Below, piece by piece: positions 1 through 64,000 of a stretch of 64,000 nucleotides of DNA. How positions within the stretch are numbered: the stretch's first letter is position 1; the number at the start of each line of letters is the position of its first letter. Source of the stretch: an uncultured Gemmatimonadota bacterium (GTDB lineage: Bacteria; JAAXHH01); assembly GCA_951812955.1 (NCBI GenBank), contig OX638340.1:3264001-3328000 (forward strand), given 5' to 3'. The position numbers and the translations under genes were made by a program. The notes beneath the pieces are model-generated. The model ran no database searches and was not told the origin of the DNA. It was given only the letters and a program-made list of their open reading frames with translations.

Positions 1-897
1 CGGAGCCGGGAGAAGTACCGATCATGCCTGCGAGGTGTTCCGGACCGATTGAACGGAGCAGGTCCAGACTGCGGCCGGTGGGACCGAAGACAAACACTTT
101 GTAGAGGCCGTGGTCCAGCGCTTCGCGCACGATGGTTTCCTGCTGTGGTTGAAAAGCGAGGACGACGAGCGCCTGCGTGTCTTCAAGGACGCCTTTGCTT
201 TCTTTCAGTTCTTCTACCAGGGTAGTCTTTTCGGGATCCGCCGCGACCCTGATGAGCTTCCCCTCCCACGCGTTCTCGAAAGCGTCCGCGATGCCCCGGC
301 CCCACACGTCGTCGCGGTAGATCATGCCCACGTTGCCGAATCCCAGTTCCAGCGTGATCTTCGCGAGGACCGGCCCCTGATCGTGGTCGGACAGGGTCGT
401 GCGAAAGAGGAAATCGTTATCCATGGCGGTCGTGAGCATGGGAGACGAAGAAGCCGGAGAGATCATGGGAATGCCGGCATCCGCGACCACGTCTTCCACG
501 ACCGCAAGCGTCGAAGAACTCGCCCAGGCGCCCACGATCGCGTGGACACCTTCATCTTCTACAAGGTCCATCGCCTCGGATACCGCGGTATCCTTGTCCA
601 GCTCCGTATCGGCGACCAGACCCTCGACCGGTTCTCCGAGCACACCCGTCTCGTTGATATGCGAGATCGCCATTTCGAATCCCCGTCGCATGAGTATGCC
701 GTGTTCCGAGCCACCCTCCGACAGGTCTATGAGCAGCCCGATCTTAAGCGCAGGCCGTTCGACCGGCTCCGGCGGTTCCGGAGGTTCAGGCGATACCGGA
801 TCCTCTTTGCCGCACGCCAACGCCAGGGTCATCATCAGGACGATCGGCAGCCAGGATCCACGGGTAAAGATCGATCCTCGCATTCCACGCATTTTCA
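1..897 (-). CDS. ABC transporter substrate-binding protein, periplasmic-binding-protein type 1 (LivK-like), lipoprotein; C-terminus lies beyond window start
   Basis: Minus-strand translation from ATG (revcomp of CAT at 895-897) gives MKMRGMRGSIFTRGSWLPIVLMMTLALACGKED... with lipobox LALAC, then IGLLIDLSEGG...GVHAIVGAWASS...typical of Leu/Ile/Val-binding protein family. Not in ORF track because it runs off the edge; track ORF 110-1207(+) is its antisense. Confidence 0.6.
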
Positions 898-1095
898 TGC
901 CTCCTGCGCATCACAGCGCTTTCCTTCGGGTAGTTCCGGTTGCGGGTTACGAATCCGTACCAGAGTAGATATACTGCGTACCGTTTTCCCTGTCATCCCT
1001 TTTCTTATCTGTCGCGCCGACAACAACTTGAGTTGGCATTGGCCACAGGCTGAATTGCCTTGCCGCTTCCCTACCGGCGGCATACATTCAACCCC

Positions 1096-2481
1096 ATGCC
1101 CGACCATACCGCCGATTCCTCGAAACCGGCCGATAAAGAGGTCCCGCCTTCCCAGATCCTCCGTCACGTCTGGGCCATCGCCTGGCCCGTCGTGGTCGCA
1201 TCGCTGATCGACGCCACCGAAGGACTCGTAGACATCTACTTCGTGGGATTCCTGGGTCCCGCGGCGATCTCCGCCATCGGCATGAGCCGGCAGATCGTAT
1301 TCATCGTCATGGTCATGGCCATTTCGATCACCGGGGGAACGAGGACGCTGGTAGCCCAGTACTACGGGGCGGGCAGGCACGGCGACGTGAGCCGGACCGG
1401 CCAGCAGGCGATCCTGATGGGTATATACCTGGCCCTGGGTCTCGCGGCCGTCAGCATCGTGCTCACCCGGCCCGCGCTGGTCCTCCTCGGCGCTCCGGAA
1501 GAGGTGCTTGCCCACGGCATCCTTTTCCTGAGACTCTATTTCGCCGGCATGATCTTCATGATCCTCAACTACGTGATGAGCGCCATCTTCGGAGGCGTCG
1601 GCGACACCCGCACCCCGCTGAAGATCTCCGTCATCGTCATAATCGTCAAATGCGCGACGTCCTACGCGCTTATCTTCGGAACCTGGGGAATGCCCGCAAT
1701 GGGCGTGGCCGGCGCGGCCGTGGGCATGATCATCTCCCGGCTGGCGGGATGCGTCATCGGGATGGCGATCCTGATCCGGGGCCGCGGACAGGTACGTCTC
1801 TCGAGAAAATGGCGCTTGAAACCGGACTGGAGCATCATGTCCCGCATGCTCGACATCGGTCTTCCATCGGGCGCGTCGGGGTTCTTCAGAAACGGTGCCC
1901 GTGTGCTCCTGTACCGGGTGATATCGGGGGTGAACCGGCCCACCGCGGCCATCGCGGCCCTGACTATGGGTTTTCAGATCCGCCTGTTCGCGATCATGCC
2001 CGCCCTGGCCTTCTCTGTCGCGGCGACCTCCCTGGTCGGACAGAGGCTCGGCGGACGCCAGATCCGGTCGGCCGAGCAATACGGCGGGCAGACGATCCTG
2101 CTTTGCATGGTCATGATCGGGGCCGGTTCGGCCTTGATCTGGATATTCGCCCATGCGATCGCAGCCGTATTCACGACGGACGAGATGGTCCTAGGCATCA
2201 GCTCCGACATGCTGCGTTTCTTCGCCATCGCCCAGGTATTCTCCGCTCTGTCCATCGTGGCCAGCGGCGTGCTGGCCGGCGGCGGCGAGACCCGGCCGTC
2301 CCTGTACTACACGCTGTTCTCGCAGTGGGGCATCATGCTCGTGTTTTCCTACGTCCTCGCTTTTCCCCTCGGGCTGGACGTGACGGGCATATGGATCGCC
2401 TGGCTCGCCGCGGCCGTTTTGCAGGGCCTGCTTACGCTCAAGCGCTTTTTCAAGGGAACCTGGAAAAGGGCGGTAGTCTGA
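1096..2481 (+). CDS. MATE family multidrug/toxin efflux transporter
   Basis: 12-TM hydrophobic profile, motifs typical of NorM/DinF-type MATE pumps (LIDATEGLVDIYFVGFLG..., ...GMPAMGVAGAAVG...). ATG at 1096 preferred over track TTG start at 1060. Confidence 0.8.
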   Translation: MPDHTADSSKPADKEVPPSQILRHVWAIAWPVVVASLIDATEGLVDIYFVGFLGPAAISAIGMSRQIVFIVMVMAISITGGTRTLVAQYYGAGRHGDVSRTGQQAILMGIYLALGLAAVSIVLTRPALVLLGAPEEVLAHGILFLRLYFAGMIFMILNYVMSAIFGGVGDTRTPLKISVIVIIVKCATSYALIFGTWGMPAMGVAGAAVGMIISRLAGCVIGMAILIRGRGQVRLSRKWRLKPDWSIMSRMLDIGLPSGASGFFRNGARVLLYRVISGVNRPTAAIAALTMGFQIRLFAIMPALAFSVAATSLVGQRLGGRQIRSAEQYGGQTILLCMVMIGAGSALIWIFAHAIAAVFTTDEMVLGISSDMLRFFAIAQVFSALSIVASGVLAGGGETRPSLYYTLFSQWGIMLVFSYVLAFPLGLDVTGIWIAWLAAAVLQGLLTLKRFFKGTWKRAVV

Positions 2482-2528
2482 CGGTGAAACGGTGTTCGGG
2501 GGGAGAACGTGGCGCCTGAGGTCAGGCG

Positions 2529-3176
2529 CTACTCACGCAGCATCCGAATGCCATTTGCGATACCGTCCGGATGCTTGAATACGGCCGTGGCGGCCACCAG
2601 GATGTTTACGCCGGCCGACACGGCGTCGGGCGCGGTATCGGCGTTCACGCCGCCGTCCACCTCCAGGTCGCATTCGAGTCCCCGGTCCGTTATGGACCCT
2701 CGGACCTGCCGGATCTTCGGCAGTACGGAATCGATGAACCGTTGCCCCGAGAACCCCGGGTTGACGGACATGACAAGGACGAGGTCGAGTTCGTCGATAA
2801 TCTCGTCGAGGACGTGTGCCGGCGTGGCCGGATTCAGGGCGACCCCGGCCTGAATGCCCCGTTCCCTGACGGACTGCACCACCCTGTGTAGATGAGGCGT
2901 GTTCTCCTGGTGCACGATAATCACGTCCGCCCCGGCGTCCATGAATACTCCGACATACCGGTCCGGTTCCTCGATCATCAAGTGGGCCTCGAGCGGCAGG
3001 TCCGTGAGAGAGTCGATTGCCTCGACGATGAAGGGTCCCATGGAGATATTCGGCACGAACCGGCCATCCATGACGTCGATATGTATCCGGTCTGCGCCGG
3101 CGCGTTCCACCGCTCGGACCTCCTCGGCCAGCCGGGTGAAATCCGCCGACAGGATGGATGGCGAGATCTGGATCAC
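2529..3176 (-). CDS. rpe: ribulose-phosphate 3-epimerase
   Basis: VIQISPSILSADF...HIDVMDGRFVPN...MSVNPGFSGQ...EVDGG matches Rpe throughout; likely GTG start (VIQISPS) overlapping gnd stop by 4 nt (GTGA). N-terminal extension in track ORF judged spurious. Confidence 0.85.
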   Translation of the reverse strand: MIQISPSILSADFTRLAEEVRAVERAGADRIHIDVMDGRFVPNISMGPFIVEAIDSLTDLPLEAHLMIEEPDRYVGVFMDAGADVIIVHQENTPHLHRVVQSVRERGIQAGVALNPATPAHVLDEIIDELDLVLVMSVNPGFSGQRFIDSVLPKIRQVRGSITDRGLECDLEVDGGVNADTAPDAVSAGVNILVAATAVFKHPDGIANGIRMLRE

Positions 3177-4237
3177 GGTCCTCCCCCGTTCGGTTTCTGT
3201 TCCACGTGTCCTCCGAACTGGTGGCGCAGGGCCGAAAGCACCCGCGCCGCGTAGGAATCGTCCTGACGCGACTGGAACCTGGTGAACAGCGAGGCCGTGA
3301 GCACGTGGGCGGGCACGTCTTCCTCGATGGCCGTCTGCACGGTCCACCTGCCCTCCCCGGAGTCCTGCACGTATCCGGAATAGGCCGACAGGTCCCGATC
3401 CTCCCGCAGGGAAATCTCAAGAAGATCCAGCAGCCAGGAACTGACCACGCTCCCGTGCCGCCACACTTCGGCTATGTCATGCAGGTCCAGGTCGTACCGA
3501 TGGCGTGGGTCCACGCGGTCTGACCCGGATTCCCGGAGGATTTCAAGTCCTTCTGCAAAGGCCTGCATCATGCCGTATTCGATCCCGTTGTGGATCATCT
3601 TGACGAAGTGCCCCGCGCCTGCCGGTCCCACGTGTACATAGCCCTTCCGGGCGTTTGAGCCGTGAGCGTCCGCCGATCCCAGAGTGTCCGTCGAACCCGC
3701 AACGTCCGTCGGATCCGGAGCGTCCGTCGATCCCGACGCTTCGCGATTCTGCGCCTCGCCACCCTTCCCGGGACCGGGGGCCAGCGTCCGGAAAAGCGGG
3801 TCCAGGCGTTCGACGATCCCCGCGGGACCTCCGATGGTCATGCAATAGCCTCTCTCAAGGCCCCAGACGCCACCGCTGGTACCCACGTCGACGTAGTGCA
3901 GCTTGCGGGCGGACAGTTTCTCGGCGCGGGCGACGTCGTCCTTGAAATAGGTGTTTCCTCCGTCGATGACGGTATCGCCCGGAAACAGTGCTTCGGCCAG
4001 TTCGTCAATGGTCCGTTCAGTGACGTCGCCGGCCGGCACCATGACCCAGACCGCGCGGGGAGCGTGGAGACCGGCCACGAGATCGCACAGCGTGGATGCG
4101 CCGGTAGCGCCTTCTTGCTCCGCCCGGCCGATCGCTGAGCTGTCCCGGTCGTACGCGACGACTTCGTGGCCGCCGCGCAGCAACCGCCGCGTCATGTTGC
4201 CGCCCATCCGGCCGAGTCCGACCATGCCCAACTGCAT
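3173..4237 (-). CDS. gnd: 6-phosphogluconate dehydrogenase (decarboxylating), short Gnd-like form, with ~45-aa low-complexity insertion
   Basis: MQLGMVGLGRMGGNM Rossmann N-terminus, ...YVDVGTSGG..., ...HFVKMIHNGIEYGMMQ... typical 6PGDH motifs; internal GSTDAP/DPTDVA/GSTDTL/GSADAH repeat insert. Confidence 0.85.
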   Translation of the reverse strand: MQLGMVGLGRMGGNMTRRLLRGGHEVVAYDRDSSAIGRAEQEGATGASTLCDLVAGLHAPRAVWVMVPAGDVTERTIDELAEALFPGDTVIDGGNTYFKDDVARAEKLSARKLHYVDVGTSGGVWGLERGYCMTIGGPAGIVERLDPLFRTLAPGPGKGGEAQNREASGSTDAPDPTDVAGSTDTLGSADAHGSNARKGYVHVGPAGAGHFVKMIHNGIEYGMMQAFAEGLEILRESGSDRVDPRHRYDLDLHDIAEVWRHGSVVSSWLLDLLEISLREDRDLSAYSGYVQDSGEGRWTVQTAIEEDVPAHVLTASLFTRFQSRQDDSYAARVLSALRHQFGGHVEQKPNGGGP

Positions 4238-4278
4238 GCGCGCCTCCCCTGGTCTCCGACGATAATTTCAGCAGGCGA

Positions 4279-5406
4279 TCAGGCCGGCTGCAGACGCTTT
4301 TGTTCTATGGCTTCCATCAGTTTCACGAAGGGGTCCACGAATTTCATCACCCCTTCTTCCACAAGCTGGTCGGATACCCGTTCCATCGAGATTCCGGCTT
4401 TCTCCACATTGGCCAGAACCGATCCGGCTTCGTCGATATTGGCTTCAAGGGTGTCGGACAGGCGCCCGTGATCGCGGAAAGCGCTCAGGGTTTCATCGGG
4501 CAGGGTATTGATGGTGTCTTTTCCGATCAATTCCTCGACGTACAGCACGTCCCGGTAGTCAGGGTTCTTGGTACTCGTGCTGGCCCACAGCAGCCGTTGC
4601 GGCCTGGCGCCTTTTTCGGCCAGCGCGTTCCAGCGCGGTGTCTCGTACAGCGCCTTGTACAGTTGGTAGGTCGTCTTGCCGTTGGCGATGGCTGTCTTGC
4701 CGATCAGGCCCCGGATCATGGCACGTACCTCCGGATCGTCGGCCTGCTCTTCCCGTTCCGCCAGCAATGCGTCGACGAGCGTATCGATCCGGCTGATGAA
4801 GAAACTGGCCACGCTCGCCGTGCCGCCGATCGCTCCCCCCGCGGCAAGGCGGTCCTCGAGCCCGCCGATGTAGGCTTCGGCCACGGTCTCGTACACGGCC
4901 CTGGAGAACAGCAGCGTTACGTTGATATTCAATCCCTCGCCGATCAACCGCCGAACGGCCGGTATGCCCGCCCGGGTCGCCGGTACCTTGATCATCACGT
5001 TCCTGCGGTCCACTTCCTCCCACAGCCGCCTGGCTTCCGCGACCGTTCCCGCAGTGTCATCAGCGAGTTCCGGCGATACCTCCAGACTCACGTAACCGTC
5101 GGCGCCTTCGGTGGCGTCATACACGGCGGAAAGCCGATCGGCGGCCTGCCGTATATCCGCAACCGCAAGTGCCTCGTAGATTTCCACGGCGTTGCGGCCC
5201 TGTGCCGCCAACAGCCCGATGTCGTCATCGTAATCCGTACTCCCCATGATGGCTTTCTCGAAAATGGCCGGATTCGAGGTCATGCCCTTCAGCCCGTCCT
5301 CATCGATCAGTCTGCTCAACCGGCCCGATGCGATCAGGTCGCGGCTGATGTTGTCCAGCCAGAAGCTCTGGCCGTGCCGTGCGAGTTGGACGAGAGGATT
5401 AGCCAT
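4279..5406 (-). CDS. tal: transaldolase (long, ~370-aa form)
   Basis: MANPLVQL...QSFWLDNISR...GMTSNPAIFEKA...VSLEVSP...IKVPAT typical transaldolase signature. Confidence 0.9.
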   Translation of the reverse strand: MANPLVQLARHGQSFWLDNISRDLIASGRLSRLIDEDGLKGMTSNPAIFEKAIMGSTDYDDDIGLLAAQGRNAVEIYEALAVADIRQAADRLSAVYDATEGADGYVSLEVSPELADDTAGTVAEARRLWEEVDRRNVMIKVPATRAGIPAVRRLIGEGLNINVTLLFSRAVYETVAEAYIGGLEDRLAAGGAIGGTASVASFFISRIDTLVDALLAEREEQADDPEVRAMIRGLIGKTAIANGKTTYQLYKALYETPRWNALAEKGARPQRLLWASTSTKNPDYRDVLYVEELIGKDTINTLPDETLSAFRDHGRLSDTLEANIDEAGSVLANVEKAGISMERVSDQLVEEGVMKFVDPFVKLMEAIEQKRLQPA

Positions 5407-5508
5407 GGCGGATTCCTTTGTGCGCCGCGCAGCGGCGTGAACACGTGGTCCGTGCCGGCGCCAGGACGCCCGGTTCGGGCAGGCCGACGTACGGATCGTG
5501 CCGGTGGT

Positions 5509-6471
5509 TCAGGGTAACAGGACGATTTTCCCATATGCGCCCGGTTCCATCACGGCGACATGGGACTGCGCCGCTTCGGCCAGCGGCAACTCCTTGCCGA
5601 CCACCGGGTTGAGGGTTCCGTTTTCCAGTCCGGCGTACAACCCCGCGTGGATCGCGGCCAGGTCTTCCTCCGGGGCCAGCAGCAGGACCATGCCCAGGAT
5701 ACTGGCGTCGCGTGCCATGGCGTCCCGGGGGTTGATCTCGATCACGCCCCGGTTTCCGATGACGACGACTCTTCCGCCGAAGGCCAGCATGTTCAGGTCC
5801 CTGTCCAGATTGACGTTCGCCAACATTTCCATGATCACGTCGACGCCCCGGCCGCCGGTGAGATTCAAAATCTGATCCGTGTAGTCGGCTTCATGATGAT
5901 CGACCACGTGATGGGCGCCCTGTTCCGATACCAGGGCCGCGCCACGTTCGGAACCGGCCGTCCCGATGACCGTCATGCCGGCCGCCCGCGCGAGCTGTAC
6001 GGCCGCGATGCCGACTCCGCCACTGGCGCCGTGAACGAGTACGGTTTCTCCGGCCCGGCCCGACGCCCGCTGAAAAAGGCCGCGCCAGGCCGTCGCGTAG
6101 GGCACGTATACCCCCGCGCCTTGCGCGTAGGACACGTTCTCCGGCAGCGGATGGACCTGGTTCGCGGAACAAAGGGCCTGAGATGCGTAGGTACCGGTGA
6201 GCGTGCCGGCCAGGTACACCCGGTCGCCCACCGAGACGTGGGCGGTATCGTCACCGACCGCGGCCACGGTGCCGGCGCCGTCCATGCCCGGCGTGAACGG
6301 CAGGTCGGGTTTCATGGCGTAAGTGCCCGCGCGGATATAGGTGTCCACCGGATTCACGCCGGCGGCCTGCAGGTCCACCAGGATCTGCCCGTGGCCGGCC
6401 TGCAGGTCCGGGCAGGATTCGAGGTTCATAACGCCTGGTTCGCCGAACTCGTGAATTCGAATCGCTTCCAT
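5509..6471 (-). CDS. NADPH:quinone oxidoreductase / zinc-type alcohol dehydrogenase-like (MDR superfamily)
   Basis: MEAIRIHEFGEPGVMNLE..., GASGGVGIAAVQLARAAGMTVIGTAG cofactor-binding motif; start taken at internal ATG (MEAIRI). Confidence 0.8.
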   Translation of the reverse strand: MEAIRIHEFGEPGVMNLESCPDLQAGHGQILVDLQAAGVNPVDTYIRAGTYAMKPDLPFTPGMDGAGTVAAVGDDTAHVSVGDRVYLAGTLTGTYASQALCSANQVHPLPENVSYAQGAGVYVPYATAWRGLFQRASGRAGETVLVHGASGGVGIAAVQLARAAGMTVIGTAGSERGAALVSEQGAHHVVDHHEADYTDQILNLTGGRGVDVIMEMLANVNLDRDLNMLAFGGRVVVIGNRGVIEINPRDAMARDASILGMVLLLAPEEDLAAIHAGLYAGLENGTLNPVVGKELPLAEAAQSHVAVMEPGAYGKIVLLP

Positions 6472-6493
6472 GTTACGTCTCCTCAATTCGGTG

Positions 6494-7807
6494 TCAGCCG
6501 CAGAGTGCTTCCATTACTTCGTAGAGCATCCTTGGGCCCCGTTCCATGTTCTCCACGGAGATGCGTTCGTCGTTGCCGTGGATACGTCGAAGTTCTTCGT
6601 CAACCAGCAGAAAAGGCATGAAGCCGTAGCAGTGTATACCCAGTTCGCGGAAGTAGTGGCTGTCCGTGAAACCCGAGAGAATGTTCGGTACGACCTCCGC
6701 GCGCTCATGGTGCCGGGATACGACGTCGCGCACCGCGTCGACCAGGTGCGAATCGAAGGGTGAGGACGTGTTCCCGAAGTTCAGTATGGTCTCCATTTCG
6801 ATCCCGTCGTCGCCGACCACGTTTTTCAAGTCCCGGACGAAGTCTCCGGGATCTTCACCCGGTAGCAGCCTGCAGTCCAGTTCGGCCGTCGCCGCCTGGG
6901 GTATGATATTGATTTTGTCGCTGCCCTGCAACATGGTTATCGAGATGGTATTGCGGAGAATCGCCGCGTAATGCTGGTTACGGAGCAGGTCCGACAGGAA
7001 CAGGCCGTCCCGGACGGACTCCCTTATATTCGAGAAGCGTTTGCGGTAACCGTCTTTCTGCAGGTGCGCGATGCCTTCGAAGTACCGCTCGGCCGCGTCC
7101 GTCACCTTGATCGGCGGCGTGTAGGCCATGATGGCATTCAGGGCGCGTATGAGCCGGTTAACGGCGGAATGGGGTTTCGGGCGGGAACCGTGGCCGGGTT
7201 CGCCGCGTGCGACCAGGCGGATCCAGAAAGGCGATTTCTCGGTGATGTCGATGGAATAGACGGCCCTGCCGTTTTCCAGTCGGCCCTTGCCGCTTTCGTT
7301 GATCAGAAACTCCGCGTCCGAGACGAGTTCCGGCCGGTTCCGGGTGATCCAGCGGGCGCCGGCCGCTCCGCCGGCCTCCTCGTCGGCGGTGACGAGAAAG
7401 ACGACGTCCCGTTTCAGGGGAAAATGGTTCCTGTGCAGCGCTAGAAACACCACCAGTTCGGCGATGCCCAGGTTCTTCATGTCCAGCGCGCCCCGTCCCC
7501 AGATGTATCCGTCCCGGACCAACCCGGCGAAGGGATCGACCGACCAATACGCGCGGTCGGCGGGAACCACGTCGCTGTGACTCAGCAACACGACGGCCCG
7601 TTTCGAATCGTCCCCTCTCAGCCTCGCGTAGAGGTTGGACCGGCCCGGAGCGGATTGGTGGACCTGGCAGTCGATGCCTTCTTCGGTAAGGACACGGTCC
7701 AGGAAGGCGGTCGCGCGGTCCTCGTTGCCTGGAGGATTCGTCGTGTCGATCCGCAGGTACTCGCTCAGCAGTTGTACGGCTTCCCGCCCCATCGCGTTCC
7801 AGTCCAA
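6494..7807 (-). CDS. M20 family metallopeptidase (CPG2/ArgE/DapE-like dipeptidase)
   Basis: ...LLSHSDVVP...GRGALDMKN...LVTADEEAGG... zinc-ligand motifs of the M20 family. Confidence 0.8.
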   Translation of the reverse strand: MDWNAMGREAVQLLSEYLRIDTTNPPGNEDRATAFLDRVLTEEGIDCQVHQSAPGRSNLYARLRGDDSKRAVVLLSHSDVVPADRAYWSVDPFAGLVRDGYIWGRGALDMKNLGIAELVVFLALHRNHFPLKRDVVFLVTADEEAGGAAGARWITRNRPELVSDAEFLINESGKGRLENGRAVYSIDITEKSPFWIRLVARGEPGHGSRPKPHSAVNRLIRALNAIMAYTPPIKVTDAAERYFEGIAHLQKDGYRKRFSNIRESVRDGLFLSDLLRNQHYAAILRNTISITMLQGSDKINIIPQAATAELDCRLLPGEDPGDFVRDLKNVVGDDGIEMETILNFGNTSSPFDSHLVDAVRDVVSRHHERAEVVPNILSGFTDSHYFRELGIHCYGFMPFLLVDEELRRIHGNDERISVENMERGPRMLYEVMEALCG

Positions 7808-7811
7808 AGTC

Positions 7812-8810
7812 CTAGCTGCTCCCTTCGGTTTGCACCGCCTGTTTGATCACGGCAATGGCGGCGAGATCGCCCACTTCGTCTCCCAGCCCGGCGGCTTCTA
7901 CGCGCACCGTGTCGTAAACCCGCTCCCAGGTTTCTCGCCGCAGGTAATCGCGAATGGGTTCCAGGAGCAGATCCCCGGCTTTGACCAGGATGGTGCCGAT
8001 TACGATGATTTCCGGGTTCAACACATTCACGATGTTGCCCAGTCCGGTGGCCATGTACCTTGCCGTCTCGTCCACGATTTGCCGCGCACAAGGGTCGTTC
8101 TTCCTGGCCGCGTCCATGACGGTTTCCGCCGTAATGCGGTCCGGGTCGCCGCCTGCGAATGCGATCAGGAGCGAGTCCGGCGCCGCTTGCGCCTTCTCCC
8201 GGGCCCGCCTGGCGATCGATGGTCCCGAACACAGGGACTCGAGGCAACCGCGCTTTCCGCAACCGCAGGCCGGTCCGTTCTCGACGATGGTCATGTGCCC
8301 CACTTCGCCGGCCGTGTCGTTCGGACCGCGGTAGAGCCTGCCGTCGAGTATGATGCCGCCGCCGATGCCGGTGCTCATGGTCATGTATACCATGTGGCGG
8401 AAGCCCCGGCCGGCCCCGAAGGACCACTCCGCGAGGGCGCACGCGTTGGCGTCGTTCTCGACGAATGCCGGCAGCGACAGCGCATCTTCGAGCCACGCTT
8501 TAAGCGGTACCTCGTCCCAGCCCGGTAGATTGGGCGGCGCGTAGACCACGCCGGTTTCCGTGTCCAGGGGGCCGCCGCAACTAACGCCGACACCGGCCAG
8601 GTCCGACGAGGAGAGGCAGGCGCGCGCCATGGCTTCGCGGGACATGTCCACCAGCGTCGCCACCACGGCTTCCGGTCCCCGATCGGCTTCCGTCGGCCGC
8701 CGGACTTTGTGCAGGATGTTCCCGTTCCGGTCGGCGATTACCACGGCCAGCTTGGTTCCGCCGACGTCGTGGCCCAGAAGGTAAGGGGCGTTCCGGTCTG
8801 GCTGGGACAT
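7812..8810 (-). CDS. ROK family sugar kinase (glucokinase/N-acetylglucosamine kinase-like)
   Basis: LGHDVGGTKLAVVIAD N-terminal ATP motif, ...NDANACALAE..., ROK zinc motif GHMTIVENGPACGCGKRGCLE. Confidence 0.8.
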   Translation of the reverse strand: MSQPDRNAPYLLGHDVGGTKLAVVIADRNGNILHKVRRPTEADRGPEAVVATLVDMSREAMARACLSSSDLAGVGVSCGGPLDTETGVVYAPPNLPGWDEVPLKAWLEDALSLPAFVENDANACALAEWSFGAGRGFRHMVYMTMSTGIGGGIILDGRLYRGPNDTAGEVGHMTIVENGPACGCGKRGCLESLCSGPSIARRAREKAQAAPDSLLIAFAGGDPDRITAETVMDAARKNDPCARQIVDETARYMATGLGNIVNVLNPEIIVIGTILVKAGDLLLEPIRDYLRRETWERVYDTVRVEAAGLGDEVGDLAAIAVIKQAVQTEGSS

Positions 8811-8909
8811 GGTCGCGGGTCAGGGAATGGATCCGGCAGTTAAAAAACCGCCTTCCGGTTTTGCAGGAAAGCATGCAGTAATTATAGCGCGCGGGCGTCT
8901 TATGTCAAC

Positions 8910-8955
8910 TGCTTTCAATCGGTTGTCACGCGTGCTTTCAATCGGTTGTCACGCG
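8910..8955 (+). repeat. perfect 2 x 23-bp tandem direct repeat TGCTTTCAATCGGTTGTCACGCG in divergent intergenic region
   Basis: Read directly; lies between the ROK kinase gene (minus) and membrane-protein gene (plus); followed by TTGACA -35-like hexamer at ~8977. Confidence 0.85.
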
Positions 8956-9108
8956 GTTCGGCGCAGTCAAAAACAGATTGACAGCAACGGTCCGAACCGG
9001 GCATTTTGCAGGAGTCTGCAGGCCGCTGACCAACACGTGCGGCCTCGACCTCGACGCACGGATCCGCGGCCGTTCGACGGTCCGCTCAGGAATGGGAGGA
9101 AGACGGTT

Positions 9109-9609
9109 ATGCTGTTTGATACCAAGATACTGTGGATGTGGCTGCACGTACTGGGCGTCGTACTCTGGGCGGGCGGTTTCTTCTACGTCCTCGTCGCGCT
9201 CACCCCGGCGCTCCGGTCGGGCAGGGCATCGGAGGAGCGCGTGGAGATCATGCGCAGGACCGGCGCCATATTCCGGCGCGTTTCCTGGACGGCGATCATC
9301 ATCCTGGTCGTGAGCGGTTCGTTCAGCCTGTACAACCGGATCATGGATGGGTTAGCCGCCCGGGCGATGTCGTCCCAGCCGGAGCTTTATCCGCTGCTTC
9401 CCCCGGGCTACGAAGCGCTGATGACCGTCAAGCTCCTGATCGTCATCGCGCTGATCGTGCACCACGCGGTCAGGCTGCTGGAACCCCGGGTCCTCGATGA
9501 CGGCAGTATCGGTTTCAAGTCCAGGGCGTCGGGTATCGTGGGCGCCGTGCTTTTCGCTGCGGCGGTGCTGTTAGGCCTGATCCTGCTGACCATGAACGTC
9601 TCTGTCTGA
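9109..9609 (+). CDS. hypothetical integral membrane protein (4 predicted TM helices)
   Basis: MLFDTKILWMWLHVLGVVLWAGGFFYVLVAL... strongly hydrophobic segments; start at internal ATG of track ORF 8809-9609; upstream part of that ORF looks non-coding. Confidence 0.5.
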   Translation: MLFDTKILWMWLHVLGVVLWAGGFFYVLVALTPALRSGRASEERVEIMRRTGAIFRRVSWTAIIILVVSGSFSLYNRIMDGLAARAMSSQPELYPLLPPGYEALMTVKLLIVIALIVHHAVRLLEPRVLDDGSIGFKSRASGIVGAVLFAAAVLLGLILLTMNVSV

Positions 9610-9737
9610 ATCTGCGAACGAGAGCCCCGGGCATGCCGCGGGACGGAGAACGGGCCGGACGCCGCTTCCATCTTAAGGGCTTCGGCGCTGCAGTTCACCG
9701 TTGAAGCGGCCATCCATCAGGCCAGGGAGGCCTGTCC

Positions 9738-18901: not shown

Positions 18902-19495
18902 ATGGCCATGAATAAAAAAGACATGTCCGGGATGCCGGAGTCGAACGGTAGCGAAACAATCATCCGCCCGGCCGTGATCGGGGACGTTCCCGAAATCATG
19001 GAAATCCTCGAGCCCTACATCGAAGAGGATATCCTCCTGCCTGTGTCGGTCTACCGCCTCTTCGAGCACATCCGGTACTTCGTCGTCGGCGAACGCGATG
19101 GCCAGGTGATCGGATGCGGATCCCTCGTGATCATATGGCACGACCTGGCGGAGGTACGGTCGCTGGCCGTCCGGAGAGGCTGCCATGGCGGCGGCATCGG
19201 CGGGCGCATCGTCGATGAACTGATCGCCGAGGCGGAGGAGCTGGGTGTCGCCCGGGTCTTCGCCCTGACCTACGAGACCGGTTTTTTCGGCCGCCACGGG
19301 TTCGAGGTAGTCGACCGTGATACGCTCCCGCACAAGGTATGGAAGGACTGTACCAACTGCGCCCGTTTTACCCACTGCGACGAAATCGCCGTGGCCCGGA
19401 CGCTGATCCCCGAGGACCAGCGCGCGCCCGAACCGGCCTTGCCGGCCATGCAGCAGGATCCCACCCTGATCATGCCTTCGCCCGCCCCGCGGTAA
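18902..19495 (+). CDS. GNAT family N-acetyltransferase, possibly short-form N-acetylglutamate synthase (arg operon context)
   Basis: ...LAVRRGCHGGGIGGRIVDELIAEA... acetyl-CoA binding motif Q/RxxGxG/A; positioned after argH. Confidence 0.6.
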   Translation: MAMNKKDMSGMPESNGSETIIRPAVIGDVPEIMEILEPYIEEDILLPVSVYRLFEHIRYFVVGERDGQVIGCGSLVIIWHDLAEVRSLAVRRGCHGGGIGGRIVDELIAEAEELGVARVFALTYETGFFGRHGFEVVDRDTLPHKVWKDCTNCARFTHCDEIAVARTLIPEDQRAPEPALPAMQQDPTLIMPSPAPR

Positions 19496-19540
19496 CCTGT
19501 GATTAAGCGCCAGAAAGTGAACGCGTCCGGACGGCTTCCC

Positions 19541-20716
19541 ATGTCGAACCACGTGATCGAAGCGGCGGCACAGCTCAGGTGGTGGCTGCGGCTTCCCCCG
19601 ACCAACCTCATCGACCGGGGCGACCACGTCCGTTTCCGGTACGCCCTCTACCTGATGATCCACCAGGTCGCCACCGTGCTCTACGGCATAAACGGGCTGC
19701 CCGAAAGTATGTACTATCCCTCGCGGCTCGAGGGTGCACGAAACCGCCTGGACGGGTTGACCCGGGCGCCGGAACACGCGGGCTCAATCCTCTGGACACT
19801 GGCGACCGAACGCGATCCGGAGAAAGCGTGGGCGGCCGCGGCAGGACTGATGCGGGATACCCTGGCATTGCTGGAAGAATCAGCGGATGGGCGTGGTTCA
19901 ATGGGTTGGGAAGTCGAGGAAGGATCATTCAAGCCGGATCAGTCTCGGAATCCCGATGATCTATACGCACTGGCCGCCGAAATCGCTGAGCGGCTTCGCC
20001 TCCTCGAGAAAGCAAGCGCCGTGGCTCTGGGCGGATCCCTGGGGAGGGGTTACGCAGACCGCCAGTCGGATATCGATCTGCTCTTTTTCGGGCCGAGCAT
20101 TCCCCGTGAGGTCGATCGCCGCCGGCTGATCTCGGCCTGGCCGGACATTCAACATGGACCCCTGGTCGAACCGGCCTGCGACAGCGTGGTGCTCGATGGG
20201 GCGATGGTCCATATACGCTACTGGACCAGGCAGACCGTGGAAGACATGCTGGCGGCAATTCCCAGGCCACCGGTACAGCGGATCCTTGCAGAAGAGTTAC
20301 AGAAATGCCACGTCTTGATCGATCCGGACGGAAGGCTTCTCGCGTGGAAAGGCGTTTTGCATCACATTCCATCGGAATTGGTCACGGTTATTTACGAAGA
20401 AGCGCGGGGAAGGCTGCCCGCTTTTCGTAAGCAGTGGCAGAAGGCGCAGGAGTCCGATGACCGGATCCATCTCTACTGCCTGGCCAACCAGGCCGTGAAC
20501 GATTTCCTGATTGCGCTGTATATCCGGAATGGGCGGTTTCTGAGCACGCCCAGATGGATTCACCTTGATACGCACGCGTTCGATGTCGGTCTGCCGGAAC
20601 TGGAATGCAGATTGGCTTCGTTTGTGGACGGGATAGACGACCGGAAAGATACTGCGGCGAGATGGCGCGCGCTTGAGGTTTTGTGGGGGAAGTTGGCGAG
20701 TTTGCCGCCTTCATAG
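19541..20716 (+). CDS. nucleotidyltransferase-domain protein (Pol-beta superfamily), unusual in having ~180 aa N-terminal to the NTase motif
   Basis: GGSLGRGYADRQSDIDLLFFG = GS-x9-DxD nucleotidyltransferase motif; ATG at 19541 preferred over track GTG at 19499. Confidence 0.55.
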   Translation: MSNHVIEAAAQLRWWLRLPPTNLIDRGDHVRFRYALYLMIHQVATVLYGINGLPESMYYPSRLEGARNRLDGLTRAPEHAGSILWTLATERDPEKAWAAAAGLMRDTLALLEESADGRGSMGWEVEEGSFKPDQSRNPDDLYALAAEIAERLRLLEKASAVALGGSLGRGYADRQSDIDLLFFGPSIPREVDRRRLISAWPDIQHGPLVEPACDSVVLDGAMVHIRYWTRQTVEDMLAAIPRPPVQRILAEELQKCHVLIDPDGRLLAWKGVLHHIPSELVTVIYEEARGRLPAFRKQWQKAQESDDRIHLYCLANQAVNDFLIALYIRNGRFLSTPRWIHLDTHAFDVGLPELECRLASFVDGIDDRKDTAARWRALEVLWGKLASLPPS

Positions 20717-21429
20717 GCCTTATGGTCGTCCGTGGTTGAGATTCGAAATGCTCTGCGCACATCTCGGAAATTACATCGTCTACGCGAAGGCTGAGATACG
20801 GCTATCTAAGGCGAGTCTGCTTCTGGAACAAAATAGACTTCGAGATTCAGGTTGAGAAATCGACTAATACCAGTAAGCAAGTTCCATGTAGGTATCCGTT
20901 TGACGTGTTCGGCTCTTGCGTTTGATCCACGCGTATTGTGCATTGCTACAATCATCGATCATCGGATTGCCTCTTATCGGGGCTGGATCGAATCCACGAC
21001 ATCGATCGAAGGAGTGGATTTCATGGGATGGCTCTATGAAGCCAAAAAGAGACGGCACAGGGTAGAAGGACGTGCTGAGGGCCGGAGAGAGTGACCAGGC
21101 CTACAGGGAGTGGATCAACAGGGAACAAGAGGCTGGTATGCTTGGCACACCGAAGCAAAGTCCTCCGCCGTTTCTTGATGATAGAATCTGCGATCAGGCC
21201 AACGGCTCGGATCATTGACACGGCTGGTTTTTCGATAGTCTCGGAAATCCGGGTATTGGCCTTTGGGGGACAGGATGGTTTGGCCAGTCGGATCCCCAGG
21301 ATTATTAGTAACGAATTCGGCAATGAGTCGTTTCTACGTCTGGCTCTGAACTTGCCCTATCCGGCTCAGATGTGACTACCACGTATACTGTCCTCCCCTC
21401 ATGCGAAATCGCTCGACATCGACCCGAAC

Positions 21430-21650
21430 CTCTTCCAGAGCCTTCGCGATTCCAACCTAAAGGATGGGGCGCTATAAGTATGATTTCCGTTCTATTTTGT
21501 CCAGATAGGTTTCGGTCAGCATCGACCCGTTGGTGACGATCGAGGTGGTCATCCCATATCCTTTCACCATTTCAATCAGATCCGCCAACTAGGGACAGAG
21601 CGTTTGTTCGCCACCTGCGAAACTCATTTCTTCGGTCCTTGCGTTCTGCA
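21430..21650 (-). pseudogene. remnant of a radical-SAM enzyme gene (fragment with internal stop)
   Basis: Minus-strand translation ...[44 protein letters not shown]... resembles the GGEPLL...TNG region of radical SAM/SPASM proteins but carries a TAG and lacks the CxxxCxxC N-terminus. Confidence 0.3.
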
Positions 21651-21941
21651 ACGTTGCCATTAGTGGCGGCATTGTTGGCTATAGAATGGACATCTACGTA
21701 GTACGGGGTTACGGCAGTCGAGGGCACGGCTCCGTTCTTCGGTCGGAAGCAAACGAGGAACCATCTAGTCGCTATTAAGGCTGAGGTGGCATTTTCAATG
21801 GCGAGCCGACACGCGGACTGGATGAAACAGGGTCGGCGAGATTATGAATACTACATCCGTGCGGAAGCGAAATGCGCACTGGCGAACGCCGCGCAGGTCA
21901 TCGACTTCTGTGAAGGTATTCTGGCTGGACCGCTCTCGACT

Positions 21942-22257
21942 GATGGAGCGTCTCAATCGAGCGGTCCGAACGCTGGGTGACCGCCACCCCGAAATCGAAT
22001 CGATCTATCTGTCCGGCTCGTTGGCGCGGGGAGACGCTGTACCCGGCAGCGACAGCGACGCGGACCTGCTGATCTTGGTGAGTCATGCCACCGAGCCGTT
22101 TCGGGATCGACCGGTCTGTTACCACACGACGGGTATGGGCGTGGACGTCGACGTGGTGGTTTACACGCGAGAGGAACTGGACGCGCTGCTGGAGACGGAC
22201 AACGAATTCGCACGGCGGGCATTGCGTGAGGGTGTCCGGTTGTTTCCGGTTCGCTGA
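21942..22257 (+). CDS. MNT-type minimal nucleotidyltransferase (antitoxin-like), apparently orphan
   Basis: ...IESIYLSGSLARGDAVPGSDSDADLLILV... = GSxxRG-x6-10-DxD of KNTase/MNT family; no intact HEPN partner found adjacent; start at MERLNRA ATG. Confidence 0.55.
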
Positions 22258-22425
22258 AGCGACCGGATACCGTGGTCTTTCTGGCCATGGTGGCAGTAAA
22301 CGGTTCGATCTTTCGGAGTTTGGGCGTTACGCGCTTTCAATCGAGATGGCCTTCGATTACGTTATAGTCGACAAGCTGTCAGGCGTCCCCAAAGGGATAA
22401 TCGCCCTGGATCTTGGAGGCGTTCG

Positions 22426-22860
22426 ATGATTAAGAATGAAAGGCAGTATTTGATTACGAAGGCTCAGGCTGCACGGTTCGTCCGCACTCTTGAAAGCCTG
22501 GATGGCGATGACGGTGTACATGATGTCATTCATAAAGCGCAACGGGATGCCGTACGAAGCCAGATCTCGGATATGAAAGCAGAGATTTCTGAGTACGAAT
22601 CGTTGAAGGCAGGGAACTCAAACCAGATCAACTTAAAACAGTCAACGAATTACCGGTGCTGCTAATCAAAGCGAGGATCGCTCAAGGCTTAAGCCAGAAA
22701 GATCTGACCGATCGGCACGGCTTAAAGGAACAACAAATACAGCGATATGAAGCCACGGACTATGTCTCCGCCGACTACCGCGACTCAGGGAGGTCGTCGG
22801 GGCCTTGGGAATCGAAGGAAAAACAATGAATTAGAATGAAACAGTCTCCGCATCTTAGTG
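22426..22860 (+). pseudogene. XRE-family HTH antitoxin (HigA-like) pseudogene with two frameshifts
   Basis: Frame 1: MIKNERQYLITKAQAARFVRTLESL...; frame 3 continues ...NELPVLLIKARIAQGLSQKDLTDRHGLKEQQIQRYEATDYVSA...(classic XRE helix-turn-helix); a third frame gives ...PRLREVVGALGIEGK. Shifts near 22640 and 22775. Confidence 0.55.
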
Positions 22861-22982
22861 GCCACATCAATCAATTTAACATGTTTCAACCGGTATACAT
22901 TCACACAAATATGCAAGCCATGTATCCAATGAAACAGTAGAGCCGTGGCTACCACAGCGAGCAGCAACTAGATTTGTTTAGG

Positions 22983-25900
22983 TTAGGCCATTAGATGCTC
23001 CAAAAGATTGTGGCTAACAGACCTGACTGTTCCCGTAGAAAGATCTAAAGCAACCTCCGCCATACCCACACCTTCGGATTGGGCGTTTATCTCTGAGCGC
23101 ATCCAAGCTCTTAGCCGTTCCGGCTGTTCATAGGTATCCAAAAGAAAGGAAGGGTAATTCAATTTTTCGAAGCTTGTGGGTTGGGTTTCTAGTCGGTTGA
23201 AAGCAAGCTCACGTACTTTCTTGTCACGTGTGAAACGGGCAGCTACGGCGCGCAAGCACGAAGGCAAAAACTCCCAGATATCACCACGGAGGTTCGACAT
23301 TCTCGTCTCAACTCCGATTACGAATTCATTCGGAGATGCGATTGCGGCTAACAATTGTATCTGAGCCGGAAGCAGGAGTTTAGGTTTTTCAGCTTGAACA
23401 CGGGTTCTCAGTTCTTTCCATGCTTGCGAGTCTGGCCAGCCTGCACTAAGGGCGATAACAAGCGCATTCGAATTGTCATCTAGAGTTACACAAGACTTTA
23501 GAACTTCGTAAGTTTTGGTATCGTTGGAAAATTGTTCAGCGAGAATTTCTGCAGCTACTATGCCAGGAGCAGTTTCGATCCAACTGCCTACATGGTGATA
23601 TTGAACTAAGGGGAGGCAAAGCTCGCGTAGTTGTTTCGTATTTCGCAATTGACTAGAATAAAGTTGTAGCATTGGTGCAGTCGTCATACTCTGACTAGCT
23701 TGTTCAACAATCTCGTCTGCTTTATCAGAATCTGTGGCGTGGGCAGCCATTTCCGTTAGGAATTCATCCGACATCCATCCTATTTGTTCCCAAATACTAT
23801 CACCGAACGCCTGAGTTATCCTATTCCAATGGCTGACCAAGTGTTCGGCTAATCGTAGGTTAGTGCTATGGACTACGCCAAAGCCTCGGTCATTTGTCTC
23901 ACATTCTGACCACACAGTTTTTACGATGTCAAGTCGGTCAAGCTCAAGAAGTACGGAGAAGGCCGCTTGGCGCCGGTCCCCGTAATCCGGTCCTATAACA
24001 AGCAACCCCTTTGTCAGTTTTTCAAGAAGTTCAGATGAGAGTTCATCTCGTTGAATGACTGATGCTGCGAAGCCGATTGCAGCTGCCGTTTTAACATTTA
24101 CATCTATATCTTCATCATAATCTGACAGAAGTTTATATGCGAAATCATCGTCTGGACCTAAGCGTGCAAGTCGATCGACGACAGTCAAACGGAGTTGTAC
24201 GGGGAGTGGACTACTTAGTTTGAGCAGTTCACAACGTATCTCATCACAATTTAGGTAGGCATTTGCAACGGTATTCAAGTCCCCTGCACGATTCCGTAAC
24301 TGATGAAAAGACAAGTCACGTACCTTGGGATGATTAGGAAAGTGTTTAATCAAGTCACTTACGCCCCAGTATGGTACGCCTGATGGTACCTCCCCCGAGT
24401 ATTTCTCTATAGCTGCTGGCACTACTTCCTCGTCATGCTCCTTTACTCCAAGATTGACCAATCCTATCAAAGCACCTCGGGCTGTTGAACCCGATTCATT
24501 GTTAAGAATCTCTAGTAAACGCCGCCGACATAGTACTTTATCGAGAAGAATCTCTGGCAGAAGATGTGCGGCCTTTATCGCAACATCACTATCAGCAAGA
24601 TTTAACAAAGCAGTAGCAACTTCTTTATCCTCCATACCCCATCCTAGTAACAACCACCGAGCTTGGTCCTTTGATATAACACCAGTATCCTCGTCCGGTT
24701 TAAGCAAAATACCCTTTGCCTGTTCTGATCGAGAGATGAGGCAAAGTTCGAAATCCCAAAATAACCTTCCGTTTTCTTTTTTAATTTTCCGCTCTAGCCA
24801 GTCGTCAACGGCTAGTCCTAATATCTGATGACCAGCGAATGCCTCAACGAGCGGTCCCCAGTTACCGCCAAGGCCAATTAAATGGCTAGGATAGTCTTCA
24901 GTCCGAAACAAACCTGCAATGGCCTCAGCAACCTCATCATCTTGCGGAAAACCTTCCAGCAGAATGATTCCGACGGCTCCAGAATCAACTATTACTTTAT
25001 CACCATTTCGTTCGATACTCCGTATCGCACTGTTTTTGACTCCAATGTCACCTGGCCAACCCTTGAGAAGAGCCCGAATTCGGTCGTCTTTCCAGCACCA
25101 TGATGCAAAGTGAAAATCTCGTGCAAGTTCTACTAATGTCTCGTAGTCATCCACATCCTGTTCTTTGCGTTTCACTCGATGAATTAGTGCGACACTTTGT
25201 AATGCAACATCGGCAGATGACCGCGCGTGCTTCAAGATTTCAGGAAGCCGATGATTAGTTTCCCAACCAAGGCAAAGCGCATGCAAGGAGCAGGCAAGCA
25301 GTCGCGGTTCAGAAGGAATCAATAGTAAGTCAAACAGCCATTCTGCAACAGAAGGATCACCTCCGTAAGCTCTTGCGAGTGATTCTGCTGCTATTCGTTG
25401 ATTCCAAGCTTCTTCATCAATAAAGCCACGCATTAATATCGCTTGGCCCTCGCTAGAAATACCCCATTTCGAGGCGGACTCATACATTCCGTGACGATAT
25501 TGATGTCGCAAGGGAAACCAGCGTTGAATACGGGACTCTACATGTGATCGCAGTATCTCGGATTCAAGTCCATCAAGTGCAAACTCAATAAGTCGTTCTC
25601 GAGTACCCGTGCGAACTCCGGTTTCTACAATCTCAAACGTCTCTTCCGCCAGTTTTCTGGCGACACTTGGCGAACAATGGAGATCACCAAAGGCTACTTC
25701 GGCAAGAAAGCTTTGCCGAGATAACTCCATTTCAGCCGCTAGTGGCATACTTTCGATAATCGCGACGAATTCATCCACCTCACCATACCGCGAGTTAAGA
25801 TGGCACAGGCACAAAAACACATCGTGCCACTGAGGATTCTTAAATCGTTTCTTCAATGCTTCCTTTTGCTGTTCAAATGGGAGATTAGATAGGTGTTTTG

Positions 25901-27872
25901 CAGCGAGGAATTCTTGTAAAGAGCGATGTAGAAAGCCGATCTCTATTGGTGATTTCTCGATGAGAACCCCAACTGCCTCGGTACCAATAGTGAGTAATTC
26001 TTCTGCTATACTATGTGCACCTTCCGGTTTTTTATGTAGGTGAGTTGAACAAAATCCCTGAAGCACATCCTTAGCAATGACTCTATCTAGAGCATCGCTC
26101 CCCGCTGAATCGTGGGTTTCCCAAGCCAACCTAGCCAATGCCCGTTCACGTGTTTCCTGTTGCAAATGTGAGTTGGTCCCGCGTGCGTGAACTGACTTTT
26201 CACGTCGCTTGGGCTGTTCGTCTAGCAGCAGACGTGCTAGTTCCTCGTATGCTTTGAATCTGCTGCGGGGAAGGCTCACTTTCTGAATGGCAAGAGCAAT
26301 TAGGCCATTAAGTAGTAAAGGCACCTTTGCCAGGCGGGATATCCGTAAATCACGGTGAAGGTCTTGTATGAATTGGGTGGCTTCGGATTTCGCCCTTTTG
26401 TGTCGCATGGCGATAGAGTCGCTATCTTCGCCAGGTACAGCAAGTGTGTAGGACCGATGCATGAACCATCGTTCAGCCAAGATTCCTTGTTGTTCATCTG
26501 TCAACCCAGAAAGCTGGGCTACACGCCACCTACTGCTTAGTCCACCGATCCGCGTATAACCTAGAGGACGACTGCTGACGATTGCTGGTACATTCCGTTC
26601 TCCCACGAATTGTTCGAGCAAACCAAGCGCCGTCCGAGCATCCGTGCCGTTACTCCACTCATCAAGGCCATCTACAAATAGCATTAATCTCGAATCTTCC
26701 AAAGCCTGCTGAACCAATGTAATTAGAGCTGTCTCAGCGGAAACTTTTTGAAGCCAAGCAGTGAGAACATTTGCTAACGAACACCCTGTTTCAGATTCGC
26801 TGACAAGTCGCGTCCACATGGCAAACGGAACCCAAACAGGTAAATATTGTCCCCAACGAAGAGCACTTGCCTCATAGCGCGGATCGGTACTAAGTAGATC
26901 AAGTAATACACAACGAAGCAAGGTACTCTTGCCGATACCTGGGTCTCCAAGTACAACCGACTGATCGGAGTCTGCAAGCCAGTCAATCGCTGAGCGGCGA
27001 ACTAGCGAGGGTCGAGGCAAAACTTGCGGTCTGCGGGATTGAGTAGAGTCTTCGTTTCCATCGGTGCGGAGTCGTCCTTTATTTTGATCTTCTATCGATT
27101 GATTAGTTGTTTCAATGTGGGCAGCTTGTTGTTCTTCCAGAATATCGGGAGGCACAAATCGATCGGCTAAACTGAGGGGCTGAAAGTCAGGTTTTATGGA
27201 ACCTGTTACGGACGGGATACCGGGATCGGAAATCTCGAAATGGTGAGTATAGCAACGCCGAAGAAGCTGTCGCAGTTGTACGACCTGACCAGGTTTTAAT
27301 CGGCGACTCGACAGTTTGGCAGCAGCTTCTTCGCCACAGAATTCCTGCACCCACTCGCGTCCAAAGAAGTCGTCTACTAAATCTGGATGGTTTTTTAGAT
27401 GTTCAGAAATCTGCGTGACACCAAGTGGTAGGAATTGGATGTTGCGTTCACGGAGGCGATCGCCTTGTGATTCTAATTCTATTGCAAGCTTTTTTTCTTC
27501 GGTCTTCACCGAAACTGCTAGTACAAACTTATCGGTTTTAGGTGCCCATGAGCCTTTTAAAAAACCAGTAACCGCAATGTCGATGAGATCCGAGCTGAAT
27601 TCCTTGTATCTTTTGCACTGCCAAACAGTATATCTGGATGATTCCAATGTGCGTACGTAGATATCTATACCTTCTTGATCCTGACCTGGAATCCCATACT
27701 CTTGACATCTTTCCACTTTTCCACCGCGCTGTGCGAGGCGAGCACAAAGTCTTTGAAAGAAGTTCCACGGTAAGAGGTTTAGTGGGAGTTCCTGTAATCT
27801 AGTTCTAATGGGATGAGAGACAAATGATTCAGATGGTACCCACACACTTGTGTTTTTTTTTGATTCTTCCAT
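22983..27872 (-). CDS. NLR-like antiviral STAND protein: N-terminal Mrr-type restriction-endonuclease-like domain + NACHT NTPase + ~1000-aa C-terminal helical (HEAT/ARM-like) repeat region
   Basis: N-term ...GQDQEGIDIYVRT...YTVWQCKRYK... (Mrr_cat-like D...QxK); Walker A VVLGDPGIGKSTLL; NACHT-type Walker B LMLFVDGLDEW followed by AIVSSRP; remainder alpha-helical repeats. Real ATG is second codon of track ORF (track starts at TTG). ~45% GC. Confidence 0.85.
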   Translation of the reverse strand: MEESKKNTSVWVPSESFVSHPIRTRLQELPLNLLPWNFFQRLCARLAQRGGKVERCQEYGIPGQDQEGIDIYVRTLESSRYTVWQCKRYKEFSSDLIDIAVTGFLKGSWAPKTDKFVLAVSVKTEEKKLAIELESQGDRLRERNIQFLPLGVTQISEHLKNHPDLVDDFFGREWVQEFCGEEAAAKLSSRRLKPGQVVQLRQLLRRCYTHHFEISDPGIPSVTGSIKPDFQPLSLADRFVPPDILEEQQAAHIETTNQSIEDQNKGRLRTDGNEDSTQSRRPQVLPRPSLVRRSAIDWLADSDQSVVLGDPGIGKSTLLRCVLLDLLSTDPRYEASALRWGQYLPVWVPFAMWTRLVSESETGCSLANVLTAWLQKVSAETALITLVQQALEDSRLMLFVDGLDEWSNGTDARTALGLLEQFVGERNVPAIVSSRPLGYTRIGGLSSRWRVAQLSGLTDEQQGILAERWFMHRSYTLAVPGEDSDSIAMRHKRAKSEATQFIQDLHRDLRISRLAKVPLLLNGLIALAIQKVSLPRSRFKAYEELARLLLDEQPKRREKSVHARGTNSHLQQETRERALARLAWETHDSAGSDALDRVIAKDVLQGFCSTHLHKKPEGAHSIAEELLTIGTEAVGVLIEKSPIEIGFLHRSLQEFLAAKHLSNLPFEQQKEALKKRFKNPQWHDVFLCLCHLNSRYGEVDEFVAIIESMPLAAEMELSRQSFLAEVAFGDLHCSPSVARKLAEETFEIVETGVRTGTRERLIEFALDGLESEILRSHVESRIQRWFPLRHQYRHGMYESASKWGISSEGQAILMRGFIDEEAWNQRIAAESLARAYGGDPSVAEWLFDLLLIPSEPRLLACSLHALCLGWETNHRLPEILKHARSSADVALQSVALIHRVKRKEQDVDDYETLVELARDFHFASWCWKDDRIRALLKGWPGDIGVKNSAIRSIERNGDKVIVDSGAVGIILLEGFPQDDEVAEAIAGLFRTEDYPSHLIGLGGNWGPLVEAFAGHQILGLAVDDWLERKIKKENGRLFWDFELCLISRSEQAKGILLKPDEDTGVISKDQARWLLLGWGMEDKEVATALLNLADSDVAIKAAHLLPEILLDKVLCRRRLLEILNNESGSTARGALIGLVNLGVKEHDEEVVPAAIEKYSGEVPSGVPYWGVSDLIKHFPNHPKVRDLSFHQLRNRAGDLNTVANAYLNCDEIRCELLKLSSPLPVQLRLTVVDRLARLGPDDDFAYKLLSDYDEDIDVNVKTAAAIGFAASVIQRDELSSELLEKLTKGLLVIGPDYGDRRQAAFSVLLELDRLDIVKTVWSECETNDRGFGVVHSTNLRLAEHLVSHWNRITQAFGDSIWEQIGWMSDEFLTEMAAHATDSDKADEIVEQASQSMTTAPMLQLYSSQLRNTKQLRELCLPLVQYHHVGSWIETAPGIVAAEILAEQFSNDTKTYEVLKSCVTLDDNSNALVIALSAGWPDSQAWKELRTRVQAEKPKLLLPAQIQLLAAIASPNEFVIGVETRMSNLRGDIWEFLPSCLRAVAARFTRDKKVRELAFNRLETQPTSFEKLNYPSFLLDTYEQPERLRAWMRSEINAQSEGVGMAEVALDLSTGTVRSVSHNLLEHLMA

Positions 27873-28376
27873 CAATGTAAATCCTTAAACCGATCGTCGA
27901 TGATGTTACCTCGATTTCGTGGACGATTTACCATTTGGGATTCAGGCTGTTTGCTTGAAGCTCCTTTCGTAGGTTGATGGTGAGAGATATCCGGGGGAAG
28001 AGTGCTTTCTCCAAGTATTGTAGAAGTCCTCGATGTATTCGAACAGTGCGAGTCTAGCCTCGGTCCCTGATTCGCTAGACCGACCGTATGTTGCAAGTGG
28101 AGAAACCTGAGAAAGTTATAGGTAGGGTTGCAAATACTATAATAAACATAGGCAATCACTACGTGGATTCGCCATCTGCACACAACCAAGGCACGCGTTC
28201 GAACGGGTTTTGGTTTCCAGTGATTAAACGATTCTTATATCGTCCTCGATATTCGAATTTCCGCAACAATATCAATTCGATATACCACTGACTTAGGCGT
28301 AAAGAATCCAATAGTGCATCCATCGAAATGTGACCATGCCTACGTTCAGGGTGAACGATATCATTACGAATCTTTG

Positions 28377-29444
28377 TTATCGCGGTCGGACCGTCCGTCC
28401 ATCCCTTCTTTTAGCAATCGCTTCCAAGTGTTTGCAGTGTGACGGAATTTTTGCTTCGATTTCTAATTCTTCGAGTGTCTTTTTTAACGATTTACCGAAA
28501 GAATACACCGTTTCCTGATTGATAATGTAGGACAGAGATTCTAGGGCAGCCTGAGTAAGAACGATTCCCACGTGAATGGCGCTGCCAGCACTATTCACAT
28601 ACCAATCTATAGCCCGACGAATGGCATCTTTCCATTCTTCCTTGGTATACAATTCCCAGAACCCACGAAAAGATCCGGAAAGACTGCCTCCCCCGTCATG
28701 TTTCGCGAGCCACGTGTGCCTGCTTTCTTGCCAGTGAGTTACGTACTTCGTTCCCCATAGTATGGACTGCTCCCCTCCACTTACATCAATTCCTTTTACA
28801 GATGTAAGACCACACGCCGTGCCACGAGCGAATGAGAAAAAGGTCCCTAATCCGTCTATTAAGGGTAATACGTCACCCACGGTAAACACTTTGTTGTTCA
28901 GAGAGTAAATTGCTCCAGTGTGGGTTATGGCATATCCTCCACTTTGTTTTAGGATCTTCTGATTCTCAAAAAAATTGCGATTTTCTTTAATCTCAATCCG
29001 CCAATGATCGACTTCTAGGATTGCGAACCCAAGTCGTCGATATACTCCATCTATTTCTATGTGTTTATCTTGTGCACCATAAAACGTTATGAAATTGAGT
29101 ATACCGAATCGCACAGATTTAAGTCGGACATCGGACCGAGCTACTGTACAAGGACTCTGAACAGGGCCTAAGGAACCTTTGAATCCAATTACTGAATCCT
29201 TATTGAGACTACATGACTTCAGCTTTACTCGAATCCTTCCGCCGCTCTTCAAGGAAATAAAAAAAGGTTCATACATAAATCTCTGTCGCATAAACAATGG
29301 ATATTCATCGGAATCGATAGAAAACTGTAATCTGGGCGACAGTCGAAGAACCGCGCGAACCTTACAAGGCGTGGATAGACATTGGTCTTGTATGTGAGTG
29401 ATACTTGTATCGTCAAGAACAACTGGTTCATTCGGTTTGCACAT
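28377..29444 (-). CDS. hypothetical protein, 355 aa, no recognisable motif; low-GC island gene between the RM gene and the NLR gene
   Basis: Long clean ORF, ~43% GC, codon usage like neighbours, 44 bp downstream of the RM gene stop on the same strand. Confidence 0.5.
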   Translation of the reverse strand: MCKPNEPVVLDDTSITHIQDQCLSTPCKVRAVLRLSPRLQFSIDSDEYPLFMRQRFMYEPFFISLKSGGRIRVKLKSCSLNKDSVIGFKGSLGPVQSPCTVARSDVRLKSVRFGILNFITFYGAQDKHIEIDGVYRRLGFAILEVDHWRIEIKENRNFFENQKILKQSGGYAITHTGAIYSLNNKVFTVGDVLPLIDGLGTFFSFARGTACGLTSVKGIDVSGGEQSILWGTKYVTHWQESRHTWLAKHDGGGSLSGSFRGFWELYTKEEWKDAIRRAIDWYVNSAGSAIHVGIVLTQAALESLSYIINQETVYSFGKSLKKTLEELEIEAKIPSHCKHLEAIAKRRDGRTVRPR

Positions 29445-29487
29445 AACCTACCGATTATCCTTCAATCACCGTGAAAAGATTCTTAAA

Positions 29488-32400
29488 CTACTCCATCGCC
29501 ATAATGATTCTCGCAATCCGCCTAGCGGTTTCCGTAAAGTACTTAATCTCTTGGGGATTGAGCGCACGCCCGATCACATTGAACTCGCGGTAGGATAGCC
29601 ATTTCTTAAGTACCTGATAGCCGCCAAGCTTGTAGTTCCAGATTTTGGTGGGTACGTTATGCCAGAAGGCGCGGTCGTTCAAATACACGTCCACAGTAGT
29701 TGCACCTAGTGCGGAAATCGCCGTACCTAGGACGGCGCGTTCGTCAGCCGTGTATTTGCGTTCGACGATGCGGCCTTTGCCCGGCATTACCGTGTCGCCC
29801 CGTCCGTAGTGACCCCACCTCGCAGTCACTGCGAAATCATCATCGGTCATATTGCTACCGTGGCTAGTTGTAGGCACGGCAAGCGAAGCGATCTCAGGTG
29901 GTATCGCACCCTGAGTAACGCCCGGTACCGGGGTGTCGGGATCAAATAGACAGGCTAGTTCACGACCCCGGTCGGCCGATTCAGCGAATAACTCAGCGGC
30001 ATTTTTGGTATCCCCATTGGGCCAGCCCGGTAGTGGTATACGCGGCCAGTCCATTGCAAGCGCCCCGGCATTAGCTTCACGATATGTCGGATTGTGGAGG
30101 ATGGTAAGGATGTTGTGGAATAAGTCCTCAGGACTCGCTCGTATACGATGGAGATAGCGTTTGCCAGCCTCAGATAAGTTTGGTAGGTAATGTAATACGT
30201 TGTCACCAGCCCCAAGGACGTCGTTGTTAAGATAGATGGGGAACCATATCGCAGTACGTTCGATTAAATGCATAGCACCAAAGTGTCGGGTAACAATGGT
30301 CTGTGCCTCCGTTACGTCCTTACGAAGATGCTGAGCTGCACACAGCCACAGGTTTTCCTCGAACACCTGTCGCTTGTAGTCGGCACGCTTGTCGTTAAGG
30401 AGTTTAGTCTCTGCTTCCCAGTAAAGCCATCGGATATCGAAGGGGCGGTACGCGAAGCGAATGAACCCGCCTTCGTTCGGTCCGCCGCGTGCGAGTAGTG
30501 TTTCGCGCACAGAGTGAGCGTCAAAATGCCTCGCGGTTTTCATGATAATAGGATATCGCTGGGCAATCTCGTTGTGGCTCAAATTCACGTCGAAATAATC
30601 GGAGACGCGGGCCATTAGTCGATCAAGGTCGATATCGACAAGAAACGAGTCCCGGTTGGTCTTTGCTCCAGGAAATGAGATCGGATAAATATCGGGTAAC
30701 GTAGGCCAGTTGAACCAGCCCTCACTCACCGCCGTACGCACGAACGGCAGGCCAAGCGGCAAAGATGGCTCGATGCGGTCATAAAGTACGTTTGGTTCCG
30801 CATGCGCCGTCGCCATCAGTTCCTTGCGCTTTGTACGTCCCCACAGATGGCGAAATCCGATCTCCACTGCGGGGGTATGATTGTACTTACGTACCAGAGT
30901 TGCAATGGCCGTACCCACCTGAATGCCAACCGGATTGTCCGGCGTCGAAAAGATACTTGGGTCTGGCGAGCCATCGGGAGCGACCTTTCCGGTCTTATAT
31001 TTGTCGCCATTTAAGCAGTCGATCCGAATCGAGTCGAAAACCTTGAGGAAGCGCTCCCTCATACCAGCGAACGACAGCCCGTCGAGCCAGGAATAATTGG
31101 AAATGAAACAGATTACCCCCTGACCGGTTCGCCCAGCAATCCGTCTTTCAGCCATACGGAAGAATCGGATGTATAGATCGATCAGTCCCTTGCTTTTTTC
31201 CATCCGTACTTTGCTTGTCTTACGATAGGCTTCGAAGAGTTCGCGTTCTTCATCAATCGTTACACCGGCAAAGGCATTATAGGGTGGATTACCCAAGATC
31301 ACCAAAACCGGAGTCTCCTGCTTCACTCTCTCGGCCCGGTCACGCTCTTCCTCCAATTCAGGGAACGGCAGCACATTCTTAGTTCGCGGCTCCCATCCAG
31401 TCAGAGCGTTTGTTAGGAAGACTTGGGCTCGTTCCATCCCGTCATCGGAAAACGTCGCATCAAGTGCCTGCATGGTCAACCCGATCTGAAGATGCGATAC
31501 GACAAAAGGCGCGGGCATGATCTCGAAGCCAAACACCCGTTCTAATGCCGCCTGCTTTACCTGCGAACCGACAAGCGCACCGACTCCTTTGTTTTCAAGA
31601 TTGGAAGCAATATTGCGTAACACTTCTGCCAGATAGGTTCCGGTACCGCAGCATGGGTCGAGCACATATACGTTTTCCGCAGCTAGTCCATCTGGAATCC
31701 CCAGATCGTCTTTGAGCGCTTTGTCCACTCGTGTAACCATATAGCGCACTACTTCGATTGGTGTGTACCATACGCCTAGTTGCTTACGCAACCCAGGGTC
31801 GAATGCCTGTAGAAAGGGCTCGTAGAAATAGGTTACCGCTTCGCCTTCATTGAATCGGGTGAAGAAGGTAGTGCGGTCCACACGGTTAAGAGCAGCGGAT
31901 GTCCAATCCAACACTTCCACTAGGCCTAGAGGCTCAAGGCGAGCAGGCTGTGAGAGTTGCTGGAACAGAGATTGCATGATAGGAGCACGTAAATGCCACA
32001 CAGCTTCACGCCAGTTGAACCGCCCTTGTGGCGGTGGCACCTGTCGTGTCCACAAAACCTAGGCGGAAAAAACCCCATAGAATAGTGTCTGCACTAGCGT
32101 TGAATTGAAAAACTGTGTGCCTTTTTCCCCCTCGAATCGGACACCAAGCGCGGCTTCTATCGCAGCCCGCACCGATTCTAGAGACGGCGAATCGTCGACG
32201 GCTTCGACACGAGAGAGCCCATCCCGAGCATAAGATGCTAACAACCACGCTAGGTCCTTAGGCTCGGTAAGCATAGTGCGATGTGACAAAGCTCGGGAAA
32301 GATACTCACCCAAGCCCACGCTGACCTCTCGGGCAAAGGTTCGCGGAGTCGCTAACTTTAGATCAAATTCCTCAGCAGTCTCGGCTACCTTAAAGCACTC

Positions 32401-32829
32401 CAATACCGTCTGCTTCCCGACATCGTCTTCTCCCACCAAAACGAATTCACAAGTGTCGGTCACCAGCACCTGACGATAGCGTGCCCAATACCGGGCGACC
32501 TGTTCGCCGACCGCTGTCGCTGCAGCATCACCAGAGAGTGACTTCACCTCCACAACGCCACGTTCCGGCGCTTGCTCTTCGCGAGGTCTGCCTCTCCTAA
32601 CCTGGTTTTCAGTAAAAAGCCCGAAGTCAGGATGGCCCGCACCTAGATCAGCAAGCTCTCCAACGCAATGCACCTTAGGATTGAGCATTCCACCGATGGC
32701 GTTCAGCAGATTTGCGATTGGTCCATAGCTAGAACGTTCTCCGGTCGCAGCCCCGGAAGCCTTTATTCTCTGCAAATCGGCGAAGTAGAGCTCAACTGCT
32801 GCAGTTAGTTTATTGTTCAATACTGTCAT
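29488..32829 (-). pseudogene. MmeI-like single-polypeptide Type IIG/IIL restriction-modification enzyme (PD-ExK nuclease + gamma-class N6-adenine MTase + TRD), interrupted by one in-frame TAG at 32059-32061
   Basis: N-part (32829-32062): ...LGAGHPDFGLF...GVVEVKSLS... PD-x(n)-ExK. C-part (from 32055): ...VLDPCCGTGTYL (SAM motif I), ...ILGNPPYNA (motif IV), C-terminal TRD. Both parts are in the same frame: TTT TCC GCC TAG GTT TTG TGG. Downstream part could still be translated from TTG/GTG as MTase+TRD. Confidence 0.75.
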
Positions 32830-33224
32830 GATTACAATTATAAGGTTGATGAATGCAGGCGCTATAGTGTGTTAGAGGAGTTATGCGAAAAGCGAGGAGT
32901 GGTGTCTAATGTAACAGCGACCTTTAAATGCGGATGTTTGATGCTCGTAAGAGTCAGGGAATTCGGGTTCTTTTTCTTCAATTTTCAATGTCATCAATGC
33001 GAAACTTCACCCTGACGTATTTGCTGTCTTCGTTTTGTTCAAGCTCTGGTTCAGCGCCGTTGAGCTCGCTAATCGCTTTGCGCATCAACGGCCACACTCT
33101 TCCTCTTTTCCATATATCCTAACTGCCATCTAATTTGCCATCAGTTTATTTTAACGTGCATGTATTCAGATAAAGTACTGTATTAAGTTGAGGACATCCC
33201 AATTGATCTCCTGTTGTTCCGTCC

Positions 33225-33491
33225 TCAGCGATATATCTTATCCCGTCTGCCAACTCGAATTACCAAAACGCGCAACGCTCCGGTCTGTATGTCGCAGATC
33301 ACACGAAAGTCACCGACCCGATATCGCCACAATTTGCCCATCGGTCCGGCCAGTGCCCTTCCCGTGTTTCGTGGATCACTGGAGTCAGCAACGCGTTCTT
33401 CAATGTAATTGACGATGCGCAGTGTCGTCTGCTTGTCGAGCTTGCGAAGATCGTTAAGGGCGGTTTCAGTGTACTCAATCGTCCAGGGCAA
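33225..33491 (-). CDS. RelE/ParE family type II toxin
   Basis: MPWTIEYTETALNDLRKLDKQTTLRIVNYIEE...GKLWRYRVGDFRVICDI... typical RelE/ParE fold sequence; overlaps antitoxin gene by 17 nt. Confidence 0.75.
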   Translation of the reverse strand: MPWTIEYTETALNDLRKLDKQTTLRIVNYIEERVADSSDPRNTGRALAGPMGKLWRYRVGDFRVICDIQTGALRVLVIRVGRRDKIYR

Positions 33492-33702
33492 GGGACTTTC
33501 TCACTTCGGAAGCAGTGTAGACTTTTTCCGTCCCTCTTCTGAGGCGATTCAGTACGTCCGACGCAAAGTAGTAGTCTTCCAGGTCTTCGAGGCCACGCTC
33601 AATGATCTCACGTAAGTGGAAGTCCTTGCTGAGGCTCGTCTTGGATACCAATAACTCAAGCCGCTTTTCATCTTCGGGAGTCAGTTGTATCGAAGTCGCC
33701 AT
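33475..33702 (-). CDS. RHH-type antitoxin (RelB/ParD-like)
   Basis: MATSIQLTPEDEKRLELLVSKTSLSKDFHLREIIERGLEDLEDYYFASDVLNRL...; ribbon-helix-helix N-terminus, immediately upstream of toxin. Confidence 0.65.
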   Translation of the reverse strand: MATSIQLTPEDEKRLELLVSKTSLSKDFHLREIIERGLEDLEDYYFASDVLNRLRRGTEKVYTASEVRKSLALDD

Positions 33703-33949
33703 GTCGGGTAATCCTTTGTCGATTAAACTACAACTGCGAAGAATCATCTAAGTTTCAACGTACTTCATAGAGGTACTTACGTCAATATCCTAATCCTTTT
33801 CGCGCGGACTGAGCCTGTCTTCATCTCAGTATAGTCACAATACTGTGGCCTAAGAAACCCCCCGCCACCCTGCATCCGCAATACCAACCCTTCCCCGCTC
33901 TGCCGCAGGCTATATTATCAGAAGGCGGCTCAAAATCCGGACGTCTGAA

Positions 33950-34984
33950 TCACGCCTCCTCGATAAACTTCTCCACGTCCACGCAGGCCCCGTCCCGTCT
34001 TGCCGATTCCCACCCGGCCAGAATAGGCGCAAGCGACTTGAGCCCATCGTGATAATCGCTCTGAAGCAGGCCGGGATTGTTCGACCTGACCGCTTCGACG
34101 AAGGTCCGGTCCTGGGCGAACCAGGGGTCAAAGGGGTCGGCCTCGTAGACGACCTCGTCATTCAGCTCGATACGCTCGTAGCCGAAGACCGCGAGTCTCC
34201 CGCCGTCGAAGTAGATTTTGAAGTAGGGCTCTTCGCCCGGCCCGGTCGGATCGGATTCGATGAAGGTCAGCGTCGCCGTGGCACCGGCAGACAACTGGTA
34301 GTGAAAAGACGAGGAGAGCGGCGTATGATATTCGTCCGGATGGTACAGGTACGCCTGGGAGCTGTGTACGTCCTGCCCGGTCATGAACCGGGTGTAGTCC
34401 GTGGCGTGCACGCCCCAGTCGAAGAACCGGACGCCGCCTTTCTCCACCTGGTGCGACCACTCGGTCCGGTCGGAGGCGGCCGGCTTGACGTTATGTGAGA
34501 TCTGCTGAAAGCGGACGTGCACCACGCGCTTGTCCTCTAGCAGCCGCCGGGCCTCTTGGAAGATGGGTCGATACCGTTCTCGGAAGCCTACTGTGCTGAT
34601 GACGCCGCCCTTCCGCACGGCCGCGTCGATCCGCTTCGCCAGGGCCATCTCCAGTGCCTGGGGCTTCTCGCTGAAGAGTTGTATGCCTCGTTCGGCTGCC
34701 GCGATTTCCACGTCGGTGCGGGCGAAGGCCGGTACGATAGACCACAATGCGTCGGGCTGTTCGGTTTCGAGCATTTCGTGGGCGTCCGAATATGTACGGG
34801 CGACCCCGAACTGCGCAGCCGCTTCACTGAGCGCGGTTTCGTTGATGTCACACAGCGCCGTGATTTCGGCACCGTCGATCCGGCTCAGGTTGGGCAGGTG
34901 CGTGGCCTGGGCAAACCTGCCGGTACCGTAAACGGCAACGCGGACGGGTCGATCAGTCATGGATGTTCTCCTAATCTCCTTCAC
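33950..34984 (-). CDS. Gfo/Idh/MocA family NAD(P)-dependent oxidoreductase
   Basis: ...VRVAVYGTGRFAQATHLPNL... Rossmann N-terminus and C-terminal GFO/IDH/MocA domain; high GC (core genome resumes). Confidence 0.8.
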   Translation of the reverse strand: MKEIRRTSMTDRPVRVAVYGTGRFAQATHLPNLSRIDGAEITALCDINETALSEAAAQFGVARTYSDAHEMLETEQPDALWSIVPAFARTDVEIAAAERGIQLFSEKPQALEMALAKRIDAAVRKGGVISTVGFRERYRPIFQEARRLLEDKRVVHVRFQQISHNVKPAASDRTEWSHQVEKGGVRFFDWGVHATDYTRFMTGQDVHSSQAYLYHPDEYHTPLSSSFHYQLSAGATATLTFIESDPTGPGEEPYFKIYFDGGRLAVFGYERIELNDEVVYEADPFDPWFAQDRTFVEAVRSNNPGLLQSDYHDGLKSLAPILAGWESARRDGACVDVEKFIEEA

Positions 34985-35073
34985 GCCGGCGTGGTGTGGC
35001 GCGGTGCGACCGATGCGGTCCGGCCGGTGCGGCTATTGCTATTCCTGAATACTGATCTCTATCGATCGCCGGA

Positions 35074-36114
35074 CTATACGGACGGCATTTCCACGCTTAG
35101 TTCGGCCGCGGTTTCCGAGATCGAGTCCCAGGTCTTTTCCGGAATGTAAATCCCTTCGGCCAACCGCTTCCGCTTGGCGACTTCTTCGATCTCCCCCGGG
35201 GCGTACACCTTCTCGAATCCCGGCAGGGGTTTCGCCGAACCCACGTAGGCCACGTGGGCTTCGATTTCTGCGGTGTATGCGTCCAGGTCCATGAAGGCCC
35301 CGATGTCCATGGCGGCGATCAGGATCCCGCCGCCGCCCTTGCCACCCGTACACCCGGCCCTGGACAGGGGGCCGATGATCATCTCGATCATCATGGCCAG
35401 GCCGTGCCCCTTGTGGCCGAACTGCAGGCCGCCCAGGGGCAGCACGGCCACCTGGTCCGGTTCGGCGTGATACCGGCTCCCGTCGTTGACGTAGCGGCCC
35501 TGCTGGTCAATCAACCAGCCATCTGGCATCGGCTCACCGCGTTCGATCTTCTGTTCCACCTTGCCGCCCGCGACCACGCTGAGCGTCATGTCCAGCATGA
35601 GCGGCGGCCCCTTCTCCCGGGGCACGGCGAAGGCGATGGGCTCGGGACGGAGGCGCCGGTCGGCGCTACCGAAGGGCGCCACGAATTCGCCGCCGCCGTT
35701 CAACCCGACCATGCCGATCATGCCGTGTTCGGCGATCCGCGGAGGAAAGTCCCCCAGCCGGCCGATATGGGAAACGTTGCGCAGGGCGACCAGGCCGATC
35801 GCGGCGTTCCGCGCTTTTTCAACCGCGATGGAGAGCGCTTTCGTAACCGCCACGATGCCGTTTGCGCCGTTCCCGTCGACTTGCGCAAAGCCGGGTCGGT
35901 CTACGATCACGGAATGGTCTTCCCACGGCTTGTAATCCGACTGCAGGGACGGGACGTAACGCGGCATGAACCACACGCCGTGGGAATCGTGCCCGAGCAG
36001 ATTGCTGGTCGTCAGGTGATCGGCGAGAATATGCGCGTCGTCTTCTGGGATGCCGGTCGCCTCGAAGATCGACCGGCTCAGGCTGTTCAGCTTGTCGTAG
36101 GGCACTACGGGCAT
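35074..36114 (-). CDS. Ldh_2 family (malate/L-lactate/ureidoglycolate/sulfolactate dehydrogenase-like) oxidoreductase
   Basis: ...GHDSHGVW..., ...HIGRLGDF..., ...GHKGHGLAMMIE... characteristic of Ldh_2 family; start at MPVVPYDKL (ATG 36112-36114); track N-terminal extension is translation of upstream tandem repeats. Confidence 0.75.
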   Translation of the reverse strand: MPVVPYDKLNSLSRSIFEATGIPEDDAHILADHLTTSNLLGHDSHGVWFMPRYVPSLQSDYKPWEDHSVIVDRPGFAQVDGNGANGIVAVTKALSIAVEKARNAAIGLVALRNVSHIGRLGDFPPRIAEHGMIGMVGLNGGGEFVAPFGSADRRLRPEPIAFAVPREKGPPLMLDMTLSVVAGGKVEQKIERGEPMPDGWLIDQQGRYVNDGSRYHAEPDQVAVLPLGGLQFGHKGHGLAMMIEMIIGPLSRAGCTGGKGGGGILIAAMDIGAFMDLDAYTAEIEAHVAYVGSAKPLPGFEKVYAPGEIEEVAKRKRLAEGIYIPEKTWDSISETAAELSVEMPSV

Positions 36115-36159
36115 GGGCCAACTCCTCTGGAATCTGAAGTTTGCTAACGCTGGGCATGG

Positions 36160-36270
36160 GCGTCGAGCCGGATCTCGCGGACCAGGAGGATCGAGCGCGA
36201 ACCGCGCCGGATCTGCAGGACCAGAAGAATCGAGCGAGGTTCGAGCCGGATCTGCAGGATCAGATGAGTA
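36160..36270 (-). repeat. 3 x ~38-bp imperfect tandem repeat directly upstream of Ldh_2-family gene start
   Basis: CGAGCCGGATCTCGCGGACCAGGAGGAT / CGAGCGCGAACCGCGCCGGATCTGCAGGACCAGAAGAAT / CGAGCGAGGTTCGAGCCGGATCTGCAGGATCAGATGAGT. Confidence 0.8.
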
Positions 36271-36524
36271 AAATATCACATCGCGGGTCAATGACAATCA
36301 GAATTGCGAATGACCTTGACTAGCCATAACGACATGAATATATTGGCACAATGAACCATATTGGCATTGCCAAAATGGCCATATCGGGACATATGACAGA
36401 ATGACATGATCTGAGCGGACTGGATATTCCCGCGTGCGGTTCCGTTGTTTTGATGAATTAACGATATAAATTACAACATCTTAAGTATGTATTCGAGTGA
36501 TGCGCAGATTGAAGAAGGTCGATG

Positions 36525-36540
36525 TTGGCACGGAAATTGC
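36525..36540 (+). promoter_or_regulatory. putative sigma-54 (-24/-12) promoter upstream of groES
   Basis: TGGCACGGAAATTGCA = TGGCAC-N5-TTGCA with GG-N10-GC spacing, ~95 bp upstream of groES ATG. Confidence 0.4.
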
Positions 36541-36635
36541 ACCATTGCACGGAAGGAATATGGACGCTAGCATCGTCAACAATCGTGCTGATTGAAGATC
36601 AGCGTACTTTTCACAATGGAAAGGAGCAGTAAACG

Positions 36636-36923
36636 ATGAACGTACAACCTTTGGGCGACCGCGTCCTGGTCAAGCGCCTCGAGGAAGAAGAGGTACAGCG
36701 CGGCGGTATCATCATTCCCGATACGGCGAAGGAAAAGCCGCAGCAGGGCGAGGTCGTGGCGGCCGGTCCGGGTCGCGTCGGCGACAACGGCGGCCGCGTG
36801 GAGCTGGAAGTCAAGGTCGGGGACAAGATCCTCTTTGGCAAATACTCCGGCACGGAAGTCAAGCTGGATGACGATGAGTATCTCATGATGCGCGAGGAAG
36901 ACATCCTGGGTATCGTGTCGTAG
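36636..36923 (+). CDS. groES: co-chaperonin GroES
   Basis: [14 protein letters not shown]...[24 protein letters not shown]... canonical. Confidence 0.95.
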
Positions 36924-36967
36924 AGAATCACGTGTTGAACCGCAGCCGCGATCGGGCTTGCGGATGA

Positions 36968-38638
<1,671 letters not shown>

Positions 38639-38716
38639 TGCCTGCCGGGCAGTCCAAATGCATGAAGACCGGCGCCGGCTGTTCAAGTCGGCGCCGGTTT
38701 TGTTAGGAAGGAATAC

Positions 38717-39067
38717 ATGCCTACCTACCAGTATCGCTGCAACGAATGCAATTACGAGTTTTCCGAGTTCCAGTCGATTACCGCAGATCCCCTATCGACG
38801 TGCCCGGAATGCGGCGGCGCCGTGCAACGCCTCATCAGCGGCGGCGCGGGTTTCCTTTTCAAGGGTGACGGATTCTACGCCACGGATTACCGCAGCGAGA
38901 ACTACAAGAAGGCGGAAAAAGCCGATAAGGAATCCTCGTCGGCCAAATCCGACGGGTCCAAGTCCGACGGGTCCGGATCCTCCGACGCTTCAGGTACCGG
39001 CAAAGAGTCGAAATCCAGCGCCTCTTCAAAGGTCGATTCGTCTTCGGGTTCGTCCGAGTCCAACTGA
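38717..39067 (+). CDS. FmdB-family zinc-ribbon protein with Ser/Asp/Gly-rich tail
   Basis: MPTYQYRCNECNYEF...CPECGG... CxxC-x(n)-CxxC FmdB motif. Confidence 0.7.
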   Translation: MPTYQYRCNECNYEFSEFQSITADPLSTCPECGGAVQRLISGGAGFLFKGDGFYATDYRSENYKKAEKADKESSSAKSDGSKSDGSGSSDASGTGKESKSSASSKVDSSSGSSESN

Positions 39068-39076
39068 AGGATCAAC

Positions 39077-40090
39077 ATGACCACGGAAAACGTGAAATCA
39101 CCGGACGACATCAAGGCCATCCACGACCGAATATACGAGCAGAGCGTCTTCGTCGACCGGCTGGTATCGGAAATCGGCAAGGTGATCGTCGGTCAGCATT
39201 ACATGGTCGAACGCCTCCTGATCGGCCTGCTGACCAATGGGCACATTCTGCTCGAAGGCGTGCCGGGGCTGGCCAAGACCCTGGCCGTCAAGACCCTGGC
39301 GTCGACGGTCGCGGCACGGTTCCACCGCATTCAGTTCACGCCCGACCTGCTCCCCGCCGATCTGACGGGCACCATGATCTACGAAGCGGGCAGCGGCGAG
39401 TTCATCGCCAAGAAGGGACCGATCTTCGCCCATCTCATCCTCGCGGACGAAATCAACCGTGCGCCGGCGAAAGTGCAGAGCGCCCTACTGGAGGCCATGC
39501 AGGAGCACCAGGTCACCATAGGCGACGAGACCTTTCCGCTCGAGGACCCCTTCCTGGTGCTCGCCACGCAGAATCCCATCGAGCAGGAAGGCACCTACCC
39601 CCTTCCGGAGGCCCAGGTCGACCGATTCATGCTCAAGCTGACCACGACCTATCCCCGCAAGGAAGAGGAACTCGAGATCCTGAACCGCATGACGACCGGC
39701 GAGTCGGTTGAAGTGGAACAGGTCGTGTCGCTGGAGGATATCGTCCGTGCGAGATCGATCATCAACCAGGTCTACATGGACGAGAAGATCAAGCAATACA
39801 TCGTCGACCTCGTCTTCGCGACCCGCAACCCGGAGGACTACGGCGAGCTCACCGACATCCGCGACCTGGTGGAGTACGGCGCCTCGCCCCGTGCGACGAT
39901 CTACCTGGCGACGGCCGCGCGCGCGCACGCCTTCCTGCGCCGCAGAGGCTATGTCACCCCGGAGGACGTAAAGTCGATCGGAATGGACGTGTTGCGCCAC
40001 CGCGTCATCGTTACCTACGAGGCGGAGGCGGAAGACATGACCGCGGAACAAATCCTTCAGCGCGTGTTCGACTGTGTAGAGATCCCTTGA
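39077..40090 (+). CDS. MoxR-like AAA+ ATPase
   Basis: ...ILLEGVPGLAKTL... Walker A, ...HLILADEINRAP... Walker B, MoxR subfamily. Confidence 0.9.
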   Translation: MTTENVKSPDDIKAIHDRIYEQSVFVDRLVSEIGKVIVGQHYMVERLLIGLLTNGHILLEGVPGLAKTLAVKTLASTVAARFHRIQFTPDLLPADLTGTMIYEAGSGEFIAKKGPIFAHLILADEINRAPAKVQSALLEAMQEHQVTIGDETFPLEDPFLVLATQNPIEQEGTYPLPEAQVDRFMLKLTTTYPRKEEELEILNRMTTGESVEVEQVVSLEDIVRARSIINQVYMDEKIKQYIVDLVFATRNPEDYGELTDIRDLVEYGASPRATIYLATAARAHAFLRRRGYVTPEDVKSIGMDVLRHRVIVTYEAEAEDMTAEQILQRVFDCVEIP

Positions 40091-40968
40091 TACCCAGGCA
40101 GATTATCCAGAAAATCCGGCAGATCGAGATCCGGACCAAGCATCTCGTGAACGACGTGTTCAGCGGAGAGTACCACAGCGTCTTCAAGGGCCGCGGCATG
40201 GAATTCGCCGAGGTGCGCGAATACGAGCCGGGAGACGAGATCCGATCGATCGACTGGAACGTCACCGCCCGGCTGGGACGTCCCTATGTCAAGCGGTTCA
40301 TCGAGGAAAGGGAACTGACGGTCATTCTCATGGCCGACGTCAGCGCATCGGGCCATTTCGGCACGGCGAGCCAGATGAAGAGCGAGATTACCGCGGAAAT
40401 CTGCGCGCTGCTTGCTTTTGCGGCGATCCAGAACAATGACCGTGTCGGCCTCCTCATGTTCACCGATCAGATCGAGAAGTTCATCCCGCCGAAGAAGGGC
40501 CGGACCCATATTCTGCGGGTCATCCGGGAAGTGCTGTACACCCGGCCCGATCACACCGGCACCGACATCACACAAGCGCTCGATTACCTGAACCGGTTGC
40601 TGACGCGCAGGAGCATAGTCTTCATCATATCGGATTTTCTCGATTCGGACTATGCCAAGCCGCTGCGGGTGGCCAGCAAACGGCATGACGTGGTCGCCGT
40701 AACGATCACGGACCCGAGGGAACTCGATCTGCCCGGCATCGGGCTGATCGAACTGCAGGACGCGGAATCGGGAGAGGAAGCGCTCATCGACACCACCGAC
40801 GCCGCATGGCGCAAGCAGTATGCCGAGTACAACGAGGCCATTCGTGAAGACCGCGACCGGCAATTCAGGGTGACCGGCGTGGACGCAATCCATATCCGTA
40901 CGGACGAACCCTACATCGATCCGCTGATGCAGTTCTTCAAGCTGCGCGAACGCAAAATCGCGCGGTGA
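40087..40968 (+). CDS. DUF58 domain protein (MoxR partner, vWA-like)
   Basis: ...SGEYHSVFKGRGMEFAEVREYEPGDEIRSIDWNVTAR... DUF58 signature; TTG start overlapping moxR stop. Confidence 0.8.
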   Translation: MIPRQIIQKIRQIEIRTKHLVNDVFSGEYHSVFKGRGMEFAEVREYEPGDEIRSIDWNVTARLGRPYVKRFIEERELTVILMADVSASGHFGTASQMKSEITAEICALLAFAAIQNNDRVGLLMFTDQIEKFIPPKKGRTHILRVIREVLYTRPDHTGTDITQALDYLNRLLTRRSIVFIISDFLDSDYAKPLRVASKRHDVVAVTITDPRELDLPGIGLIELQDAESGEEALIDTTDAAWRKQYAEYNEAIREDRDRQFRVTGVDAIHIRTDEPYIDPLMQFFKLRERKIAR

Positions 40969-41118
40969 ATCGAAAACGGCGCGCCGGACCTGTCCGCGGG
41001 ATCGGGTCGAAAGGCAACAAAGGCTTGCATTTCATCACTTTGTGCGGTAAATTAGGTTACTTTGAAAACCGCTGTCCGTTTCGCGCGAAACTTGCGGGAA
41101 AGGCACTGGGAGCCTGAC

Positions 41119-42066
41119 GTGATAGAAGTAAAGAATCTGACCAAGAAATACGGTAATTTCACCGCGGTCCGGGACGTGAGTTTCCAGGTCGAAAAGGGCG
41201 AGATTCTCGGATTCCTCGGGCCGAACGCCGCGGGCAAGACCACTACCATGCGGGTGCTGACCTGCTTCATGCCCGCGACGGCCGGCACCGCCCGGGTGGC
41301 AGGGTTCGACACGTTCAACCAATCCCTCGAGGTGCGCCGCAGGGTGGGATACCTCCCGGAAAACGTACCCCTTTACCTGGACATGCGGGTCCGTCCATAC
41401 CTGGAGTTTATCGCCCGGATCAAGGATATCCCTTCCCGCGATCGCAAAAAGGCCGTCAACCGCGTAATCGAGCTGGCCGCGCTGGAAGATGTCGAAAACC
41501 GGATTATCGGACATTGCTCCAAGGGATTTCGCCAACGGGTGGGACTGGCCCAGGCGCTGATACACGACCCCGACGTCCTGATCCTGGACGAGCCGACCAA
41601 CGGATTGGACCCGAAGCAGATCAACGAGGTCCGTGAGGTGATCAGGAGCCTGTCCGGGGACCATACCATTATTCTCAGCAGTCATATTCTGCCCGAAGTG
41701 AGCAAGACCTGCGAGCGTGTGCTCATTATCGACCGGGGACGGATCGTGGCCGGGGACACGCCGGCCAACCTGGACGCGCGGCTGCGGGGTTCGCAATCCA
41801 TCTCGGTACAAATCCGCGGTCCGGTCAAGGAAGTGATGGACCTGCTGAAGAAGAAGGATGGCGTGGTGGACGTGAAGACCAGGTCTTCACTCGGCGAAAG
41901 CCTCTGGCAATATGACATCGACATCATTCCCGGCAGGGATCTCCGTCCCGAGCTGGCATCGTCGGTGGTCGAAAACAACTGGGACCTCCTGGAACTCACC
42001 ACGGCCGGCATGAGCCTGGAAGAGATCTTCCTGGAGCTGACGACCCAGGAAGAGGAGGTATCCTGA
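41119..42066 (+). CDS. ABC transporter ATP-binding protein (GldA-like, ABC-2 subfamily)
   Basis: GPNAAGKTT Walker A, ...LSGGxxQR-like CSKGFRQRV..., ILDEPTNGLD Walker B; GTG start with GGGAG RBS preferred over track ATG at 41062. Confidence 0.85.
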   Translation: MIEVKNLTKKYGNFTAVRDVSFQVEKGEILGFLGPNAAGKTTTMRVLTCFMPATAGTARVAGFDTFNQSLEVRRRVGYLPENVPLYLDMRVRPYLEFIARIKDIPSRDRKKAVNRVIELAALEDVENRIIGHCSKGFRQRVGLAQALIHDPDVLILDEPTNGLDPKQINEVREVIRSLSGDHTIILSSHILPEVSKTCERVLIIDRGRIVAGDTPANLDARLRGSQSISVQIRGPVKEVMDLLKKKDGVVDVKTRSSLGESLWQYDIDIIPGRDLRPELASSVVENNWDLLELTTAGMSLEEIFLELTTQEEEVS

Positions 42067-42068
42067 CG

Positions 42069-42842
42069 ATGCAGGGATTACTGGCCATCTGGGAACGTGA
42101 ATTGAAAGCCTATTTCATTTCACCTATCTTCTACGCCCTTACCACCGTATTCATATTTATCGTAAGTTTCATGTTTTACCAGCAGTTAGGGAACTACACC
42201 GGGTATTTCATGCAGGCCGCGCAGTACCCGACGCTGATGGAGCGGATCAACATCAACGAGATGATCATGCGTCCGCTGTTCAATACCATGAGTTTCGTGG
42301 CCGTGCTGACCCTCATGCCCATGCTCACCATGCGGGTCTTTTCCGAGGAAAAGAAATCCGGCACGATCGAGCTGCTGCTGACTTCGCCGGTCAAGGACTG
42401 GCACGTGATCCTGGGCAAGTTTTTGGCGGCCTATACCCTGTACACGGTCATGATCGGGCTGACGATGATCTACCCGCTGGTGCTTCAGGCGTATGGCGAT
42501 CCCGACTGGGGTCCCATCTGGGCCGGCTACCTGGGCCTCCTGCTCCTCGGCGGCGGCGTGATAACCATCGGGTTGTTCGCCTCGTCGCTGACGGAGAACC
42601 AGATCGTGGCCGCCGTGATCTGCTTCGGCGCCGCGCTCATACTCTGGATGATGGACGTAGCCGCGGAATCGATGACCGGTACTTTGGGGGAAATTGTCGG
42701 CTACCTGTCCGTGCTGAGGCACTACAATACCTTTGAAAAAGGGATCATCGACTCGACGGACTGCCTGTTTTTCCTCAGTTTCATTTTCCTGGGCCTGTTC
42801 ATCACGGTCCGGTCGGTGGAATCGACGCGGTGGCGAGGATAA
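42069..42842 (+). CDS. ABC-2 family transporter permease (GldF-like)
   Basis: 6-TM permease following the ATPase. Confidence 0.75.
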   Translation: MQGLLAIWERELKAYFISPIFYALTTVFIFIVSFMFYQQLGNYTGYFMQAAQYPTLMERININEMIMRPLFNTMSFVAVLTLMPMLTMRVFSEEKKSGTIELLLTSPVKDWHVILGKFLAAYTLYTVMIGLTMIYPLVLQAYGDPDWGPIWAGYLGLLLLGGGVITIGLFASSLTENQIVAAVICFGAALILWMMDVAAESMTGTLGEIVGYLSVLRHYNTFEKGIIDSTDCLFFLSFIFLGLFITVRSVESTRWRG

Positions 42843-42913
42843 CGCGTGTCCCGAATGGACGACATAGCCCGCGCCTTCGATAGTGCGGATCTGGCCAGGG
42901 GAGAAACCCTTAC

Positions 42914-44533
42914 ATGAAAAGTCTCGTTTCGTCCGCCGGTTACCTGGGTCTTATCCTGATCCTGGTCAGCGGGTACCTTTACGTCTCGGATGCGACGACG
43001 CAGCGCACGGCGTTGATCGCCCTGCTGGTAGGTCTGGCGCTCGGATCGACCTGGATGGTCTTCGAATGGGAGAAGGTATGGAACCTGCTCGGACGTCGTA
43101 CAACAAGATACGGCGCCAACACCGCCGTACTGGTGCTGCTGGTTATTGGAATCCTGGCATTCGCGAACATGATCGGCTCGCGATACACCCAGCGGTATGA
43201 CGCGACGGCCAACAAGCGGTTCAGCCTTGCCGACTTGTCCGTCAGCGTATTGAGCGAACTGGACCAGGAAGTTCACATCGTGGGGTTTTTCAGATCCAGC
43301 GGGCCCGATGCCACGAATCGGTATCTGCTCGACGACATGTTGAATCAGTTTCAGTACCATTCGGATCACATCACGTACGAATTCATAGACCCCGATCTCG
43401 AGCCGAGTATAGCGCGCCAGTACAACATCTCCGCCTACGGAACGGTCGTGTTCGAAAGCGAGGGCAAGACCGAGCACATCAACCGTTATCTCGAAGAAAG
43501 CGTGACCAACGCGCTGGTCAAGGTCACGCGCGAAGGCCAGAAGACCATTTACTTCCTGGAAGGCCACGGCGAACATAACGTCAACCTGACCGACCAGGCC
43601 GGCTACAACAGGATTATGCAGTTGCTCGAGAACCAGAGTTACACCGTCAGGAGCTTTTCGCTGCTCAGTGAGGTGGAGGTGCCGGCGGACTGTAACGTGC
43701 TGGTGGTGGCCGGTCCCCGGACCAACCTGGTGGGAAACGAGCAGGAAGCCATTCGCAACTACCTGGACCGCGGCGGCCGCGCCCTGTTCCTGATCAACCC
43801 CGACTATCCCGAAGAAAGCGCCGATCTGTCCGCGCTGCTCGCACACTGGAAGGTGCGGATCGGCGACAACGTCGTGATCGACGAAAGCGCCGTGGGCAGG
43901 TTGCCTGGCATGAACGAGTACATGCCGGCCGTCATGCAATACCCGGCCCATCCCATCACGCGCCCCCTTGGCAACACCGTGAGTTTCTTCCCACTGGTGC
44001 GGTCCATCGAAACGGCGTCGGCCTCAGACGATACCGTGGAGATTCAGACCATCGCCATGACCGGGGCCCGCAGCTGGGCGGAAACCACGCTGCCGGGATC
44101 GCCGGACGAAGCCATGGAGTACGTGCCCGTGCTGGATCCGGAAACGGACGAGCCTGGCCCGGTTTCCATCGCCGTGGCCATCACGGCCGTCCCCAGGGCG
44201 CTTCCGCGCAGGGACATGGCCACGCTGACGCCGCAGGAGATGGCGATGCGGCCGGAGGAGCACGAACTGAAAACCCGCATCGTGGTCGTTGGAAATTCAT
44301 CCTTTGCATCCAATGCCTACATCATGCTGCCGGGCAATGGCGACCTGGCCCTGAACATCCTCAACTGGCTCGCCCAGGAGGAGGACCTGCTCGCGATCCG
44401 GCCCAAGTCCAGCGACACCAGGCTGGTTCAGATTTCACTGAGCCAGATGTGGGATATCTTTATCTTCACCGGCATCCTCTCGCCCATCGCCATCCTGATC
44501 GCTGGCGTAGTGGTGTGGTGGAGAAGGAAATAG
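42914..44533 (+). CDS. GldG-like ABC-transporter auxiliary protein
   Basis: N- and C-terminal TM anchors with large periplasmic domain, positioned after gldA/gldF-like genes. Confidence 0.7.
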   Translation: MKSLVSSAGYLGLILILVSGYLYVSDATTQRTALIALLVGLALGSTWMVFEWEKVWNLLGRRTTRYGANTAVLVLLVIGILAFANMIGSRYTQRYDATANKRFSLADLSVSVLSELDQEVHIVGFFRSSGPDATNRYLLDDMLNQFQYHSDHITYEFIDPDLEPSIARQYNISAYGTVVFESEGKTEHINRYLEESVTNALVKVTREGQKTIYFLEGHGEHNVNLTDQAGYNRIMQLLENQSYTVRSFSLLSEVEVPADCNVLVVAGPRTNLVGNEQEAIRNYLDRGGRALFLINPDYPEESADLSALLAHWKVRIGDNVVIDESAVGRLPGMNEYMPAVMQYPAHPITRPLGNTVSFFPLVRSIETASASDDTVEIQTIAMTGARSWAETTLPGSPDEAMEYVPVLDPETDEPGPVSIAVAITAVPRALPRRDMATLTPQEMAMRPEEHELKTRIVVVGNSSFASNAYIMLPGNGDLALNILNWLAQEEDLLAIRPKSSDTRLVQISLSQMWDIFIFTGILSPIAILIAGVVVWWRRK

Positions 44534-44546
44534 GAGACGAAACGCC

Positions 44547-46325
44547 GTGAGCGGTGGCCGATACACGATCATGCTGGCCTTGATTCTGGGTCTGCTGGCG
44601 TCCTACTTCTTCCTTTTCGTTAACGAGGAAGATCAGGTTGCGGAGATCGAGCGTGTATTCGAGATCAACCCCGAGGAGGTCGTCGAGATCAAGGTGACCG
44701 TGGACGGAGCGGCCACAACGATCGAGAAGGTACCCATGGAAGGTTGGGAGATTACCGATCCGGTCAGGTACGCCGCGGATCCCGACATCGTGGGTGCGTT
44801 GCTGCGTGAATTCTCCACTCTGTCCCCCGCACGTACTGTCGCCGATTCGGCGGAAGCCCTTTCGGAATACGGCCTTGAGAATCCGTCGGCGTCCGTCGAG
44901 GTCATCCGGGGTCTCGACAGGCCCATGGTGTTGCTGCTGGGAGACGTGAACCCGACGGGCGCAGCCCATTATGCCGTGGAAAGTGGTAAACGGAGGGTAT
45001 TCCTCATTTCCTCGCAGATCAATGGGAACCTGCGAAGGACGTCCGACGCATTGCGCGACCGCAGTCTGATTCGCGTCGAACGGGACGACGTGGAAGAGCT
45101 CATCCTCGAAAAGGGCGACCGCCGGATCGTCATCGGCCTGGACCCCTTCGGAACATGGCGCGTAGAAGCGCCGTACCGGCTCCCTGCCGAGCGCGATGAG
45201 GTGGTCAACGCCTTGACCACGATTATCGGGGCCTCGGCCATTTCCTTCGTCGACGAAGCGCCGTCTTCGCTTGATGAATACGGTTTGGCGAATCCGGTGA
45301 TGACGGCGACCGTGAAATCCGGCGACGGCAGCATTCTCCAGACGCTTTCACTGGGCAATGATCATTTGGGCCAGGTTTTTGCCATGACCAGCGAAAGACG
45401 CAACGTATACTCGGTATCGACTTCGATCCTGCGCCAGCTGGACCGGGAACCCGAGTTTTACAGGCGGGTCACGGCTTTCGATTTTCAATCCTACAGGATC
45501 CCCGACTTTTCGATGGAACTGGGAGACGAGACCGTAACCCTGGTCAAGCATGCCTTCGAAGACTGGCGTATGACGTCTCCCTACGAATTGAGAGCCAACG
45601 ACCGTTTTATCACGGCCATGCTGGACAGCCTGGAGATCATGCGTGTGCGGGAACACATACCGCTGACGGACGCGAACAAAGCGACTTACGGTTTCGAGAA
45701 CCCGGCTGCCAGCCTCTCGCTAACGATCGAGGACCGGGTGAGACCCCAGGAAATCCTGGTCGGCTCGGCCTCCGGCGATGGGCAGTATGAATATGTGATG
45801 GACCCCGCGGAGGAGTGGATCTACGCAGTGGATGAAACTACGCTGCAGCGTCTGCCTGCCTCCGCGATCGACTTGCGCGACAATAAGATCCTTCGGTTCA
45901 AAGGCTATCAGGTACACATGTTCGAGGTGGTCACGCCCGACGAACGTTTGCGGGTGCGCCGCGACCAGAAGCAAAGAGTCGTATGGAAAATCGAAGAGCC
46001 TTCATCGGGCGACGCCGACGCGATCTCGGTCGGCCGGGCGTTCAGCGAGCTGGATTCACTGTATTCGCAGGCCTTCATAACGGCAGACCCCGACGCTGAC
46101 CTGTCAACCTATGGACTGGACAGACCGATCATGGAACTTACGCTGCAGATCGGGGGCCGGGACGACGTGCTGGAAGAACGCTTATCGCTCCTGGTGGGCA
46201 AATCGTTTCCCGGGGACCAGAACCTGGTCTACGTCAAGCAAAGGAACAGCCCCGTCGTGTCCCTGGCCAGGGCCGGGTTCGTGGCCCGTATCAATGATAT
46301 GGTCGCCCAGACACCGAAATCGTGA
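44547..46325 (+). CDS. DUF4340-like protein (frequent gldG neighbour)
   Basis: N-terminal TM, internally repeated beta-rich modules; context-based call. Confidence 0.5.
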   Translation: MSGGRYTIMLALILGLLASYFFLFVNEEDQVAEIERVFEINPEEVVEIKVTVDGAATTIEKVPMEGWEITDPVRYAADPDIVGALLREFSTLSPARTVADSAEALSEYGLENPSASVEVIRGLDRPMVLLLGDVNPTGAAHYAVESGKRRVFLISSQINGNLRRTSDALRDRSLIRVERDDVEELILEKGDRRIVIGLDPFGTWRVEAPYRLPAERDEVVNALTTIIGASAISFVDEAPSSLDEYGLANPVMTATVKSGDGSILQTLSLGNDHLGQVFAMTSERRNVYSVSTSILRQLDREPEFYRRVTAFDFQSYRIPDFSMELGDETVTLVKHAFEDWRMTSPYELRANDRFITAMLDSLEIMRVREHIPLTDANKATYGFENPAASLSLTIEDRVRPQEILVGSASGDGQYEYVMDPAEEWIYAVDETTLQRLPASAIDLRDNKILRFKGYQVHMFEVVTPDERLRVRRDQKQRVVWKIEEPSSGDADAISVGRAFSELDSLYSQAFITADPDADLSTYGLDRPIMELTLQIGGRDDVLEERLSLLVGKSFPGDQNLVYVKQRNSPVVSLARAGFVARINDMVAQTPKS

Positions 46326-46326
46326 C

Positions 46327-47400
46327 ATGAGGCGGCATGCGGTGAGGTGTTCAAGCTTACTCGCCACCATCCTGGTGGCCGTCTCAACGAATCCGGCTGA
46401 TACCGAAGCCTTCCCGGCGCCGCAGGATGAAGACAACGGTTTCTCGATCGAGGCCTCGGTAGATCGCGACCGGATCACCGTGGGCGACCCCTTCCTGTAC
46501 CGGATCACCGTGAAGAGCCCCGGCAACTCCGCGGTCGAGTGGCCGGAATCAGGCCGCCCCCCGGAAGGTTTCGATCTCCTATCCTTCGAGCACGAGGGGC
46601 CCCTGTCCGGCCCCGGCGGAGTGAACGTCGATTCACTCCGCTACGAACTTACCCTTTATCGGACGGGCGAACATTCCATACCGTCATTCGCGCTGAAGTG
46701 CGTCCTGCTGGACGGTACCGAAATATCCGCCGAGTCGGATTCCATTTCCGTTACCGTCCTCAGCGTTATAGACGATGAGGCAGAGGATATACGCGATCTG
46801 AAGGATCCGGTGGAGATCCCTGGCGAAGTGCCCTGGTACTTCTGGGCGATCGGCGGACTGGTGCTGCTCGCCGTCGCGACGGGCCTCTTTCTGTACTTCA
46901 GGCGCCGCGGGAAACGGAACGATGCGAACGGCCCGGATACGGCTATCGAACGCCTTCCCGAAGAGATCGCCCTGGAGGAGCTGGATCGACTGGCTCTCAA
47001 GGAGTGGCTGGTCCAGGGACACGTGAAAGCACATTACTCCGCGCTGTCTGAAATCCTGCGACGGTACCTGTCCGTGCGCTACGGGATAGCCGCCATGGAA
47101 TATACGACTTCCGAATTGATAGCGGCGTTGAACGCACTCGATCTCGGCCATGAGGAGTCACGGACCGTCCGTGTACTGTTCGAAGAATGCGACATGGTTA
47201 AATTCGCAAGGTATACACCCGAAACGCACCGGCAGTCACTTTCCTTGGGGGAAGGACGGGAGATCGTCGAGCTGACGAGCCCTCCCCCCGCGCCGGAGTA
47301 TGCCGCGCTGGACCGGAATGACGCCGAAGCCGATTCACCGGTATCCGGCGAGGTTTCCGCCGGCGATGCGGGTTCCGTACGAGCACCGTCTAAGGACTGA
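46327..47400 (+). CDS. membrane protein of bat operon (DUF4381-like): signal peptide, central TM, cytoplasmic tail
   Basis: Starts at ATG 46327 (track ORF extended upstream spuriously); ...WYFWAIGGLVLLAVATGLFLYFRRRG... single TM. Confidence 0.5.
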   Translation: MRRHAVRCSSLLATILVAVSTNPADTEAFPAPQDEDNGFSIEASVDRDRITVGDPFLYRITVKSPGNSAVEWPESGRPPEGFDLLSFEHEGPLSGPGGVNVDSLRYELTLYRTGEHSIPSFALKCVLLDGTEISAESDSISVTVLSVIDDEAEDIRDLKDPVEIPGEVPWYFWAIGGLVLLAVATGLFLYFRRRGKRNDANGPDTAIERLPEEIALEELDRLALKEWLVQGHVKAHYSALSEILRRYLSVRYGIAAMEYTTSELIAALNALDLGHEESRTVRVLFEECDMVKFARYTPETHRQSLSLGEGREIVELTSPPPAPEYAALDRNDAEADSPVSGEVSAGDAGSVRAPSKD

Positions 47401-47407
47401 AGCACTC

Positions 47408-48415
47408 ATGTTTTTTTCCATGCCCTTGATTCTTGTTCTGCTCGTGATCCTCCCAGTCCTACTATGGTGGTATCGCCGCCGGTTGAAGGGACGCCGGGGC
47501 GGCCTGACGTTCTCCGACATCTCCTTCGTAAACAAGCTGAAACCCGCGTCAATCCTCAAGTACCGCCACATTCCCGTCGTGCTGCGTGCCATGGCCATAG
47601 GACTGGCAATACTTGCCCTTGCCCGTCCGCAGACGGGTACCGAGGGCGCGGAAGTGATGACCGAGGGTATCGATATCGTGCTGGCGCTCGACATATCCGG
47701 CAGCATGGGGGCCGAGGACTATAAGCCCCGCAACCGGCTTTATGTTGCTAAAACCGTGATTTCCAGTTTTATCCGGGAGCGGCAAAACGACCGGATCGGC
47801 ATGGTGGTCTTCGCGGGACGTAGCTTCACGCAGTGCCCGCTTACGCTGGACTACGATGTACTGCTAGGCCTGTTGGAACAGGTGGAGATCGGGTTGACCG
47901 AGGACGGCACGGCCATTGGAATGGGAATCGCCAATTCCGTCAACCGGTTGCGCCAGAGCAGCGCCGAAAGCAAAGTGGTCATCCTGTTGACCGACGGCGT
48001 GAACAACACGGGTGCGATCGACCCGATCACCGCGGCCAAGGCGGCCAATGCGCTGGGGATCAAGATCTACTCGGTCGGCATAGGAAAGGAAGAAGGCGCG
48101 CCGATTCCCGTCGATGACCCTGTGCTCGGACGCACGTATGCCCGAAATCGGGACGGCAGCCTCGCACTCACGGAAATCGACGAGGAAACCCTGCGGCAGG
48201 TCGCAAGTATAACGGGCGGATTCTATTTCAAAGCGACCGATGGCGAGATGCTGTCCCACATTTATCAACGAATAGACGCGCTTGAACGCACGGAAATGAG
48301 CGTCATAGCCTACTCGAGGTATACCGAGTTATTCGGTTTTTTCCTGTTGCCGGCCATGTTTCTTGTGCTGGCCGAGGTCCTGTTGACACACACCCGGCTG
48401 AGGAGACTCCCCTAG
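47408..48415 (+). CDS. batA: BatA-like von Willebrand factor A domain membrane protein
   Basis: ...DIVLALDISGSM... MIDAS motif, N- and C-terminal TM helices. Confidence 0.8.
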   Translation: MFFSMPLILVLLVILPVLLWWYRRRLKGRRGGLTFSDISFVNKLKPASILKYRHIPVVLRAMAIGLAILALARPQTGTEGAEVMTEGIDIVLALDISGSMGAEDYKPRNRLYVAKTVISSFIRERQNDRIGMVVFAGRSFTQCPLTLDYDVLLGLLEQVEIGLTEDGTAIGMGIANSVNRLRQSSAESKVVILLTDGVNNTGAIDPITAAKAANALGIKIYSVGIGKEEGAPIPVDDPVLGRTYARNRDGSLALTEIDEETLRQVASITGGFYFKATDGEMLSHIYQRIDALERTEMSVIAYSRYTELFGFFLLPAMFLVLAEVLLTHTRLRRLP

Positions 48416-48451
48416 GCCGGGGAGGACGCGTACCGGTTCTCCGGAGCAGAC

Positions 48452-49483
48452 ATGCGATTTGCCCAACCCGAGTTTCTTTACCTGCTTGCGATTGCGCCGC
48501 TGCTCATCCTTTTCTTTATCGTTCGGTTCCGGCACAGGCGCGACGTGCTCAGGAAGTTAGGCGAGCAGGCACTGCTGGACAGACTGTCCCGTTCAACCGT
48601 AGTTGGCAGGCAGCCGGTCAAGGCGGCGCTCGTGGTCCTGGCCCTGGTCTGCTTTGTTCTGGCACTCGCGCGTCCGCAGTTCGGAACCCGGTCCGAAACA
48701 ATTCGTCAGACCGGATTTTCTGTCATGGCCGCACTGGATGTTTCCAATAGTATGCTGGCCGAGGATGTCCGGCCGAATCGCCTCATACGGGCCAAGTATG
48801 CCGTTCGGTCCCTGGTGAGAAAACTCCGGAACGATCAGATCGGGCTGGTTGTTTTCGCCGGTTCCGCTTTTCTGCAGTGTCCGCTGACTTCCGATTACAG
48901 CATCGTCGAGCTCTTTCTGGACGGCATCGATACCCGGACTGTGGGCACGCAGGGAACGGCCATTTCGCAAGCGCTGCAAATCGCGGGCCAGTCGTTTCAA
49001 CAGGACCATAGGGGATACAAAGCCATCGTACTGATCACAGACGGAGAAGACCACCAGGAAGACCCGGTCGCCGTCGCAGCGGAACTGGCAGCCCAGGGCG
49101 TACGCGTTTACGTGGTGGGCATCGGTACCCCGAACGGCGTACCCATACCCATCATGGGCGAGGACGGCACGGTCGCCGGCCACATGCGGGACCGGTCCGG
49201 CGCAGTGGTCATGAGCCGTCTGGACGAGTCCACGTTGCGTCAGATCGCGGAAACGACCGGAGGGGCTTACTACAGGGCGTTGCCGGGGGGTGAAGAAATG
49301 GACCTGGTATACGATACCATCTCCTCGCTGGAGAGGGCGGAATTCGAAAGCAGGGAATTTACGCAGTACGTTGAACGTTTCCAGTATATATTGTTGTTCG
49401 GTTTGCTGTTACTGGTCGCGGATACCGTTATACGGGACCGCAGATTGCTCGACGAATCGCCGGAATCGGAACCAAAGCCATGA
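48452..49483 (+). CDS. batB: BatB-like vWA domain membrane protein
   Basis: ...SVMAALDVSNSM... MIDAS motif, same topology as BatA. Confidence 0.8.
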   Translation: MRFAQPEFLYLLAIAPLLILFFIVRFRHRRDVLRKLGEQALLDRLSRSTVVGRQPVKAALVVLALVCFVLALARPQFGTRSETIRQTGFSVMAALDVSNSMLAEDVRPNRLIRAKYAVRSLVRKLRNDQIGLVVFAGSAFLQCPLTSDYSIVELFLDGIDTRTVGTQGTAISQALQIAGQSFQQDHRGYKAIVLITDGEDHQEDPVAVAAELAAQGVRVYVVGIGTPNGVPIPIMGEDGTVAGHMRDRSGAVVMSRLDESTLRQIAETTGGAYYRALPGGEEMDLVYDTISSLERAEFESREFTQYVERFQYILLFGLLLLVADTVIRDRRLLDESPESEPKP

Positions 49484-50190
49484 GCGTAATCCTGGTCATC
49501 CTGTTGTTTCTTGGTTGGCAGCCGGCCGCGAAGAATGCTCGTGGAAACCAGCTGTACCAACAGGAAAAATACGAAGAGGCGCTGGCGTCCTATACTGAAG
49601 CACTGGCGGAGGACGGCGAAAACCCGGCCTTGCACTACAATCGGGCCAACGCGCTGTACCGCTCCGAGCAGTATCCCTCTGCCGTGCAGTCGTATACGAA
49701 CGCATTGGACGGCGAAGCGCCGCTCGATGGCCGGGCCCGGTACAACCTGGGCAACAGCCTGTATCGCATGGGCCGGCTTGAAGACTCCATCGAGGCTTAC
49801 AAGGAGGCGCTTCGGATCAAGTCGGACGATCTCGACATGAAATACAACCTGGAATTCGTGACACGACAGCTACAGGAGCAGCAGGAAGAACAGGAACGCC
49901 GGAACGCGCAGAACCGTCAGGAAGACGGGGAAGATCAGGAAGACCGGGAGGATCAGGAGAATCAGAATGACCAGGAAGACCAGGAGGATCAGGAGAATCA
50001 GGAAGACGACGAGGGTCAGCAGCCGGAAGGAGAGGATGAGCCGCAACGGCAGCAGGCTCCCCGGGAGGGTGAACTGAGCAAAGCAGAGGCAGAACGACTC
50101 CTGAATGCCCTGAACAGGGACGAGCAGGATATACAGCGCCGGCTGCGCAGACAGCAGGCCACCCAGGTCAATCCGGAGAAAGACTGGTAA
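49480..50190 (+). CDS. batC: BatC-like TPR protein with acidic QED-repeat C-terminus
   Basis: TPR repeats (…YNRANALYR…YNLGNSLYR…) then QEDGEDQEDREDQENQNDQEDQEDQENQEDDEGQQ. Confidence 0.7.
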   Translation: MSVILVILLFLGWQPAAKNARGNQLYQQEKYEEALASYTEALAEDGENPALHYNRANALYRSEQYPSAVQSYTNALDGEAPLDGRARYNLGNSLYRMGRLEDSIEAYKEALRIKSDDLDMKYNLEFVTRQLQEQQEEQERRNAQNRQEDGEDQEDREDQENQNDQEDQEDQENQEDDEGQQPEGEDEPQRQQAPREGELSKAEAERLLNALNRDEQDIQRRLRRQQATQVNPEKDW

Positions 50191-50218
50191 CCGTTCCACG
50201 AATCGCGATGAAAACACC

Positions 50219-51622
50219 ATGATTGTCATGAAATTCGGCGGCACTTCAGTCGGCAGCGCGGAGGCCATTCAACAAGTCGTCGAGATCGTCAGAAAATACC
50301 GCGAACGCGACCTGTTGGTGGTCCTGTCCGCCATGAGCACGGTAACCGACTCGCTTCGGGAAATGGCCGCGGAGGCCTGCGGGGGGACGGAGCCCTCGTC
50401 TTCCCTCTCGGCTTTGAGGAAACGCCATGACGAGACGATTCGCGCCTTGGCCGAAGGGGAGGAGCGGAACCGGGCCCTCGAAGTCTGTGAGGGACTGATC
50501 GATGAACTATCGGGAATCCTGCACGGTATCACGCTGCTCAAGGAGCTTTCCCCGCGTTCGGTCGACCTGGTCAGTTCCTTCGGCGAACGCCTTTCCGTGG
50601 TTGTCGTCTCCGCGGCCCTCAGGTCGGCCGGCCTGTCGTCTCTTCCTGTCGATGCGCGCGAATACGTGAAGACGAACGAGCGCTACACCGAAGCGGAAGT
50701 GAATTTCGCCGAAACGGAACGCCGCCTGTCGGCGGGACTGGTCCCCATGGTATCCGACGGACGCATTCCCATCATAACGGGGTTTATCGGTTCGACCGAT
50801 GAAGGTGTCACCACGACCCTCGGGCGGGGCGCTTCGGACTACACCGCCTCCCTTGTCGCCGGTGCGATACAGGCAGAAGAAGTATGGATCTGGACGGACG
50901 TGGACGGCGCGATGACGGCCGACCCGCGCATGGTCGAGGACGCCCGCGTACTCAAGGAGATTTCGTATCTCGAGGCCGCCGAGATGTCCTATTTCGGCGC
51001 CAAGGTGCTCCATCCCATGACCATGCAGCCCGCGGTAAAACAGGAGATTCCCATCCGGATCCGGAACACCTTCCGGACCGAAAACGGCGGTACGGTCATT
51101 TCTTCGCGCACCTTTGAGGCCCCGCTGGGGGTGAAGGCCGTGACAAGCATCGACCGGCTCTGCCTGATCGTGGTCGAAGGAACCAGTCTCAGCAGAACGC
51201 CGGATACGCACGCCCGGCTCTTCAAGACCACGGCGGAACGCAAGACCCAGGTCATCATGATTACGCAGGCTTCCTCCGAACACGACATCTGCCTGGTCGT
51301 TGACGAAAAGGACAGCCAGGGAACCGTCCGGGCGCTGAAGAAGGAATTCCGTCATGAAGTCGCCGAAGGCAGCCTGGAGGAAATCTCGGTTCAACCCGAC
51401 CTGGCCGTGGTGGCGGTGGTCGGCGGCGGCATGAAGGGAACCCCGGGCATCGCGGCCCGCACATTCGGCATCCTCGGCGAACACGGGGTCAATATCATCG
51501 CCATCGCCCAGGGTTCATCCGAGCTGAACATTTCATTCATTGTCGAACGGAACGACCTGCAGAAGACCGTTCAACTGGTACACGCGTCCTTTGGACTCGG
51601 AGAGGACGGAGATTTTGAGTAA
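50219..51622 (+). CDS. lysC: aspartate kinase
   Basis: MIVMKFGGTSV..., two C-terminal ACT domains. Confidence 0.9.
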   Translation: MIVMKFGGTSVGSAEAIQQVVEIVRKYRERDLLVVLSAMSTVTDSLREMAAEACGGTEPSSSLSALRKRHDETIRALAEGEERNRALEVCEGLIDELSGILHGITLLKELSPRSVDLVSSFGERLSVVVVSAALRSAGLSSLPVDAREYVKTNERYTEAEVNFAETERRLSAGLVPMVSDGRIPIITGFIGSTDEGVTTTLGRGASDYTASLVAGAIQAEEVWIWTDVDGAMTADPRMVEDARVLKEISYLEAAEMSYFGAKVLHPMTMQPAVKQEIPIRIRNTFRTENGGTVISSRTFEAPLGVKAVTSIDRLCLIVVEGTSLSRTPDTHARLFKTTAERKTQVIMITQASSEHDICLVVDEKDSQGTVRALKKEFRHEVAEGSLEEISVQPDLAVVAVVGGGMKGTPGIAARTFGILGEHGVNIIAIAQGSSELNISFIVERNDLQKTVQLVHASFGLGEDGDFE

Positions 51623-52721
51623 ATTAAACCTGTTTCAGTTCGGGAAGGGCAATATAGGCGGCGCATTGATCAGGCAGGTGGTGGACCGTACCGGGTCCCT
51701 GGCCGAAGCGAGCGGCCTTTGTTTCGAGTACGTAGGGATCTGCGGCCGGGACCAGGTGGTTTTCGATCCAGGGGGACTCAACGAGGCGCTTCAAGTAACC
51801 GGTGGACTCGACCGGTTGCTCGACGACGGGGACAGGCGTGCGGCCTACCCGGGCGCTGTTGCCATGATGGAACGTCTGCTGGATGATCCACCCGCGAACC
51901 TGTGCGTTATCGATACTACGTCCGCCGATATGACCGAAGTGCACCTGGGCTGTCTGCGCCGCGGCATTCCGGTCGTGACGGCCAACAAGAAACCCATAAC
52001 CGATCGGAGCAGTGCGTACGAAGAGATCCAGCGGCTCGGGCGCGCCCGGCGAATGCGATACTGGTACGAAACGACCGCCGGCGCCGGGCTGCCCGTCGTC
52101 AGTACGGTCAAGGAACTGGTGGACACCGGCGACGTGGTGACCGAAATCGCAGGATGCCTCAGCGGTACGCTGGGATACATCTGTTCCCGGCTTGACAGCG
52201 GGGGAGCCTTCTCGGAGATCGTCCGGGAAGCGAAGGAACTCGGTTTTACGGAACCAGATCCGCGGGACGACCTGAACGGAATGGACGTAGCAAGGAAAGC
52301 GCTGATCCTCGCGCGTGAGATCGGATACCGGCTTGAAATCGAAGAGCTGGAGATCAAGGGTATGGTCTCCGACGCCTTGCTGGAAGCCCCTTCGGTCGAG
52401 GCGTTCATGGATAAGCTCACCCTGGAAGACGCGGACTACGCACAGCGGGTCCAATCCTGCGGAAACAACGGGCAGGTGCTGCGATTCGTCGCGACGGTGG
52501 GAGACGACACTTGCCGGGTGGGACTCGAAAGTGTGGACCGGGAGAGTCCCCTGGGAAGCCTGGCCGGTCCGGATAACATGGTCGTATGCACCACGAAACG
52601 ATACCGAGACAACCCGCTGATCGTGCGGGGGCCGGGCGCCGGACCGGAGGTTACCGCCGGTGGCCTGTTTGGAGACCTGATCAAGGCCGCGAGAATGCTG
52701 TCCGGCAGCAATCATCCTTAA
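51615..52721 (+). CDS. hom: homoserine dehydrogenase
   Basis: ...[13 protein letters not shown]... NAD-binding N-terminus, ...VVTANKKP... catalytic region; probable TTG start overlapping lysC stop (track ATG at 51540 would overlap lysC by 83 nt). Confidence 0.85.
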
Positions 52722-52748
52722 CCTGTACACCTGATTCGGGAGCATGAA

Positions 52749-53807
52749 GTGTCGAAGAATGAGATCAAAGTGGGTATCCTGGGCGCCACCGGGGCGGTAG
52801 GACAGCGGTTCGTCCAGTTACTCGAAAACCATCCGTGGTTCAGGGTCACCGCGCTTGCGGCTTCGGAGCGGTCGGCCGGCAAACCCTACTCGGAAGCCGT
52901 GACCTGGCGGCTGGATACGCCGATCCCGGCAGCCGTCGTCGAGATACCCGTATCGCTTTGCGAGCCGGGACTGGACTGCGACCTGGTATTCTCCGGCCTG
53001 GATTCCGCGGTGGCTGGCCCCATCGAGGCGGCTTTCGCGGCGGCCGACTACGCCGTGGTGAGCAATTCGAAGAACCACCGCATGGACGAAGACGTTCCCC
53101 TGCTCGTTCCCGAGGTCAACGCGGACCATTGCGGGATCATCGACCGGCAGCGTAAGCGCAGGGGGTATGGGCGCGGATTCATCGCGACCAATCCGAACTG
53201 TTCCACCATCGGTCTTGCGATGGCGCTGAAACCGATTGCCGACCGCTTTGGAATAACGCGGGTCGCGGTTACCACCATGCAGGCCCTGTCCGGCGCCGGT
53301 TATCCGGGGGTTTCTTCGCTCGAAATCCTGGATAACGTGCTTCCCTACATCGGGGAAGAAGAAGAGAAGATGGAGCGGGAAACCCTGAAGCTGCTGGGCA
53401 GGTTCCACGACGGCCGGATTAAAAACGCCCGGACCGTCGTCAGCGCCCAGTGCAACCGGGTACACGTCCAGGACGGACACATGGAATGCGTCTCGGTGGC
53501 CCTGGAGAACGAGACAGACGTAAACGGCCTCGCCGAAGCGCTGCGCAACCACCGGGGGCCGCCCCAGGAACTCGGCCTGCCATTTGCCCCCAGGCGCCCG
53601 ATTATCGTCCGCGATGAACCGGACCGGCCGCAGCCGAGGATAGACCGCGACGCCGAAAACGGCATGGCCGTGACGGTGGGGCGCATACGGCCCTGCCCCG
53701 TACTCGACATGAAATTCGTGGTGCTGTCACACAATACCGTCCGTGGGGCCGCCGGAACCGCCATTTTGAACGCGGAACTGCTGCGGACCCGGGGATTTCT
53801 GGACTGA
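52749..53807 (+). CDS. asd: aspartate-semialdehyde dehydrogenase
   Basis: ...[14 protein letters not shown]..., catalytic ...NPNCSTIG... Confidence 0.9.
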
Positions 53808-53811
53808 GCTC

Positions 53812-55704
53812 ATGAAACGCTGGATACACAGCAGCCTCATCGCGTTGCTGCTTCTCATCACTCCATCCGTATCGGGGCAGGAGATCTCCGTCACCGCGGA
53901 GGTGAGCCGTAACCGAATGACGGTCGACGAAACACTGGTGCTGACTGTCTCGGTCTCCGGTTCCAATCTGGGCGACGTCCCGAAGCCCGTGTTGCCCGAC
54001 ATGCAGTCGTTCATCGTCATCGGCAGCACCTCCTCCACGTCCTCCAGCTTCAATCTGGTTAACGGGAAACTGTCCTCGTCCAAATCGGTCCGGTTCATCT
54101 ACCAGTTGAAGCCCCGGAATTCAGGGACCTTCGTCATCGACCCGGCAGAGGTGACTTACGACGGCGTCAAGCACGAAACCACGCCTATTTCGATAGAAGT
54201 TGCTCCGTCCGCCTCAGGCGCCGCGCCTGCGGCAGGAAACCGTGTCGCACCGGGGGGCGGTTCCCCTTCCTCGGCCATGGGTTCAATGCCGGATGACACG
54301 GCACAACCGGACCTGGGCGACGCAGTCTACATCCGGACCACCCTGGACAAGAAGCAGGCCTACGTGGGTGAGCAGGTAACGGTGACCTATACGCTATATA
54401 CCCGCCTGGGTCTTTCGAATGCGCGTTACGACGTAGTCCCCTCCTATACCGGTTTCTGGATGGAAGAGCAGTTTACCGCGCATCACCTCGATTTCATGGA
54501 AGAGATCATCGCCGGCCGGCGGTACGCCGTATCGAAACTGCGTCAGATCGCGTTGTTCCCCACCGTGACCGGGGAGCTGACCATCGACCCGTTGTCGATG
54601 GTCTGTGACGTACAGGGCGAAAGGTCCCGAAGAAGCCTCTTCGACAGCTTTCTCAACGATCCCTTCGATACGTTTTTCTCGAACACGCGCCAGGTCAGGG
54701 TGGCATCCGTGGAGCAGACCGTGCGGGTACTGCCATTGCCGGACGCGGGCCGCCCTGCCGGTTTCAGCAACGCGGTGGGCGATTTCTCACTCGAGGCGAC
54801 CGTGGATCAGGCCACCACCGAAGTAAACCAGCCAGTGACGCTGACGGTCGTGCTGGCCGGCGAGGGCAACCTGAAGACCGTGGAAGATCCCGTCCTGCCG
54901 CCGCTCGGGGTTTTCAATGAATACCAGTCCGGCAACAAGGCGGAATACGAGTCGGGCGGGTTGCGCATTTCCGGCACAAAAACCTGGGAACACGTGCTGA
55001 TCCCCACGGCCCCCGGCGAACACATCATCGCGCCGCTCGAATTTCCGTTTTTCAATCCCGATACGGATTCCTACCGGATTACGACAACCGATCCGGTAAC
55101 GGTAACCGTCCTGCCGGCCAGCGGAGTGCAGGCGGCTGCCGCCGTTATACCGCGCAAGACTCCCGTCCGGCAAATACGCAAGGATATACAATACATCAAA
55201 CCCGAAACGGTTTTCCTCGGCGACCAGGGAGAGGTTCTGTACCAGTCGTCCTGGTACCTGCTATTGCATGTCCTGCCCGTCGCGGCGGTCCTGGCCACGG
55301 TACTTTACAGGTCGCATGCCCATCGCCTCCGGCGCGACGCCGGTTATGCCCGCCGGCGACGGGCGAAAAGCAACGCCCTGGGCGAACTGAGGCAGTCCGG
55401 AGAGAAGCTGAAGCGGGATGCGCTCGACCAGGCCATCACCGGCATATCCAACGCGTTGTACGGTTATATCGCCGCCAGGTGCAATCTGCCGACGGCCGGC
55501 CTGACGTCGGCCCGCGTCGTCGAACTCCTCAGGGAACGAGGCGTGGACGAAGAGACGGTCGGTCTGGTCAGGGACTGCCTGGACTCCTGTGACCTGGCCC
55601 GTTTCGCCCGGACGGCGCATTCGGCCGAACACACCGAAAACCTTCTTGGCAGGGCACGGAACGGAATCGAATCCATCGAATCGCAGTTAAACGGTGACCG
55701 GTGA
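53812..55704 (+). CDS. batD: BatD-like protein (signal peptide, C-terminal TM anchor)
   Basis: Size, topology and position after batA-C. Confidence 0.65.
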   Translation: MKRWIHSSLIALLLLITPSVSGQEISVTAEVSRNRMTVDETLVLTVSVSGSNLGDVPKPVLPDMQSFIVIGSTSSTSSSFNLVNGKLSSSKSVRFIYQLKPRNSGTFVIDPAEVTYDGVKHETTPISIEVAPSASGAAPAAGNRVAPGGGSPSSAMGSMPDDTAQPDLGDAVYIRTTLDKKQAYVGEQVTVTYTLYTRLGLSNARYDVVPSYTGFWMEEQFTAHHLDFMEEIIAGRRYAVSKLRQIALFPTVTGELTIDPLSMVCDVQGERSRRSLFDSFLNDPFDTFFSNTRQVRVASVEQTVRVLPLPDAGRPAGFSNAVGDFSLEATVDQATTEVNQPVTLTVVLAGEGNLKTVEDPVLPPLGVFNEYQSGNKAEYESGGLRISGTKTWEHVLIPTAPGEHIIAPLEFPFFNPDTDSYRITTTDPVTVTVLPASGVQAAAAVIPRKTPVRQIRKDIQYIKPETVFLGDQGEVLYQSSWYLLLHVLPVAAVLATVLYRSHAHRLRRDAGYARRRRAKSNALGELRQSGEKLKRDALDQAITGISNALYGYIAARCNLPTAGLTSARVVELLRERGVDEETVGLVRDCLDSCDLARFARTAHSAEHTENLLGRARNGIESIESQLNGDR

Positions 55705-56558
55705 AAGCCACTAAACCATCCAGCATGCGCGCAAAGGGCCAATTGAAAGCCGGCACGAACCCGCTGGGACGACCGGAAATCCAGGGTTTTCGCAACCTGG
55801 TCTCGGGGTTGATCGTGGCCGTTTTTGTCAGCGGTTTCGCGTCCGCGGGTTGCGCCGGGGAAACGGCAGACAGGCAGACCGTGGAGTTGTACCGGCAGGG
55901 CAACCTGCTCTACGAGGGCGGAAAGTATGCGGAAGCGAGCCGGACGTACGAACGCATCATCGAACGCGGTATACGTAATGGGCACGTGTACTACAATCTG
56001 GGCAACGCGTATTACAAACAGGACCAGATAGGCCGTGCCATCCTGGCCTACGAGAGGGCATCCCGGCTCATGCCCCGGGACGTGGATTTGAGGAGCAACC
56101 TGGACCTGGCCAACGAACGGACGACCGACCGTATAGCCGTGGACGTGCCCTGGTTCGGCAGGCAGGCGCTGGACGCGGTGACCGTGAACCAGGCCACGGC
56201 CGCTGCAACCGCGGCCGGGTTCCTCGCGTCGCTGGCCCTGGTGTTCTACCTGCTCGCTACACGGCCTCGTGCGCGGTCCGCCGCCGGTTACGCACTGCTG
56301 GCCACGAGCCTTGTCCTACTTATGGCCATCGGGTTCATAAGTATAAAAATATACGACGTTCTGGAGAACCGGAATGGTATCGTCCTGAGTCCGGCGGCCG
56401 TCGTCAGGACGAGTCCGGACGCTTCATCCGAACCGGTTTTCACCCTGCACGAAGGCGCAAAGGTCCAGTTGGTCGAACACCGGGACGAATGGACGAGAAT
56501 CCGCCTGCCGGACGGCAAAAACGGTTGGCTTTCCCGGGAAGACCTGGAAGGCATCTGA
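55701..56558 (+). CDS. batE: BatE-like protein (TPR repeats, TM segment, C-terminal SH3b-like domain)
   Basis: ...YYNLGNAYYKQDQIGRAILAYERA... TPR; C-term ...DEWTRIRLPDGKNGWLSREDLEGI SH3b-like. Confidence 0.6.
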   Translation: MKATKPSSMRAKGQLKAGTNPLGRPEIQGFRNLVSGLIVAVFVSGFASAGCAGETADRQTVELYRQGNLLYEGGKYAEASRTYERIIERGIRNGHVYYNLGNAYYKQDQIGRAILAYERASRLMPRDVDLRSNLDLANERTTDRIAVDVPWFGRQALDAVTVNQATAAATAAGFLASLALVFYLLATRPRARSAAGYALLATSLVLLMAIGFISIKIYDVLENRNGIVLSPAAVVRTSPDASSEPVFTLHEGAKVQLVEHRDEWTRIRLPDGKNGWLSREDLEGI

Positions 56559-56621
56559 CCCGCGACGGGACAGCGTAACCATTTTATAGTTTCGAACCCG
56601 GAAGCAGAACGGTGAGGCCCA

Positions 56622-57818
56622 ATGTTTACAGCTATATCAGGACCGCAGACCTGCCGCATCGATCCCAGAGACCGGGACTACTGGGCCGAGGTACGTTCCC
56701 GGTTCATCCTGGAACCGGGTCACGCCTATCTCAACAACGCCGCACTGGGCATGCCCCCAAAACCCGTTCAGGACTCCGTCGCCGAGGGCTTTCGGCTGAT
56801 GTCCGAAAACCCATCGAAGGCCAAGCGGGTGTTCCACGACTACATCGAAGGAGAACTCAGGCCGGCCATGACCGGGTTTCTGCGTGCGAAGACCGGTGAA
56901 ATCGCCCTGGCTCGCAACGCGACAGAGGGCCTCTACCATATCATAAACGGCCTGGACCTGGCGCCCGGTGACCGCATCCTGATGACTACGCAGGAGCATC
57001 CCAGCGCCGTGCGGCCCTGGAAGGTCAGGTCGGAAAGGGACGGGATCGAGATCAGGGAGGTCCATATCCCCAGTCCGCTGGCCGGTGAAGACGATATCCT
57101 GGAACGCATTTCCGAGGCGATAGACGAACGGGTGAAAGTGCTCTTCTTCTGTCACGTCACCCGAGGGGGATACCTGTATCCGGTCAAACGACTTTGCGCT
57201 TTGGCCAGGGAGCGGGGATTGATTACGGCCATAGACGGCGCCCAGGCGGTGGGGATGATGGACGTCGACCTGACGGAAATAGACTGCGACATGTACACCA
57301 ACAGCCTGCACAAGTGGTTTCTCGGTCCGGCCGGTACCGGGTTTCTATACGTCAACCACGCCATGCAGCCATCTTTCAGCTCATTGTACGCGCCGGCATC
57401 CGAACCCGGCGGGGACGCCCGTCACTACGAGATCCAGGGGACCTACGATCTGCCCGTGCGCGCGGCGCTCGGCACCGCACTGGACTTCCTGAACCGAATC
57501 GGTATAGACAACATAGAGCGGCGACTGCGCATGCTGTCGGATTACCTGAGAAAAGCCCTCCTGGACATCCCCCGGCTGCGGCTGCTCACCAGCCTGTCCC
57601 ACGACATATCGTCGCCAGGTTCCACCATCTTCGAGTTCGACGGAATCAATGCGGCGCGGTGGCGCGGTCCCCTGGAGGAGGAAGCGAATCTCCACGTGGA
57701 CGACCACGACCGGGACGGTCACCGGGGCATCCGGATCTCGACCCACTACTACAACACAACGGACGAAATCGACCGGTGCGTGGACAAGTTAAAAGAAATG
57801 CTAAGGCGGGAAGGTTAG
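56622..57818 (+). CDS. class-V aminotransferase-fold PLP enzyme (cysteine desulfurase / isopenicillin-N epimerase-like)
   Basis: ...YLNNAALG..., ...MYTNSLHKWFLGPAGTGFLY... PLP-lysine (SLHK) region. Confidence 0.8.
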   Translation: MFTAISGPQTCRIDPRDRDYWAEVRSRFILEPGHAYLNNAALGMPPKPVQDSVAEGFRLMSENPSKAKRVFHDYIEGELRPAMTGFLRAKTGEIALARNATEGLYHIINGLDLAPGDRILMTTQEHPSAVRPWKVRSERDGIEIREVHIPSPLAGEDDILERISEAIDERVKVLFFCHVTRGGYLYPVKRLCALARERGLITAIDGAQAVGMMDVDLTEIDCDMYTNSLHKWFLGPAGTGFLYVNHAMQPSFSSLYAPASEPGGDARHYEIQGTYDLPVRAALGTALDFLNRIGIDNIERRLRMLSDYLRKALLDIPRLRLLTSLSHDISSPGSTIFEFDGINAARWRGPLEEEANLHVDDHDRDGHRGIRISTHYYNTTDEIDRCVDKLKEMLRREG

Positions 57819-57847
57819 GAAGGCGTGGAGGTTTTCAGCCGGTCTTA

Positions 57848-57939
57848 CGGTAGCCTGAGCATCGCGCCGTGCGCAGCCTGAGCGTCGCGCCAACGGCAGT
57901 GTAAGCATCGCGCCAACGGCAGTGTAAGCATCGCGCCGC
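57848..57939 (+). repeat. 4 x 23-bp imperfect tandem repeat (GCAGyGTAAGCATCGCGCCAACG-like) between convergent aminotransferase and sulfotransferase genes
   Basis: Read directly from sequence. Confidence 0.8.
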
Positions 57940-57943
57940 CGAC

Positions 57944-58663
57944 TCAGTCCCCGTACCCCAGTTCCGCCAGCGCTTCGCCCAGCAGGTCCAGCTGAAGATC
58001 GCCGCCTGCCTTCTTCCAACGGCCCACGGCCTCGGGTCGTACGACGATCCGGCTCAGGGGAATGCCGAGAAAGGCTTCGAGTCGGAGAAGCGTCTCCTCC
58101 TGTTTCAGCACGAAGTCTTCAAACCGGACAGTAATGAGATGGCCGGGGTTCGGCGTGGCCTTCATGAGCTGGTACTGGTACAGCCAGGAAATTGCCCTCT
58201 GCCGCCGGATGTTCTCCGTGGCGGGATACGCAATTCCGAAATCTCCAAGATCGTCCGTCCTGTGCGGGGCAAGGATGCCGTCCCTCGGATCCCGGATCCA
58301 GTGAATGTAGCGGATATCGGGAAACATGCGGACGATCCAGGGATAGATGAGCGTGGTCTCCGGCAGTTTCCAACCGCGGCAGGGGTTTCCGTTTTCCATC
58401 ACGTCCGCCAGGTACGATTCCACCTTCTCCACGAATGACGAATCGATATCCATCTCCATCACCCGAGAGAAATCCCAGGATAGACCGCCCTCCCACCGGA
58501 CGTACCCGGCGAAGATCCGGCAGGCGTCGTACAGGTCGCCAGGCGGTACTTTGTCGCCCGACGTATTGATCGTCCTGCCCATGAACACGCCGCTGGTATA
58601 GAGCGTGTGCGACATGGCTCTCGTTCCGGAATGTCCCCGGCCTATGATGGTGACGATGGGCAT
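57944..58663 (-). CDS. sulfotransferase family protein
   Basis: IIGRGHSGTR = 5'-PSB (PAPS) loop, ...RDPRD... 3'-PB motif. Confidence 0.7.
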   Translation of the reverse strand: MPIVTIIGRGHSGTRAMSHTLYTSGVFMGRTINTSGDKVPPGDLYDACRIFAGYVRWEGGLSWDFSRVMEMDIDSSFVEKVESYLADVMENGNPCRGWKLPETTLIYPWIVRMFPDIRYIHWIRDPRDGILAPHRTDDLGDFGIAYPATENIRRQRAISWLYQYQLMKATPNPGHLITVRFEDFVLKQEETLLRLEAFLGIPLSRIVVRPEAVGRWKKAGGDLQLDLLGEALAELGYGD

Positions 58664-58702
58664 GACGGTAACCTGACTGCGATCGATTCGCGTTCTGCCG
58701 GG

Positions 58703-59386
58703 TCAGACCCTGATCGTGGACATGGTGATATGCCCGTCGAAACACAGGTCGACATCACTGCCTGTCTTCCGGGGTCGTTCGTGGTAGACCCCGGTATGTA
58801 AATACCCGTTCCCTTCGGCGGTGAACGTGTTCTTGAAGGGGCTGGTATCCACGGGGGCGGTTCTCGTTTCCAACCGGGTCTCTCCGTGATCCGGGTGGGG
58901 CAGGTTGATGTTGAGGAAGCATCCCGCATCCAGGTTCTGGCGAAACAGGCGTTCCAGGACCGGCTGCAGGCGTGCAGCGGCCAGCTGCCAGTCGACCGGG
59001 CGGTCGTCTATGGTGTAGTGAGAGAGCGCCATGGCCTTGCAGCCGTGGAAAACGGCCTCCCTGGCGGCGGCCACGGTGCCGGATTCGTAGACGTCCACCC
59101 CGAGATTGGCCCCGTGGTTGATGCCCGAAAGCACCCAGTCCCCATCGACCGCAAGCTCGTTGAGCGCCAGGCGCGCGCAGTCGGCCGGCGTCCCCCATAC
59201 CCTGTAACGGTTCTCCGAGAGAGCATCCACCCGGATGGGCCGGTTGTTGGTCAACTGGTGGCTGATACCGGACTGATGTTCCGCCGGTGCAACGACGACC
59301 ACGTCGCCCCACCGGGATGCAAGGCGGGCGAGGGTCAGCAGACCCTGCGCCTCAATGCCGTCGTCGTTGGTTACGATCAATTTCAC
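58703..59386 (-). CDS. surE: 5'/3'-nucleotidase SurE
   Basis: MKLIVTNDDGIEAQGL... canonical SurE N-terminus. Confidence 0.85.
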   Translation of the reverse strand: MKLIVTNDDGIEAQGLLTLARLASRWGDVVVVAPAEHQSGISHQLTNNRPIRVDALSENRYRVWGTPADCARLALNELAVDGDWVLSGINHGANLGVDVYESGTVAAAREAVFHGCKAMALSHYTIDDRPVDWQLAAARLQPVLERLFRQNLDAGCFLNINLPHPDHGETRLETRTAPVDTSPFKNTFTAEGNGYLHTGVYHERPRKTGSDVDLCFDGHITMSTIRV

Positions 59387-59775
59387 CGCGGCCTACTTGC
59401 CCTGTGTGATCGAAGTTCCGGAAGGATTATAATGCGATCGGGATGTGGTCGAAGTGCGGGGAGCATCCGTTCCCTGACGGTTCCAGGTACCATTTATTCG
59501 GCGCCAGCAGGGATAGATCAGGCGGAAAACCGGGTAGATGACGATGATGGCGATTCCGCCGCTGATCCACTGGATGAAACGGGCAAGGAGCAGGTTGTTC
59601 TTTTTTCTCATGTAGATTACACACGGGTTGTCGAACTTGCGAAAACAAAAAACGACCGGTCCATGGTGCCGACTGATCGTGGATTATCTTAGTCGATTTT
59701 GTACCGGTTGTCAAGCCCGATCACACGGCCGCAGTCGAAGCGAGAGGTCGGCCGGGTGATAAAAGACGCCGCGAT

Positions 59776-60696
59776 CTACGCGTCTTGGGCGGGACGCTCG
59801 GGACGACCCTCGGGCATGACAAATGCCATGAAAAGGTAGATCAGCGTAACCATTCCCACGGAAAAGAGAAAAGCGATGAAGAACCCGATGCGTACGAGGG
59901 TGGGATCCAGATCGAACGCATCCGCGAGGCCGTTGCACACGCCGAAGATCTTTTTGCCTTCCCGTAACCGGTACAGTCGTCGATGTCTGAAGACCTCCAT
60001 GATTTGTCCTCTGAAAACGATCAGGATGAATACCGCCGCGCCAATGGCCACGATGGGTACCATCGGAAGAATGAAGGAGAATCGTCCGAATTCCGGTGTG
60101 TATGAATAGGTCAGCACCATCACGGCCAACAGCGTCAGCAAGATACCCCAGACCATGCTGTTGTTCTGAGTGGTACTCCGGTATCCCTTGCCGGCCTGTT
60201 TCGCCTGATCCGCCTGTTCGGTCTGGCCGGCTTGGTCCACCTGTTCGGCCTGTTTCGCTTGTTCGGTCTGGCCGGCTTGGTCCGCCTGTTCGGTCTGGCC
60301 GGCTTGGTCCGCCTGTGCCTTCTGATCCACGTGGTCCACCTGTTTAACCTGGTCCACCTGGGTCACCTGGTCCGCGAGGACCTTCCGGGCCGCCCGATCT
60401 CCCTCATCCGCCAGGTCTGCCTGGACTTTCCGGACCGCCTGGTCCGCCTGTCCGGAGCCTGGAGGCGAGCCGGCCGCGGCCGCGGAAGCCGGGACCGGAT
60501 TCCGGGGTATGATGAAAATGCAAACCAGATACGCCAGAAAGACAAAAGGTCCAAAGACGGGCAATGTAATCACCGTGAAGGCGACCATGGCGATCCGGAG
60601 TACGGAGGGATCCACGTCGAAGTATTCGGCCAGTCCACCGCAGATGCCGCTGATCATCCGGTTGGATGTGGATCTGTAGAGAGTTTTCTCAGGCAT
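59776..60696 (-). CDS. tandem PspC-domain envelope-stress membrane protein with Q/A/D/E-rich repeat linker
   Basis: Two PspC domains (…ISGICGGLAEYFDVDPSVLRIAMV… and …IFGVCNGLADAFDLDPTLVRIGFF…); start at MPEKTLYRS (ATG 60694-60696), upstream part of track ORF is a different gene in another frame. Confidence 0.75.
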   Translation of the reverse strand: MPEKTLYRSTSNRMISGICGGLAEYFDVDPSVLRIAMVAFTVITLPVFGPFVFLAYLVCIFIIPRNPVPASAAAAGSPPGSGQADQAVRKVQADLADEGDRAARKVLADQVTQVDQVKQVDHVDQKAQADQAGQTEQADQAGQTEQAKQAEQVDQAGQTEQADQAKQAGKGYRSTTQNNSMVWGILLTLLAVMVLTYSYTPEFGRFSFILPMVPIVAIGAAVFILIVFRGQIMEVFRHRRLYRLREGKKIFGVCNGLADAFDLDPTLVRIGFFIAFLFSVGMVTLIYLFMAFVMPEGRPERPAQDA

Positions 60697-60701
60697 GGTC
60701 G

Positions 60702-64000: not shown

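Follow-up and report, generated by a model that had tools for sequence, protein, structure and literature searches.

Chromosomal defence hotspots without mobility genes have been catalogued in the pangenomes of E. coli and Pseudomonas, the E. coli hsd-mrr-mcrBC cluster being known as the 'immigration control region', and the gene of the PrrC anticodon nuclease sits inside the EcoprrI type I restriction locus. The defence hotspots of P2 and P4 have reportedly been the subject of a bioRxiv study. Among single defence proteins comparable to those treated here, Avs and bNACHT proteins are documented by the Avs4 structure (8dgf), a bNACHT survey (bioRxiv 10.1101/2022.07.19.500537) and a STAND survey (PMC13581612), and ApeA is a HEPN nuclease that cleaves tRNA at the anticodon once 5'-phosphorylated deoxydinucleotides activate it (bioRxiv 10.64898/2026.01.26.701840). 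A sponge symbiont community rich in defence genes has also been described (PMC5099237). The region presented here, within a window of 64,000 nucleotides from an uncultured Gemmatimonadota bacterium, adds a well-documented case to a type of region already known, the defence hotspot whose cargo differs among relatives. As in the described hotspots, the core flanks are conserved, the cargo is strain-specific, the composition is deviant, toxin-antitoxin genes lie at the edges and a dedicated integrase is lacking. It is unlike them in its host, an uncultured sponge symbiont, in the disabled state of most of its cargo, and in that an allele family of restriction-modification (RM) and STAND genes recurs at the same site as non-orthologous copies. 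The interval probably represents the changeable content of such a hotspot in the chromosome of an uncultured sponge-associated lineage, turned over by recombination and deletions with no site-specific recombinase. The interval and its flanking genes comprise the following features.

19499..20716, + strand: NTase (NTP_transf_2/DUF4037 by Pfam), core gene of the left flank, present in all relatives
20717..21378, no strand: low-GC spacer with no recognisable gene (blastn, tblastx)
21379..21663, - strand: remnant of a prokaryotic viperin (pVip) gene (tblastn with the L083 homologue)
21786..21980, + strand: HEPN toxin gene with a deletion, 64-aa ORF (comparison with L081, L083 and L097)
21844..22257, + strand: minimal nucleotidyltransferase (MNT), antitoxin partner of HEPN, intact (Pfam NTP_transf_2, Polbeta)
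22426..22778, + strand: HigA-like HTH antitoxin pseudogene, split over two frames (tblastn)
22983..27875, - strand: STAND NTPase, intact, 1,630 aa (Pfam NACHT 4.6e-10; weak Mrr_cat 3.7e-3)
28162..29444, - strand: ApeA/YopA-like HEPN gene, frameshifted (YopA_M and YopA_C precomputed for homologues)
29488..32829, - strand: type IIG restriction-modification enzyme, interrupted (PADLOC REase_MTase_IIG 1e-82, both fragments)
33225..33491, - strand: ParE-family toxin, intact (Pfam ParE_toxin 3e-14)
33475..33747, - strand: ribbon-helix-helix-type antitoxin, 90 aa (weak DUF6290 match)
33950..34984, - strand: Gfo/Idh/MocA oxidoreductase, core gene of the right flank (Pfam, synteny, tblastn)

The GC content between 20,720 and 33,950 is 48.9% as compared to 60.5% in the rest of the window. 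In 1-kb windows it spans 0.445-0.534 inside (mean 0.49, n=13) versus 0.606 +/- 0.037 outside (n=50; Mann-Whitney p=1.8e-7), and tetranucleotide usage, normalised for GC, correlates with that of the remaining window at 0.31-0.52 in the island and 0.69-0.90 outside it. The drop in base composition reported by the first-pass annotation was hence reproduced, its host value of roughly 65% being slightly too high, since GC directly beside the interval is 0.61-0.65. The low GC is patchy, being lowest at 22.4-29.5 kb (about 0.45) and 32.8-33.9 kb (about 0.46), higher at 20.7-21.7 kb (about 0.50) and 29.5-32.8 kb (about 0.53), and host-like over the MNT gene (0.60-0.63). The same annotation had described only defence or toxin-antitoxin genes, several of them broken; indeed, every gene identifiable by Pfam and PADLOC between 20.7 and 33.9 kb belongs to RM, STAND, HEPN, viperin or toxin-antitoxin families, and five lesions could be mapped against intact homologues. 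The disrupted genes, about half of the total, are the viperin remnant, the HEPN toxin, the HigA-like antitoxin, the ApeA/YopA-like gene and the type IIG enzyme, and those intact are the nuclease-NACHT STAND gene, MNT, and ParE with its antitoxin.

At the left end, the three ORFs of the spacer have no Pfam match at E<=1, and positions 21206-21378 resemble the sequence 3' of the viperin gene in L083 (blastn, tblastx). That intact gene scores 9e-113 against the PADLOC pVip model and matches Pfam Radical_SAM. The copy in the window retains residues ~60-118 and ~230-300 of 300, with residues 1-59 gone, about 430 bp lost internally (blastn) and neither the CxxxCxxC radical-SAM motif region nor an intact ORF left. 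The adjoining HEPN gene carries an in-frame internal deletion of 258 bp (86 codons, corresponding to 2355-2612 of L083) that removes the Rx4H motif RYPNSH, while intact HEPN genes of 135-139 aa (Pfam HEPN, 1.7e-30) are found in L081, L083 and L097. MNT is 87-89% identical to its counterparts in L081 and L083 (dS 0.19-0.20), and it is the sole intact member of what would otherwise be a HEPN-MNT pair with an Rx4-6H toxin. The HigA-like pseudogene has a frameshift between 22614 and 22626 and a truncated C-terminus, its intact homologue in L085 being a 134-aa HTH_3 protein.

The product of the largest gene has three parts: an N-terminal Mrr-like nuclease of the PD-(D/E)xK type, a NACHT domain in which both Walker A (GDPGIGKST) and Walker B (DGLDE) are present, and a C-terminal helical region of ~1,100 aa. 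Nuclease residues D71, Q86 and K88 do not vary among 17 homologues, and an AF2 model, with pLDDT >= 85 over residues ~30-190, matches EcoT38I (E 3e-4), MspJI, Avs4 and Cap4, so that the N-terminal domain is a predicted effector. Like Avs and bNACHT proteins, it thus joins a PD-(D/E)xK nuclease of the Avs4/Cap4 effector fold to a NACHT ATPase in the middle and an extended C-terminal region. Unlike them, it has no PADLOC model match, a PDB sequence search returned nothing, and residues 800-1630 match no Pfam family, although HEAT_2 is annotated (precomputed) in some homologues. By analogy with Avs and bNACHT, the C-terminal repeats may sense a phage cue, upon which NACHT would oligomerise and the nuclease would be released. 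Homologues that span its full length, at 1,600-1,680 aa, occur widely. Linkage to an RM gene was not seen in distant relatives: in Poribacteria, Cylindrospermum, a Deinococcus plasmid and an Enterobacter plasmid, no type IIG enzyme lies beside the STAND gene.

The type IIG enzyme fuses an N-terminal nuclease to a gamma-class N6-methyltransferase (NPPY) and a Type_ISP_C specificity domain, with Pfam matches to N6_Mtase, Eco57I, MmeI_Mtase and Type_ISP_C. Its only lesion is an in-frame TAG at 32059-32061 (codon 257, TGG-to-TAG), which is the sole internal stop in an otherwise open read-through translation. Stop-codon read-through was rejected, as homologues have an ordinary W codon there (W in L086 and L090), and recoding as an account of this lesion and of that in the ApeA-like gene was likewise dismissed, since the flanking core genes are uninterrupted Pfam-matching ORFs in the standard bacterial code.

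The ApeA/YopA-like gene between them belongs to a family homologous to SPbeta yopA (E 1e-21), in which R-N-x3-H is invariant across 50 sequences. A frameshift at ~28389-28410, about 10 codons ahead of the RNDIVH motif, puts this motif out of frame and leaves an annotated ORF of 355 aa (28377-29444) versus ~428 aa in intact relatives, the final 83 codons persisting in the other frame with 93% identity to L086; a programmed frameshift was discarded for want of a canonical slippery heptamer. The protein resembles ApeA and SPbeta YopA in its beta-rich N-terminal region, its C-terminal helical domain with RNxxxH, its single-gene organisation and its defence context. It departs from ApeA in that the ApeA_NTD1 match is weak (21.5 bits, below the Pfam cut-off of 25.5), no PADLOC model matches, a Foldseek search of the model against the PDB gave no significant match, and the window copy is frameshifted. 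As in PrrC/EcoprrI, a HEPN-type RNase gene lies within or beside a restriction-modification locus; here, however, a single-chain type IIG enzyme takes the place of the type I system and a STAND gene comes next, a positional association.

At the right end, the antitoxin gene lies upstream of parE with a 17-nt overlap, the arrangement of a ParDE-type pair, and this pair may stabilise the right edge. The antitoxin is 92% identical to that of L082 (dS 0.12) and shows a flank-like dS of 0.43 against L090, thus behaving as part of the conserved flank in L082, L085 and L090. In these three alleles only stubs of parE are found, with ~14, ~5 and ~17 codons, respectively.

Nine alleles of the locus could be compared (the window, L081, L082, L083, L085, L086, L090/L091, L097 and L098), of which the eight besides the window's were recovered from sponge metagenomes as few contigs, several of them short. 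A search of genome contigs with argH gave a best identity of 56% and no close relative among the matches listed, and exact-sequence look-ups of the window's Gfo, argH and STAND found none of them on record. All nine alleles combine collinear core flanks with differing cargo, the boundaries being a conserved argR-argCBDH-GNAT-NTase block and a (lipoprotein)-Gfo-Ldh_2-groESL block. The 152-155-aa lipoprotein gene adjoins Gfo in L081, L086, L090, L097 and L098 and is missing from the window. Cargo ranges in size from near-empty (L098) to ~13 kb: the site is nearly empty in L098 and L082, holds only HEPN-MNT in L097 and L081, HEPN-MNT with viperin in L083, a different restriction/CARF set in L085, and a type IIG enzyme with a NACHT STAND gene in L090 and L086. 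Two distinct alleles, L082 and L085, come from one Aplysina aerophoba metagenome. Module order is permuted as well: pVip and HEPN-MNT have swapped order in L083, as have MNT and HigA in L086. Comparison with relatives, as proposed by the first-pass annotation, hence did yield near-empty sites, with junctions that vary by allele.

The left edge of the interval lies at 20,720-20,740. The right edge, taken initially as the Gfo gene, is indeed 33,950 against L097 and L098, but shifts to 33,450-33,475 against L082 and L085, the closest relatives, in which the antitoxin gene is retained. Across alleles, the left breakpoints fall at 20563, ~20700 or ~20740 and the right ones at 33438, 33450, 33475 or 33950, several of them within NTase or ParE coding sequence, so there is no fixed junction site. 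Within NTase, blastn homology to L082, L090 and L098 ends at 20563-20564, and from 20563 on, over its last ~170 bp, the gene is a hypervariable mosaic, with at least three alleles of the 3' end. Against L090, flank genes show dS of 0.41-0.64 and 86-92% amino-acid identity and NTase an intermediate dS of 0.82, as compared to 2.8 (60% identity) for STAND and at least 2.3 (saturated) for the RM gene.

One old insertion is not supported, the island being a patchwork of five or more modules: the viperin remnant, HEPN-MNT, the HigA-like antitoxin, the type IIG RM / ApeA-like HEPN / STAND cassette, and ParE with its antitoxin, which differ in GC, in distribution over the nine alleles and in divergence. 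Junctions that vary and lie inside genes, the saturated dS of the RM and STAND genes, and a STAND gene nearer to a Poribacteria copy than to that of L090 point to allele replacement by recombination, together with deletions. Turnover could proceed through homologous recombination anchored in the conserved flanks, through recombination anchored in conserved genes within the island, and through deletions. We infer this mechanism from a comparison of few metagenomic contigs, with no event seen directly. Low GC at a locus can thus persist across related genomes by repeated allele replacement and hence is no proof of one recent insertion.

Decay of one integrative element (genomic island, ICE or prophage) whose integrase and attachment repeats were later lost would account for the contiguous low GC over 13 kb and the many decayed genes, and an IS1595 transposase does adjoin a related cassette in L087. 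Such an origin is nevertheless quite unlikely, given the unequal GC and module-specific divergence, the independent occurrence of modules (HEPN-MNT alone in L097, RM and STAND alone in L090) and the lack of any repeat, tRNA or recombinase remnant. ARAGORN and Rfam found no tRNA within 20-34.5 kb, none of the ORFs scanned in the interval has an integrase or transposase domain, and no direct repeat across the junctions exceeded chance in the 14.5 kb examined, where ~100 exact 10-mers are expected; a recombinase at the end and a tRNA/tmRNA anchor with direct repeats, the marks of an integrase-mediated island, are thus both absent, as the first-pass annotation had noted by eye. The best junction-spanning pair (D8, 20531/33458; 17 nt, 82%, 14/17 nt) was rejected as an att or deletion site, being a chance-level match and not a deletion endpoint in L082, which keeps ~165 bp of NTase coding sequence past the left copy. 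The STAND gene also found no match among IMG/VR viral contigs. Of the two origins proposed in the first-pass annotation, an old eroding insertion is therefore borne out in its erosion and unsupported as a single insertion, and acquisition via homologous recombination of flanks fits best, given the varied intragenic breakpoints, the dS values far above those of the flanks and the missing recombinase or att sites.

Alternatively, the region could be ancient and vertically inherited, its low GC and divergence arising from fast diversifying evolution of immune genes rather than transfer. RM and STAND genes do occur at the same locus in L090 and L086, the STAND dS against L086 (0.53) is close to that of a short flank fragment (0.56), and the low-GC antitoxin has a flank-like dS. 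This agrees in part with what the first-pass annotation had named as evidence against its proposal, the same genes in relatives with host-like composition: the gene kinds recur in L090 and L086, but with low GC and non-orthologous divergence. Saturated dS for RM and STAND means that very fast evolution at the locus is not formally separable from replacement. Vertical descent is still unlikely, because the window STAND is closer to the copies of L087, at another locus, and of Poribacteria L089 (dS 1.14) than to that of L090, STAND GC3 is ~0.40 versus 0.78-0.88 for the core genes of its hosts, and L097 and L098 lack RM and STAND although their flanks, collinear core genes, match those of the window about as closely as the L090 flanks do. 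An assembly or binning artefact, with a foreign low-GC contig joined to a high-GC genome and pseudogenes created by sequencing errors, is very improbable. The single-base frameshifts sit in short A-rich runs, so the two in the ApeA-like and HigA-like genes could be assembly errors, and one related contig has only 3x coverage by its name; yet the NTase to HEPN-MNT junction is spanned in the independent assemblies L081, L083 and L097, Gfo to RM-STAND-MNT in L086 and the whole locus in L090, and a TGG-to-TAG change and deletions of 258 bp and ~430 bp are atypical errors.

With the interval taken as hotspot cargo turned over by recombination and deletions, the harmful partner is, by the mapped lesions, disabled in most modules, and the working parts are likely the nuclease-NACHT STAND protein and the ParE/antitoxin pair. 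Toxin loss may have been selected rather than neutral. In the cassette, restriction function is lost in three of four alleles and STAND is intact in all four, and the middle gene varies, being ApeA/YopA-like in the window and L086, DUF4238 in L087 and absent in L090. In L087, moreover, the C-terminus of a restriction enzyme survives as a relic between the DUF4238 and STAND genes, apparently the trace left when a swap took place within the cassette. A tentative and rather doubtful proposal is that type IIG enzyme, middle gene and STAND form one co-inherited, layered cassette, in which the outer genes anchor swaps of the middle gene and the HEPN RNase would serve as a back-up, answering DNA-breakdown products when neighbouring nucleases fire or are blocked. 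This back-up idea builds on the reported deoxydinucleotide activation of ApeA and on the way in which a PrrC-type nuclease guards a restriction enzyme. If true, the repeated loss of restriction would reflect selection against self-damage and not neutral decay.

Three candidates emerge from the locus: a widespread, uncharacterised nuclease-NACHT family of ~1,630 aa common to several phyla, a YopA/ApeA-like HEPN family with a confidently predicted fold that has no solved counterpart, and the recurring RM / variable gene / STAND arrangement. Taken as a whole, the locus offers a concrete multi-allele view of the exchange and loss of immune genes in uncultured sponge symbionts.

The low-GC feature at 20.7-33.9 kb is real. 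Its 1-kb windows have a GC of 0.445-0.534, as compared to 0.606 +/- 0.037 elsewhere in the window (Mann-Whitney p=1.8e-7), with an overall GC of 0.489 in the island versus 0.605 in the rest of the window. The GC-normalised tetranucleotide profile deviates too, its correlation with the rest of the window being r 0.31-0.52 within the island and 0.69-0.90 outside. At 200-bp resolution, the island GC is a patchwork of ~0.50 at 20.7-21.7 kb, 0.60-0.63 in the MNT antitoxin gene, ~0.45 at 22.4-29.5 kb, ~0.53 at 29.5-32.8 kb and ~0.46 at 32.8-33.9 kb. No tRNA was found in the island by ARAGORN or Rfam, an integrase or transposase domain was absent from all island ORFs scanned, and direct and inverted repeats around the island were at chance level only. 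Since composition deviates and mobility features were not found, the first-pass annotation of a low-GC island devoid of integrase, transposase, tRNA and flanking repeats is confirmed.

A second variable patch of low GC, at 12030-13665 between moaC and argR, has a GC of 0.46-0.49 and a tetranucleotide correlation of 0.44. The window ORFs in this patch gave no Pfam matches, and in relatives the moaC-argR spot holds a PIN and a MazE-like gene (L097) or PIN, MazE and GmrSD_C (L098). Inside this patch, an odd tRNA-like element (12895-12968, minus strand) is read by ARAGORN with a four-base anticodon 'cacg' without amino-acid assignment and scores 37.7 bits with the Rfam tRNA model. A smaller GC dip (0.535) at 36000-37000, intergenic between Ldh_2 and groES/groEL, aligns with relatives and is hence conserved, with no insertion.

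The island contains the following genes:

21379-21663, minus strand: viperin remnant, two fragments left, radical-SAM motif region missing
21786-21980: HEPN toxin, RYPNSH motif lost through a 258-bp in-frame deletion
21844-22257: MNT, antitoxin partner of HEPN, intact
22426-22778: HigA-like HTH antitoxin, split by a frameshift at ~22620
22983-27875, minus strand: STAND protein of 1,630 aa, intact, NACHT domain with Walker A and B motifs
28162-29444, minus strand: YopA/ApeA-like gene, frameshifted at ~28400
29488-32829, minus strand: type IIG restriction-modification enzyme, split by a single TAG at codon 257, positions 32059-61; one fragment has 855 aa
33225-33491: ParE, intact
33475-33747: small antitoxin overlapping ParE, intact

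Several genes had been described as broken, which holds for the viperin, HEPN, HigA-like, YopA/ApeA-like and restriction-modification genes. Among other alleles of the locus, L083 has an intact viperin homologue (PADLOC pVip match, E 9e-113) and L085 a full-length version of the HigA-like antitoxin. Codon 257 of the restriction enzyme encodes tryptophan in two homologues, and hence the change in the window is TGG to TAG. Both single-base frameshifts of the island fall within short stretches rich in A and may be errors of assembly; such an origin is unlikely for the TGG-to-TAG change and for both deletions. ParE and its overlapping antitoxin are a standard addiction module.

The YopA/ApeA-like family, with ~57 homologues, is homologous to SPbeta yopA, has an invariant RNxxxH HEPN motif and is modelled with a very confident fold (pLDDT 93), for which no solved counterpart was found. 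ApeA itself belongs to the HEPN anticodon nucleases and responds to 5'-phosphorylated deoxydinucleotides, which activate it (bioRxiv 10.64898/2026.01.26.701840). In the window, the frameshift lies ~10 codons ahead of RNxxxH, the remaining 83 codons being 93% identical to the L086 allele in the other frame, and this ApeA relative is probably dead. Two independent members of the family, the window copy (at 28389-28410) and protein P0143, are frameshifted at sites no more than ~5 codons apart, shortly ahead of RNxxxH, and each gives a 355-aa product.

The island is flanked by argR-argC-argB-argD-argH-GNAT-NTase on the left and by Gfo/Idh/MocA-Ldh_2-groESL-MoxR on the right. Using a metagenome scan with the NTase and homologue look-ups, eight further versions of this locus were obtained:

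L098: minimal site; NTase, 155-aa lipoprotein gene, then Gfo
L097, L081: intact HEPN-MNT pair and lipoprotein gene
L083: HEPN-MNT, intact viperin, one unknown gene
L082: NTase almost directly joined to a 14-codon ParE stub and antitoxin
L085: 9.3-kb low-GC insert; full HigA, two C5-methyltransferases, HD-CE, ORC/CDC6-like, CARF-like, restriction endonuclease, Vsr
L090/L091: STAND, intact type IIG enzyme, antitoxin, lipoprotein gene
L086: type IIG enzyme, intact YopA/ApeA-like gene, STAND, MNT, HigA

Four of these versions (L081, L082, L083, L085) were obtained from Mediterranean sponges, namely Sarcotragus foetidus, Aplysina aerophoba and Petrosia ficiformis, a single A. aerophoba metagenome having given both L082 and L085. 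The nearest named relatives of argH are Latescibacteria and Zixibacteria MAGs (74-75% identity), and the L090 STAND protein bears the NCBI label 'Gemmatimonadetes bacterium'. A predicted lipoprotein gene of 152-155 aa adjoins Gfo in five relatives (among them L097 14646-15104, L098 13261-13728 and L090 2133-2591) and is absent from the window (33748-33949), L082 and L085; the antitoxin, with or without ParE, stands in its place, hence this sub-lineage has lost a core gene to the hotspot.

Two origins had been proposed for the island, an old insertion undergoing erosion or acquisition through homologous recombination of flanks, and the latter is better supported. The left-hand match to the window stops at 20563 (L082, L090, L098), ~20700 (L085) or ~20740 (L081, L083, L097), and at least three alleles are seen for the final ~170 bp of the NTase gene. 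At the right-hand end, homology picks up again at 33438 (L090), 33450 (L082), 33475 (L085) or 33950 (L097, L098), the first three positions lying within the ParE 5' end or at the antitoxin stop. Between the window and L090, dS is 0.41-0.64 for flank genes and 0.43 for the antitoxin, whereas it reaches 2.8 for STAND and at least 2.3 for the restriction enzyme. The window STAND is nearer to a Poribacteria copy (dS 1.14) and to that of L087, located at a different locus beside an IS1595 transposase, than to that of L090. Compared with L086, STAND (dS 0.53) and MNT (0.35) are flank-like, whereas divergence is roughly doubled for the restriction enzyme and the middle gene. Alleles also differ in the order of their modules, and in L087 a 73-aa ORF (5671-5868) between the DUF4238 gene and STAND, 35% identical to residues 1012-1105 of the window restriction enzyme, is what remains of the C-terminus of a type IIG enzyme. 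Because of these unfixed breakpoints, dS contrasts, permuted modules and the L087 relic, we infer repeated allele replacement and cassette shuffling via homologous recombination, plus deletions; a single integration does not agree with them.

In four independent alleles, which belong to two loci, the restriction enzyme adjoins STAND, the two being separated by nothing (L090), by the YopA/ApeA-like gene (window, L086) or by a DUF4238 gene (L087/L088). STAND is intact in all. Three of the four have a broken restriction gene, with a different lesion each time: the window has the TAG, L086 a frameshift around residue 71 (doubtful, on a contig of 3x coverage), and L087 and L088 each a frameshift around residue 440. 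In Poribacteria, STAND occupies another hotspot within the MoxR/Bat operon, with GmrSD or Schlafen-like genes and MazE-PIN, and no type IIG enzyme was found near STAND in Cylindrospermum, on a Deinococcus plasmid or on an Enterobacter IncHI2 plasmid. The linkage is thus not general, so that a functional link between the two is a hypothesis only, and an improbable one. The Poribacteria copies, of the same family (65-67% identical), lie between MoxR and DUF58 (L089 6238-14895; L094 6110-14462; L096 6290-14890), where SLFN_AlbA_2 is an alternative to GmrSD; they always accompany a conserved upstream gene of 218-249 aa, with a weak Nuc_deoxyrib_tr match in L089.

STAND has ~460 homologues. In its N-terminal domain, D/Q/K residues that include D71 and K88 are invariant, and the AlphaFold model of this domain resembles the PD-(D/E)xK nucleases EcoT38I, MspJI, Avs4 and Cap4; PADLOC has no model for the protein, and its C-terminal region gave no Pfam match. 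Judging from homology with Avs4 and bNACHT proteins, STAND would sense a phage-derived cue, which would let it oligomerise and then activate its own nuclease. In a distant relative on the Deinococcus aetherius plasmid pDAETH-3 (L099 7929-12796), the annotation gives the N-terminal nuclease an ORF of its own, a 229-aa 'restriction endonuclease' that precedes the NACHT protein, so that this gene is either split or disrupted.

The region is thus a well-resolved defence hotspot without mobility genes, of a kind already known. The leads that it provides are the recurring arrangement of restriction-modification enzyme, variable gene and STAND, an uncharacterised nuclease-NACHT family common to several sponge-symbiont phyla, and the YopA/ApeA-like fold.

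Follow-up and report, generated by a model that had tools for sequence, protein, structure and literature searches.

Innate immune receptors of animals and plants have prokaryotic counterparts in the bacterial NLR-like proteins. Avs proteins attach to phage proteins and assemble into oligomers with nuclease activity (Lee et al. 2026), and Avs4 (EcAvs4, PDB 8dgf) senses the phage portal. Avs7 occurs widely among bacteria and archaea, has undergone extensive horizontal transfer, and forms a nuclease-active oligomer upon ligand binding (Lee et al., Nature 2026). Among the NACHT-type proteins, bNACHT25 of Escherichia coli ECOR11 (WP_001702659.1) is annotated as REase+nSTAND4+NCH1 within clade 6 (Kibby et al. 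2023) and senses infection via DnaJ (Kibby et al. 2023; Conte et al. 2025). The toxicity of its hyperactive mutant in the winged-helix domain (WHD) histidine needs the nuclease aspartate, and is abolished by D48A (Kibby et al. 2023). The clade 2 entries with an REase/Mrr_cat plus NACHT arrangement in Table S1 of the same study carry no bNACHT test number.

The window (the whole stretch of 64,000 nucleotides that was analyzed) contains a gene of this kind, which we consider, with a probability of roughly 75%, to encode an antiviral receptor of the STAND/NLR-like class that acts on its own, in the manner of bNACHT/Avs proteins. The defence role is inferred by analogy, and no experimental report on any member of this Mrr-NACHT-HEAT family was found in the literature. 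A single, uninterrupted open reading frame spans 22983..27875 on the minus strand, and the 1629-aa product starting from the ATG at 27872 is 100% identical to a database protein of equal length; an in-frame TTG at 27875 lies one codon 5' of that ATG. The gene and coordinates given in the initial annotation, which did not mention the strand, thus correspond to a single minus-strand frame, and all the strings quoted there were located in the protein: GQDQEGIDIY (63-72), VWQCKRYK (83-90), GDPGIGKST (309-317), LMLFVDGLDEW (395-405) and SSRP (433-436). The G+C contrast described there (45% in ~65%) was right in direction and overstated in size, with 46.8% for the NACHT gene vs. 60.6% for the window outside 20000-34000. 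A scan of the region for promoters and terminators yielded no more sites than shuffled sequence, and no convincing promoter for the NACHT gene. The coordinates of the features are listed in the table below.

Features of the NACHT gene, its product and the genes upstream (window coordinates; residues refer to the 1629-aa protein).
Feature	Position	Strand	Residues	Remarks
NLR-like protein CDS	22983..27872	minus		1629 aa plus stop codon (22983-22985)
Mrr-type PD-(D/E)xK nuclease core	27423..27785	minus	30-150	topology alpha-beta-beta-beta-alpha-beta-alpha-beta
Catalytic candidate D70	27663-27665	minus	70	
Catalytic candidates Q85-x-K87	27612-27620	minus	85-87	
Helical subdomain after nuclease core	27198..27422	minus	151-225	motif PDLVDDFFGREWVxxFCGEEAA; mean identity 0.52 among distant members
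Variable linker	27000..27197	minus	226-291	identity about 0.2 (0.23 among distant members); length 61-79 aa
NACHT nucleotide-binding domain (NBD)	26463..26999	minus	292-470	
Walker A GDPGIGKS	26925-26948	minus		
Walker B LMLFVDGLDEW	26658-26690	minus		
Sensor-1 motif SSRP, with R435		minus	433-436	
Helical and winged-helix (WHD) part of NACHT module	25773..26462	minus	471-700	contains GFLHRSLQEFLAA
WHD histidine H649	25926-25928	minus	649	within GFLHRSLQEFLAA; invariant
C-terminal sensor	22986..25772	minus	701-1629	HEAT-type alpha-solenoid, about 55 helices, small beta-hairpin at end
Terminator-like hairpin	22942..22958	minus		~25 nt past stop codon; consensus match only; such sites in region at shuffle expectation
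YopA-like gene (HEPN-type RNDIVH)	28159..29444	minus		between Type IIG and NACHT genes; frameshifted near codon 345, around 28400
Type IIG restriction-modification gene	29488..32829	minus		upstream of NACHT gene; PD..EVK nuclease, N6-MTase, Type_ISP_C

The layout that had been proposed, effector, NTPase and sensor, was recovered with its three modules in that order within a single gene. Regarding the effector, the window protein scored below threshold with both Mrr_cat (PF04471; E 0.003, 18.2 bits, cut-off 21) and Mrr_cat_2 (PF13156; 16.8 bits, cut-off 22), yet among the homologous N-termini 34/36 matched Mrr_cat at E ≤ 0.01 (best 8.3e-9) and 24/36 matched Mrr_cat_2; the PF04471 annotation was also precomputed on 11 homologues among the matches listed. 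The alpha-beta-beta-beta-alpha-beta core fold of the PD-(D/E)xK type was confirmed for the N-terminal domain. The assignment to Mrr-type nucleases therefore holds at the family level and by fold, and not on the window protein's own score.

The NACHT NTPase was borne out by a match to Pfam NACHT (PF05729) above threshold (E 4.6e-10, 40 bits vs. a cut-off of 26.7) in which residues 304-472 align with profile positions 2-166 of 167, and by the invariance, in 52 homologues, of residues of Walker A and Walker B (G312, G314, K315, D401, G402, D404 and E405), of the sensor arginine R435 with P436, and of the WHD histidine H649. In a profile search the WHD region weakly matched residues ~400-465 of NLRC4, and H649, judging from its motif, would be the equivalent of H443 of NLRC4, the ADP-contacting winged-helix histidine.

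The long helical-repeat region described by the initial annotation corresponds to a HEAT-like solenoid of about 940 aa. The AF2 model of the sensor is an all-alpha solenoid (pLDDT 89.8, pTM 0.90), an alphaRep/HEAT profile match was found at residues 817-906 (E 2.8e-9), and HEAT_2 annotation is precomputed on many homologues. Foldseek matches of the model were limited to transportin, Kap95, CAND1, FANCI and SF3B1, the best ones being karyopherins, CAND1 and SF3B1. The comparison with Avs sensors that had been suggested thus retrieved no Avs sensor, nor was any solved NLR sensor among the Foldseek matches; sequence and profile searches of the PDB found no solved relative beyond HEAT repeats and the weak NLRC4 WHD match.

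Clustering at 50% identity placed the sensor in at least 658 bacterial and archaeal clusters, and the family was found in 225 species genomes with a patchy distribution, including many bacterial phyla as well as ANME-1 and Methanothrix. Colinearity of the sensor extends from Gemmatimonadota to cyanobacteria, CPR bacteria and methanogenic/ANME archaea, and the complete Mrr-NACHT-sensor profile was colinear with 83/83 full-length sensor-bearing representatives. No alternative N-termini were found on sensor-bearing proteins, every shorter match being an N-truncated fragment. Among distant members the effector and the NBD, the two best-conserved modules, share an identity of 0.52-0.54, the sensor one of 0.35-0.39 and the linker one of 0.23, a pattern typical of immune receptors. 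Homologues occur in Enterobacter hormaechei (WP_063863497.1, on an IncHI2A plasmid), Dickeya, including D. oryzae, Aeromonas and Pseudomonas fluorescens, while no E. coli homologue (megablast) and no phage-encoded homologue were found. None of the large neighbouring ORFs matched the family HMM as a tandem paralogue.

In terms of architecture the protein is Avs/bNACHT-like, and it lies outside any named, tested family with a model. No model of PADLOC 2.0 or NCBIfam 20 recognises the family (window protein, 30 relatives and five proteobacterial homologues scanned, Enterobacter, Dickeya and Aeromonas contributing three of the five): the PADLOC search for Avs and bNACHT systems that had been suggested gave 0 matches for the window protein, with Avs and NLR models silent, the 30 family members yielded only weak, partial P-loop or REase matches, and 4/5 of the proteobacterial homologues had no match, the one from P. 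fluorescens showing only two weak matches over the P-loop, UgpC (20.4 bits) and EruA (19 bits; cut-off 1000). The only NCBIfam family matched was NF058535 (Avs10 / Erebus EruA / Hypnos / bNACHT64), a NACHT-type antiphage protein, at 31.5 bits vs. a cut-off of 1000 and over the NBD only (profile positions 63-218 of 1318); the enterobacterial homologues did not match it.

Among individual systems, bNACHT25 is similar in that one gene encodes an Mrr-like REase at the N-terminus and, after it, a NACHT/STAND NTPase, and its equivalent histidine and aspartate are kept in the window protein as H649 and D70. Compared by description, bNACHT25 has about 820 aa and a short NCH1 C-terminal domain, whereas the window protein has twice that length and a 940-aa HEAT solenoid; no tool placed both in one group. 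The order of modules in NACHT clade 2 of Kibby et al. Table S1 (for example WP_044834066.1, WP_157567192.1 and PKN68616.1; REase/Mrr_cat ~17-133, NACHT ~214/289 to 737) is similar to that of the window protein (nuclease ~30-150, NACHT ~292-700), a likeness of domain order and coordinates; the family matches showed no overlap with the accessions and genera of that table. In Avs4 the NTPase is not of the NACHT type; its sensor was absent from the Foldseek matches of the window sensor, and no sequence-profile match of the family to any Avs chain in the PDB was obtained.

SeAvs7 resembles the window protein in size and layout (effector ~1-225, NTPase, sensor ~960 aa). Its effector, however, is a Cap4 nuclease, and the Avs7 family has at least 20 alternative effectors, in contrast to the fixed Mrr domain of the window family; the spacing between Walker A and Walker B is 66 residues in SeAvs7 (K292 to D358) vs. 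86 in the window protein (K315 to D401). The Avs7 sensor is shared with Dsr1, and no Dsr1 appeared among the PADLOC matches of the 30 family members, in a library that may not include a Dsr1 model. On this indirect comparison with the published description of SeAvs7, identity with Avs7 was rejected on effector, Walker spacing and lack of a Dsr1-type match. MADS, which is defined by mandatory mad6, mad7 and mad8 in an operon of about 8 genes, was also rejected: mad8 matches were weak, occurring in 18/30 relatives (best 5e-5) and not in the window protein, mad2 was weak too, and neither mad6 nor mad7 was matched among the scanned island ORFs.

A sequence link was found to a Salmonella enterica protein, EAB1657539.1, which serves as STAND seed no. 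24 in Lee et al. 2026. In the segment available for that protein, the NTPase was 36% identical over 228 aa (E 7e-46), the level seen among full-length family members, and contained the family-specific motifs WL..SDQ, GKST.LRC, LP....FA.W and LFVDGLDEW.N. Based on this identity the family has probably been catalogued already, without a reported trigger; the literature search found no paper citing EAB1657539.1, and the database search returned only a 178-aa fragment of it.

The genomic surroundings of the family are variable. There was no conserved partner gene, no neighbour family being found in more than 4/80 loci. The nearest neighbours across loci included Avs2, PD-Lambda-4, Hma, pAgo, Lit, a DISARM MTase (DrmMI), Type IIG RM, TIR, 5 integrases and several transposases, all recorded as presence only. 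The E. hormaechei plasmid is conjugative and carries the homologue beside CBASS, TIR and IS elements. The initial annotation had named two outcomes that would count against it, a lack of profile matches and homologues in mainly housekeeping contexts without signs of horizontal transfer. Neither occurred: profile matches were found, the contexts were variable and rich in defence and mobile elements, and the G+C content of the gene was lower than that of the distal flanks in 49/66 homologous loci (p = 2e-5). In the window, the NACHT gene sits in a horizontally acquired, decaying defence island, where no other large gene is intact.

A mechanism can be proposed on the model of Avs1-4, Avs7 and bNACHT25 in which, at rest, the HEAT-type solenoid would lock the NACHT module in its closed form and sequester the Mrr-type nuclease. 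In an infected cell the solenoid would bind either a viral protein that is conserved or a host factor that the infection perturbs, after which the NACHT module would bind ATP and oligomerise. The oligomer would bring the N-terminal nuclease domains together as an active assembly cutting dsDNA indiscriminately, and, as a result, the phage DNA would be destroyed and/or the infected cell would die (abortive infection). That a phage protein is recognised directly is proposed here purely by analogy, since no solved sensor of an Avs or NLR protein matched that of the window protein.

This proposal assumes an active effector, and it could be argued instead that the receptor carries a catalytically dead REase fold, acting as a DNA-binding or oligomerisation module, or that the window copy is a non-functional remnant. 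The alpha1-helix position 40, E in 31/31 distant relatives, is Q in the window protein and in its close clade, the third motif residue is Q instead of E or D, and the Mrr_cat score of the window protein is sub-threshold; moreover, the Type IIG RM and YopA-like genes upstream are both pseudogenes, and the start codon of the NACHT gene is directly adjoined by an IS remnant. Nevertheless, D...QxK is the usual motif of Mrr-type nucleases, D70, Q85 and K87 are invariant in 52 sequences, and the effector is among the two best-conserved modules. Likewise, Q40 is a stable trait of the clade (18/21 close relatives) rather than a private lesion, and the frame of 1629 codons is unbroken and colinear with homologues over its whole length. 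We consider both variants very improbable, and catalytic competence of the Mrr-type domain is assumed, given that the replacement of the alpha1 E by Q leaves D70 (plus E67) as acidic residues. A function outside immunity, for instance as a signalling ATPase or a housekeeping regulator, would agree with the existence of many STAND clades unrelated to defence (Lee et al. 2026) and with the location of the NACHT gene at the same chromosomal site in a Gemmatimonadota relative. It is exceedingly improbable in view of the nuclease effector, the patchy distribution across phyla and archaea with homologues on plasmids, the anomalous G+C content of the gene, and surroundings that lack a conserved neighbourhood and consist of defence and mobile-element genes.

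The Type IIG gene raises another alternative, namely that the upstream RM enzyme and the NACHT protein form a two-gene system, with the latter as second component; the NACHT protein could, for example, be a back-up firing on inhibition of restriction, or a nuclease with a methylase-dependent self/non-self decision. The two genes are co-inherited in close relatives: 6/14 distinct loci of the close subclade (at least 59% identity), from at least two phyla, have a IIG gene immediately upstream of the NACHT gene and in the same orientation (the window, L089, L001, L003, L011 and L092), the IIG stop and NACHT start codons overlap as ATGA in L011, the divergence between loci is similar for both genes, and two further close loci have other RM or MTase genes upstream. 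Traces of a IIG gene in L008-L010 (tblastx) were rejected, as tblastn did not confirm them. However, the association is missing from ~66 distant loci and from 6/14 close ones, and unrelated cargo genes are inserted between IIG and NACHT in three lineages. The IIG enzyme carries its own nuclease motif and is therefore a complete RM enzyme, and since RM systems are found in defence islands more often than any other kind, this adjacency is to be expected. In the window itself, the IIG gene is a single reading frame interrupted by a TAG at 32059-32061 (Trp in the orthologue), whereas the NACHT gene is intact. Taken together, a two-gene system seems quite improbable, and the stand-alone receptor is the reading retained here.

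As a stand-alone receptor, the window protein is a further member of a kind already known, the Avs/bNACHT-type single-gene defence. Each new sensor family may recognise another viral feature. A bolder proposal, which we regard as unlikely, is that the uniform Mrr-NACHT-HEAT family constitutes a distinct Avs-type receptor with a trigger outside those described so far. Under this proposal the sensor, being colinear from bacteria to archaea, may detect a hallmark protein of viruses, or a host factor, that bacterial and archaeal viruses have in common, and in the subclade of the window the receptor may partner operonically with a Type IIG RM enzyme (ATGA-coupled in one genome). Being invisible to current defence-annotation models, the family is undercounted in censuses of defence systems; its homologues in tractable hosts make trigger screens of the published type directly applicable. 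The window itself represents an ordinary defence island in decay, in which the YopA-like gene is cargo and not part of the NACHT protein: its repaired product of 425 aa was 68% identical, end to end, to an intact 428-aa YopA_M/YopA_C protein of L089.

The very long open reading frame of the minus strand encodes a protein identical to a 1629-aa database entry (P0001), in which all the strings quoted in the initial annotation were found (GQDQEGIDIY, aa 63-72; VWQCKRYK, 83-90; GDPGIGKST, 309-317; LMLFVDGLDEW, 395-405; SSRP, 433-436). The NACHT NTPase proposed there was confirmed by a match to the whole PF05729 profile (aa 304-472; 40 bits, curated cut-off 26.7). Across 52 aligned full-length homologues, with identity values down to 31%, K315 (Walker A), D401 (Walker B), the extra acidic pair D404-E405, the sensor arginine R435 (S-R-P) and the winged-helix histidine H649 (GFLHRSLQEFLAA) were invariant, as were D70, Q85 and K87 of the N-terminal nuclease domain.

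The assignment of this domain to an Mrr-type effector held at the level of the family: although the window protein alone scored below threshold (Mrr_cat 18.2 bits, cut-off 21; Mrr_cat_2 16.8 bits, cut-off 22), Mrr_cat matched 34 of 36 homologous N-termini (best 8.3e-9) and Mrr_cat_2 matched 24 of 36, and an alpha-beta-beta-beta-alpha-beta core was present in the AlphaFold2 model of aa 1-225 (pLDDT 84). Position 40, in helix alpha1, is Q in the window and in 18/21 relatives above 40% identity, and E in 31/31 distant relatives; Q40 is thus a clade trait rather than a private lesion. The long helical-repeat sensor was likewise recovered, with aa 690-1629 predicted to form approximately 55 helices and a beta-hairpin at the end (pLDDT 89.8, pTM 0.90). 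Foldseek matches of this model in the PDB were generic HEAT solenoids only (transportin, Kap95, CAND1/2, FANCI/D2 and SF3B1; E 4e-5 to 1e-3, TM ~0.2), with no Avs or NLR sensor among them, and with the family profile, positions 817-906 matched alphaRep (designed HEAT) proteins. The linker between effector and NTPase is variable (61-79 aa), and identity in distant members was 0.52 for Mrr, 0.54 for NBD, 0.42 for HD/WHD, 0.35-0.39 for the sensor and 0.23 for the linker.

More than 120 full-length homologues (1600-1720 aa) aligned end to end. With each species represented by a single genome, relatives were detected in 225 species, including members of Latescibacterota, Acidobacteriota, Planctomycetota, Verrucomicrobiota, Myxococcota, Actinomycetota and Cyanobacteria, many Proteobacteria (Bradyrhizobium, Pseudomonas fluorescens, Dickeya oryzae, Aeromonas bestiarum), one Paceibacterota MAG, ANME-1 and Methanothrix. 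The sensor alone, searched against 1.84 billion cluster representatives, retrieved at least 658 clusters (314 at E <= 1e-30). Among 140 sensor-bearing representatives fetched, 83 were full length, all 83 colinear with the Mrr-NACHT-sensor profile, and 56 were N-truncated fragments; no alternative N-terminus was found in these two groups, and the remaining one, a 354-aa fragment with ~50 unmatched N-terminal residues, was classed as "other". The architecture of the family is thus fixed, unlike that of Avs7 and other effector-swapping families.

Every neighbour gene family recurred in at most four of the 80 loci analyzed, and the NACHT gene is therefore regarded as a single-gene system. Strong defence matches among the nearest ORFs of both sides included Avs2, PD-Lambda-4, Hma, a pAgo PIWI protein, Lit, a DISARM methylase, Type IIG enzymes and TIR proteins, and mobile-element genes were represented by five phage-type integrases, resolvases and IS110/IS66/rve transposases. 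Full-length homologues were plasmid-borne in Deinococcus, Pantoea and Enterobacter hormaechei, the last on a conjugative IncHI2A plasmid, where CBASS genes, TIR genes and IS elements flank it. Compared with its distal flanks, the gene was poorer in GC at 49 of 66 loci, with a mean difference of -3.5 points (Wilcoxon p = 2e-5). The contexts found were thus not the housekeeping ones free of transfer signals that the initial annotation had opposed to a defence reading; they combined defence and mobile neighbours, plasmids and a GC offset. In two Poribacteria-type loci (L090 and L091), the NACHT gene was inserted within an otherwise conserved MoxR-DUF58-BatA (Bat/aerotolerance-type) cluster, together with GmrSD (L090) or Schlafen-AlbA (L091) and a MazE/PIN pair.

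Features of the NACHT-gene region and of a second low-GC block in the window
Feature	Position	Strand	Remarks
tRNA-like call (ARAGORN)	12895-12968	-	no assigned identity; four-base anticodon (cacg)
DUF4037-type nucleotidyltransferase-fold gene	19499-20716	+	405 aa; conserved island flank
MNT-like nucleotidyltransferase-fold gene	21844-22257	+	137 aa; NTP_transf_2 and PADLOC PDC-S09 matches
79-aa ORF	22426-22665	+	convergent with NACHT gene
NACHT gene (very long ORF)	22983-27875	-	ATG at 27872; gene 22983-27872; 1629 aa
rve-type (IS3-like) transposase C-terminal stub	27942-28046	-	LFEYIEDFYNTWRKHSSPGYLSPSTYERSFKQTA*; Pfam rve_2, E 6.9e-5, 23.4 bits (above 22)
YopA-like gene	28159-29444	-	frameshifted (net -1, near codon 345); seen as 355-codon ORF
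Type IIG RM gene	29488-32829	-	5' of NACHT gene, same strand; single frame broken by TAG at 32059-32061
ParE-family toxin and putative antitoxin genes	33228-33747	-	toxin PF05016, E 3e-14

The GC content of the NACHT gene was 46.8%, against 60.6% for the window excluding the low-GC block at ~20000-34000, close to the 45% and 65% first proposed, a contrast that was somewhat overstated. Flanking synteny was shared with the Gemmatimonadota MAG GCA_009840045.1 (GroES, Ldh_2, GFO_IDH_MocA, antitoxin, island, DUF4037 nucleotidyltransferase), where flanking proteins were ~75% identical to those of the window and NACHT proteins 59%. The window and the Gemmatimonadota locus L003 (10001-14893) carry orthologous NACHT genes at one shared chromosomal site, both genes with ~46% GC between flanks of ~61%; either low GC was kept at this site without amelioration, or alleles were repeatedly replaced at a hotspot.

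The amber codon of the window IIG gene lies where the intact 1120-aa L003 orthologue has Trp (TGG to TAG; ...FYGVFSA*VLW vs ...FYGVFSAWVLW), for which pseudogenisation and an assembly error are the two explanations. The N-terminal 256 aa of the gene product carry a PD...EVK nuclease motif, and the 855-aa remainder would be a nuclease-less methylase/TRD. The 355-codon ORF as read had no family match; after frame repair, the YopA-like product aligned over 428 aa, at 68% identity, with a YopA_M/YopA_C protein that is intact and in the same position in L089, the closest relative. It carries a HEPN-like RNDIVH motif, and weak ApeA-domain matches were obtained for the ORF (ApeA_NTD1, E 0.067; HEPN_Apea, E 0.047). 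Given these two disrupted genes and the transposase stub, which lies ~70 nt 5' of the NACHT start codon, the island appears to be decaying, with the NACHT gene as its sole large gene still intact. At the margin of this low-GC island, the ParE toxin gene overlaps a putative antitoxin gene of 90 aa on its 5' side (weak DUF6290 match); the putative antitoxin is conserved in L003 and the toxin is not. The MNT-like gene sits within a window-specific 2.3-kb insertion (20702-22982). The 79-aa ORF, with no family match, is 64% identical to its counterpart in the Latescibacterota locus L011 (14911-15096) at an equal position relative to the NACHT gene, so that a cross-phylum cassette may reach past the NACHT stop codon. 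The tRNA-like call falls in the second low-GC block of the window (12000-14000; 45-49% GC).

Among 14 distinct loci with NACHT proteins at least 59% identical to that of the window, a Type IIG gene lay directly 5' on the same strand in six (window, L089, L001, L003, L011 and L092), with overlapping IIG stop and NACHT start in L011 (ATGA, 9998-10001). One further locus had a XamI/Eco57I-type RM pair upstream and another an N6_N4 methylase, while the other six had no upstream RM or methylase gene; the association was not found in the distant family in the 80-locus survey. The IIG-NACHT slot held a YopA-like gene (L089, window), DUF4238 and a 73-aa ORF (L001), or was empty (L011, L092). We read this linkage as co-transfer inside a mobile defence cassette; functional coupling, to which only gene order points, is possible but improbable.

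Beyond the anatomy, intact motifs, fixed architecture, mobility and defence context observed here, a mechanism can be proposed by analogy with Avs1-4, Avs7 and bNACHT25, the last of which established that a NACHT protein armed with an Mrr-like effector is a working antiphage weapon. The solenoid would hold the protein autoinhibited until binding of a viral protein or a perturbed host factor opened the NACHT module; ATP binding would then lead to oligomerisation, and clustered Mrr domains would cut dsDNA, aborting infection. That archaea, CPR bacteria and a wide range of other bacteria all have the family points to a ligand of very broad conservation.

The tripartite, bNACHT-like antiviral STAND interpretation was supported by modules, motifs and context, the defence role itself being likely by analogy. 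Kibby et al. place REase/Mrr_cat+NACHT proteins in their clade 2, and the domain coordinates of these are nearly those of the window protein. In Lee et al. 2026, whose census comprises 589 clades, a Salmonella STAND seed has an NTPase 36% identical to that of the window and family-specific motifs in common, and the family therefore probably lies within that census, where it could correspond to a tested cluster (Avs11-24). Avs7, as far as its accessible description goes, was rejected (Cap4 and variable effectors, different spacing, no Dsr1-type match by PADLOC in 30 family members), as were Avs10/EruA (31.5 bits, cut-off 1000) and MADS. No model of PADLOC 2.0 or NCBIfam 20 recognises the family, which is probably uncharacterised yet catalogued. 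The effector-NACHT class is already known and would not surprise a specialist; more noteworthy are how large and uniform the family is, its lack of coverage by annotation models, its repeated operon-like association with Type IIG enzymes, and the enterobacterial homologues at hand for trigger screens.

Follow-up and report, generated by a model that had tools for sequence, protein, structure and literature searches.

The poly-G/C contingency loci of Campylobacter, Neisseria, Haemophilus and Helicobacter include phase-variable restriction-modification (R-M) genes. These tracts lie within genes, near the 5' end, where a slip of one unit leads to an early stop, and the genomes that carry them have tens of tracts, mostly of at least seven units, at conserved loci that are length-polymorphic between isolates (PMC6321876, PMC3315296). 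Within phage defence, pglX of the BREX-type Pgl system of Streptomyces coelicolor carries a poly-G tract in its coding region; an indel there abolishes the product, and measurements showed that the tract varies in length and switches at 1e-2 to 1e-4 (PMC4365076, citing Sumby and Smith 2003). Runs of nine A's on the sense strand of coding regions are also described in Thermus thermophilus dnaX, Shigella mxiE and IS elements. Functional A9/T9 slippage sites of this kind are conserved among homologues, and most open a second frame with an extended ORF; in T. thermophilus dnaX, about 50% of the product is short (PMC1088944). Among bacterial NACHT proteins, bNACHT25 and bNACHT32 (clade 6) carry a PD-(D/E)xK/Mrr-like DNase at the N-terminus, NACHT in the centre and a helical region at the C-terminus, and are single-gene systems found among defence genes (bioRxiv 10.1101/2022.07.19.500537; PMC12169576). 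Defence by bNACHT25 depends on its nuclease activity (Kibby et al., bioRxiv 10.1101/2022.07.19.500537; PMC12169576). Of 64 literature matches, the 12 ranked highest include none that links bacterial NLR/NACHT proteins to phase variation or describes a homopolymer switch in a bNACHT protein.

The locus that we compare with these systems lies in a 64-kb stretch of DNA (the window), for which a preliminary description had proposed a classic contingency locus at the 5' end of an NLR-like gene. The gene and its domains are as follows.

22983..27872, minus strand: intact STAND NTPase gene encoding 1629 aa, in which a putative Mrr-like nuclease region is followed by NACHT and by a long, probably helical-repeat C-terminal part
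27540..27773, minus strand: putative PD-(D/E)xK/Mrr-like nuclease effector, residues 34-111, with D70 ... Q85-C86-K87
26457..26963, minus strand: NACHT module, residues 304-472, with Walker A GDPGIGKST and Walker B FVDGLDEW

That the gene is NLR-like is borne out by Pfam, in which PF05729 (NACHT) matches residues 304-472 with 40 bits against a gathering threshold of 26.7. The protein carries a Walker A motif of the form GxxxxGK[ST] as well as D[GAS]hDE, the form of Walker B that is specific to NACHT (Kibby et al., bioRxiv 10.1101/2022.07.19.500537). G309, G312, G314 and K315 of the former and D401, G402, D404 and E405 of the latter are invariant in the family. The putative nuclease is matched by Mrr_cat with 17.7 bits (E = 0.004, below the cut-off of 21) and by Mrr_cat_2 with 16.4 bits, also below its cut-off, while PF04471 is precomputed on many homologues; D70, Q85 and C86 do not vary in the family, and at least 90% of sequences keep K87. 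Residues 492-1629 have no Pfam match. HEAT_2 (PF13646) is precomputed on homologues, and a family profile compared with solved structures gave only weak matches to alphaRep HEAT-like repeats (best E = 0.0017), beyond which sequence and profile searches of the PDB found nothing. By their published description, bNACHT25 and bNACHT32 resemble the protein in the probable overall order of domains and as single-gene systems among defence genes, but its C-terminus would consist of about 1150 aa of putative HEAT-like repeats where clade 6 has an NCH1 domain; no PADLOC v2 model matched it. It belongs to a well conserved, uncharacterised Mrr-like/NACHT/HEAT-like family found widely in environmental bacteria and also in some archaea. 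Relaxed selection on the gene was considered and rejected: dN/dS against the closest relative (L001, 78% aa identity) is 0.22, and the protein deviates from the family consensus at 45 positions compared with 63 in L001, with no lineage-specific excess.

Features around the start of the gene were placed as follows.

27870..27872, minus strand: ATG start codon of the NACHT gene, supported by the aligned N-termini of homologues (n>50); one protein-collection entry starts exactly here
27882..27886, minus strand: AAGGA, a Shine-Dalgarno-like motif 9 nt before the ATG, read from the sequence
27945..28100, minus strand: 52-aa C-terminal remnant of an rve_2 (IS-type integrase core) domain, which makes up the region upstream of the NACHT gene; L001 has it too

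More than 50 homologues start with M(M)xxSKKxT.VWVPPES at the same place as the window protein, and purine motifs like AAGGA also precede the starts of relatives. A scan of 27700-28500 for promoters and terminators returned nothing, including no sigma-70-like promoter. Two other candidates in this region were set aside: the TTG one codon upstream of the ATG, given as the start in the ORF list, is a mechanical artefact, and a 105-aa ORF (27872-28189, minus strand) whose TGA overlaps the ATG is spurious, having no Pfam match and not being conserved in L001.

The coding strand begins ATG GAA GAA TCA AAA AAA AAC, for M-E-E-S-K-K-N. The nine-base run that had been noted there exists and falls in codons 4-7 as described, but it was placed at 27857-27865/66, 4 nt from where we find it. 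Together with the codons that a slip would bring into play, the positions read from the window sequence are:

27853..27861, minus strand: A9 homopolymer (T9 on the plus strand), from the third base of TCA (codon 4), over both AAA codons, to the second base of AAC (codon 7)
27829..27831, minus strand: TGA met after a slip to A10 (or A7), giving a product of 13-14 codons
27779..27781, minus strand: TAA met after a slip to A8 (or A11), giving a product of 30-31 codons
27843..27845, minus strand: in-frame GTG (codon 10) immediately ahead of the conserved WVP(P/S)ES, where homologue P0053 has its annotated start (MWVPSES)

The assembled A9 is the in-frame, ON state, with an ORF of 1629 aa. A change of one unit would switch the reading frame, as in a contingency locus, and the expectation that a slip in either direction truncates the product holds, with a stop after 30 codons for A8 and after 14 for A10. 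After such a slip, translation could in principle begin again at the GTG of codon 10; no obvious Shine-Dalgarno motif precedes it. The tract is the sole homopolymer of at least 8 in the 64-kb window and the only short-unit repeat there, the window being devoid of di-, tetra- and pentanucleotide arrays. We also asked whether A9 might reduce mRNA structure at the initiation site, and rejected this, as interrupted variants of the tract fold no differently (predicted structure of the initiation region, -9.7 kcal/mol in both cases).

No recurrent 5' homopolymer emerged as a family trait. Among 134 relatives (63 from genomes and ENA contigs, and 71 distinct sequences from metagenomes), none has a run of at least 8 around the start, and the maximum is 7. 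At the tract site itself, L001 reads TCA AGA GAA AGC, and in all six closer relatives with a Lys-Lys pair there (S-K-K or L-K-K) the pair is encoded AAG AAA. In one more distant relative (L067, 48% identity), this Lys-rich leader contains runs of A6 and A7, so A-runs come up in the leader repeatedly as a side effect of its lysine codons. Elsewhere in the gene, at scattered positions, 12 of the 134 family members have runs of at least 8 and 6 have runs of at least 9.

The composition of the gene points the same way. AAA accounts for 50 of its 72 lysine codons (69%). Given S-K-K-N and this codon usage, the probability of A9 is about 0.09 and that of A8 or longer is 0.48; when synonymous codons were permuted within the gene, 9.9% of permutations recreated a run of at least 9, always at the S-K-K-N site. 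At the level of the window, 11 of 100 dinucleotide-preserving shuffles contained at least one A9/T9 (mean 0.16). The presence of an A9 in the window is not strongly beyond chance. The tract lies within a 14-kb island of 44-53% GC, in a window of 58% GC on a chromosome of about 62% GC.

This island has the character of a defence island, since the NACHT gene adjoins a Type ISP/IIG R-M gene and nucleotidyltransferase genes. NACHT homologues similarly adjoin R-M systems of XamI/Eco57I-like, MmeI-like or Type ISP kinds. Two of the neighbours are disrupted.

28162..29444, minus strand: neighbouring YopA-like gene of the conserved module; compared with L001, it lacks 1 nt near 28409 and is frameshifted
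29488..32829, minus strand: Type ISP/IIG R-M gene interrupted by an in-frame TAG (32059-32061) that corresponds to TGG in L001

The deletion in the YopA-like gene occurred at a 4-base A run, not at a long homopolymer. The TAG that kills the Type ISP gene arose by a G-to-A change, the kind of mutation that is proposed below for the tract as well. A nearby ORF pair, with translations read by eye, resembles a RelE/ParE toxin-antitoxin pair.

Taken together, we consider it likely that the A9 is an incidental, lineage-specific homopolymer in an intact, putative NACHT defence gene, rather than an evolved on/off switch. The family leader M-x-x-S-K-K-x-T, which is short, poorly conserved and Lys-rich and precedes WVPPES, would here simply be encoded by TCA AAA AAA AAC. 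Starting from the TCA AAG AAA AGC type seen in relatives, two G-to-A transitions would suffice to convert A3-G-A4-G into A9, and this outcome is unremarkable because the NACHT gene prefers AAA for lysine. Once formed, the tract would presumably attract indels locally, and RNA polymerase may slip there to a small extent. We infer that truncation of the nuclease-NACHT protein by a slip is a liability of the sequence, not a selected switch, and that A9 itself is neutral or slightly deleterious rather than selected. Its persistence is mildly surprising, because many bacteria select against A/T runs of 9 in coding regions, this being the length at which such selection starts to show in many genomes (PMC1088944), and the gene is otherwise well conserved. 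Other observations also count against an incidental origin. The run sits exactly where a switch would work best and is the only one of its length in 64 kb; the nuclease-armed STAND/NLR-like class, exemplified by bNACHT25, is toxic when activated (bioRxiv 10.1101/2022.07.19.500537); and defence genes switched by simple sequence repeats (SSRs) do exist, the G tract of pglX being an example (PMC4365076).

The alternative that survives best, though we regard it as unlikely, is the contingency locus of the preliminary description, in which slipped-strand mispairing at A9 would reversibly toggle the nuclease-NACHT gene between ON (A9) and OFF (A8/A10), and the population would hedge between protection from phage and the system's cost or risk of autoimmunity. 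The location of the tract in codons 4-7, with early stops after both slips, speaks for this, as does a defence island that places the gene beside R-M, putative toxin-antitoxin and nucleotidyltransferase genes. As a precedent, pglX shows that phage defence can be switched by a homopolymer, at the rates quoted above (PMC4365076). Monomeric repeats are generally commoner near N-termini; in some species N-terminal SSR enrichment marks phase variation, and in many, constraints of protein structure alone suffice to explain enrichment near protein termini (PMC3315296). The comparison with the known switches nevertheless breaks down at several points. Unlike pglX, the NACHT gene has a poly-A run of nine and relatives that lack the tract; unlike the poly-G/C genomes, the window has a single A9, unique to this sequence among 134 relatives, and no other SSR at 58% GC. 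Nine A's fall short of the cut-off of at least 10 that PhasomeIt applies to poly-A/T, a class that makes up 7% of its candidate repeats compared with 91% for poly-G/C (PMC6321876). Codon usage accounts for the run, and the GTG at codon 10, judged by its place in the sequence, could allow leaky expression of an almost full-length protein. Finally, no length polymorphism is observable: the 90% identity cluster of the NACHT protein has one member, on one contig, and a variable-gap pattern built from the tract flanks had no exact match in JGI metagenomes. The claim of a classic contingency locus finds neither comparative nor statistical support, being at odds with the absence of the run from the relatives, with its explanation by codon usage, with the lack of other short-unit repeats in the window and with the PhasomeIt cut-off. 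A variant, which we think quite improbable, would have A9 as a working slipped-strand switch of the nuclease-armed NACHT receptor that is very recent, having arisen by the two G-to-A changes, in an island where the adjoining R-M and YopA-like genes had already lost function.

A different possibility is that the tract acts at the level of RNA, with polymerase slippage, or ribosome sliding on AAA AAA AA, putting a fixed fraction of transcripts out of frame. A nuclease effector that may be toxic would in this way be kept constitutively at a lower dose, with the DNA unchanged. A9/T9 runs are indeed slippage-prone in several bacteria (PMC1088944), and slipped transcripts would be harmless because both shifted frames end quickly. 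However, slippage efficiency varies by organism, and the tract differs from functional or programmed slippage sites in being unconserved. It occurs in no relative, which argues against a family-level regulatory device, and its shifted frames end after 13-31 codons, neither having an extended ORF that would point to a second product. We therefore hold this to be very unlikely.

Long-read assemblies make their indel errors mainly in homopolymers, the contigs with the closest relatives are metagenomic and long-read in style, and two neighbouring genes are disrupted. Even so, an artefact of assembly or consensus, in which the true tract is A8 or A10 (and the gene broken) or a heterogeneous site was collapsed by the assembler, is extremely unlikely, as the A9 frame matches homologues both before the tract (M-E-E-S) and after it (T-S-V-W-V-P-S-E-S) and stays open for 1629 codons, a sequencing error would need to restore the frame by luck, and the neighbours were disrupted by a substitution (TGG to TAG) and by a 1-nt deletion at a 4-base A run.

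If the tract were switched, the cost and autoimmunity risk of an NLR-like abortive-infection receptor would be managed by stochastic on/off variation, as in some R-M and BREX/Pgl systems, and a working switch would make this the first SSR-phase-variable bacterial NLR. The label of contingency locus should await length polymorphism or conservation of the run. On the incidental origin that we favour, the case is a cautionary one: lysine codons in an AT-richer island can be expected, fairly often, to give a defence gene a lone, borderline poly-A run near its start.

The A9 tract lies near the 5' end of a minus-strand gene (22983-27872, 1629 aa) encoding a protein with a putative Mrr-like nuclease N-terminus, a NACHT module and putative helical repeats, here called the NACHT gene. 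The minus strand around the start reads ...TTTAAGGATTTACATTG ATG GAA GAA TCA AAA AAA AAC ACA AGT GTG TGG GTA CCA..., and contains the following features.

27872-27870, minus strand: ATG start codon of the NACHT gene, from homologue N-termini and P0001, an identical protein
27853-27861, minus-strand gene, codons 4-7: A9 homopolymer (T9 on the plus strand), from the sequence
27845-27843, minus strand: in-frame GTG, codon 10, directly ahead of W11, P13 and E15, the first residues that are conserved

The preliminary description assigned the tract to the right codons (4-7, in the minus-strand reading), with coordinates (27857-27865/66) four bases too high. A public protein collection already holds the identical 1629-aa protein with the ATG start (P0001), more than 50 homologues share this start, with the pattern M(M)-x-x-S/L/P-K-K-x-T-x-x-W-V-P-P-E-S, and an AAGGA motif stands 9 nt upstream of the ATG. 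An ORF finder placed the start at a TTG one codon upstream (frame 22983-27875), which was rejected on the evidence of P0001 and the homologues.

A slip at the tract would truncate the NACHT protein. A10 or A7 leads to a TGA at 27831-27829, 13-14 codons in, and A8 or A11 to a TAA at 27781-27779, 30-31 codons in. The earlier suggestion that a slip of +/-1 turns the ORF off is mechanically correct. Leaky re-initiation at the codon-10 GTG is possible after a slip, and no obvious SD motif precedes this codon. Because the annotated start of at least one homologue (P0053) coincides with this GTG, the nine residues before it are probably dispensable.

The NACHT module (residues 304-472) scores 40 bits against a gathering cut-off of 26.7, with Walker A GDPGIGKST and Walker B FVDGLDEW, the latter matching the NACHT-specific D[GAS]hDE signature (bioRxiv 10.1101/2022.07.19.500537). 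From this score and these motifs, the gene is predicted to be a bona fide NLR-like defence gene, as first proposed. The N-terminal ~110 residues give sub-threshold Mrr_cat matches (17.7 bits) and contain a D70 ... Q85-C86-K87 motif, invariant except for K87, which is conserved in at least 90% of sequences; many homologues carry PF04471. A Pfam search of the C-terminal 1150 residues returned no match; HEAT_2 is present on homologues, and a profile of the family has weak matches to alphaRep HEAT-like repeats in the PDB. With a NACHT module between a putative Mrr-like N-terminus and a putative HEAT-like C-terminus, the protein resembles in architecture the nuclease-NACHT proteins bNACHT25 and bNACHT32 (PMC12169576). 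No PADLOC v2 model matched it, and there was no close match among solved structures. The family (907 matches, about 1630-1650 aa) occurs in Latescibacterota, Poribacteria, Nitrospirota, Acidobacteriota, Proteobacteria and some archaea. Relative to the closest relative locus, L001 (78% amino acid identity), dN/dS is 0.22, and lineage-specific deviations from the family consensus show no excess (45 in the window copy versus 63 in L001). By these measures, the gene looks functional.

The low-GC island in which the NACHT gene is located (44-53% GC, 14 kb, ~20000-33900, versus about 62% for the chromosome) is inserted between arginine-biosynthesis and oxidoreductase genes, and also carries a restriction-modification (R-M) gene. 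Neither an integrase nor a flanking tRNA was seen at the island. Its other features are as follows.

19499-20716 and 21844-22257: nucleotidyltransferase genes
27945-28100, minus strand: remnant of an IS-type integrase core (rve_2), C-terminal 52 aa, 29.2 bits
28162-29444, minus strand: YopA-like gene, with a 1-nt deletion near 28409 relative to L001
29488-32829, minus strand: Type ISP / IIG R-M gene, with an in-frame TAG at 32059-32061
33225-33747: ORF pair like a RelE/ParE toxin and antitoxin, judged by eye from translations

L001 shares this arrangement of genes (Type ISP R-M, YopA-like gene, IS integrase remnant, NACHT gene). The TAG replaces a TGG (Trp) of L001, 79% identical here, and because it divides the R-M gene into ORFs of 256 and 855 aa, this gene is probably a nonsense pseudogene. 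The YopA-like deletion (gctaaa-agaag versus gctaaacagaaag in L001) shifts the frame of a gene that encodes 428 aa in L001; its site is not a long homopolymer, and it would reflect either a pseudogene or an assembly error. By these two lesions, two of the three genes of the shared module appear disrupted here, subject to the assembly-error alternative for the YopA-like gene; the NACHT gene is intact. The rve_2 remnant, between the YopA-like and NACHT genes, has its L001 equivalent at about 4780-4935; because of this conservation, we regard it as an old IS scar, which today serves as the upstream region of the NACHT gene. NACHT homologues in L063, L064, L065 and L001 lie immediately downstream of differing R-M systems (an XamI-like REase with an Eco57I-like MTase, an MmeI-like system, or Type ISP), a recurrent association with changing partners. 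Elsewhere in the window, an odd tRNA-like gene (12897-12968, minus strand) scores 37.7 bits against an Rfam tRNA cut-off of 29; ARAGORN left its type undetermined, with a four-base anticodon, 'cacg'.

The tract is absent from L001, which reads ATG GTA GAA TCA AGA GAA AGC at the homologous site. The comparison took in 134 relatives, 63 of them from genomes or ENA contigs and 71 distinct ones from metagenomes. In the roughly 150-210 nt surrounding the start, none of them has a run of at least 8; the longest is 7. The six closer relatives that encode Lys-Lys at the tract position (S-K-K or L-K-K) all write it AAG AAA. The Lys-rich leader of another relative has both an A6 and an A7 (ATG CCT AAA AAA CGC AAA AAA ACT), which shows that lysine codons give rise to A-runs here as a side-effect. 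Elsewhere in the 4.9 kb genes, runs of at least 8 occur in 12/134 and of at least 9 in 6/134, at scattered positions. In some distant members, an A9 or G10 run lies midway along the matched gene region: Dickeya oryzae (L038) and a Pseudoalteromonadaceae MAG (L039), both at gene position ~700, Edaphovirga (L049, ~748) and a Nitrospinota MAG (L061, ~2747). A Latescibacterota homologue (L006) has an A9 at about gene position 4389; its match to the 1629-aa protein is spread over 7.3 kb (3001-10268), a spread that points to an insertion inside the gene, perhaps of a mobile element. Clustered at 90% identity, the NACHT protein forms a cluster of one member, on one contig (3.8 Mb), and nothing in JGI metagenomes matches the tract flanks exactly.

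The tract exceeds chance expectation only weakly. No other homopolymer of at least 8 occurs in the 64 kb window, and A9/T9 appears in 11 of 100 dinucleotide-preserving shuffles; four of the window's five runs of at least 7 lie in the low-GC island. AAA makes up 50 of the gene's 72 Lys codons. For the peptide S-K-K-N, the probabilities expected from the gene's codon usage alone are 0.09 for A9 and 0.48 for A8 or longer. When synonymous codons were permuted within the gene, a run of at least 9 reappeared in 9.9% of trials, every time at the tract site.

We therefore consider it likely that the A9 is an incidental, recently arisen homopolymer, which two G-to-A transitions could have produced from a TCA AAG AAA AGC-type ancestor. 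The contingency locus originally proposed, an evolved phase-variable switch, fares poorly against the lack of 5' runs of at least 8 in relatives and the codon-usage estimate, and we judge it unlikely. Neither arrays of di-, tetra- or pentanucleotides nor a second long homopolymer occur in the window, and a tract of 9 falls below the poly-A/T cut-off of a published phasome pipeline (10 or more; 7 or more for poly-G/C; PMC6321876). Interrupting the tract does not alter the structure predicted for the translation-initiation region. Monomeric repeats are commoner near N-termini generally; protein-structure constraints alone account for enrichment near protein termini in many species, and a clear N-terminal excess is found only in certain pathogens (PMC3315296). 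An RNA-level attenuator would draw on the ability of A/T runs of 9 to cause RNA-polymerase slippage (PMC1088944); we consider this reading improbable. An assembly artefact in the tract's length is less probable still. Returning to the incidental homopolymer, runs of nine A or T reach a length that is counter-selected in many genomes and, because they are both selected against and slippage-prone (PMC1088944), the tract is probably a mild liability and a genuine, though modest, indel hotspot.

Follow-up and report, generated by a model that had tools for sequence, protein, structure and literature searches.

The PrrC protein of the EcoprrI type Ic restriction–modification (RM) locus is the paradigm for RM-linked clades of HEPN proteins (PMC3710099). 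The ApeA/BMEI1217 clade described by Aravind is embedded in RM operons (PMC3710099). ApeA is a ligand-activated, single-gene HEPN nuclease of the anticodon loop that is switched on with 5′-phosphorylated deoxydinucleotides (bioRxiv 10.64898/2026.01.26.701840). It forms ring oligomers, works alone and senses a small molecule (bioRxiv 10.64898/2026.01.26.701840). HEC-08 is a HEPN protein nested in another immune system, and the histidine of its Rx4-6H motif is needed for defence (bioRxiv 10.1101/2024.01.29.577857). The YopA family is listed in Pfam under the name of an uncharacterised prophage protein only, and is absent from PADLOC v2 and NCBIfam. No experimental characterisation of any YopA-family member was found in the literature, and nothing relevant was found there that links YopA with HEPN, or MmeI-type enzymes with HEPN genes.

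In this study, a stretch of 64,000 nucleotides from an uncultured Gemmatimonadota bacterium (hereafter the window) was analysed, with emphasis on an open reading frame (ORF) of 355 aa in a low-GC island, which the first-pass annotation had described as unrecognisable. Our preferred reading is that this ORF is the larger part of a 428-codon YopA-family HEPN gene, and that the intact gene probably encodes a PrrC-like, restriction-coupled abortive-infection RNase. The probability of this full reading is put at about 0.7.

Results

Gene content of the island

The low-GC stretch at 22983..33747 has 48% GC overall. The 355-aa ORF has 43.7% GC against 60-63% in the flanks, in agreement with the value of about 43%, low for the host, that was given previously. 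The following features of the minus strand are used throughout; L and P numbers designate the loci and proteins of the family.

29488..32829, minus strand: type IIG/IIL restriction-methyltransferase gene of 1113 codons, the conserved upstream partner
32059..32061, minus strand: TAG nonsense codon in the RM gene (W257*); TGG in L078 and L079, Trp at the aligned position in L001
29445..29487, minus strand: spacer of 43 nt from the RM stop to the ATG
28377..29444, minus strand: 355-aa ORF as called; its codons 1-345 belong to a YopA-family protein as the true N-terminal part
28409..28410, minus strand: frameshift site, with one C missing between the two bases by comparison with the orthologue L078
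28159..28410, minus strand: continuation of the tail in the -1 frame, with two HEPN helices, the catalytic one and the last
28351..28368, minus strand: HEPN catalytic motif R-N-D-I-V-H (Rx4H), encoded in the shifted frame
27945..28115, minus strand: C-terminal relic of an IS integrase core (rve_2, E=1.3e-6) between the HEPN and NACHT genes
22983..27875, minus strand: NACHT/STAND gene encoding 1630 aa, with a weak N-terminal match to an Mrr-like nuclease

Extent of the disrupted gene

The ATG-started ORF of 355 aa was confirmed as uninterrupted from the ORF listing and its translation; it runs on the minus strand, an orientation that the first-pass annotation left unnamed, and the N- and C-terminal peptides quoted for it in the first-pass annotation were exact. 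Among 5.8 billion proteins searched, 29 homologues were found; leaving aside the identical sequence and a few that are shorter, they were ~413-495 aa long and mostly 420-440 aa. Aligned with its homologues, the window protein ends ~75 residues early, just before a block with R-N-x-x-x-H that is conserved in 15 of the 15 full-length sequences aligned. The missing ~82 residues are encoded in the -1 frame of the DNA past the called stop (KKGWTDGPTAITKIRNDIVHPE...YKNRL...VPWLCADGEST*). Joining of the two frames gives 428 aa, which is the length of the closest homologue, P0002. Codons 1-345 of the called ORF specify a beta-rich domain and the first HEPN helices, and its last 10 codons (RRDGRTVRPR) are an out-of-frame read-through.

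The stretch from 29444 to 28159 (minus strand) is thus almost certainly one disrupted 428-codon gene of the YopA family, a HEPN gene. The uninterrupted full-length architecture (~420-460 aa) is absent from the window, where the frame stops at 355 and one added base restores it. The earlier description of the ORF as long and clean was accurate as to its existence and continuity, and missed that it is the truncated reading of a longer gene with a 1-nt deletion. The called product ends before the helices at 352-364 (motif-bearing) and 375-396 of the P0002 model; it lacks the active-site helix and would therefore be catalytically dead. As sequenced, the window copy cannot be an active HEPN enzyme. 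The annotation of the 355-aa 'hypothetical protein' should accordingly be changed to a disrupted 428-codon HEPN gene.

Family, fold and catalytic motif

The database protein P0001 has the same sequence as the window ORF (100% identity) and carries the Pfam domains YopA_M (PF26308) and YopA_C (PF27216). Both were assigned to nearly all of the 29 homologues, with YopA_M alone on P0019, and these matches are precomputed Pfam assignments. Comparison of the 355-aa ORF with the Pfam, PADLOC, NCBIfam and PHROGs libraries and with PDB sequences revealed nothing beyond a weak match to ApeA_NTD1. The relative P0013 matched yopA of Bacillus phage SPBc2/SPbeta by tblastn (E=3e-20). A profile search of 1.84 billion cluster representatives recovered 3,780 relatives at E<=1e-3 and 1,997 at <=1e-30. 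An alignment of seven sequences including YopA contained 34 invariant columns, among them R360, N361 and H365, and these three were the only invariant columns when 110 diverse representatives of the family were aligned.

The AlphaFold2 model of P0002 had a pLDDT of 91.9 and a pTM of 0.91; residues 1 to ~245 are beta-rich and residues 251-396 are helical. Both hallmarks of HEPN proteins were found, namely, the Rx4-6H catalytic motif (RNDIVH, in the shifted frame) and the helical HEPN fold. The C-terminal domain is a HEPN fold with a canonical catalytic motif, and RNase activity, metal-independent in the HEPN superfamily, is predicted for it. The N-terminal half is beta-rich and fast-evolving. 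Foldseek comparison of the model with PDB and BFVD gave no significant whole-chain match. No ATPase family was matched in the YopA-family protein with Pfam or NCBIfam. A weak match of P0002 to the PADLOC model PDC-S58 (E=0.017) was dropped, being absent in the 110 family members.

The description of the protein as unrecognisable and as a candidate for an undescribed family is contradicted by the YopA_M and YopA_C domains of P0001, the thousands of family members and the HEPN C-terminal domain. The statement that no known motif was visible is valid within the called ORF, and only because R-N-D-I-V-H (28368..28351) lies past the called stop. The protein was rightly regarded as uncharacterised; the PADLOC and NCBIfam models do not detect it, and no experimental work on the family was found. 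Profile searching and structural comparison had been recommended as checks: the former yielded the precomputed YopA domains and no match of the window ORF or the restored protein to a PADLOC model (ApeA), and the latter a confident P0002 model with a helical C-terminal part and no whole-chain counterpart in PDB or BFVD by Foldseek.

Frameshift and selection on the orphaned tail

The island as a whole has an orthologous counterpart in L078, the locus that encodes P0002. Window positions 32836..22947 are collinear with it at 79% nucleotide identity over 9.9 kb, and the flanking host gene also matches. L078 has an intact 428-aa gene in which the extra C is present. At the break, L078 reads GCT AAA CAG AAA GGG TGG and the window reads GCT AAA AG AAG GGA TGG; the loss of a single base at 28410/28409 breaks the frame, 15 codons ahead of the catalytic arginine.

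Selection was estimated against L078 by the Nei-Gojobori method. With the base restored, codons 1-346 gave a dN/dS of 0.27 and 64% aa identity, and codons 347-428 gave 20.5 synonymous versus 5.5 non-synonymous differences, a dN/dS of 0.055 and 94% aa identity. The orphaned tail is under purifying selection, and its HEPN frame was maintained through essentially the whole divergence. A dN/dS of 0.055 in that frame implies that the deletion is either very recent or an assembly error. The contrast in dN/dS between the N-terminal part (0.27) and the nuclease tail (0.055) points to the region that likely faces phage counter-measures.

The frameshift, and possibly the TAG of the RM gene too, may thus be assembly or base-calling errors, and the organism would then have an intact, working RM and HEPN module. 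We regard this as possible, though as the less probable account. The out-of-frame tail is 94% identical to its counterpart and free of further stops, and the number of missing bases is one. L078, at 3x coverage, has its own frameshift in the RM N-terminus, which shows that contigs of this kind do carry indel errors. About 10 of 73 family loci (~14%) also look broken, being either frameshifted or split by ORFs of 330-590 aa, possibly insertion elements, and many family loci come from metagenome-assembled genomes. However, the adjacent 4.9-kb, AT-rich NACHT gene stays in frame despite 55 homopolymer runs of at least 4, and in the remainder of the RM gene no indel separates the window from L001. 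Errors would also have to account for two independent lesions in both genes of one module, and the 355-aa product (P0001) is called in the assembly's own annotation.

A programmed frameshift, by ribosomal slippage or phase variation, would give the cell two products, a regulator of 355 aa and a nuclease of 428 aa. An A-run (AAAA) lies ahead of the site and an AGA codon that may be rare lies after it, and in a second family member, L070, the frame is broken a few codons ahead of the corresponding point. For the frame to be restored, however, tRNA-Lys would have to slip by -1 from AAA onto UAA, with poor pairing, and a run of four A is too short for phase variation. The orthologues in L078, L079 and L001 are in frame at the site, and the remaining disrupted copies are broken at scattered points of the gene. 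We consider programmed frameshifting extremely improbable, and the window copy is treated below as a disrupted HEPN gene.

The interrupted restriction gene upstream

The upstream gene contains N6_Mtase and Type_ISP_C (E=5e-37) domains and matches the PADLOC model REase_MTase_IIG (1e-82). Its translation shows by eye an N-terminal PD...EVK nuclease motif, and it is 66% identical to the intact 1114-aa protein of L001. The gene had been called MmeI-like; it is a type IIG/IIL RM gene, but one split by the in-frame TAG at 32059..32061. The one intact polypeptide that marks a type IIG/IIL enzyme is lacking, as the TAG breaks the frame, and the gene should be annotated as a type IIG gene interrupted by a nonsense codon. 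In the assembly, the RM gene and its HEPN partner are both broken, and the NACHT gene is intact. The module is either freshly decaying or carrying two assembly errors.

The short gap previously reported after the RM stop was measured as 43 nt, and no promoter- or terminator-like site was found in this spacer on the minus strand. Co-transcription with the RM gene, as first proposed, is probable. A strand and a codon usage common to both flanking defence genes had also been described. The strand is indeed shared, and GC3 is close to that of the NACHT gene; the RM gene differs in its GC3 of 0.56.

Relationship to the downstream NACHT gene

The NACHT gene starts 501 nt past the stop of the 355-aa ORF, close to the distance of about 500 bp reported for an NLR-like gene. 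The gap is not empty, being filled by the HEPN tail (to 28159) and the rve_2 relic. The relic falls in a stretch that is collinear with L078 apart from small indels. A 105-aa ORF at 27872..28189 was treated as spurious; it has no family match, and it shares sequence with both the 3′ end of the HEPN gene and the IS relic. The search for island-boundary repeats gave short, chance-level matches only.

The HEPN gene could in principle be an accessory or effector of the downstream NACHT/STAND NLR-like system, with which it shares its strand and a similar GC3 (0.40 vs 0.39). The trio of RM, HEPN and NACHT genes also occurs in L078. However, L078 is the orthologous same island (collinear, with the same flanking host gene and 79% nucleotide identity); its trio is shared by descent and is not independent evidence. 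The IS relic stands between the two genes, no NACHT neighbour was present in the other Pfam-labelled loci (L001-L004, L006 and L079), and NACHT was outside the 25 commonest Pfam families listed for 88 neighbours. This partnership is very unlikely. A survey for conserved MmeI-like or NACHT neighbours had been suggested, and it singled out RM genes as the conserved partner, the NACHT gene recurring in the orthologous L078 only.

Linkage with restriction genes among relatives

Nearly all relatives of more than ~43% identity with a readable neighbourhood were located directly downstream of a type IIG or type I restriction gene. In L001, L078 and L079, the family gene follows a Type_ISP_C/N6_Mtase type IIG gene (1068-1132 aa), and in L002, L003, L004, L008, L009, L010, L013 and L026 it follows an MmeI-family gene (920-946 aa) with gaps of -4 to 68 nt. 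In L006 and L007, also of this identity range, it lies between hsdS and hsdR in type I operons. The exceptions are L011 and L046 (46-48% identical), where it follows an Mrr-type restriction gene.

Among distant relatives, the gene is directly after hsdS in L016, L021, L043 and L064 (an archaeon). In L016, hsdR is directly next, as in L006; this position, after hsdS and with hsdR next, is that of prrC in the EcoprrI locus. The hsdS-linked loci often have 4-nt overlaps. The gene is within or adjoining a type I gene cluster in L014, L023, L027, L031, L034 and L051, it follows a 1199-aa protein with a weak MmeI match (E 3e-09) in L066, and a copy on an E. coli IncY plasmid adjoins type I M and S genes. 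By crude phmmer seeds, an RM gene was adjacent or in the same operon in at least 23 of 75 loci. A Pfam scan of 88 neighbours in the remaining loci added four of Eco57I type, two N6_Mtase and two Mrr, the others being heterogeneous, which brings the loci with an RM-type gene adjacent or in the same operon to ~31 of 75. The earlier assignment to a defence island is supported.

RM linkage is strong but not obligatory. An RM neighbour is missing in many loci and at SPbeta yopA, which indicates that the protein can work alone. Clustering in islands or synergy, and not physical regulation, may explain the linkage. The family could then be a stand-alone, single-protein abortive-infection system like ApeA or AbiJ, close to RM genes through defence-island clustering and with no functional coupling to them. 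More than half of the surveyed loci, along with SPbeta yopA, fit this explanation, and ApeA, which alone suffices and senses a small molecule, offers a precedent. Nevertheless, 4-nt start/stop overlaps with MmeI, hsdS and hsdR genes argue against it, as do the recurrence of the hsdS-hsdR insertion point across unrelated phyla and one archaeon and the type IIG or type I RM gene beside nearly all examined relatives above ~43% identity (L011 and L046 excepted). We judge the stand-alone explanation rather unlikely. By analogy with the described systems, an RM-coupled defence RNase is the function we favour, with some reserve, for the intact YopA-family protein.

Discussion

Proposed function of the intact protein

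By analogy with PrrC-EcoprrI and ApeA, the intact protein would be a latent RNase that probably acts on tRNA or another RNA of translation. Its N-terminal half would keep the RNase off until infection is sensed. Candidate signals are the loss or overloading of the neighbouring restriction enzyme, a DNA-breakdown product (as for Ec2ApeA) or a phage factor. Once activated, the RNase would stop translation and may thereby provide a second, abortive line of defence behind restriction.

A more specific and more tentative proposal is that YopA-family proteins are widespread restriction-guard RNases, in which the beta-rich, rapidly diversifying sensor would watch the adjacent enzyme or its DNA fragments and free the HEPN domain when restriction fails. 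If so, the PrrC principle, so far tied to one type Ic locus, would reach single-chain type IIL (MmeI-like) enzymes and type I systems, and would be spread over many bacterial phyla, the archaea and the SPbeta prophage. The loss of both genes in the window would then represent an addiction-like coupling, in which RM loss selects for nuclease loss. MmeI-family enzymes are widely used and are usually treated as self-contained. If the PrrC-like reading is true, many of these enzymes would have a dedicated RNase behind them as back-up. Ready test constructs are available in P0002, the intact orthologue from L078, and in relatives such as P0013.

The analysis connects a large family, which comprises at least 3,780 clusters at 50% identity, with a HEPN catalytic core and with restriction systems. 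The family is already catalogued and functionally unstudied, and the general idea of RM-linked HEPN nucleases dates from 2013.

Comparison with known systems

Among the closest named systems is SPbeta YopA, which is homologous over ~77% of the length and belongs to the same length class (438 aa). It shares the GGYxITHxG, LSFxxG, QxALE and R-N-x-x-x-H motifs and is ~27% identical to P0013. It is annotated as hypothetical and is located in a prophage accessory region without an RM neighbour, and the window copy differs in being frameshifted. HEC-08 is comparable in that a HEPN gene is embedded in a defence system (guilt-by-embedding). Identity with HEC-08 was rejected, as that protein has an N-terminal DUF3644 HEPN domain and zinc ribbons and is embedded in Hma systems.

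ApeA resembles the YopA family in being a single polypeptide with a sensor half ahead of the nuclease. It differs in size and build, ApeA being ~580-600 aa and mostly helical, and the YopA family ~430 aa with a beta-rich N-terminal half. The match of the window ORF to ApeA_NTD1 (PF18862) was weak (E=0.067, 13 bits, cut-off 25.5), and the relatives P0007 (25.9 bits) and P0013 (30.1 bits) were barely above the same cut-off; Ec1ApeA and Ec2ApeA themselves had no match to this domain. The PADLOC ApeA model (PDLC02157) matched its positive controls, Ec1ApeA (2e-278) and Ec2ApeA (4e-11), and did not match the window ORF, the restored protein, YopA, P0002 or the 110 representatives. HEPN_Apea (PF18739) gave no match at E<=1. 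An hhalign comparison of the family profile with the N-terminal 399 residues of six studied ApeA proteins gave a probability of 0.15; the six sequences were the first 399 aa from the supplement of bioRxiv 10.64898/2026.01.26.701840, so that the comparison covers the part ahead of the HEPN domains, which lie outside it. Canonical ApeA membership was rejected on the positive-control scans and hhalign. By analogy, ApeA is a useful functional counterpart from a different family.

PrrC shares with the window gene and its relatives a C-terminal HEPN RNase domain and a gene placed in an RM locus, in relatives at the hsdS-hsdR position. The proposed logic, a latent RNase that backs up a restriction enzyme (PMC3710099), may also be common to both. 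No sequence relationship with PrrC was apparent outside the HEPN motif, and PrrC was set apart by its description: PrrC and RloC have an N-terminal ABC-type ATPase, in place of which the YopA family has a beta-rich half. The partner of PrrC in EcoprrI is a type I complex, whereas the window and its closest relatives have a single-chain type IIG/IIL enzyme. The embedding between hsdS and hsdR that characterises PrrC and RloC is seen in the relatives L006 and L016, with L021, L043 and L064 placed directly after hsdS, and the partner in the window is a type IIG enzyme instead.

Divergence along the HEPN protein

The frameshifted HEPN gene of the YopA family (window 29444..28159) was compared with its intact counterpart in the orthologous, collinear island of contig L078 (4247..5533). 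Amino-acid identity between the two was 47-70% across residues 1-280 and 82-95% from residue 281 onward. Judged from this alignment, the putative sensor half of the HEPN protein is diversifying much faster than the nuclease half.

Lesions in the RM gene and in the YopA family

The type IIG/IIL restriction-methyltransferase (RM) gene directly upstream (29488..32829, minus strand) is a single 1113-codon frame broken by a TAG at 32059..32061, where its orthologues carry TGG (Trp); the 256-aa and 855-aa ORFs are the two halves of this one gene. The RM orthologue of L078 carries its own frameshift at about 850-1100, in the N-terminal part that separates the nuclease motifs PD and EVK. This frameshift represents either a second independent inactivation or an assembly error arising from low coverage, the coverage of the contig being 3x.

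Broken copies were also found across the YopA family, in which about 14% of the genomic loci were split or truncated (L026, L030, L046, L047, L054, L070, L071, L072, L074 and L075), and at L026 the split affected the MmeI gene as well as the HEPN gene. Several disrupted loci were divided by intervening ORFs of 330-590 aa, which are possibly insertion elements, and others contained frameshifts.

Neighbouring genes and island edges

The features located around the HEPN and RM genes were as follows:

19499..20716, plus strand, nucleotidyltransferase (NTP_transf_2) gene, at the island edge opposite the ParE pair
21844..22257, plus strand, nucleotidyltransferase (NTP_transf_2) gene, at the same edge
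26900..27875, minus strand, N-terminus of the NACHT/STAND protein
27945..28115, minus strand, short remnant (rve_2, E=1.3e-6) of the C-terminal end of an IS integrase core, between the HEPN and NACHT genes
33225..33747, minus strand, 87-aa toxin of the ParE family (E=3e-14) and, upstream of it, a DUF6290-like antitoxin, at the low-GC island edge

The rve_2 relic lies inside the segment that aligns collinearly with L078, and a 105-aa ORF overlapping it (27872..28189) looks spurious. The N-terminus of the NACHT/STAND protein gave weak matches to Mrr_cat (E=0.006) and Mrr_cat_2 (E=0.012), both Mrr-type restriction nuclease domains, which hints at a nuclease effector. The L078 stretch corresponding to 33225..33747 is about 400 nt shorter and does not align to that segment, and the toxin-antitoxin pair may therefore be absent there. 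The position of the 21844..22257 nucleotidyltransferase gene beside NACHT is conserved in L078.

A further patch of low GC content (46-49%) was observed at about 12000-14000, within which ARAGORN reported a tRNA-like gene (12895..12968, minus strand) with a four-base anticodon (cacg) scored as undetermined.

Nucleotidyltransferase and HEPN pairs beside related RM operons

Two RM operons carrying YopA-family relatives adjoin further pairs of the nucleotidyltransferase/HEPN type, namely, NTase_sub_bind with an NTP_transf_2-HsdS fusion at locus L006 (1083..3238) and MNT-HepT at locus L004 (4442..5111). A single restriction system may have several RNA-targeting modules stacked on it.

Follow-up and report, generated by a model that had tools for sequence, protein, structure and literature searches.

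The groESL operon is the classic heat-shock operon, and the textbook modes of its control are activation by sigma-32 and repression by HrcA/CIRCE. The locus analysed here raises the question of how groES and groEL are controlled in a lineage that may use neither. An earlier reading of the letters alone (the sequence-only reading) had placed a sigma-54-type promoter, in place of CIRCE, ahead of these genes. In this study, we report an analysis of the window, that is, the whole 64-kb stretch of DNA, together with the corresponding loci of related genomes. A sigma-54-type promoter, an enhancer-like cluster of half-sites and an IHF-like motif exist upstream of groES and are conserved, and CIRCE is absent. 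We consider it probable that groES-groEL is a two-gene operon under a sigma-54 promoter with an upstream enhancer, an arrangement that replaces HrcA/CIRCE.

Loci carrying groES were gathered from genomes, from metagenomes and by exact look-up of GroES homologues. Proteins of the window were found as exact or near-exact copies in metagenome-assembled genomes labelled Gemmatimonadetes, Candidatus Latescibacterota or candidate division Zixibacteria; the clade is referred to below as Latescibacterota-type. Many of the sister genomes consist of one contig each, 3.5-4.2 Mb long. The clade was represented by 11 distinct loci (the window, L001, L002, L003, L161, L162, L165, L167, L168, L170 and L171), throughout which the gene order groES-groEL-Zn_ribbon_8-MoxR-DUF58 is constant. 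A metagenome scan for nearer relatives returned no GroES of more than 73% identity. The features of the operon and of its control region are as follows.

36316-36344, + strand: sigma-70-like promoter TTGACT-17-TATATT, about 210 nt upstream of the sigma-54 promoter
36340-36406, no strand assigned: putative enhancer (upstream activating sequence), a cluster of TGGCA/TGCCA/TGGCC-type half-sites recognised by repeats, enrichment and conservation
36471-36483, + strand: IHF-like bending site, 55 nt ahead of the -24 element, with the sequence TTACAACATCTTA matching W..CAA-N4-TTR
36525-36542, + strand: predicted sigma-54 promoter TTGGCACGGAAATTGCAC, recognised by consensus, matrix and conservation
36552-36635, + strand: predicted leader of 84 nt, its start site near 36552 placed from the position of the -12 element
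36587-36603, + strand: leader hairpin GCTGAT-TGAAG-ATCAGC, from RNA folds
36618-36626, + strand: strong ribosome-binding site GGAAAGGAG, 9 nt before the ATG, an invariant block in alignment A1
36636-36923, + strand: groES, 95 aa, an open reading frame whose homologues carry PF00166 (Cpn10)
36998-38638, + strand: groEL, 546 aa with a GTG start, an open reading frame whose homologues carry PF00118
38665-38704, + strand: intrinsic terminator after groEL, a 16-bp stem around ACCGGCGCCGG followed by UUUUGUU, from the fold

The intergenic region ahead of groES is 521 bp long when counted from 36115. This starting point follows from the most likely start of the divergent Ldh_2 gene, at 36114, the orthologue in L161 being 346 aa long and not 407. 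Three tandem 39-bp units (CGAGCCGGATCT..GGACCAG..GATCGAGCG) lie at 36163-36263, between the Ldh_2 start and the control region of groES. The longest Ldh_2 reading frame crosses these repeats, so the N-terminal extension that it implies is unlikely to be coding. L001 shares at least the last copy; L161 lacks the repeat.

The core site of the promoter, TGGCACGGAAATTGCA, fits the pattern TGGCACG-N4-TTGCW perfectly. Its -24 element has GG at 36527-36528 and its -12 element has GC at 36539-36540, separated by exactly 10 bp, which is the spacing of a sigma-54 promoter. The site is the sole match to the pattern in the 64 kb, where 100 shuffles gave an expectation of 0.03. The sequence-only reading had recognised the element as a -24/-12 site, which this perfect and unique match bears out, but its coordinates of 36525-36540 have to be corrected to 36526-36541. 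The distance of about 95 bp to groES was accurately given, since the ATG at 36636 lies 95 nt past the final promoter base. An 18-nt promoter matrix was made from the clade promoters including that of the window, which somewhat inflates the score of the window site itself; in a scan of the window with this matrix the site ranked first at 21.4 bits, followed by an intragenic site on the antisense strand at 17.8 bits. Pattern and matrix scans of the 64 kb revealed no further credible sigma-54 promoter. A partial copy of the promoter lies 20 nt downstream of it, so that 36525-36555 of the window reads TTGGCACGGAA and then ATTGCACGGAA, with TTGCAC occurring twice. This copy is kept in L001, and L002 has an 8-nt gap there; as it is without the GG, it is probably the remnant of a duplication.

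Comparison of the clade loci indicated that the element has been retained while its surroundings changed. All 11 clade loci, whose GroES proteins are 76-99% identical, have TGGCA[CT]-N5-TTGC on the coding strand ahead of groES, 90-191 nt from the ATG. The five spacer bases vary among them (GGAAA, GATAA, AATCA, GCGTT, GCACT, ACGCT, GCGCT), the DNA flanking the promoters is mostly unalignable, and the distance to the ATG is also variable. A kept element with changing spacer and flanks is the pattern expected from a selected -24/-12 promoter. L173, with a GroES of 73% identity, has only the weaker CGGCAT-N5-TTGCT. In 1.4 Mb, comprising 160 loci of two scans read on both strands, TGGCA[CT]-N5-TTGC occurred 16 times, and seven of these matches were on the coding strand no more than 150 nt upstream of groES; by chance, about 0.003 matches would be expected in each 400-nt upstream region.

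Activator sites of sigma-54 promoters usually lie 80-200 bp upstream, often with an intervening IHF site, and the classical architecture consists of an enhancer, a bending site and the -24/-12 element. At the sequence level, both a cluster of potential activator sites and an IHF-like motif were found here. In the window the cluster, about 120-185 bp upstream of the -24 element, is made up of ATATTGGCAC, the palindrome TTGGCATTGCCAA, ATGGCCAT and two ATGACA units, both of which are TGGCA in L001. Nine lineages have a comparable cluster, placed 100-215 bp ahead of the -24 element. Together they contain 40 WTGGC half-sites, as compared with 11.5 +/- 3.1 (maximum 21) in 500 dinucleotide shuffles, and the most widespread words of the cluster are TGGCAT (8/9 lineages) and TGGCATTG (5/9). 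The palindrome at 36361-36373 and the TTGGCAC at 36343-36349 had both been noted, at these positions, by the sequence-only reading; they exceed chance, because both are part of this conserved and enriched cluster. The cluster is most likely an enhancer for an activator, although to our knowledge it resembles no known activator site. Between the cluster and the promoter, an IHF-like motif 40-64 nt upstream of the -24 element occurs in six of the 11 clade loci (the window, L001, L002, L003, L162 and L170), its assignment to IHF being by consensus and position alone.

Signals of the two textbook modes were also sought. CIRCE (TTAGCACTC-N9-GAGTGCTAA) has no match within 3 mismatches anywhere in the 64-kb window, and the best score in the intergenic region is 10/18, a value that the window reaches several hundred times. 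The claim that a canonical CIRCE is missing therefore holds, and it extends to the clade, as CIRCE is absent from every one of the 11 distinct loci. Among about 157 unrelated groES loci, 49 carry a near-perfect CIRCE, the commonest arrangement among those fetched. No convincing sigma-32 promoter (CTTGAAA-N13-17-CCCCATNT) was found upstream of groES with spacers of 11-16 nt; the best match, a single one of 5/7 + 5/7, lies at 36333. Taken with the element in 11/11 clade loci and the layout of enhancer, IHF-like site and promoter, these results argue strongly for the proposal that a functional sigma-54-type promoter stands before groESL instead of CIRCE.

The predicted start site lies about 12 nt past the GC, which is standard spacing for a sigma-54 promoter. 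Predicted leaders of the relatives measure 64-165 nt. The stem of the leader hairpin is retained with differing loops in L001, L002 and L161, and L003, L162 and L170 have unrelated hairpins ending about 30-34 nt before the ATG. An attenuator in the leader, consisting of a hairpin and a U-tract, was considered and rejected, as it differs from lineage to lineage. A search for Rfam families in the intergenic region and leader found none, the sole match, mir-96 with E = 0.19, being noise. At the other end of the operon, the fold of 38639-38716 has an energy of -38.7 kcal/mol (z = -4.7), and none of 200 shuffles was equally stable. With such a strong terminator after groEL, groESL is most likely a two-gene unit, apart from the MoxR/Bat genes downstream.

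Several other explanations of the region were weighed. The -24/-12 match might have arisen by chance or be non-functional, with an unrecognised promoter driving groESL, and it may be counted in favour of this that rpoN was not seen in the 64-kb window. With 0.03 matches expected per window and about 0.003 per 400-nt upstream region, and with the element present in 11/11 clade loci amid diverging bases, we regard this as highly improbable. There is practically no chance that a degenerate CIRCE still serves HrcA. That idea goes back to a visual resemblance noted in the sequence-only reading, which had described CTAGCATCG-N9-GTGCTGATT as a degenerate CIRCE-like inverted repeat at 36566-36592 with about six of nine positions matching in each arm. 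The sequence lies at 36567-36593, its arms are complementary in register at 0/9 positions, so that it is not an inverted repeat, and they match CIRCE at 5/9 and 2/9 positions, the total of 7/18 being background. It is not kept in L002 or L003, genuine CIRCE elements are near-perfect in the 49 other loci, and the look-alike was rejected as noise.

In a further reading, the main promoter is the sigma-70-like TTGACT-17-TATATT at 36316-36344, with the TGGCA cluster just downstream of it acting as a repressor operator in replacement of HrcA/CIRCE and the sigma-54 site being secondary or a roadblock of bound polymerase. The hexamers fit at 10/12 positions, and only L001, L002 and L161 share them, their spacers having diverged; the palindrome would fall at about +10 to +22 of such a transcript, a typical operator position. 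However, the seven more distant clade loci have no sigma-70-like element at this position and yet retain the TGGCA cluster and the sigma-54 promoter, which makes the operator reading less likely, and the distance of 100-190 bp from cluster to -24 element, with an intervening IHF-like site, suits an enhancer. We consider it unlikely that the sigma-70-like element is the main promoter, while noting that the operator and enhancer readings of the cluster are not mutually exclusive and can both hold. The element could instead be a distal second promoter, which may give basal expression in the subclade of the window; its conservation there means that sigma-54 is perhaps not the sole route of expression. 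As groESL is normally essential, a strictly activator-dependent promoter requires either constant basal activation or a second promoter, and basal expression of the sigma-70-like kind would relieve this problem. Control could also be exerted, on top of the promoter, by a fourU-like RNA thermometer in the leader, whose folding at low temperature would mask the ribosome-binding site. In the minimum-energy fold of the window leader, CUUUUC is paired with GGAAAG; the ribosome-binding sites of L001, L002 and L003 are likewise paired with an analogous pyrimidine tract. Against this, the unpaired probability of the ribosome-binding site was not below that of shuffled leaders at any of the 11 loci (a fraction of 0.11-0.58 of the shuffles had a probability equal to or lower than the observed one), the predicted melting is shallow, and no Rfam thermometer matched. 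Since occlusion is no better than in shuffles despite the attractive folds, the thermometer, which we judge quite improbable, was dropped as unsupported.

Under the preferred reading, that of a sigma-54 promoter with an upstream enhancer, groES-groEL would be transcribed from the RpoN promoter at 36525-36542 and transcription would end at the terminator at 38665-38704. At this promoter, as at all sigma-54 promoters, RNA polymerase would be held as a closed complex, to be remodelled by an enhancer-binding protein that is driven by ATP. The activator would most likely bind the TGGCA-type cluster at 36340-36406, the core of which is the palindrome TTGGCATTGCCAA, and bending of the DNA at the IHF-like site (36471-36483) would allow the bound activator to contact the promoter. 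From the features described we infer the use of sigma-54, the binding of an activator to the cluster, a start near 36552 and a stress signal, the signal presumably being heat or unfolded-protein stress. In the Latescibacterota-type lineage this arrangement would stand in for the HrcA/CIRCE repressor system.

No rpoN, hrcA or enhancer-binding protein gene was found in the 64 kb by a motif scan and by Pfam scans of essentially all open reading frames of at least 150 aa, and none of the clade loci has an activator gene with PF00158 within 4 kb of groES. The presence of sigma-54 is suggested by the conservation pattern of the promoter, and the activator gene would lie outside the 64-kb window. A wider reading, which we put forward tentatively and which is on balance doubtful, is that sigma-54 and one stress-sensing enhancer-binding protein recognising TGGCATTG-type repeats form the lineage-wide master heat-shock control, driving the sole chaperonin operon and replacing both HrcA/CIRCE and sigma-32. 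If this were true, the enhancer motif would let genome scans locate the activator and the full regulon.

Outside the clade, four loci (L005, L010, L096 and L118) have a sigma-54-type promoter before groES. In L005, from a Nitrospinota genome, the region 1216-3288 holds a gene for a 461-aa protein with receiver, Sigma54_activat and HTH_8 domains, which is the immediate upstream neighbour of the groES promoter; 257 bp separate it from the TGGCATAGCAATTGC promoter and groES. Its product has the appearance of a two-component activator dedicated to the chaperonin operon, and the pairing of chaperonin and activator thus exists elsewhere. L010, from an 'Acidobacteria' genome (about 2760-2930), and L096, a contig (about 2310-2440), have in common the upstream direct repeats TAATTC[AT]CCA ... 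AATTCTCCAGCAT. These repeats are unlike the TGGCA cluster, which suggests another activator and an independent recruitment of sigma-54 to groESL. At about 740-900 of L118, a CIRCE variant in which A is replaced by G (CTGGCACTC-N9-GAGTGCCAA) is found beside a TTGACC hexamer; further downstream there is a sigma-54-like TGGCATCGAGCTTGCG, the -24 half of which lies within the palindrome TGCCAATTTGGCA. Both types of control may act together on groES in L118.

Among known systems, HrcA-CIRCE acts on the same operon as the control proposed here, and from the same place in the regulatory region, but with the opposite logic, that of a repressor on a sigma-70 promoter, and its defining inverted repeat is missing from this locus. 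In the HsfA/HsfB-lonD system of Myxococcus xanthus, an NtrC-type response regulator activates the sigma-54 promoter of a heat-shock gene. A regulator of this kind stands beside groES in the Nitrospinota locus, whereas none adjoins groESL in the clade loci, and the target gene differs. Of the several groESL copies of Bradyrhizobium japonicum, groESL3 is controlled together with nitrogen-fixation genes by NifA, which acts at TGT-N10-ACA sites. The present locus differs in having the TGGCA cluster and no NifA-type site and in being lineage-wide. It may differ in copy number as well: no second GroEL of at least 74% identity from the sister genomes was found among the best 120 matches, more divergent copies being possible. 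Like the present locus, where the activator is only predicted, groESL3 has a -24/-12 promoter directly upstream of a groES-groEL operon and is activated by an enhancer-binding protein. Its dependence on sigma-54 is established by experiment, and it is among the RpoN-dependent genes with the top promoter scores (PMC4842269).

A 2025 survey predicted sigma-54 promoters, enriched before genes for GroES, GroEL, DnaK, DnaJ, GrpE and IbpA, in Bacteroidota and Planctomycetota, and called groES of Bacteroides thetaiotaomicron sigma-54 dependent (PMC12316311). The survey makes no mention of Latescibacterota, Gemmatimonadota or Nitrospinota and names no activator or enhancer (PMC12316311); compared with its predictions, the present analysis adds the definition of an enhancer-like motif and of an IHF-like site. 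No paper linking Latescibacteria or Zixibacteria with sigma-54 was found in the literature collection searched. Latescibacterota and Bacteroidota belong to the same broad FCB group. The set-up had been called unusual, but this is relative, as there are precedents in B. japonicum groESL3 and, mostly as predictions, in Bacteroidota and Planctomycetota. Sigma-54 control of a heat-shock operon is thus a real but not unprecedented mode: the regulatory principle is established, and the new details are the lineage, the enhancer motif and the predicted activator.

On the evidence of these loci, an enhancer-dependent sigma-54 promoter would constitute a well-supported, lineage-wide third mode of groESL control in a candidate phylum without cultured members. 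A pattern predicted so far for Bacteroidota and Planctomycetota would be widened to further lineages of the FCB group and, sporadically, to Nitrospinota and others. The enhancer motif (TGGCATTG / TATTGGCA), together with the promoter matrix, provides a handle for finding the activator and the stress regulon in many near-complete genomes.

Additional features were observed elsewhere in the window. The region of about 21000-33800 is marked by a low third-position G+C (0.39-0.57, as against about 0.75-0.85 elsewhere), and it also encodes two nucleotidyltransferase-domain proteins. It has the appearance of an acquired defence island and lies shortly before the groESL neighbourhood. The individual genes recorded, the first three in this low-G+C stretch, are as follows.

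22983-27875: NACHT NTPase of 1630 aa
29488-32055: Type ISP restriction-modification enzyme
33225-33747: ParE toxin and a small partner
12895-12968, - strand: tRNA-like gene (Rfam tRNA, 37.7 bits)
59776-61155, - strand: protein of 459 aa with two PspC domains, from the Pfam scan

ARAGORN assigns no amino acid to the tRNA-like gene and gives it a four-base anticodon, 'cacg'; it may be a degenerate tRNA or one whose anticodon loop is enlarged. Psp systems in proteobacteria are under sigma-54/PspF control, and the matrix scan placed no well-scoring sigma-54-like site near the PspC gene. After groESL, the stretch 38717-56558 encodes Zn_ribbon_8, MoxR (AAA_3), DUF58/vWA, an ABC-2 transporter set, BatA-like vWA proteins, TPR, BatD and TPR-SH3 proteins, and resembles the Bacteroides 'aerotolerance' (Bat) cluster. 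The first four genes of this Bat-like cluster keep the same order beside groEL clade-wide.
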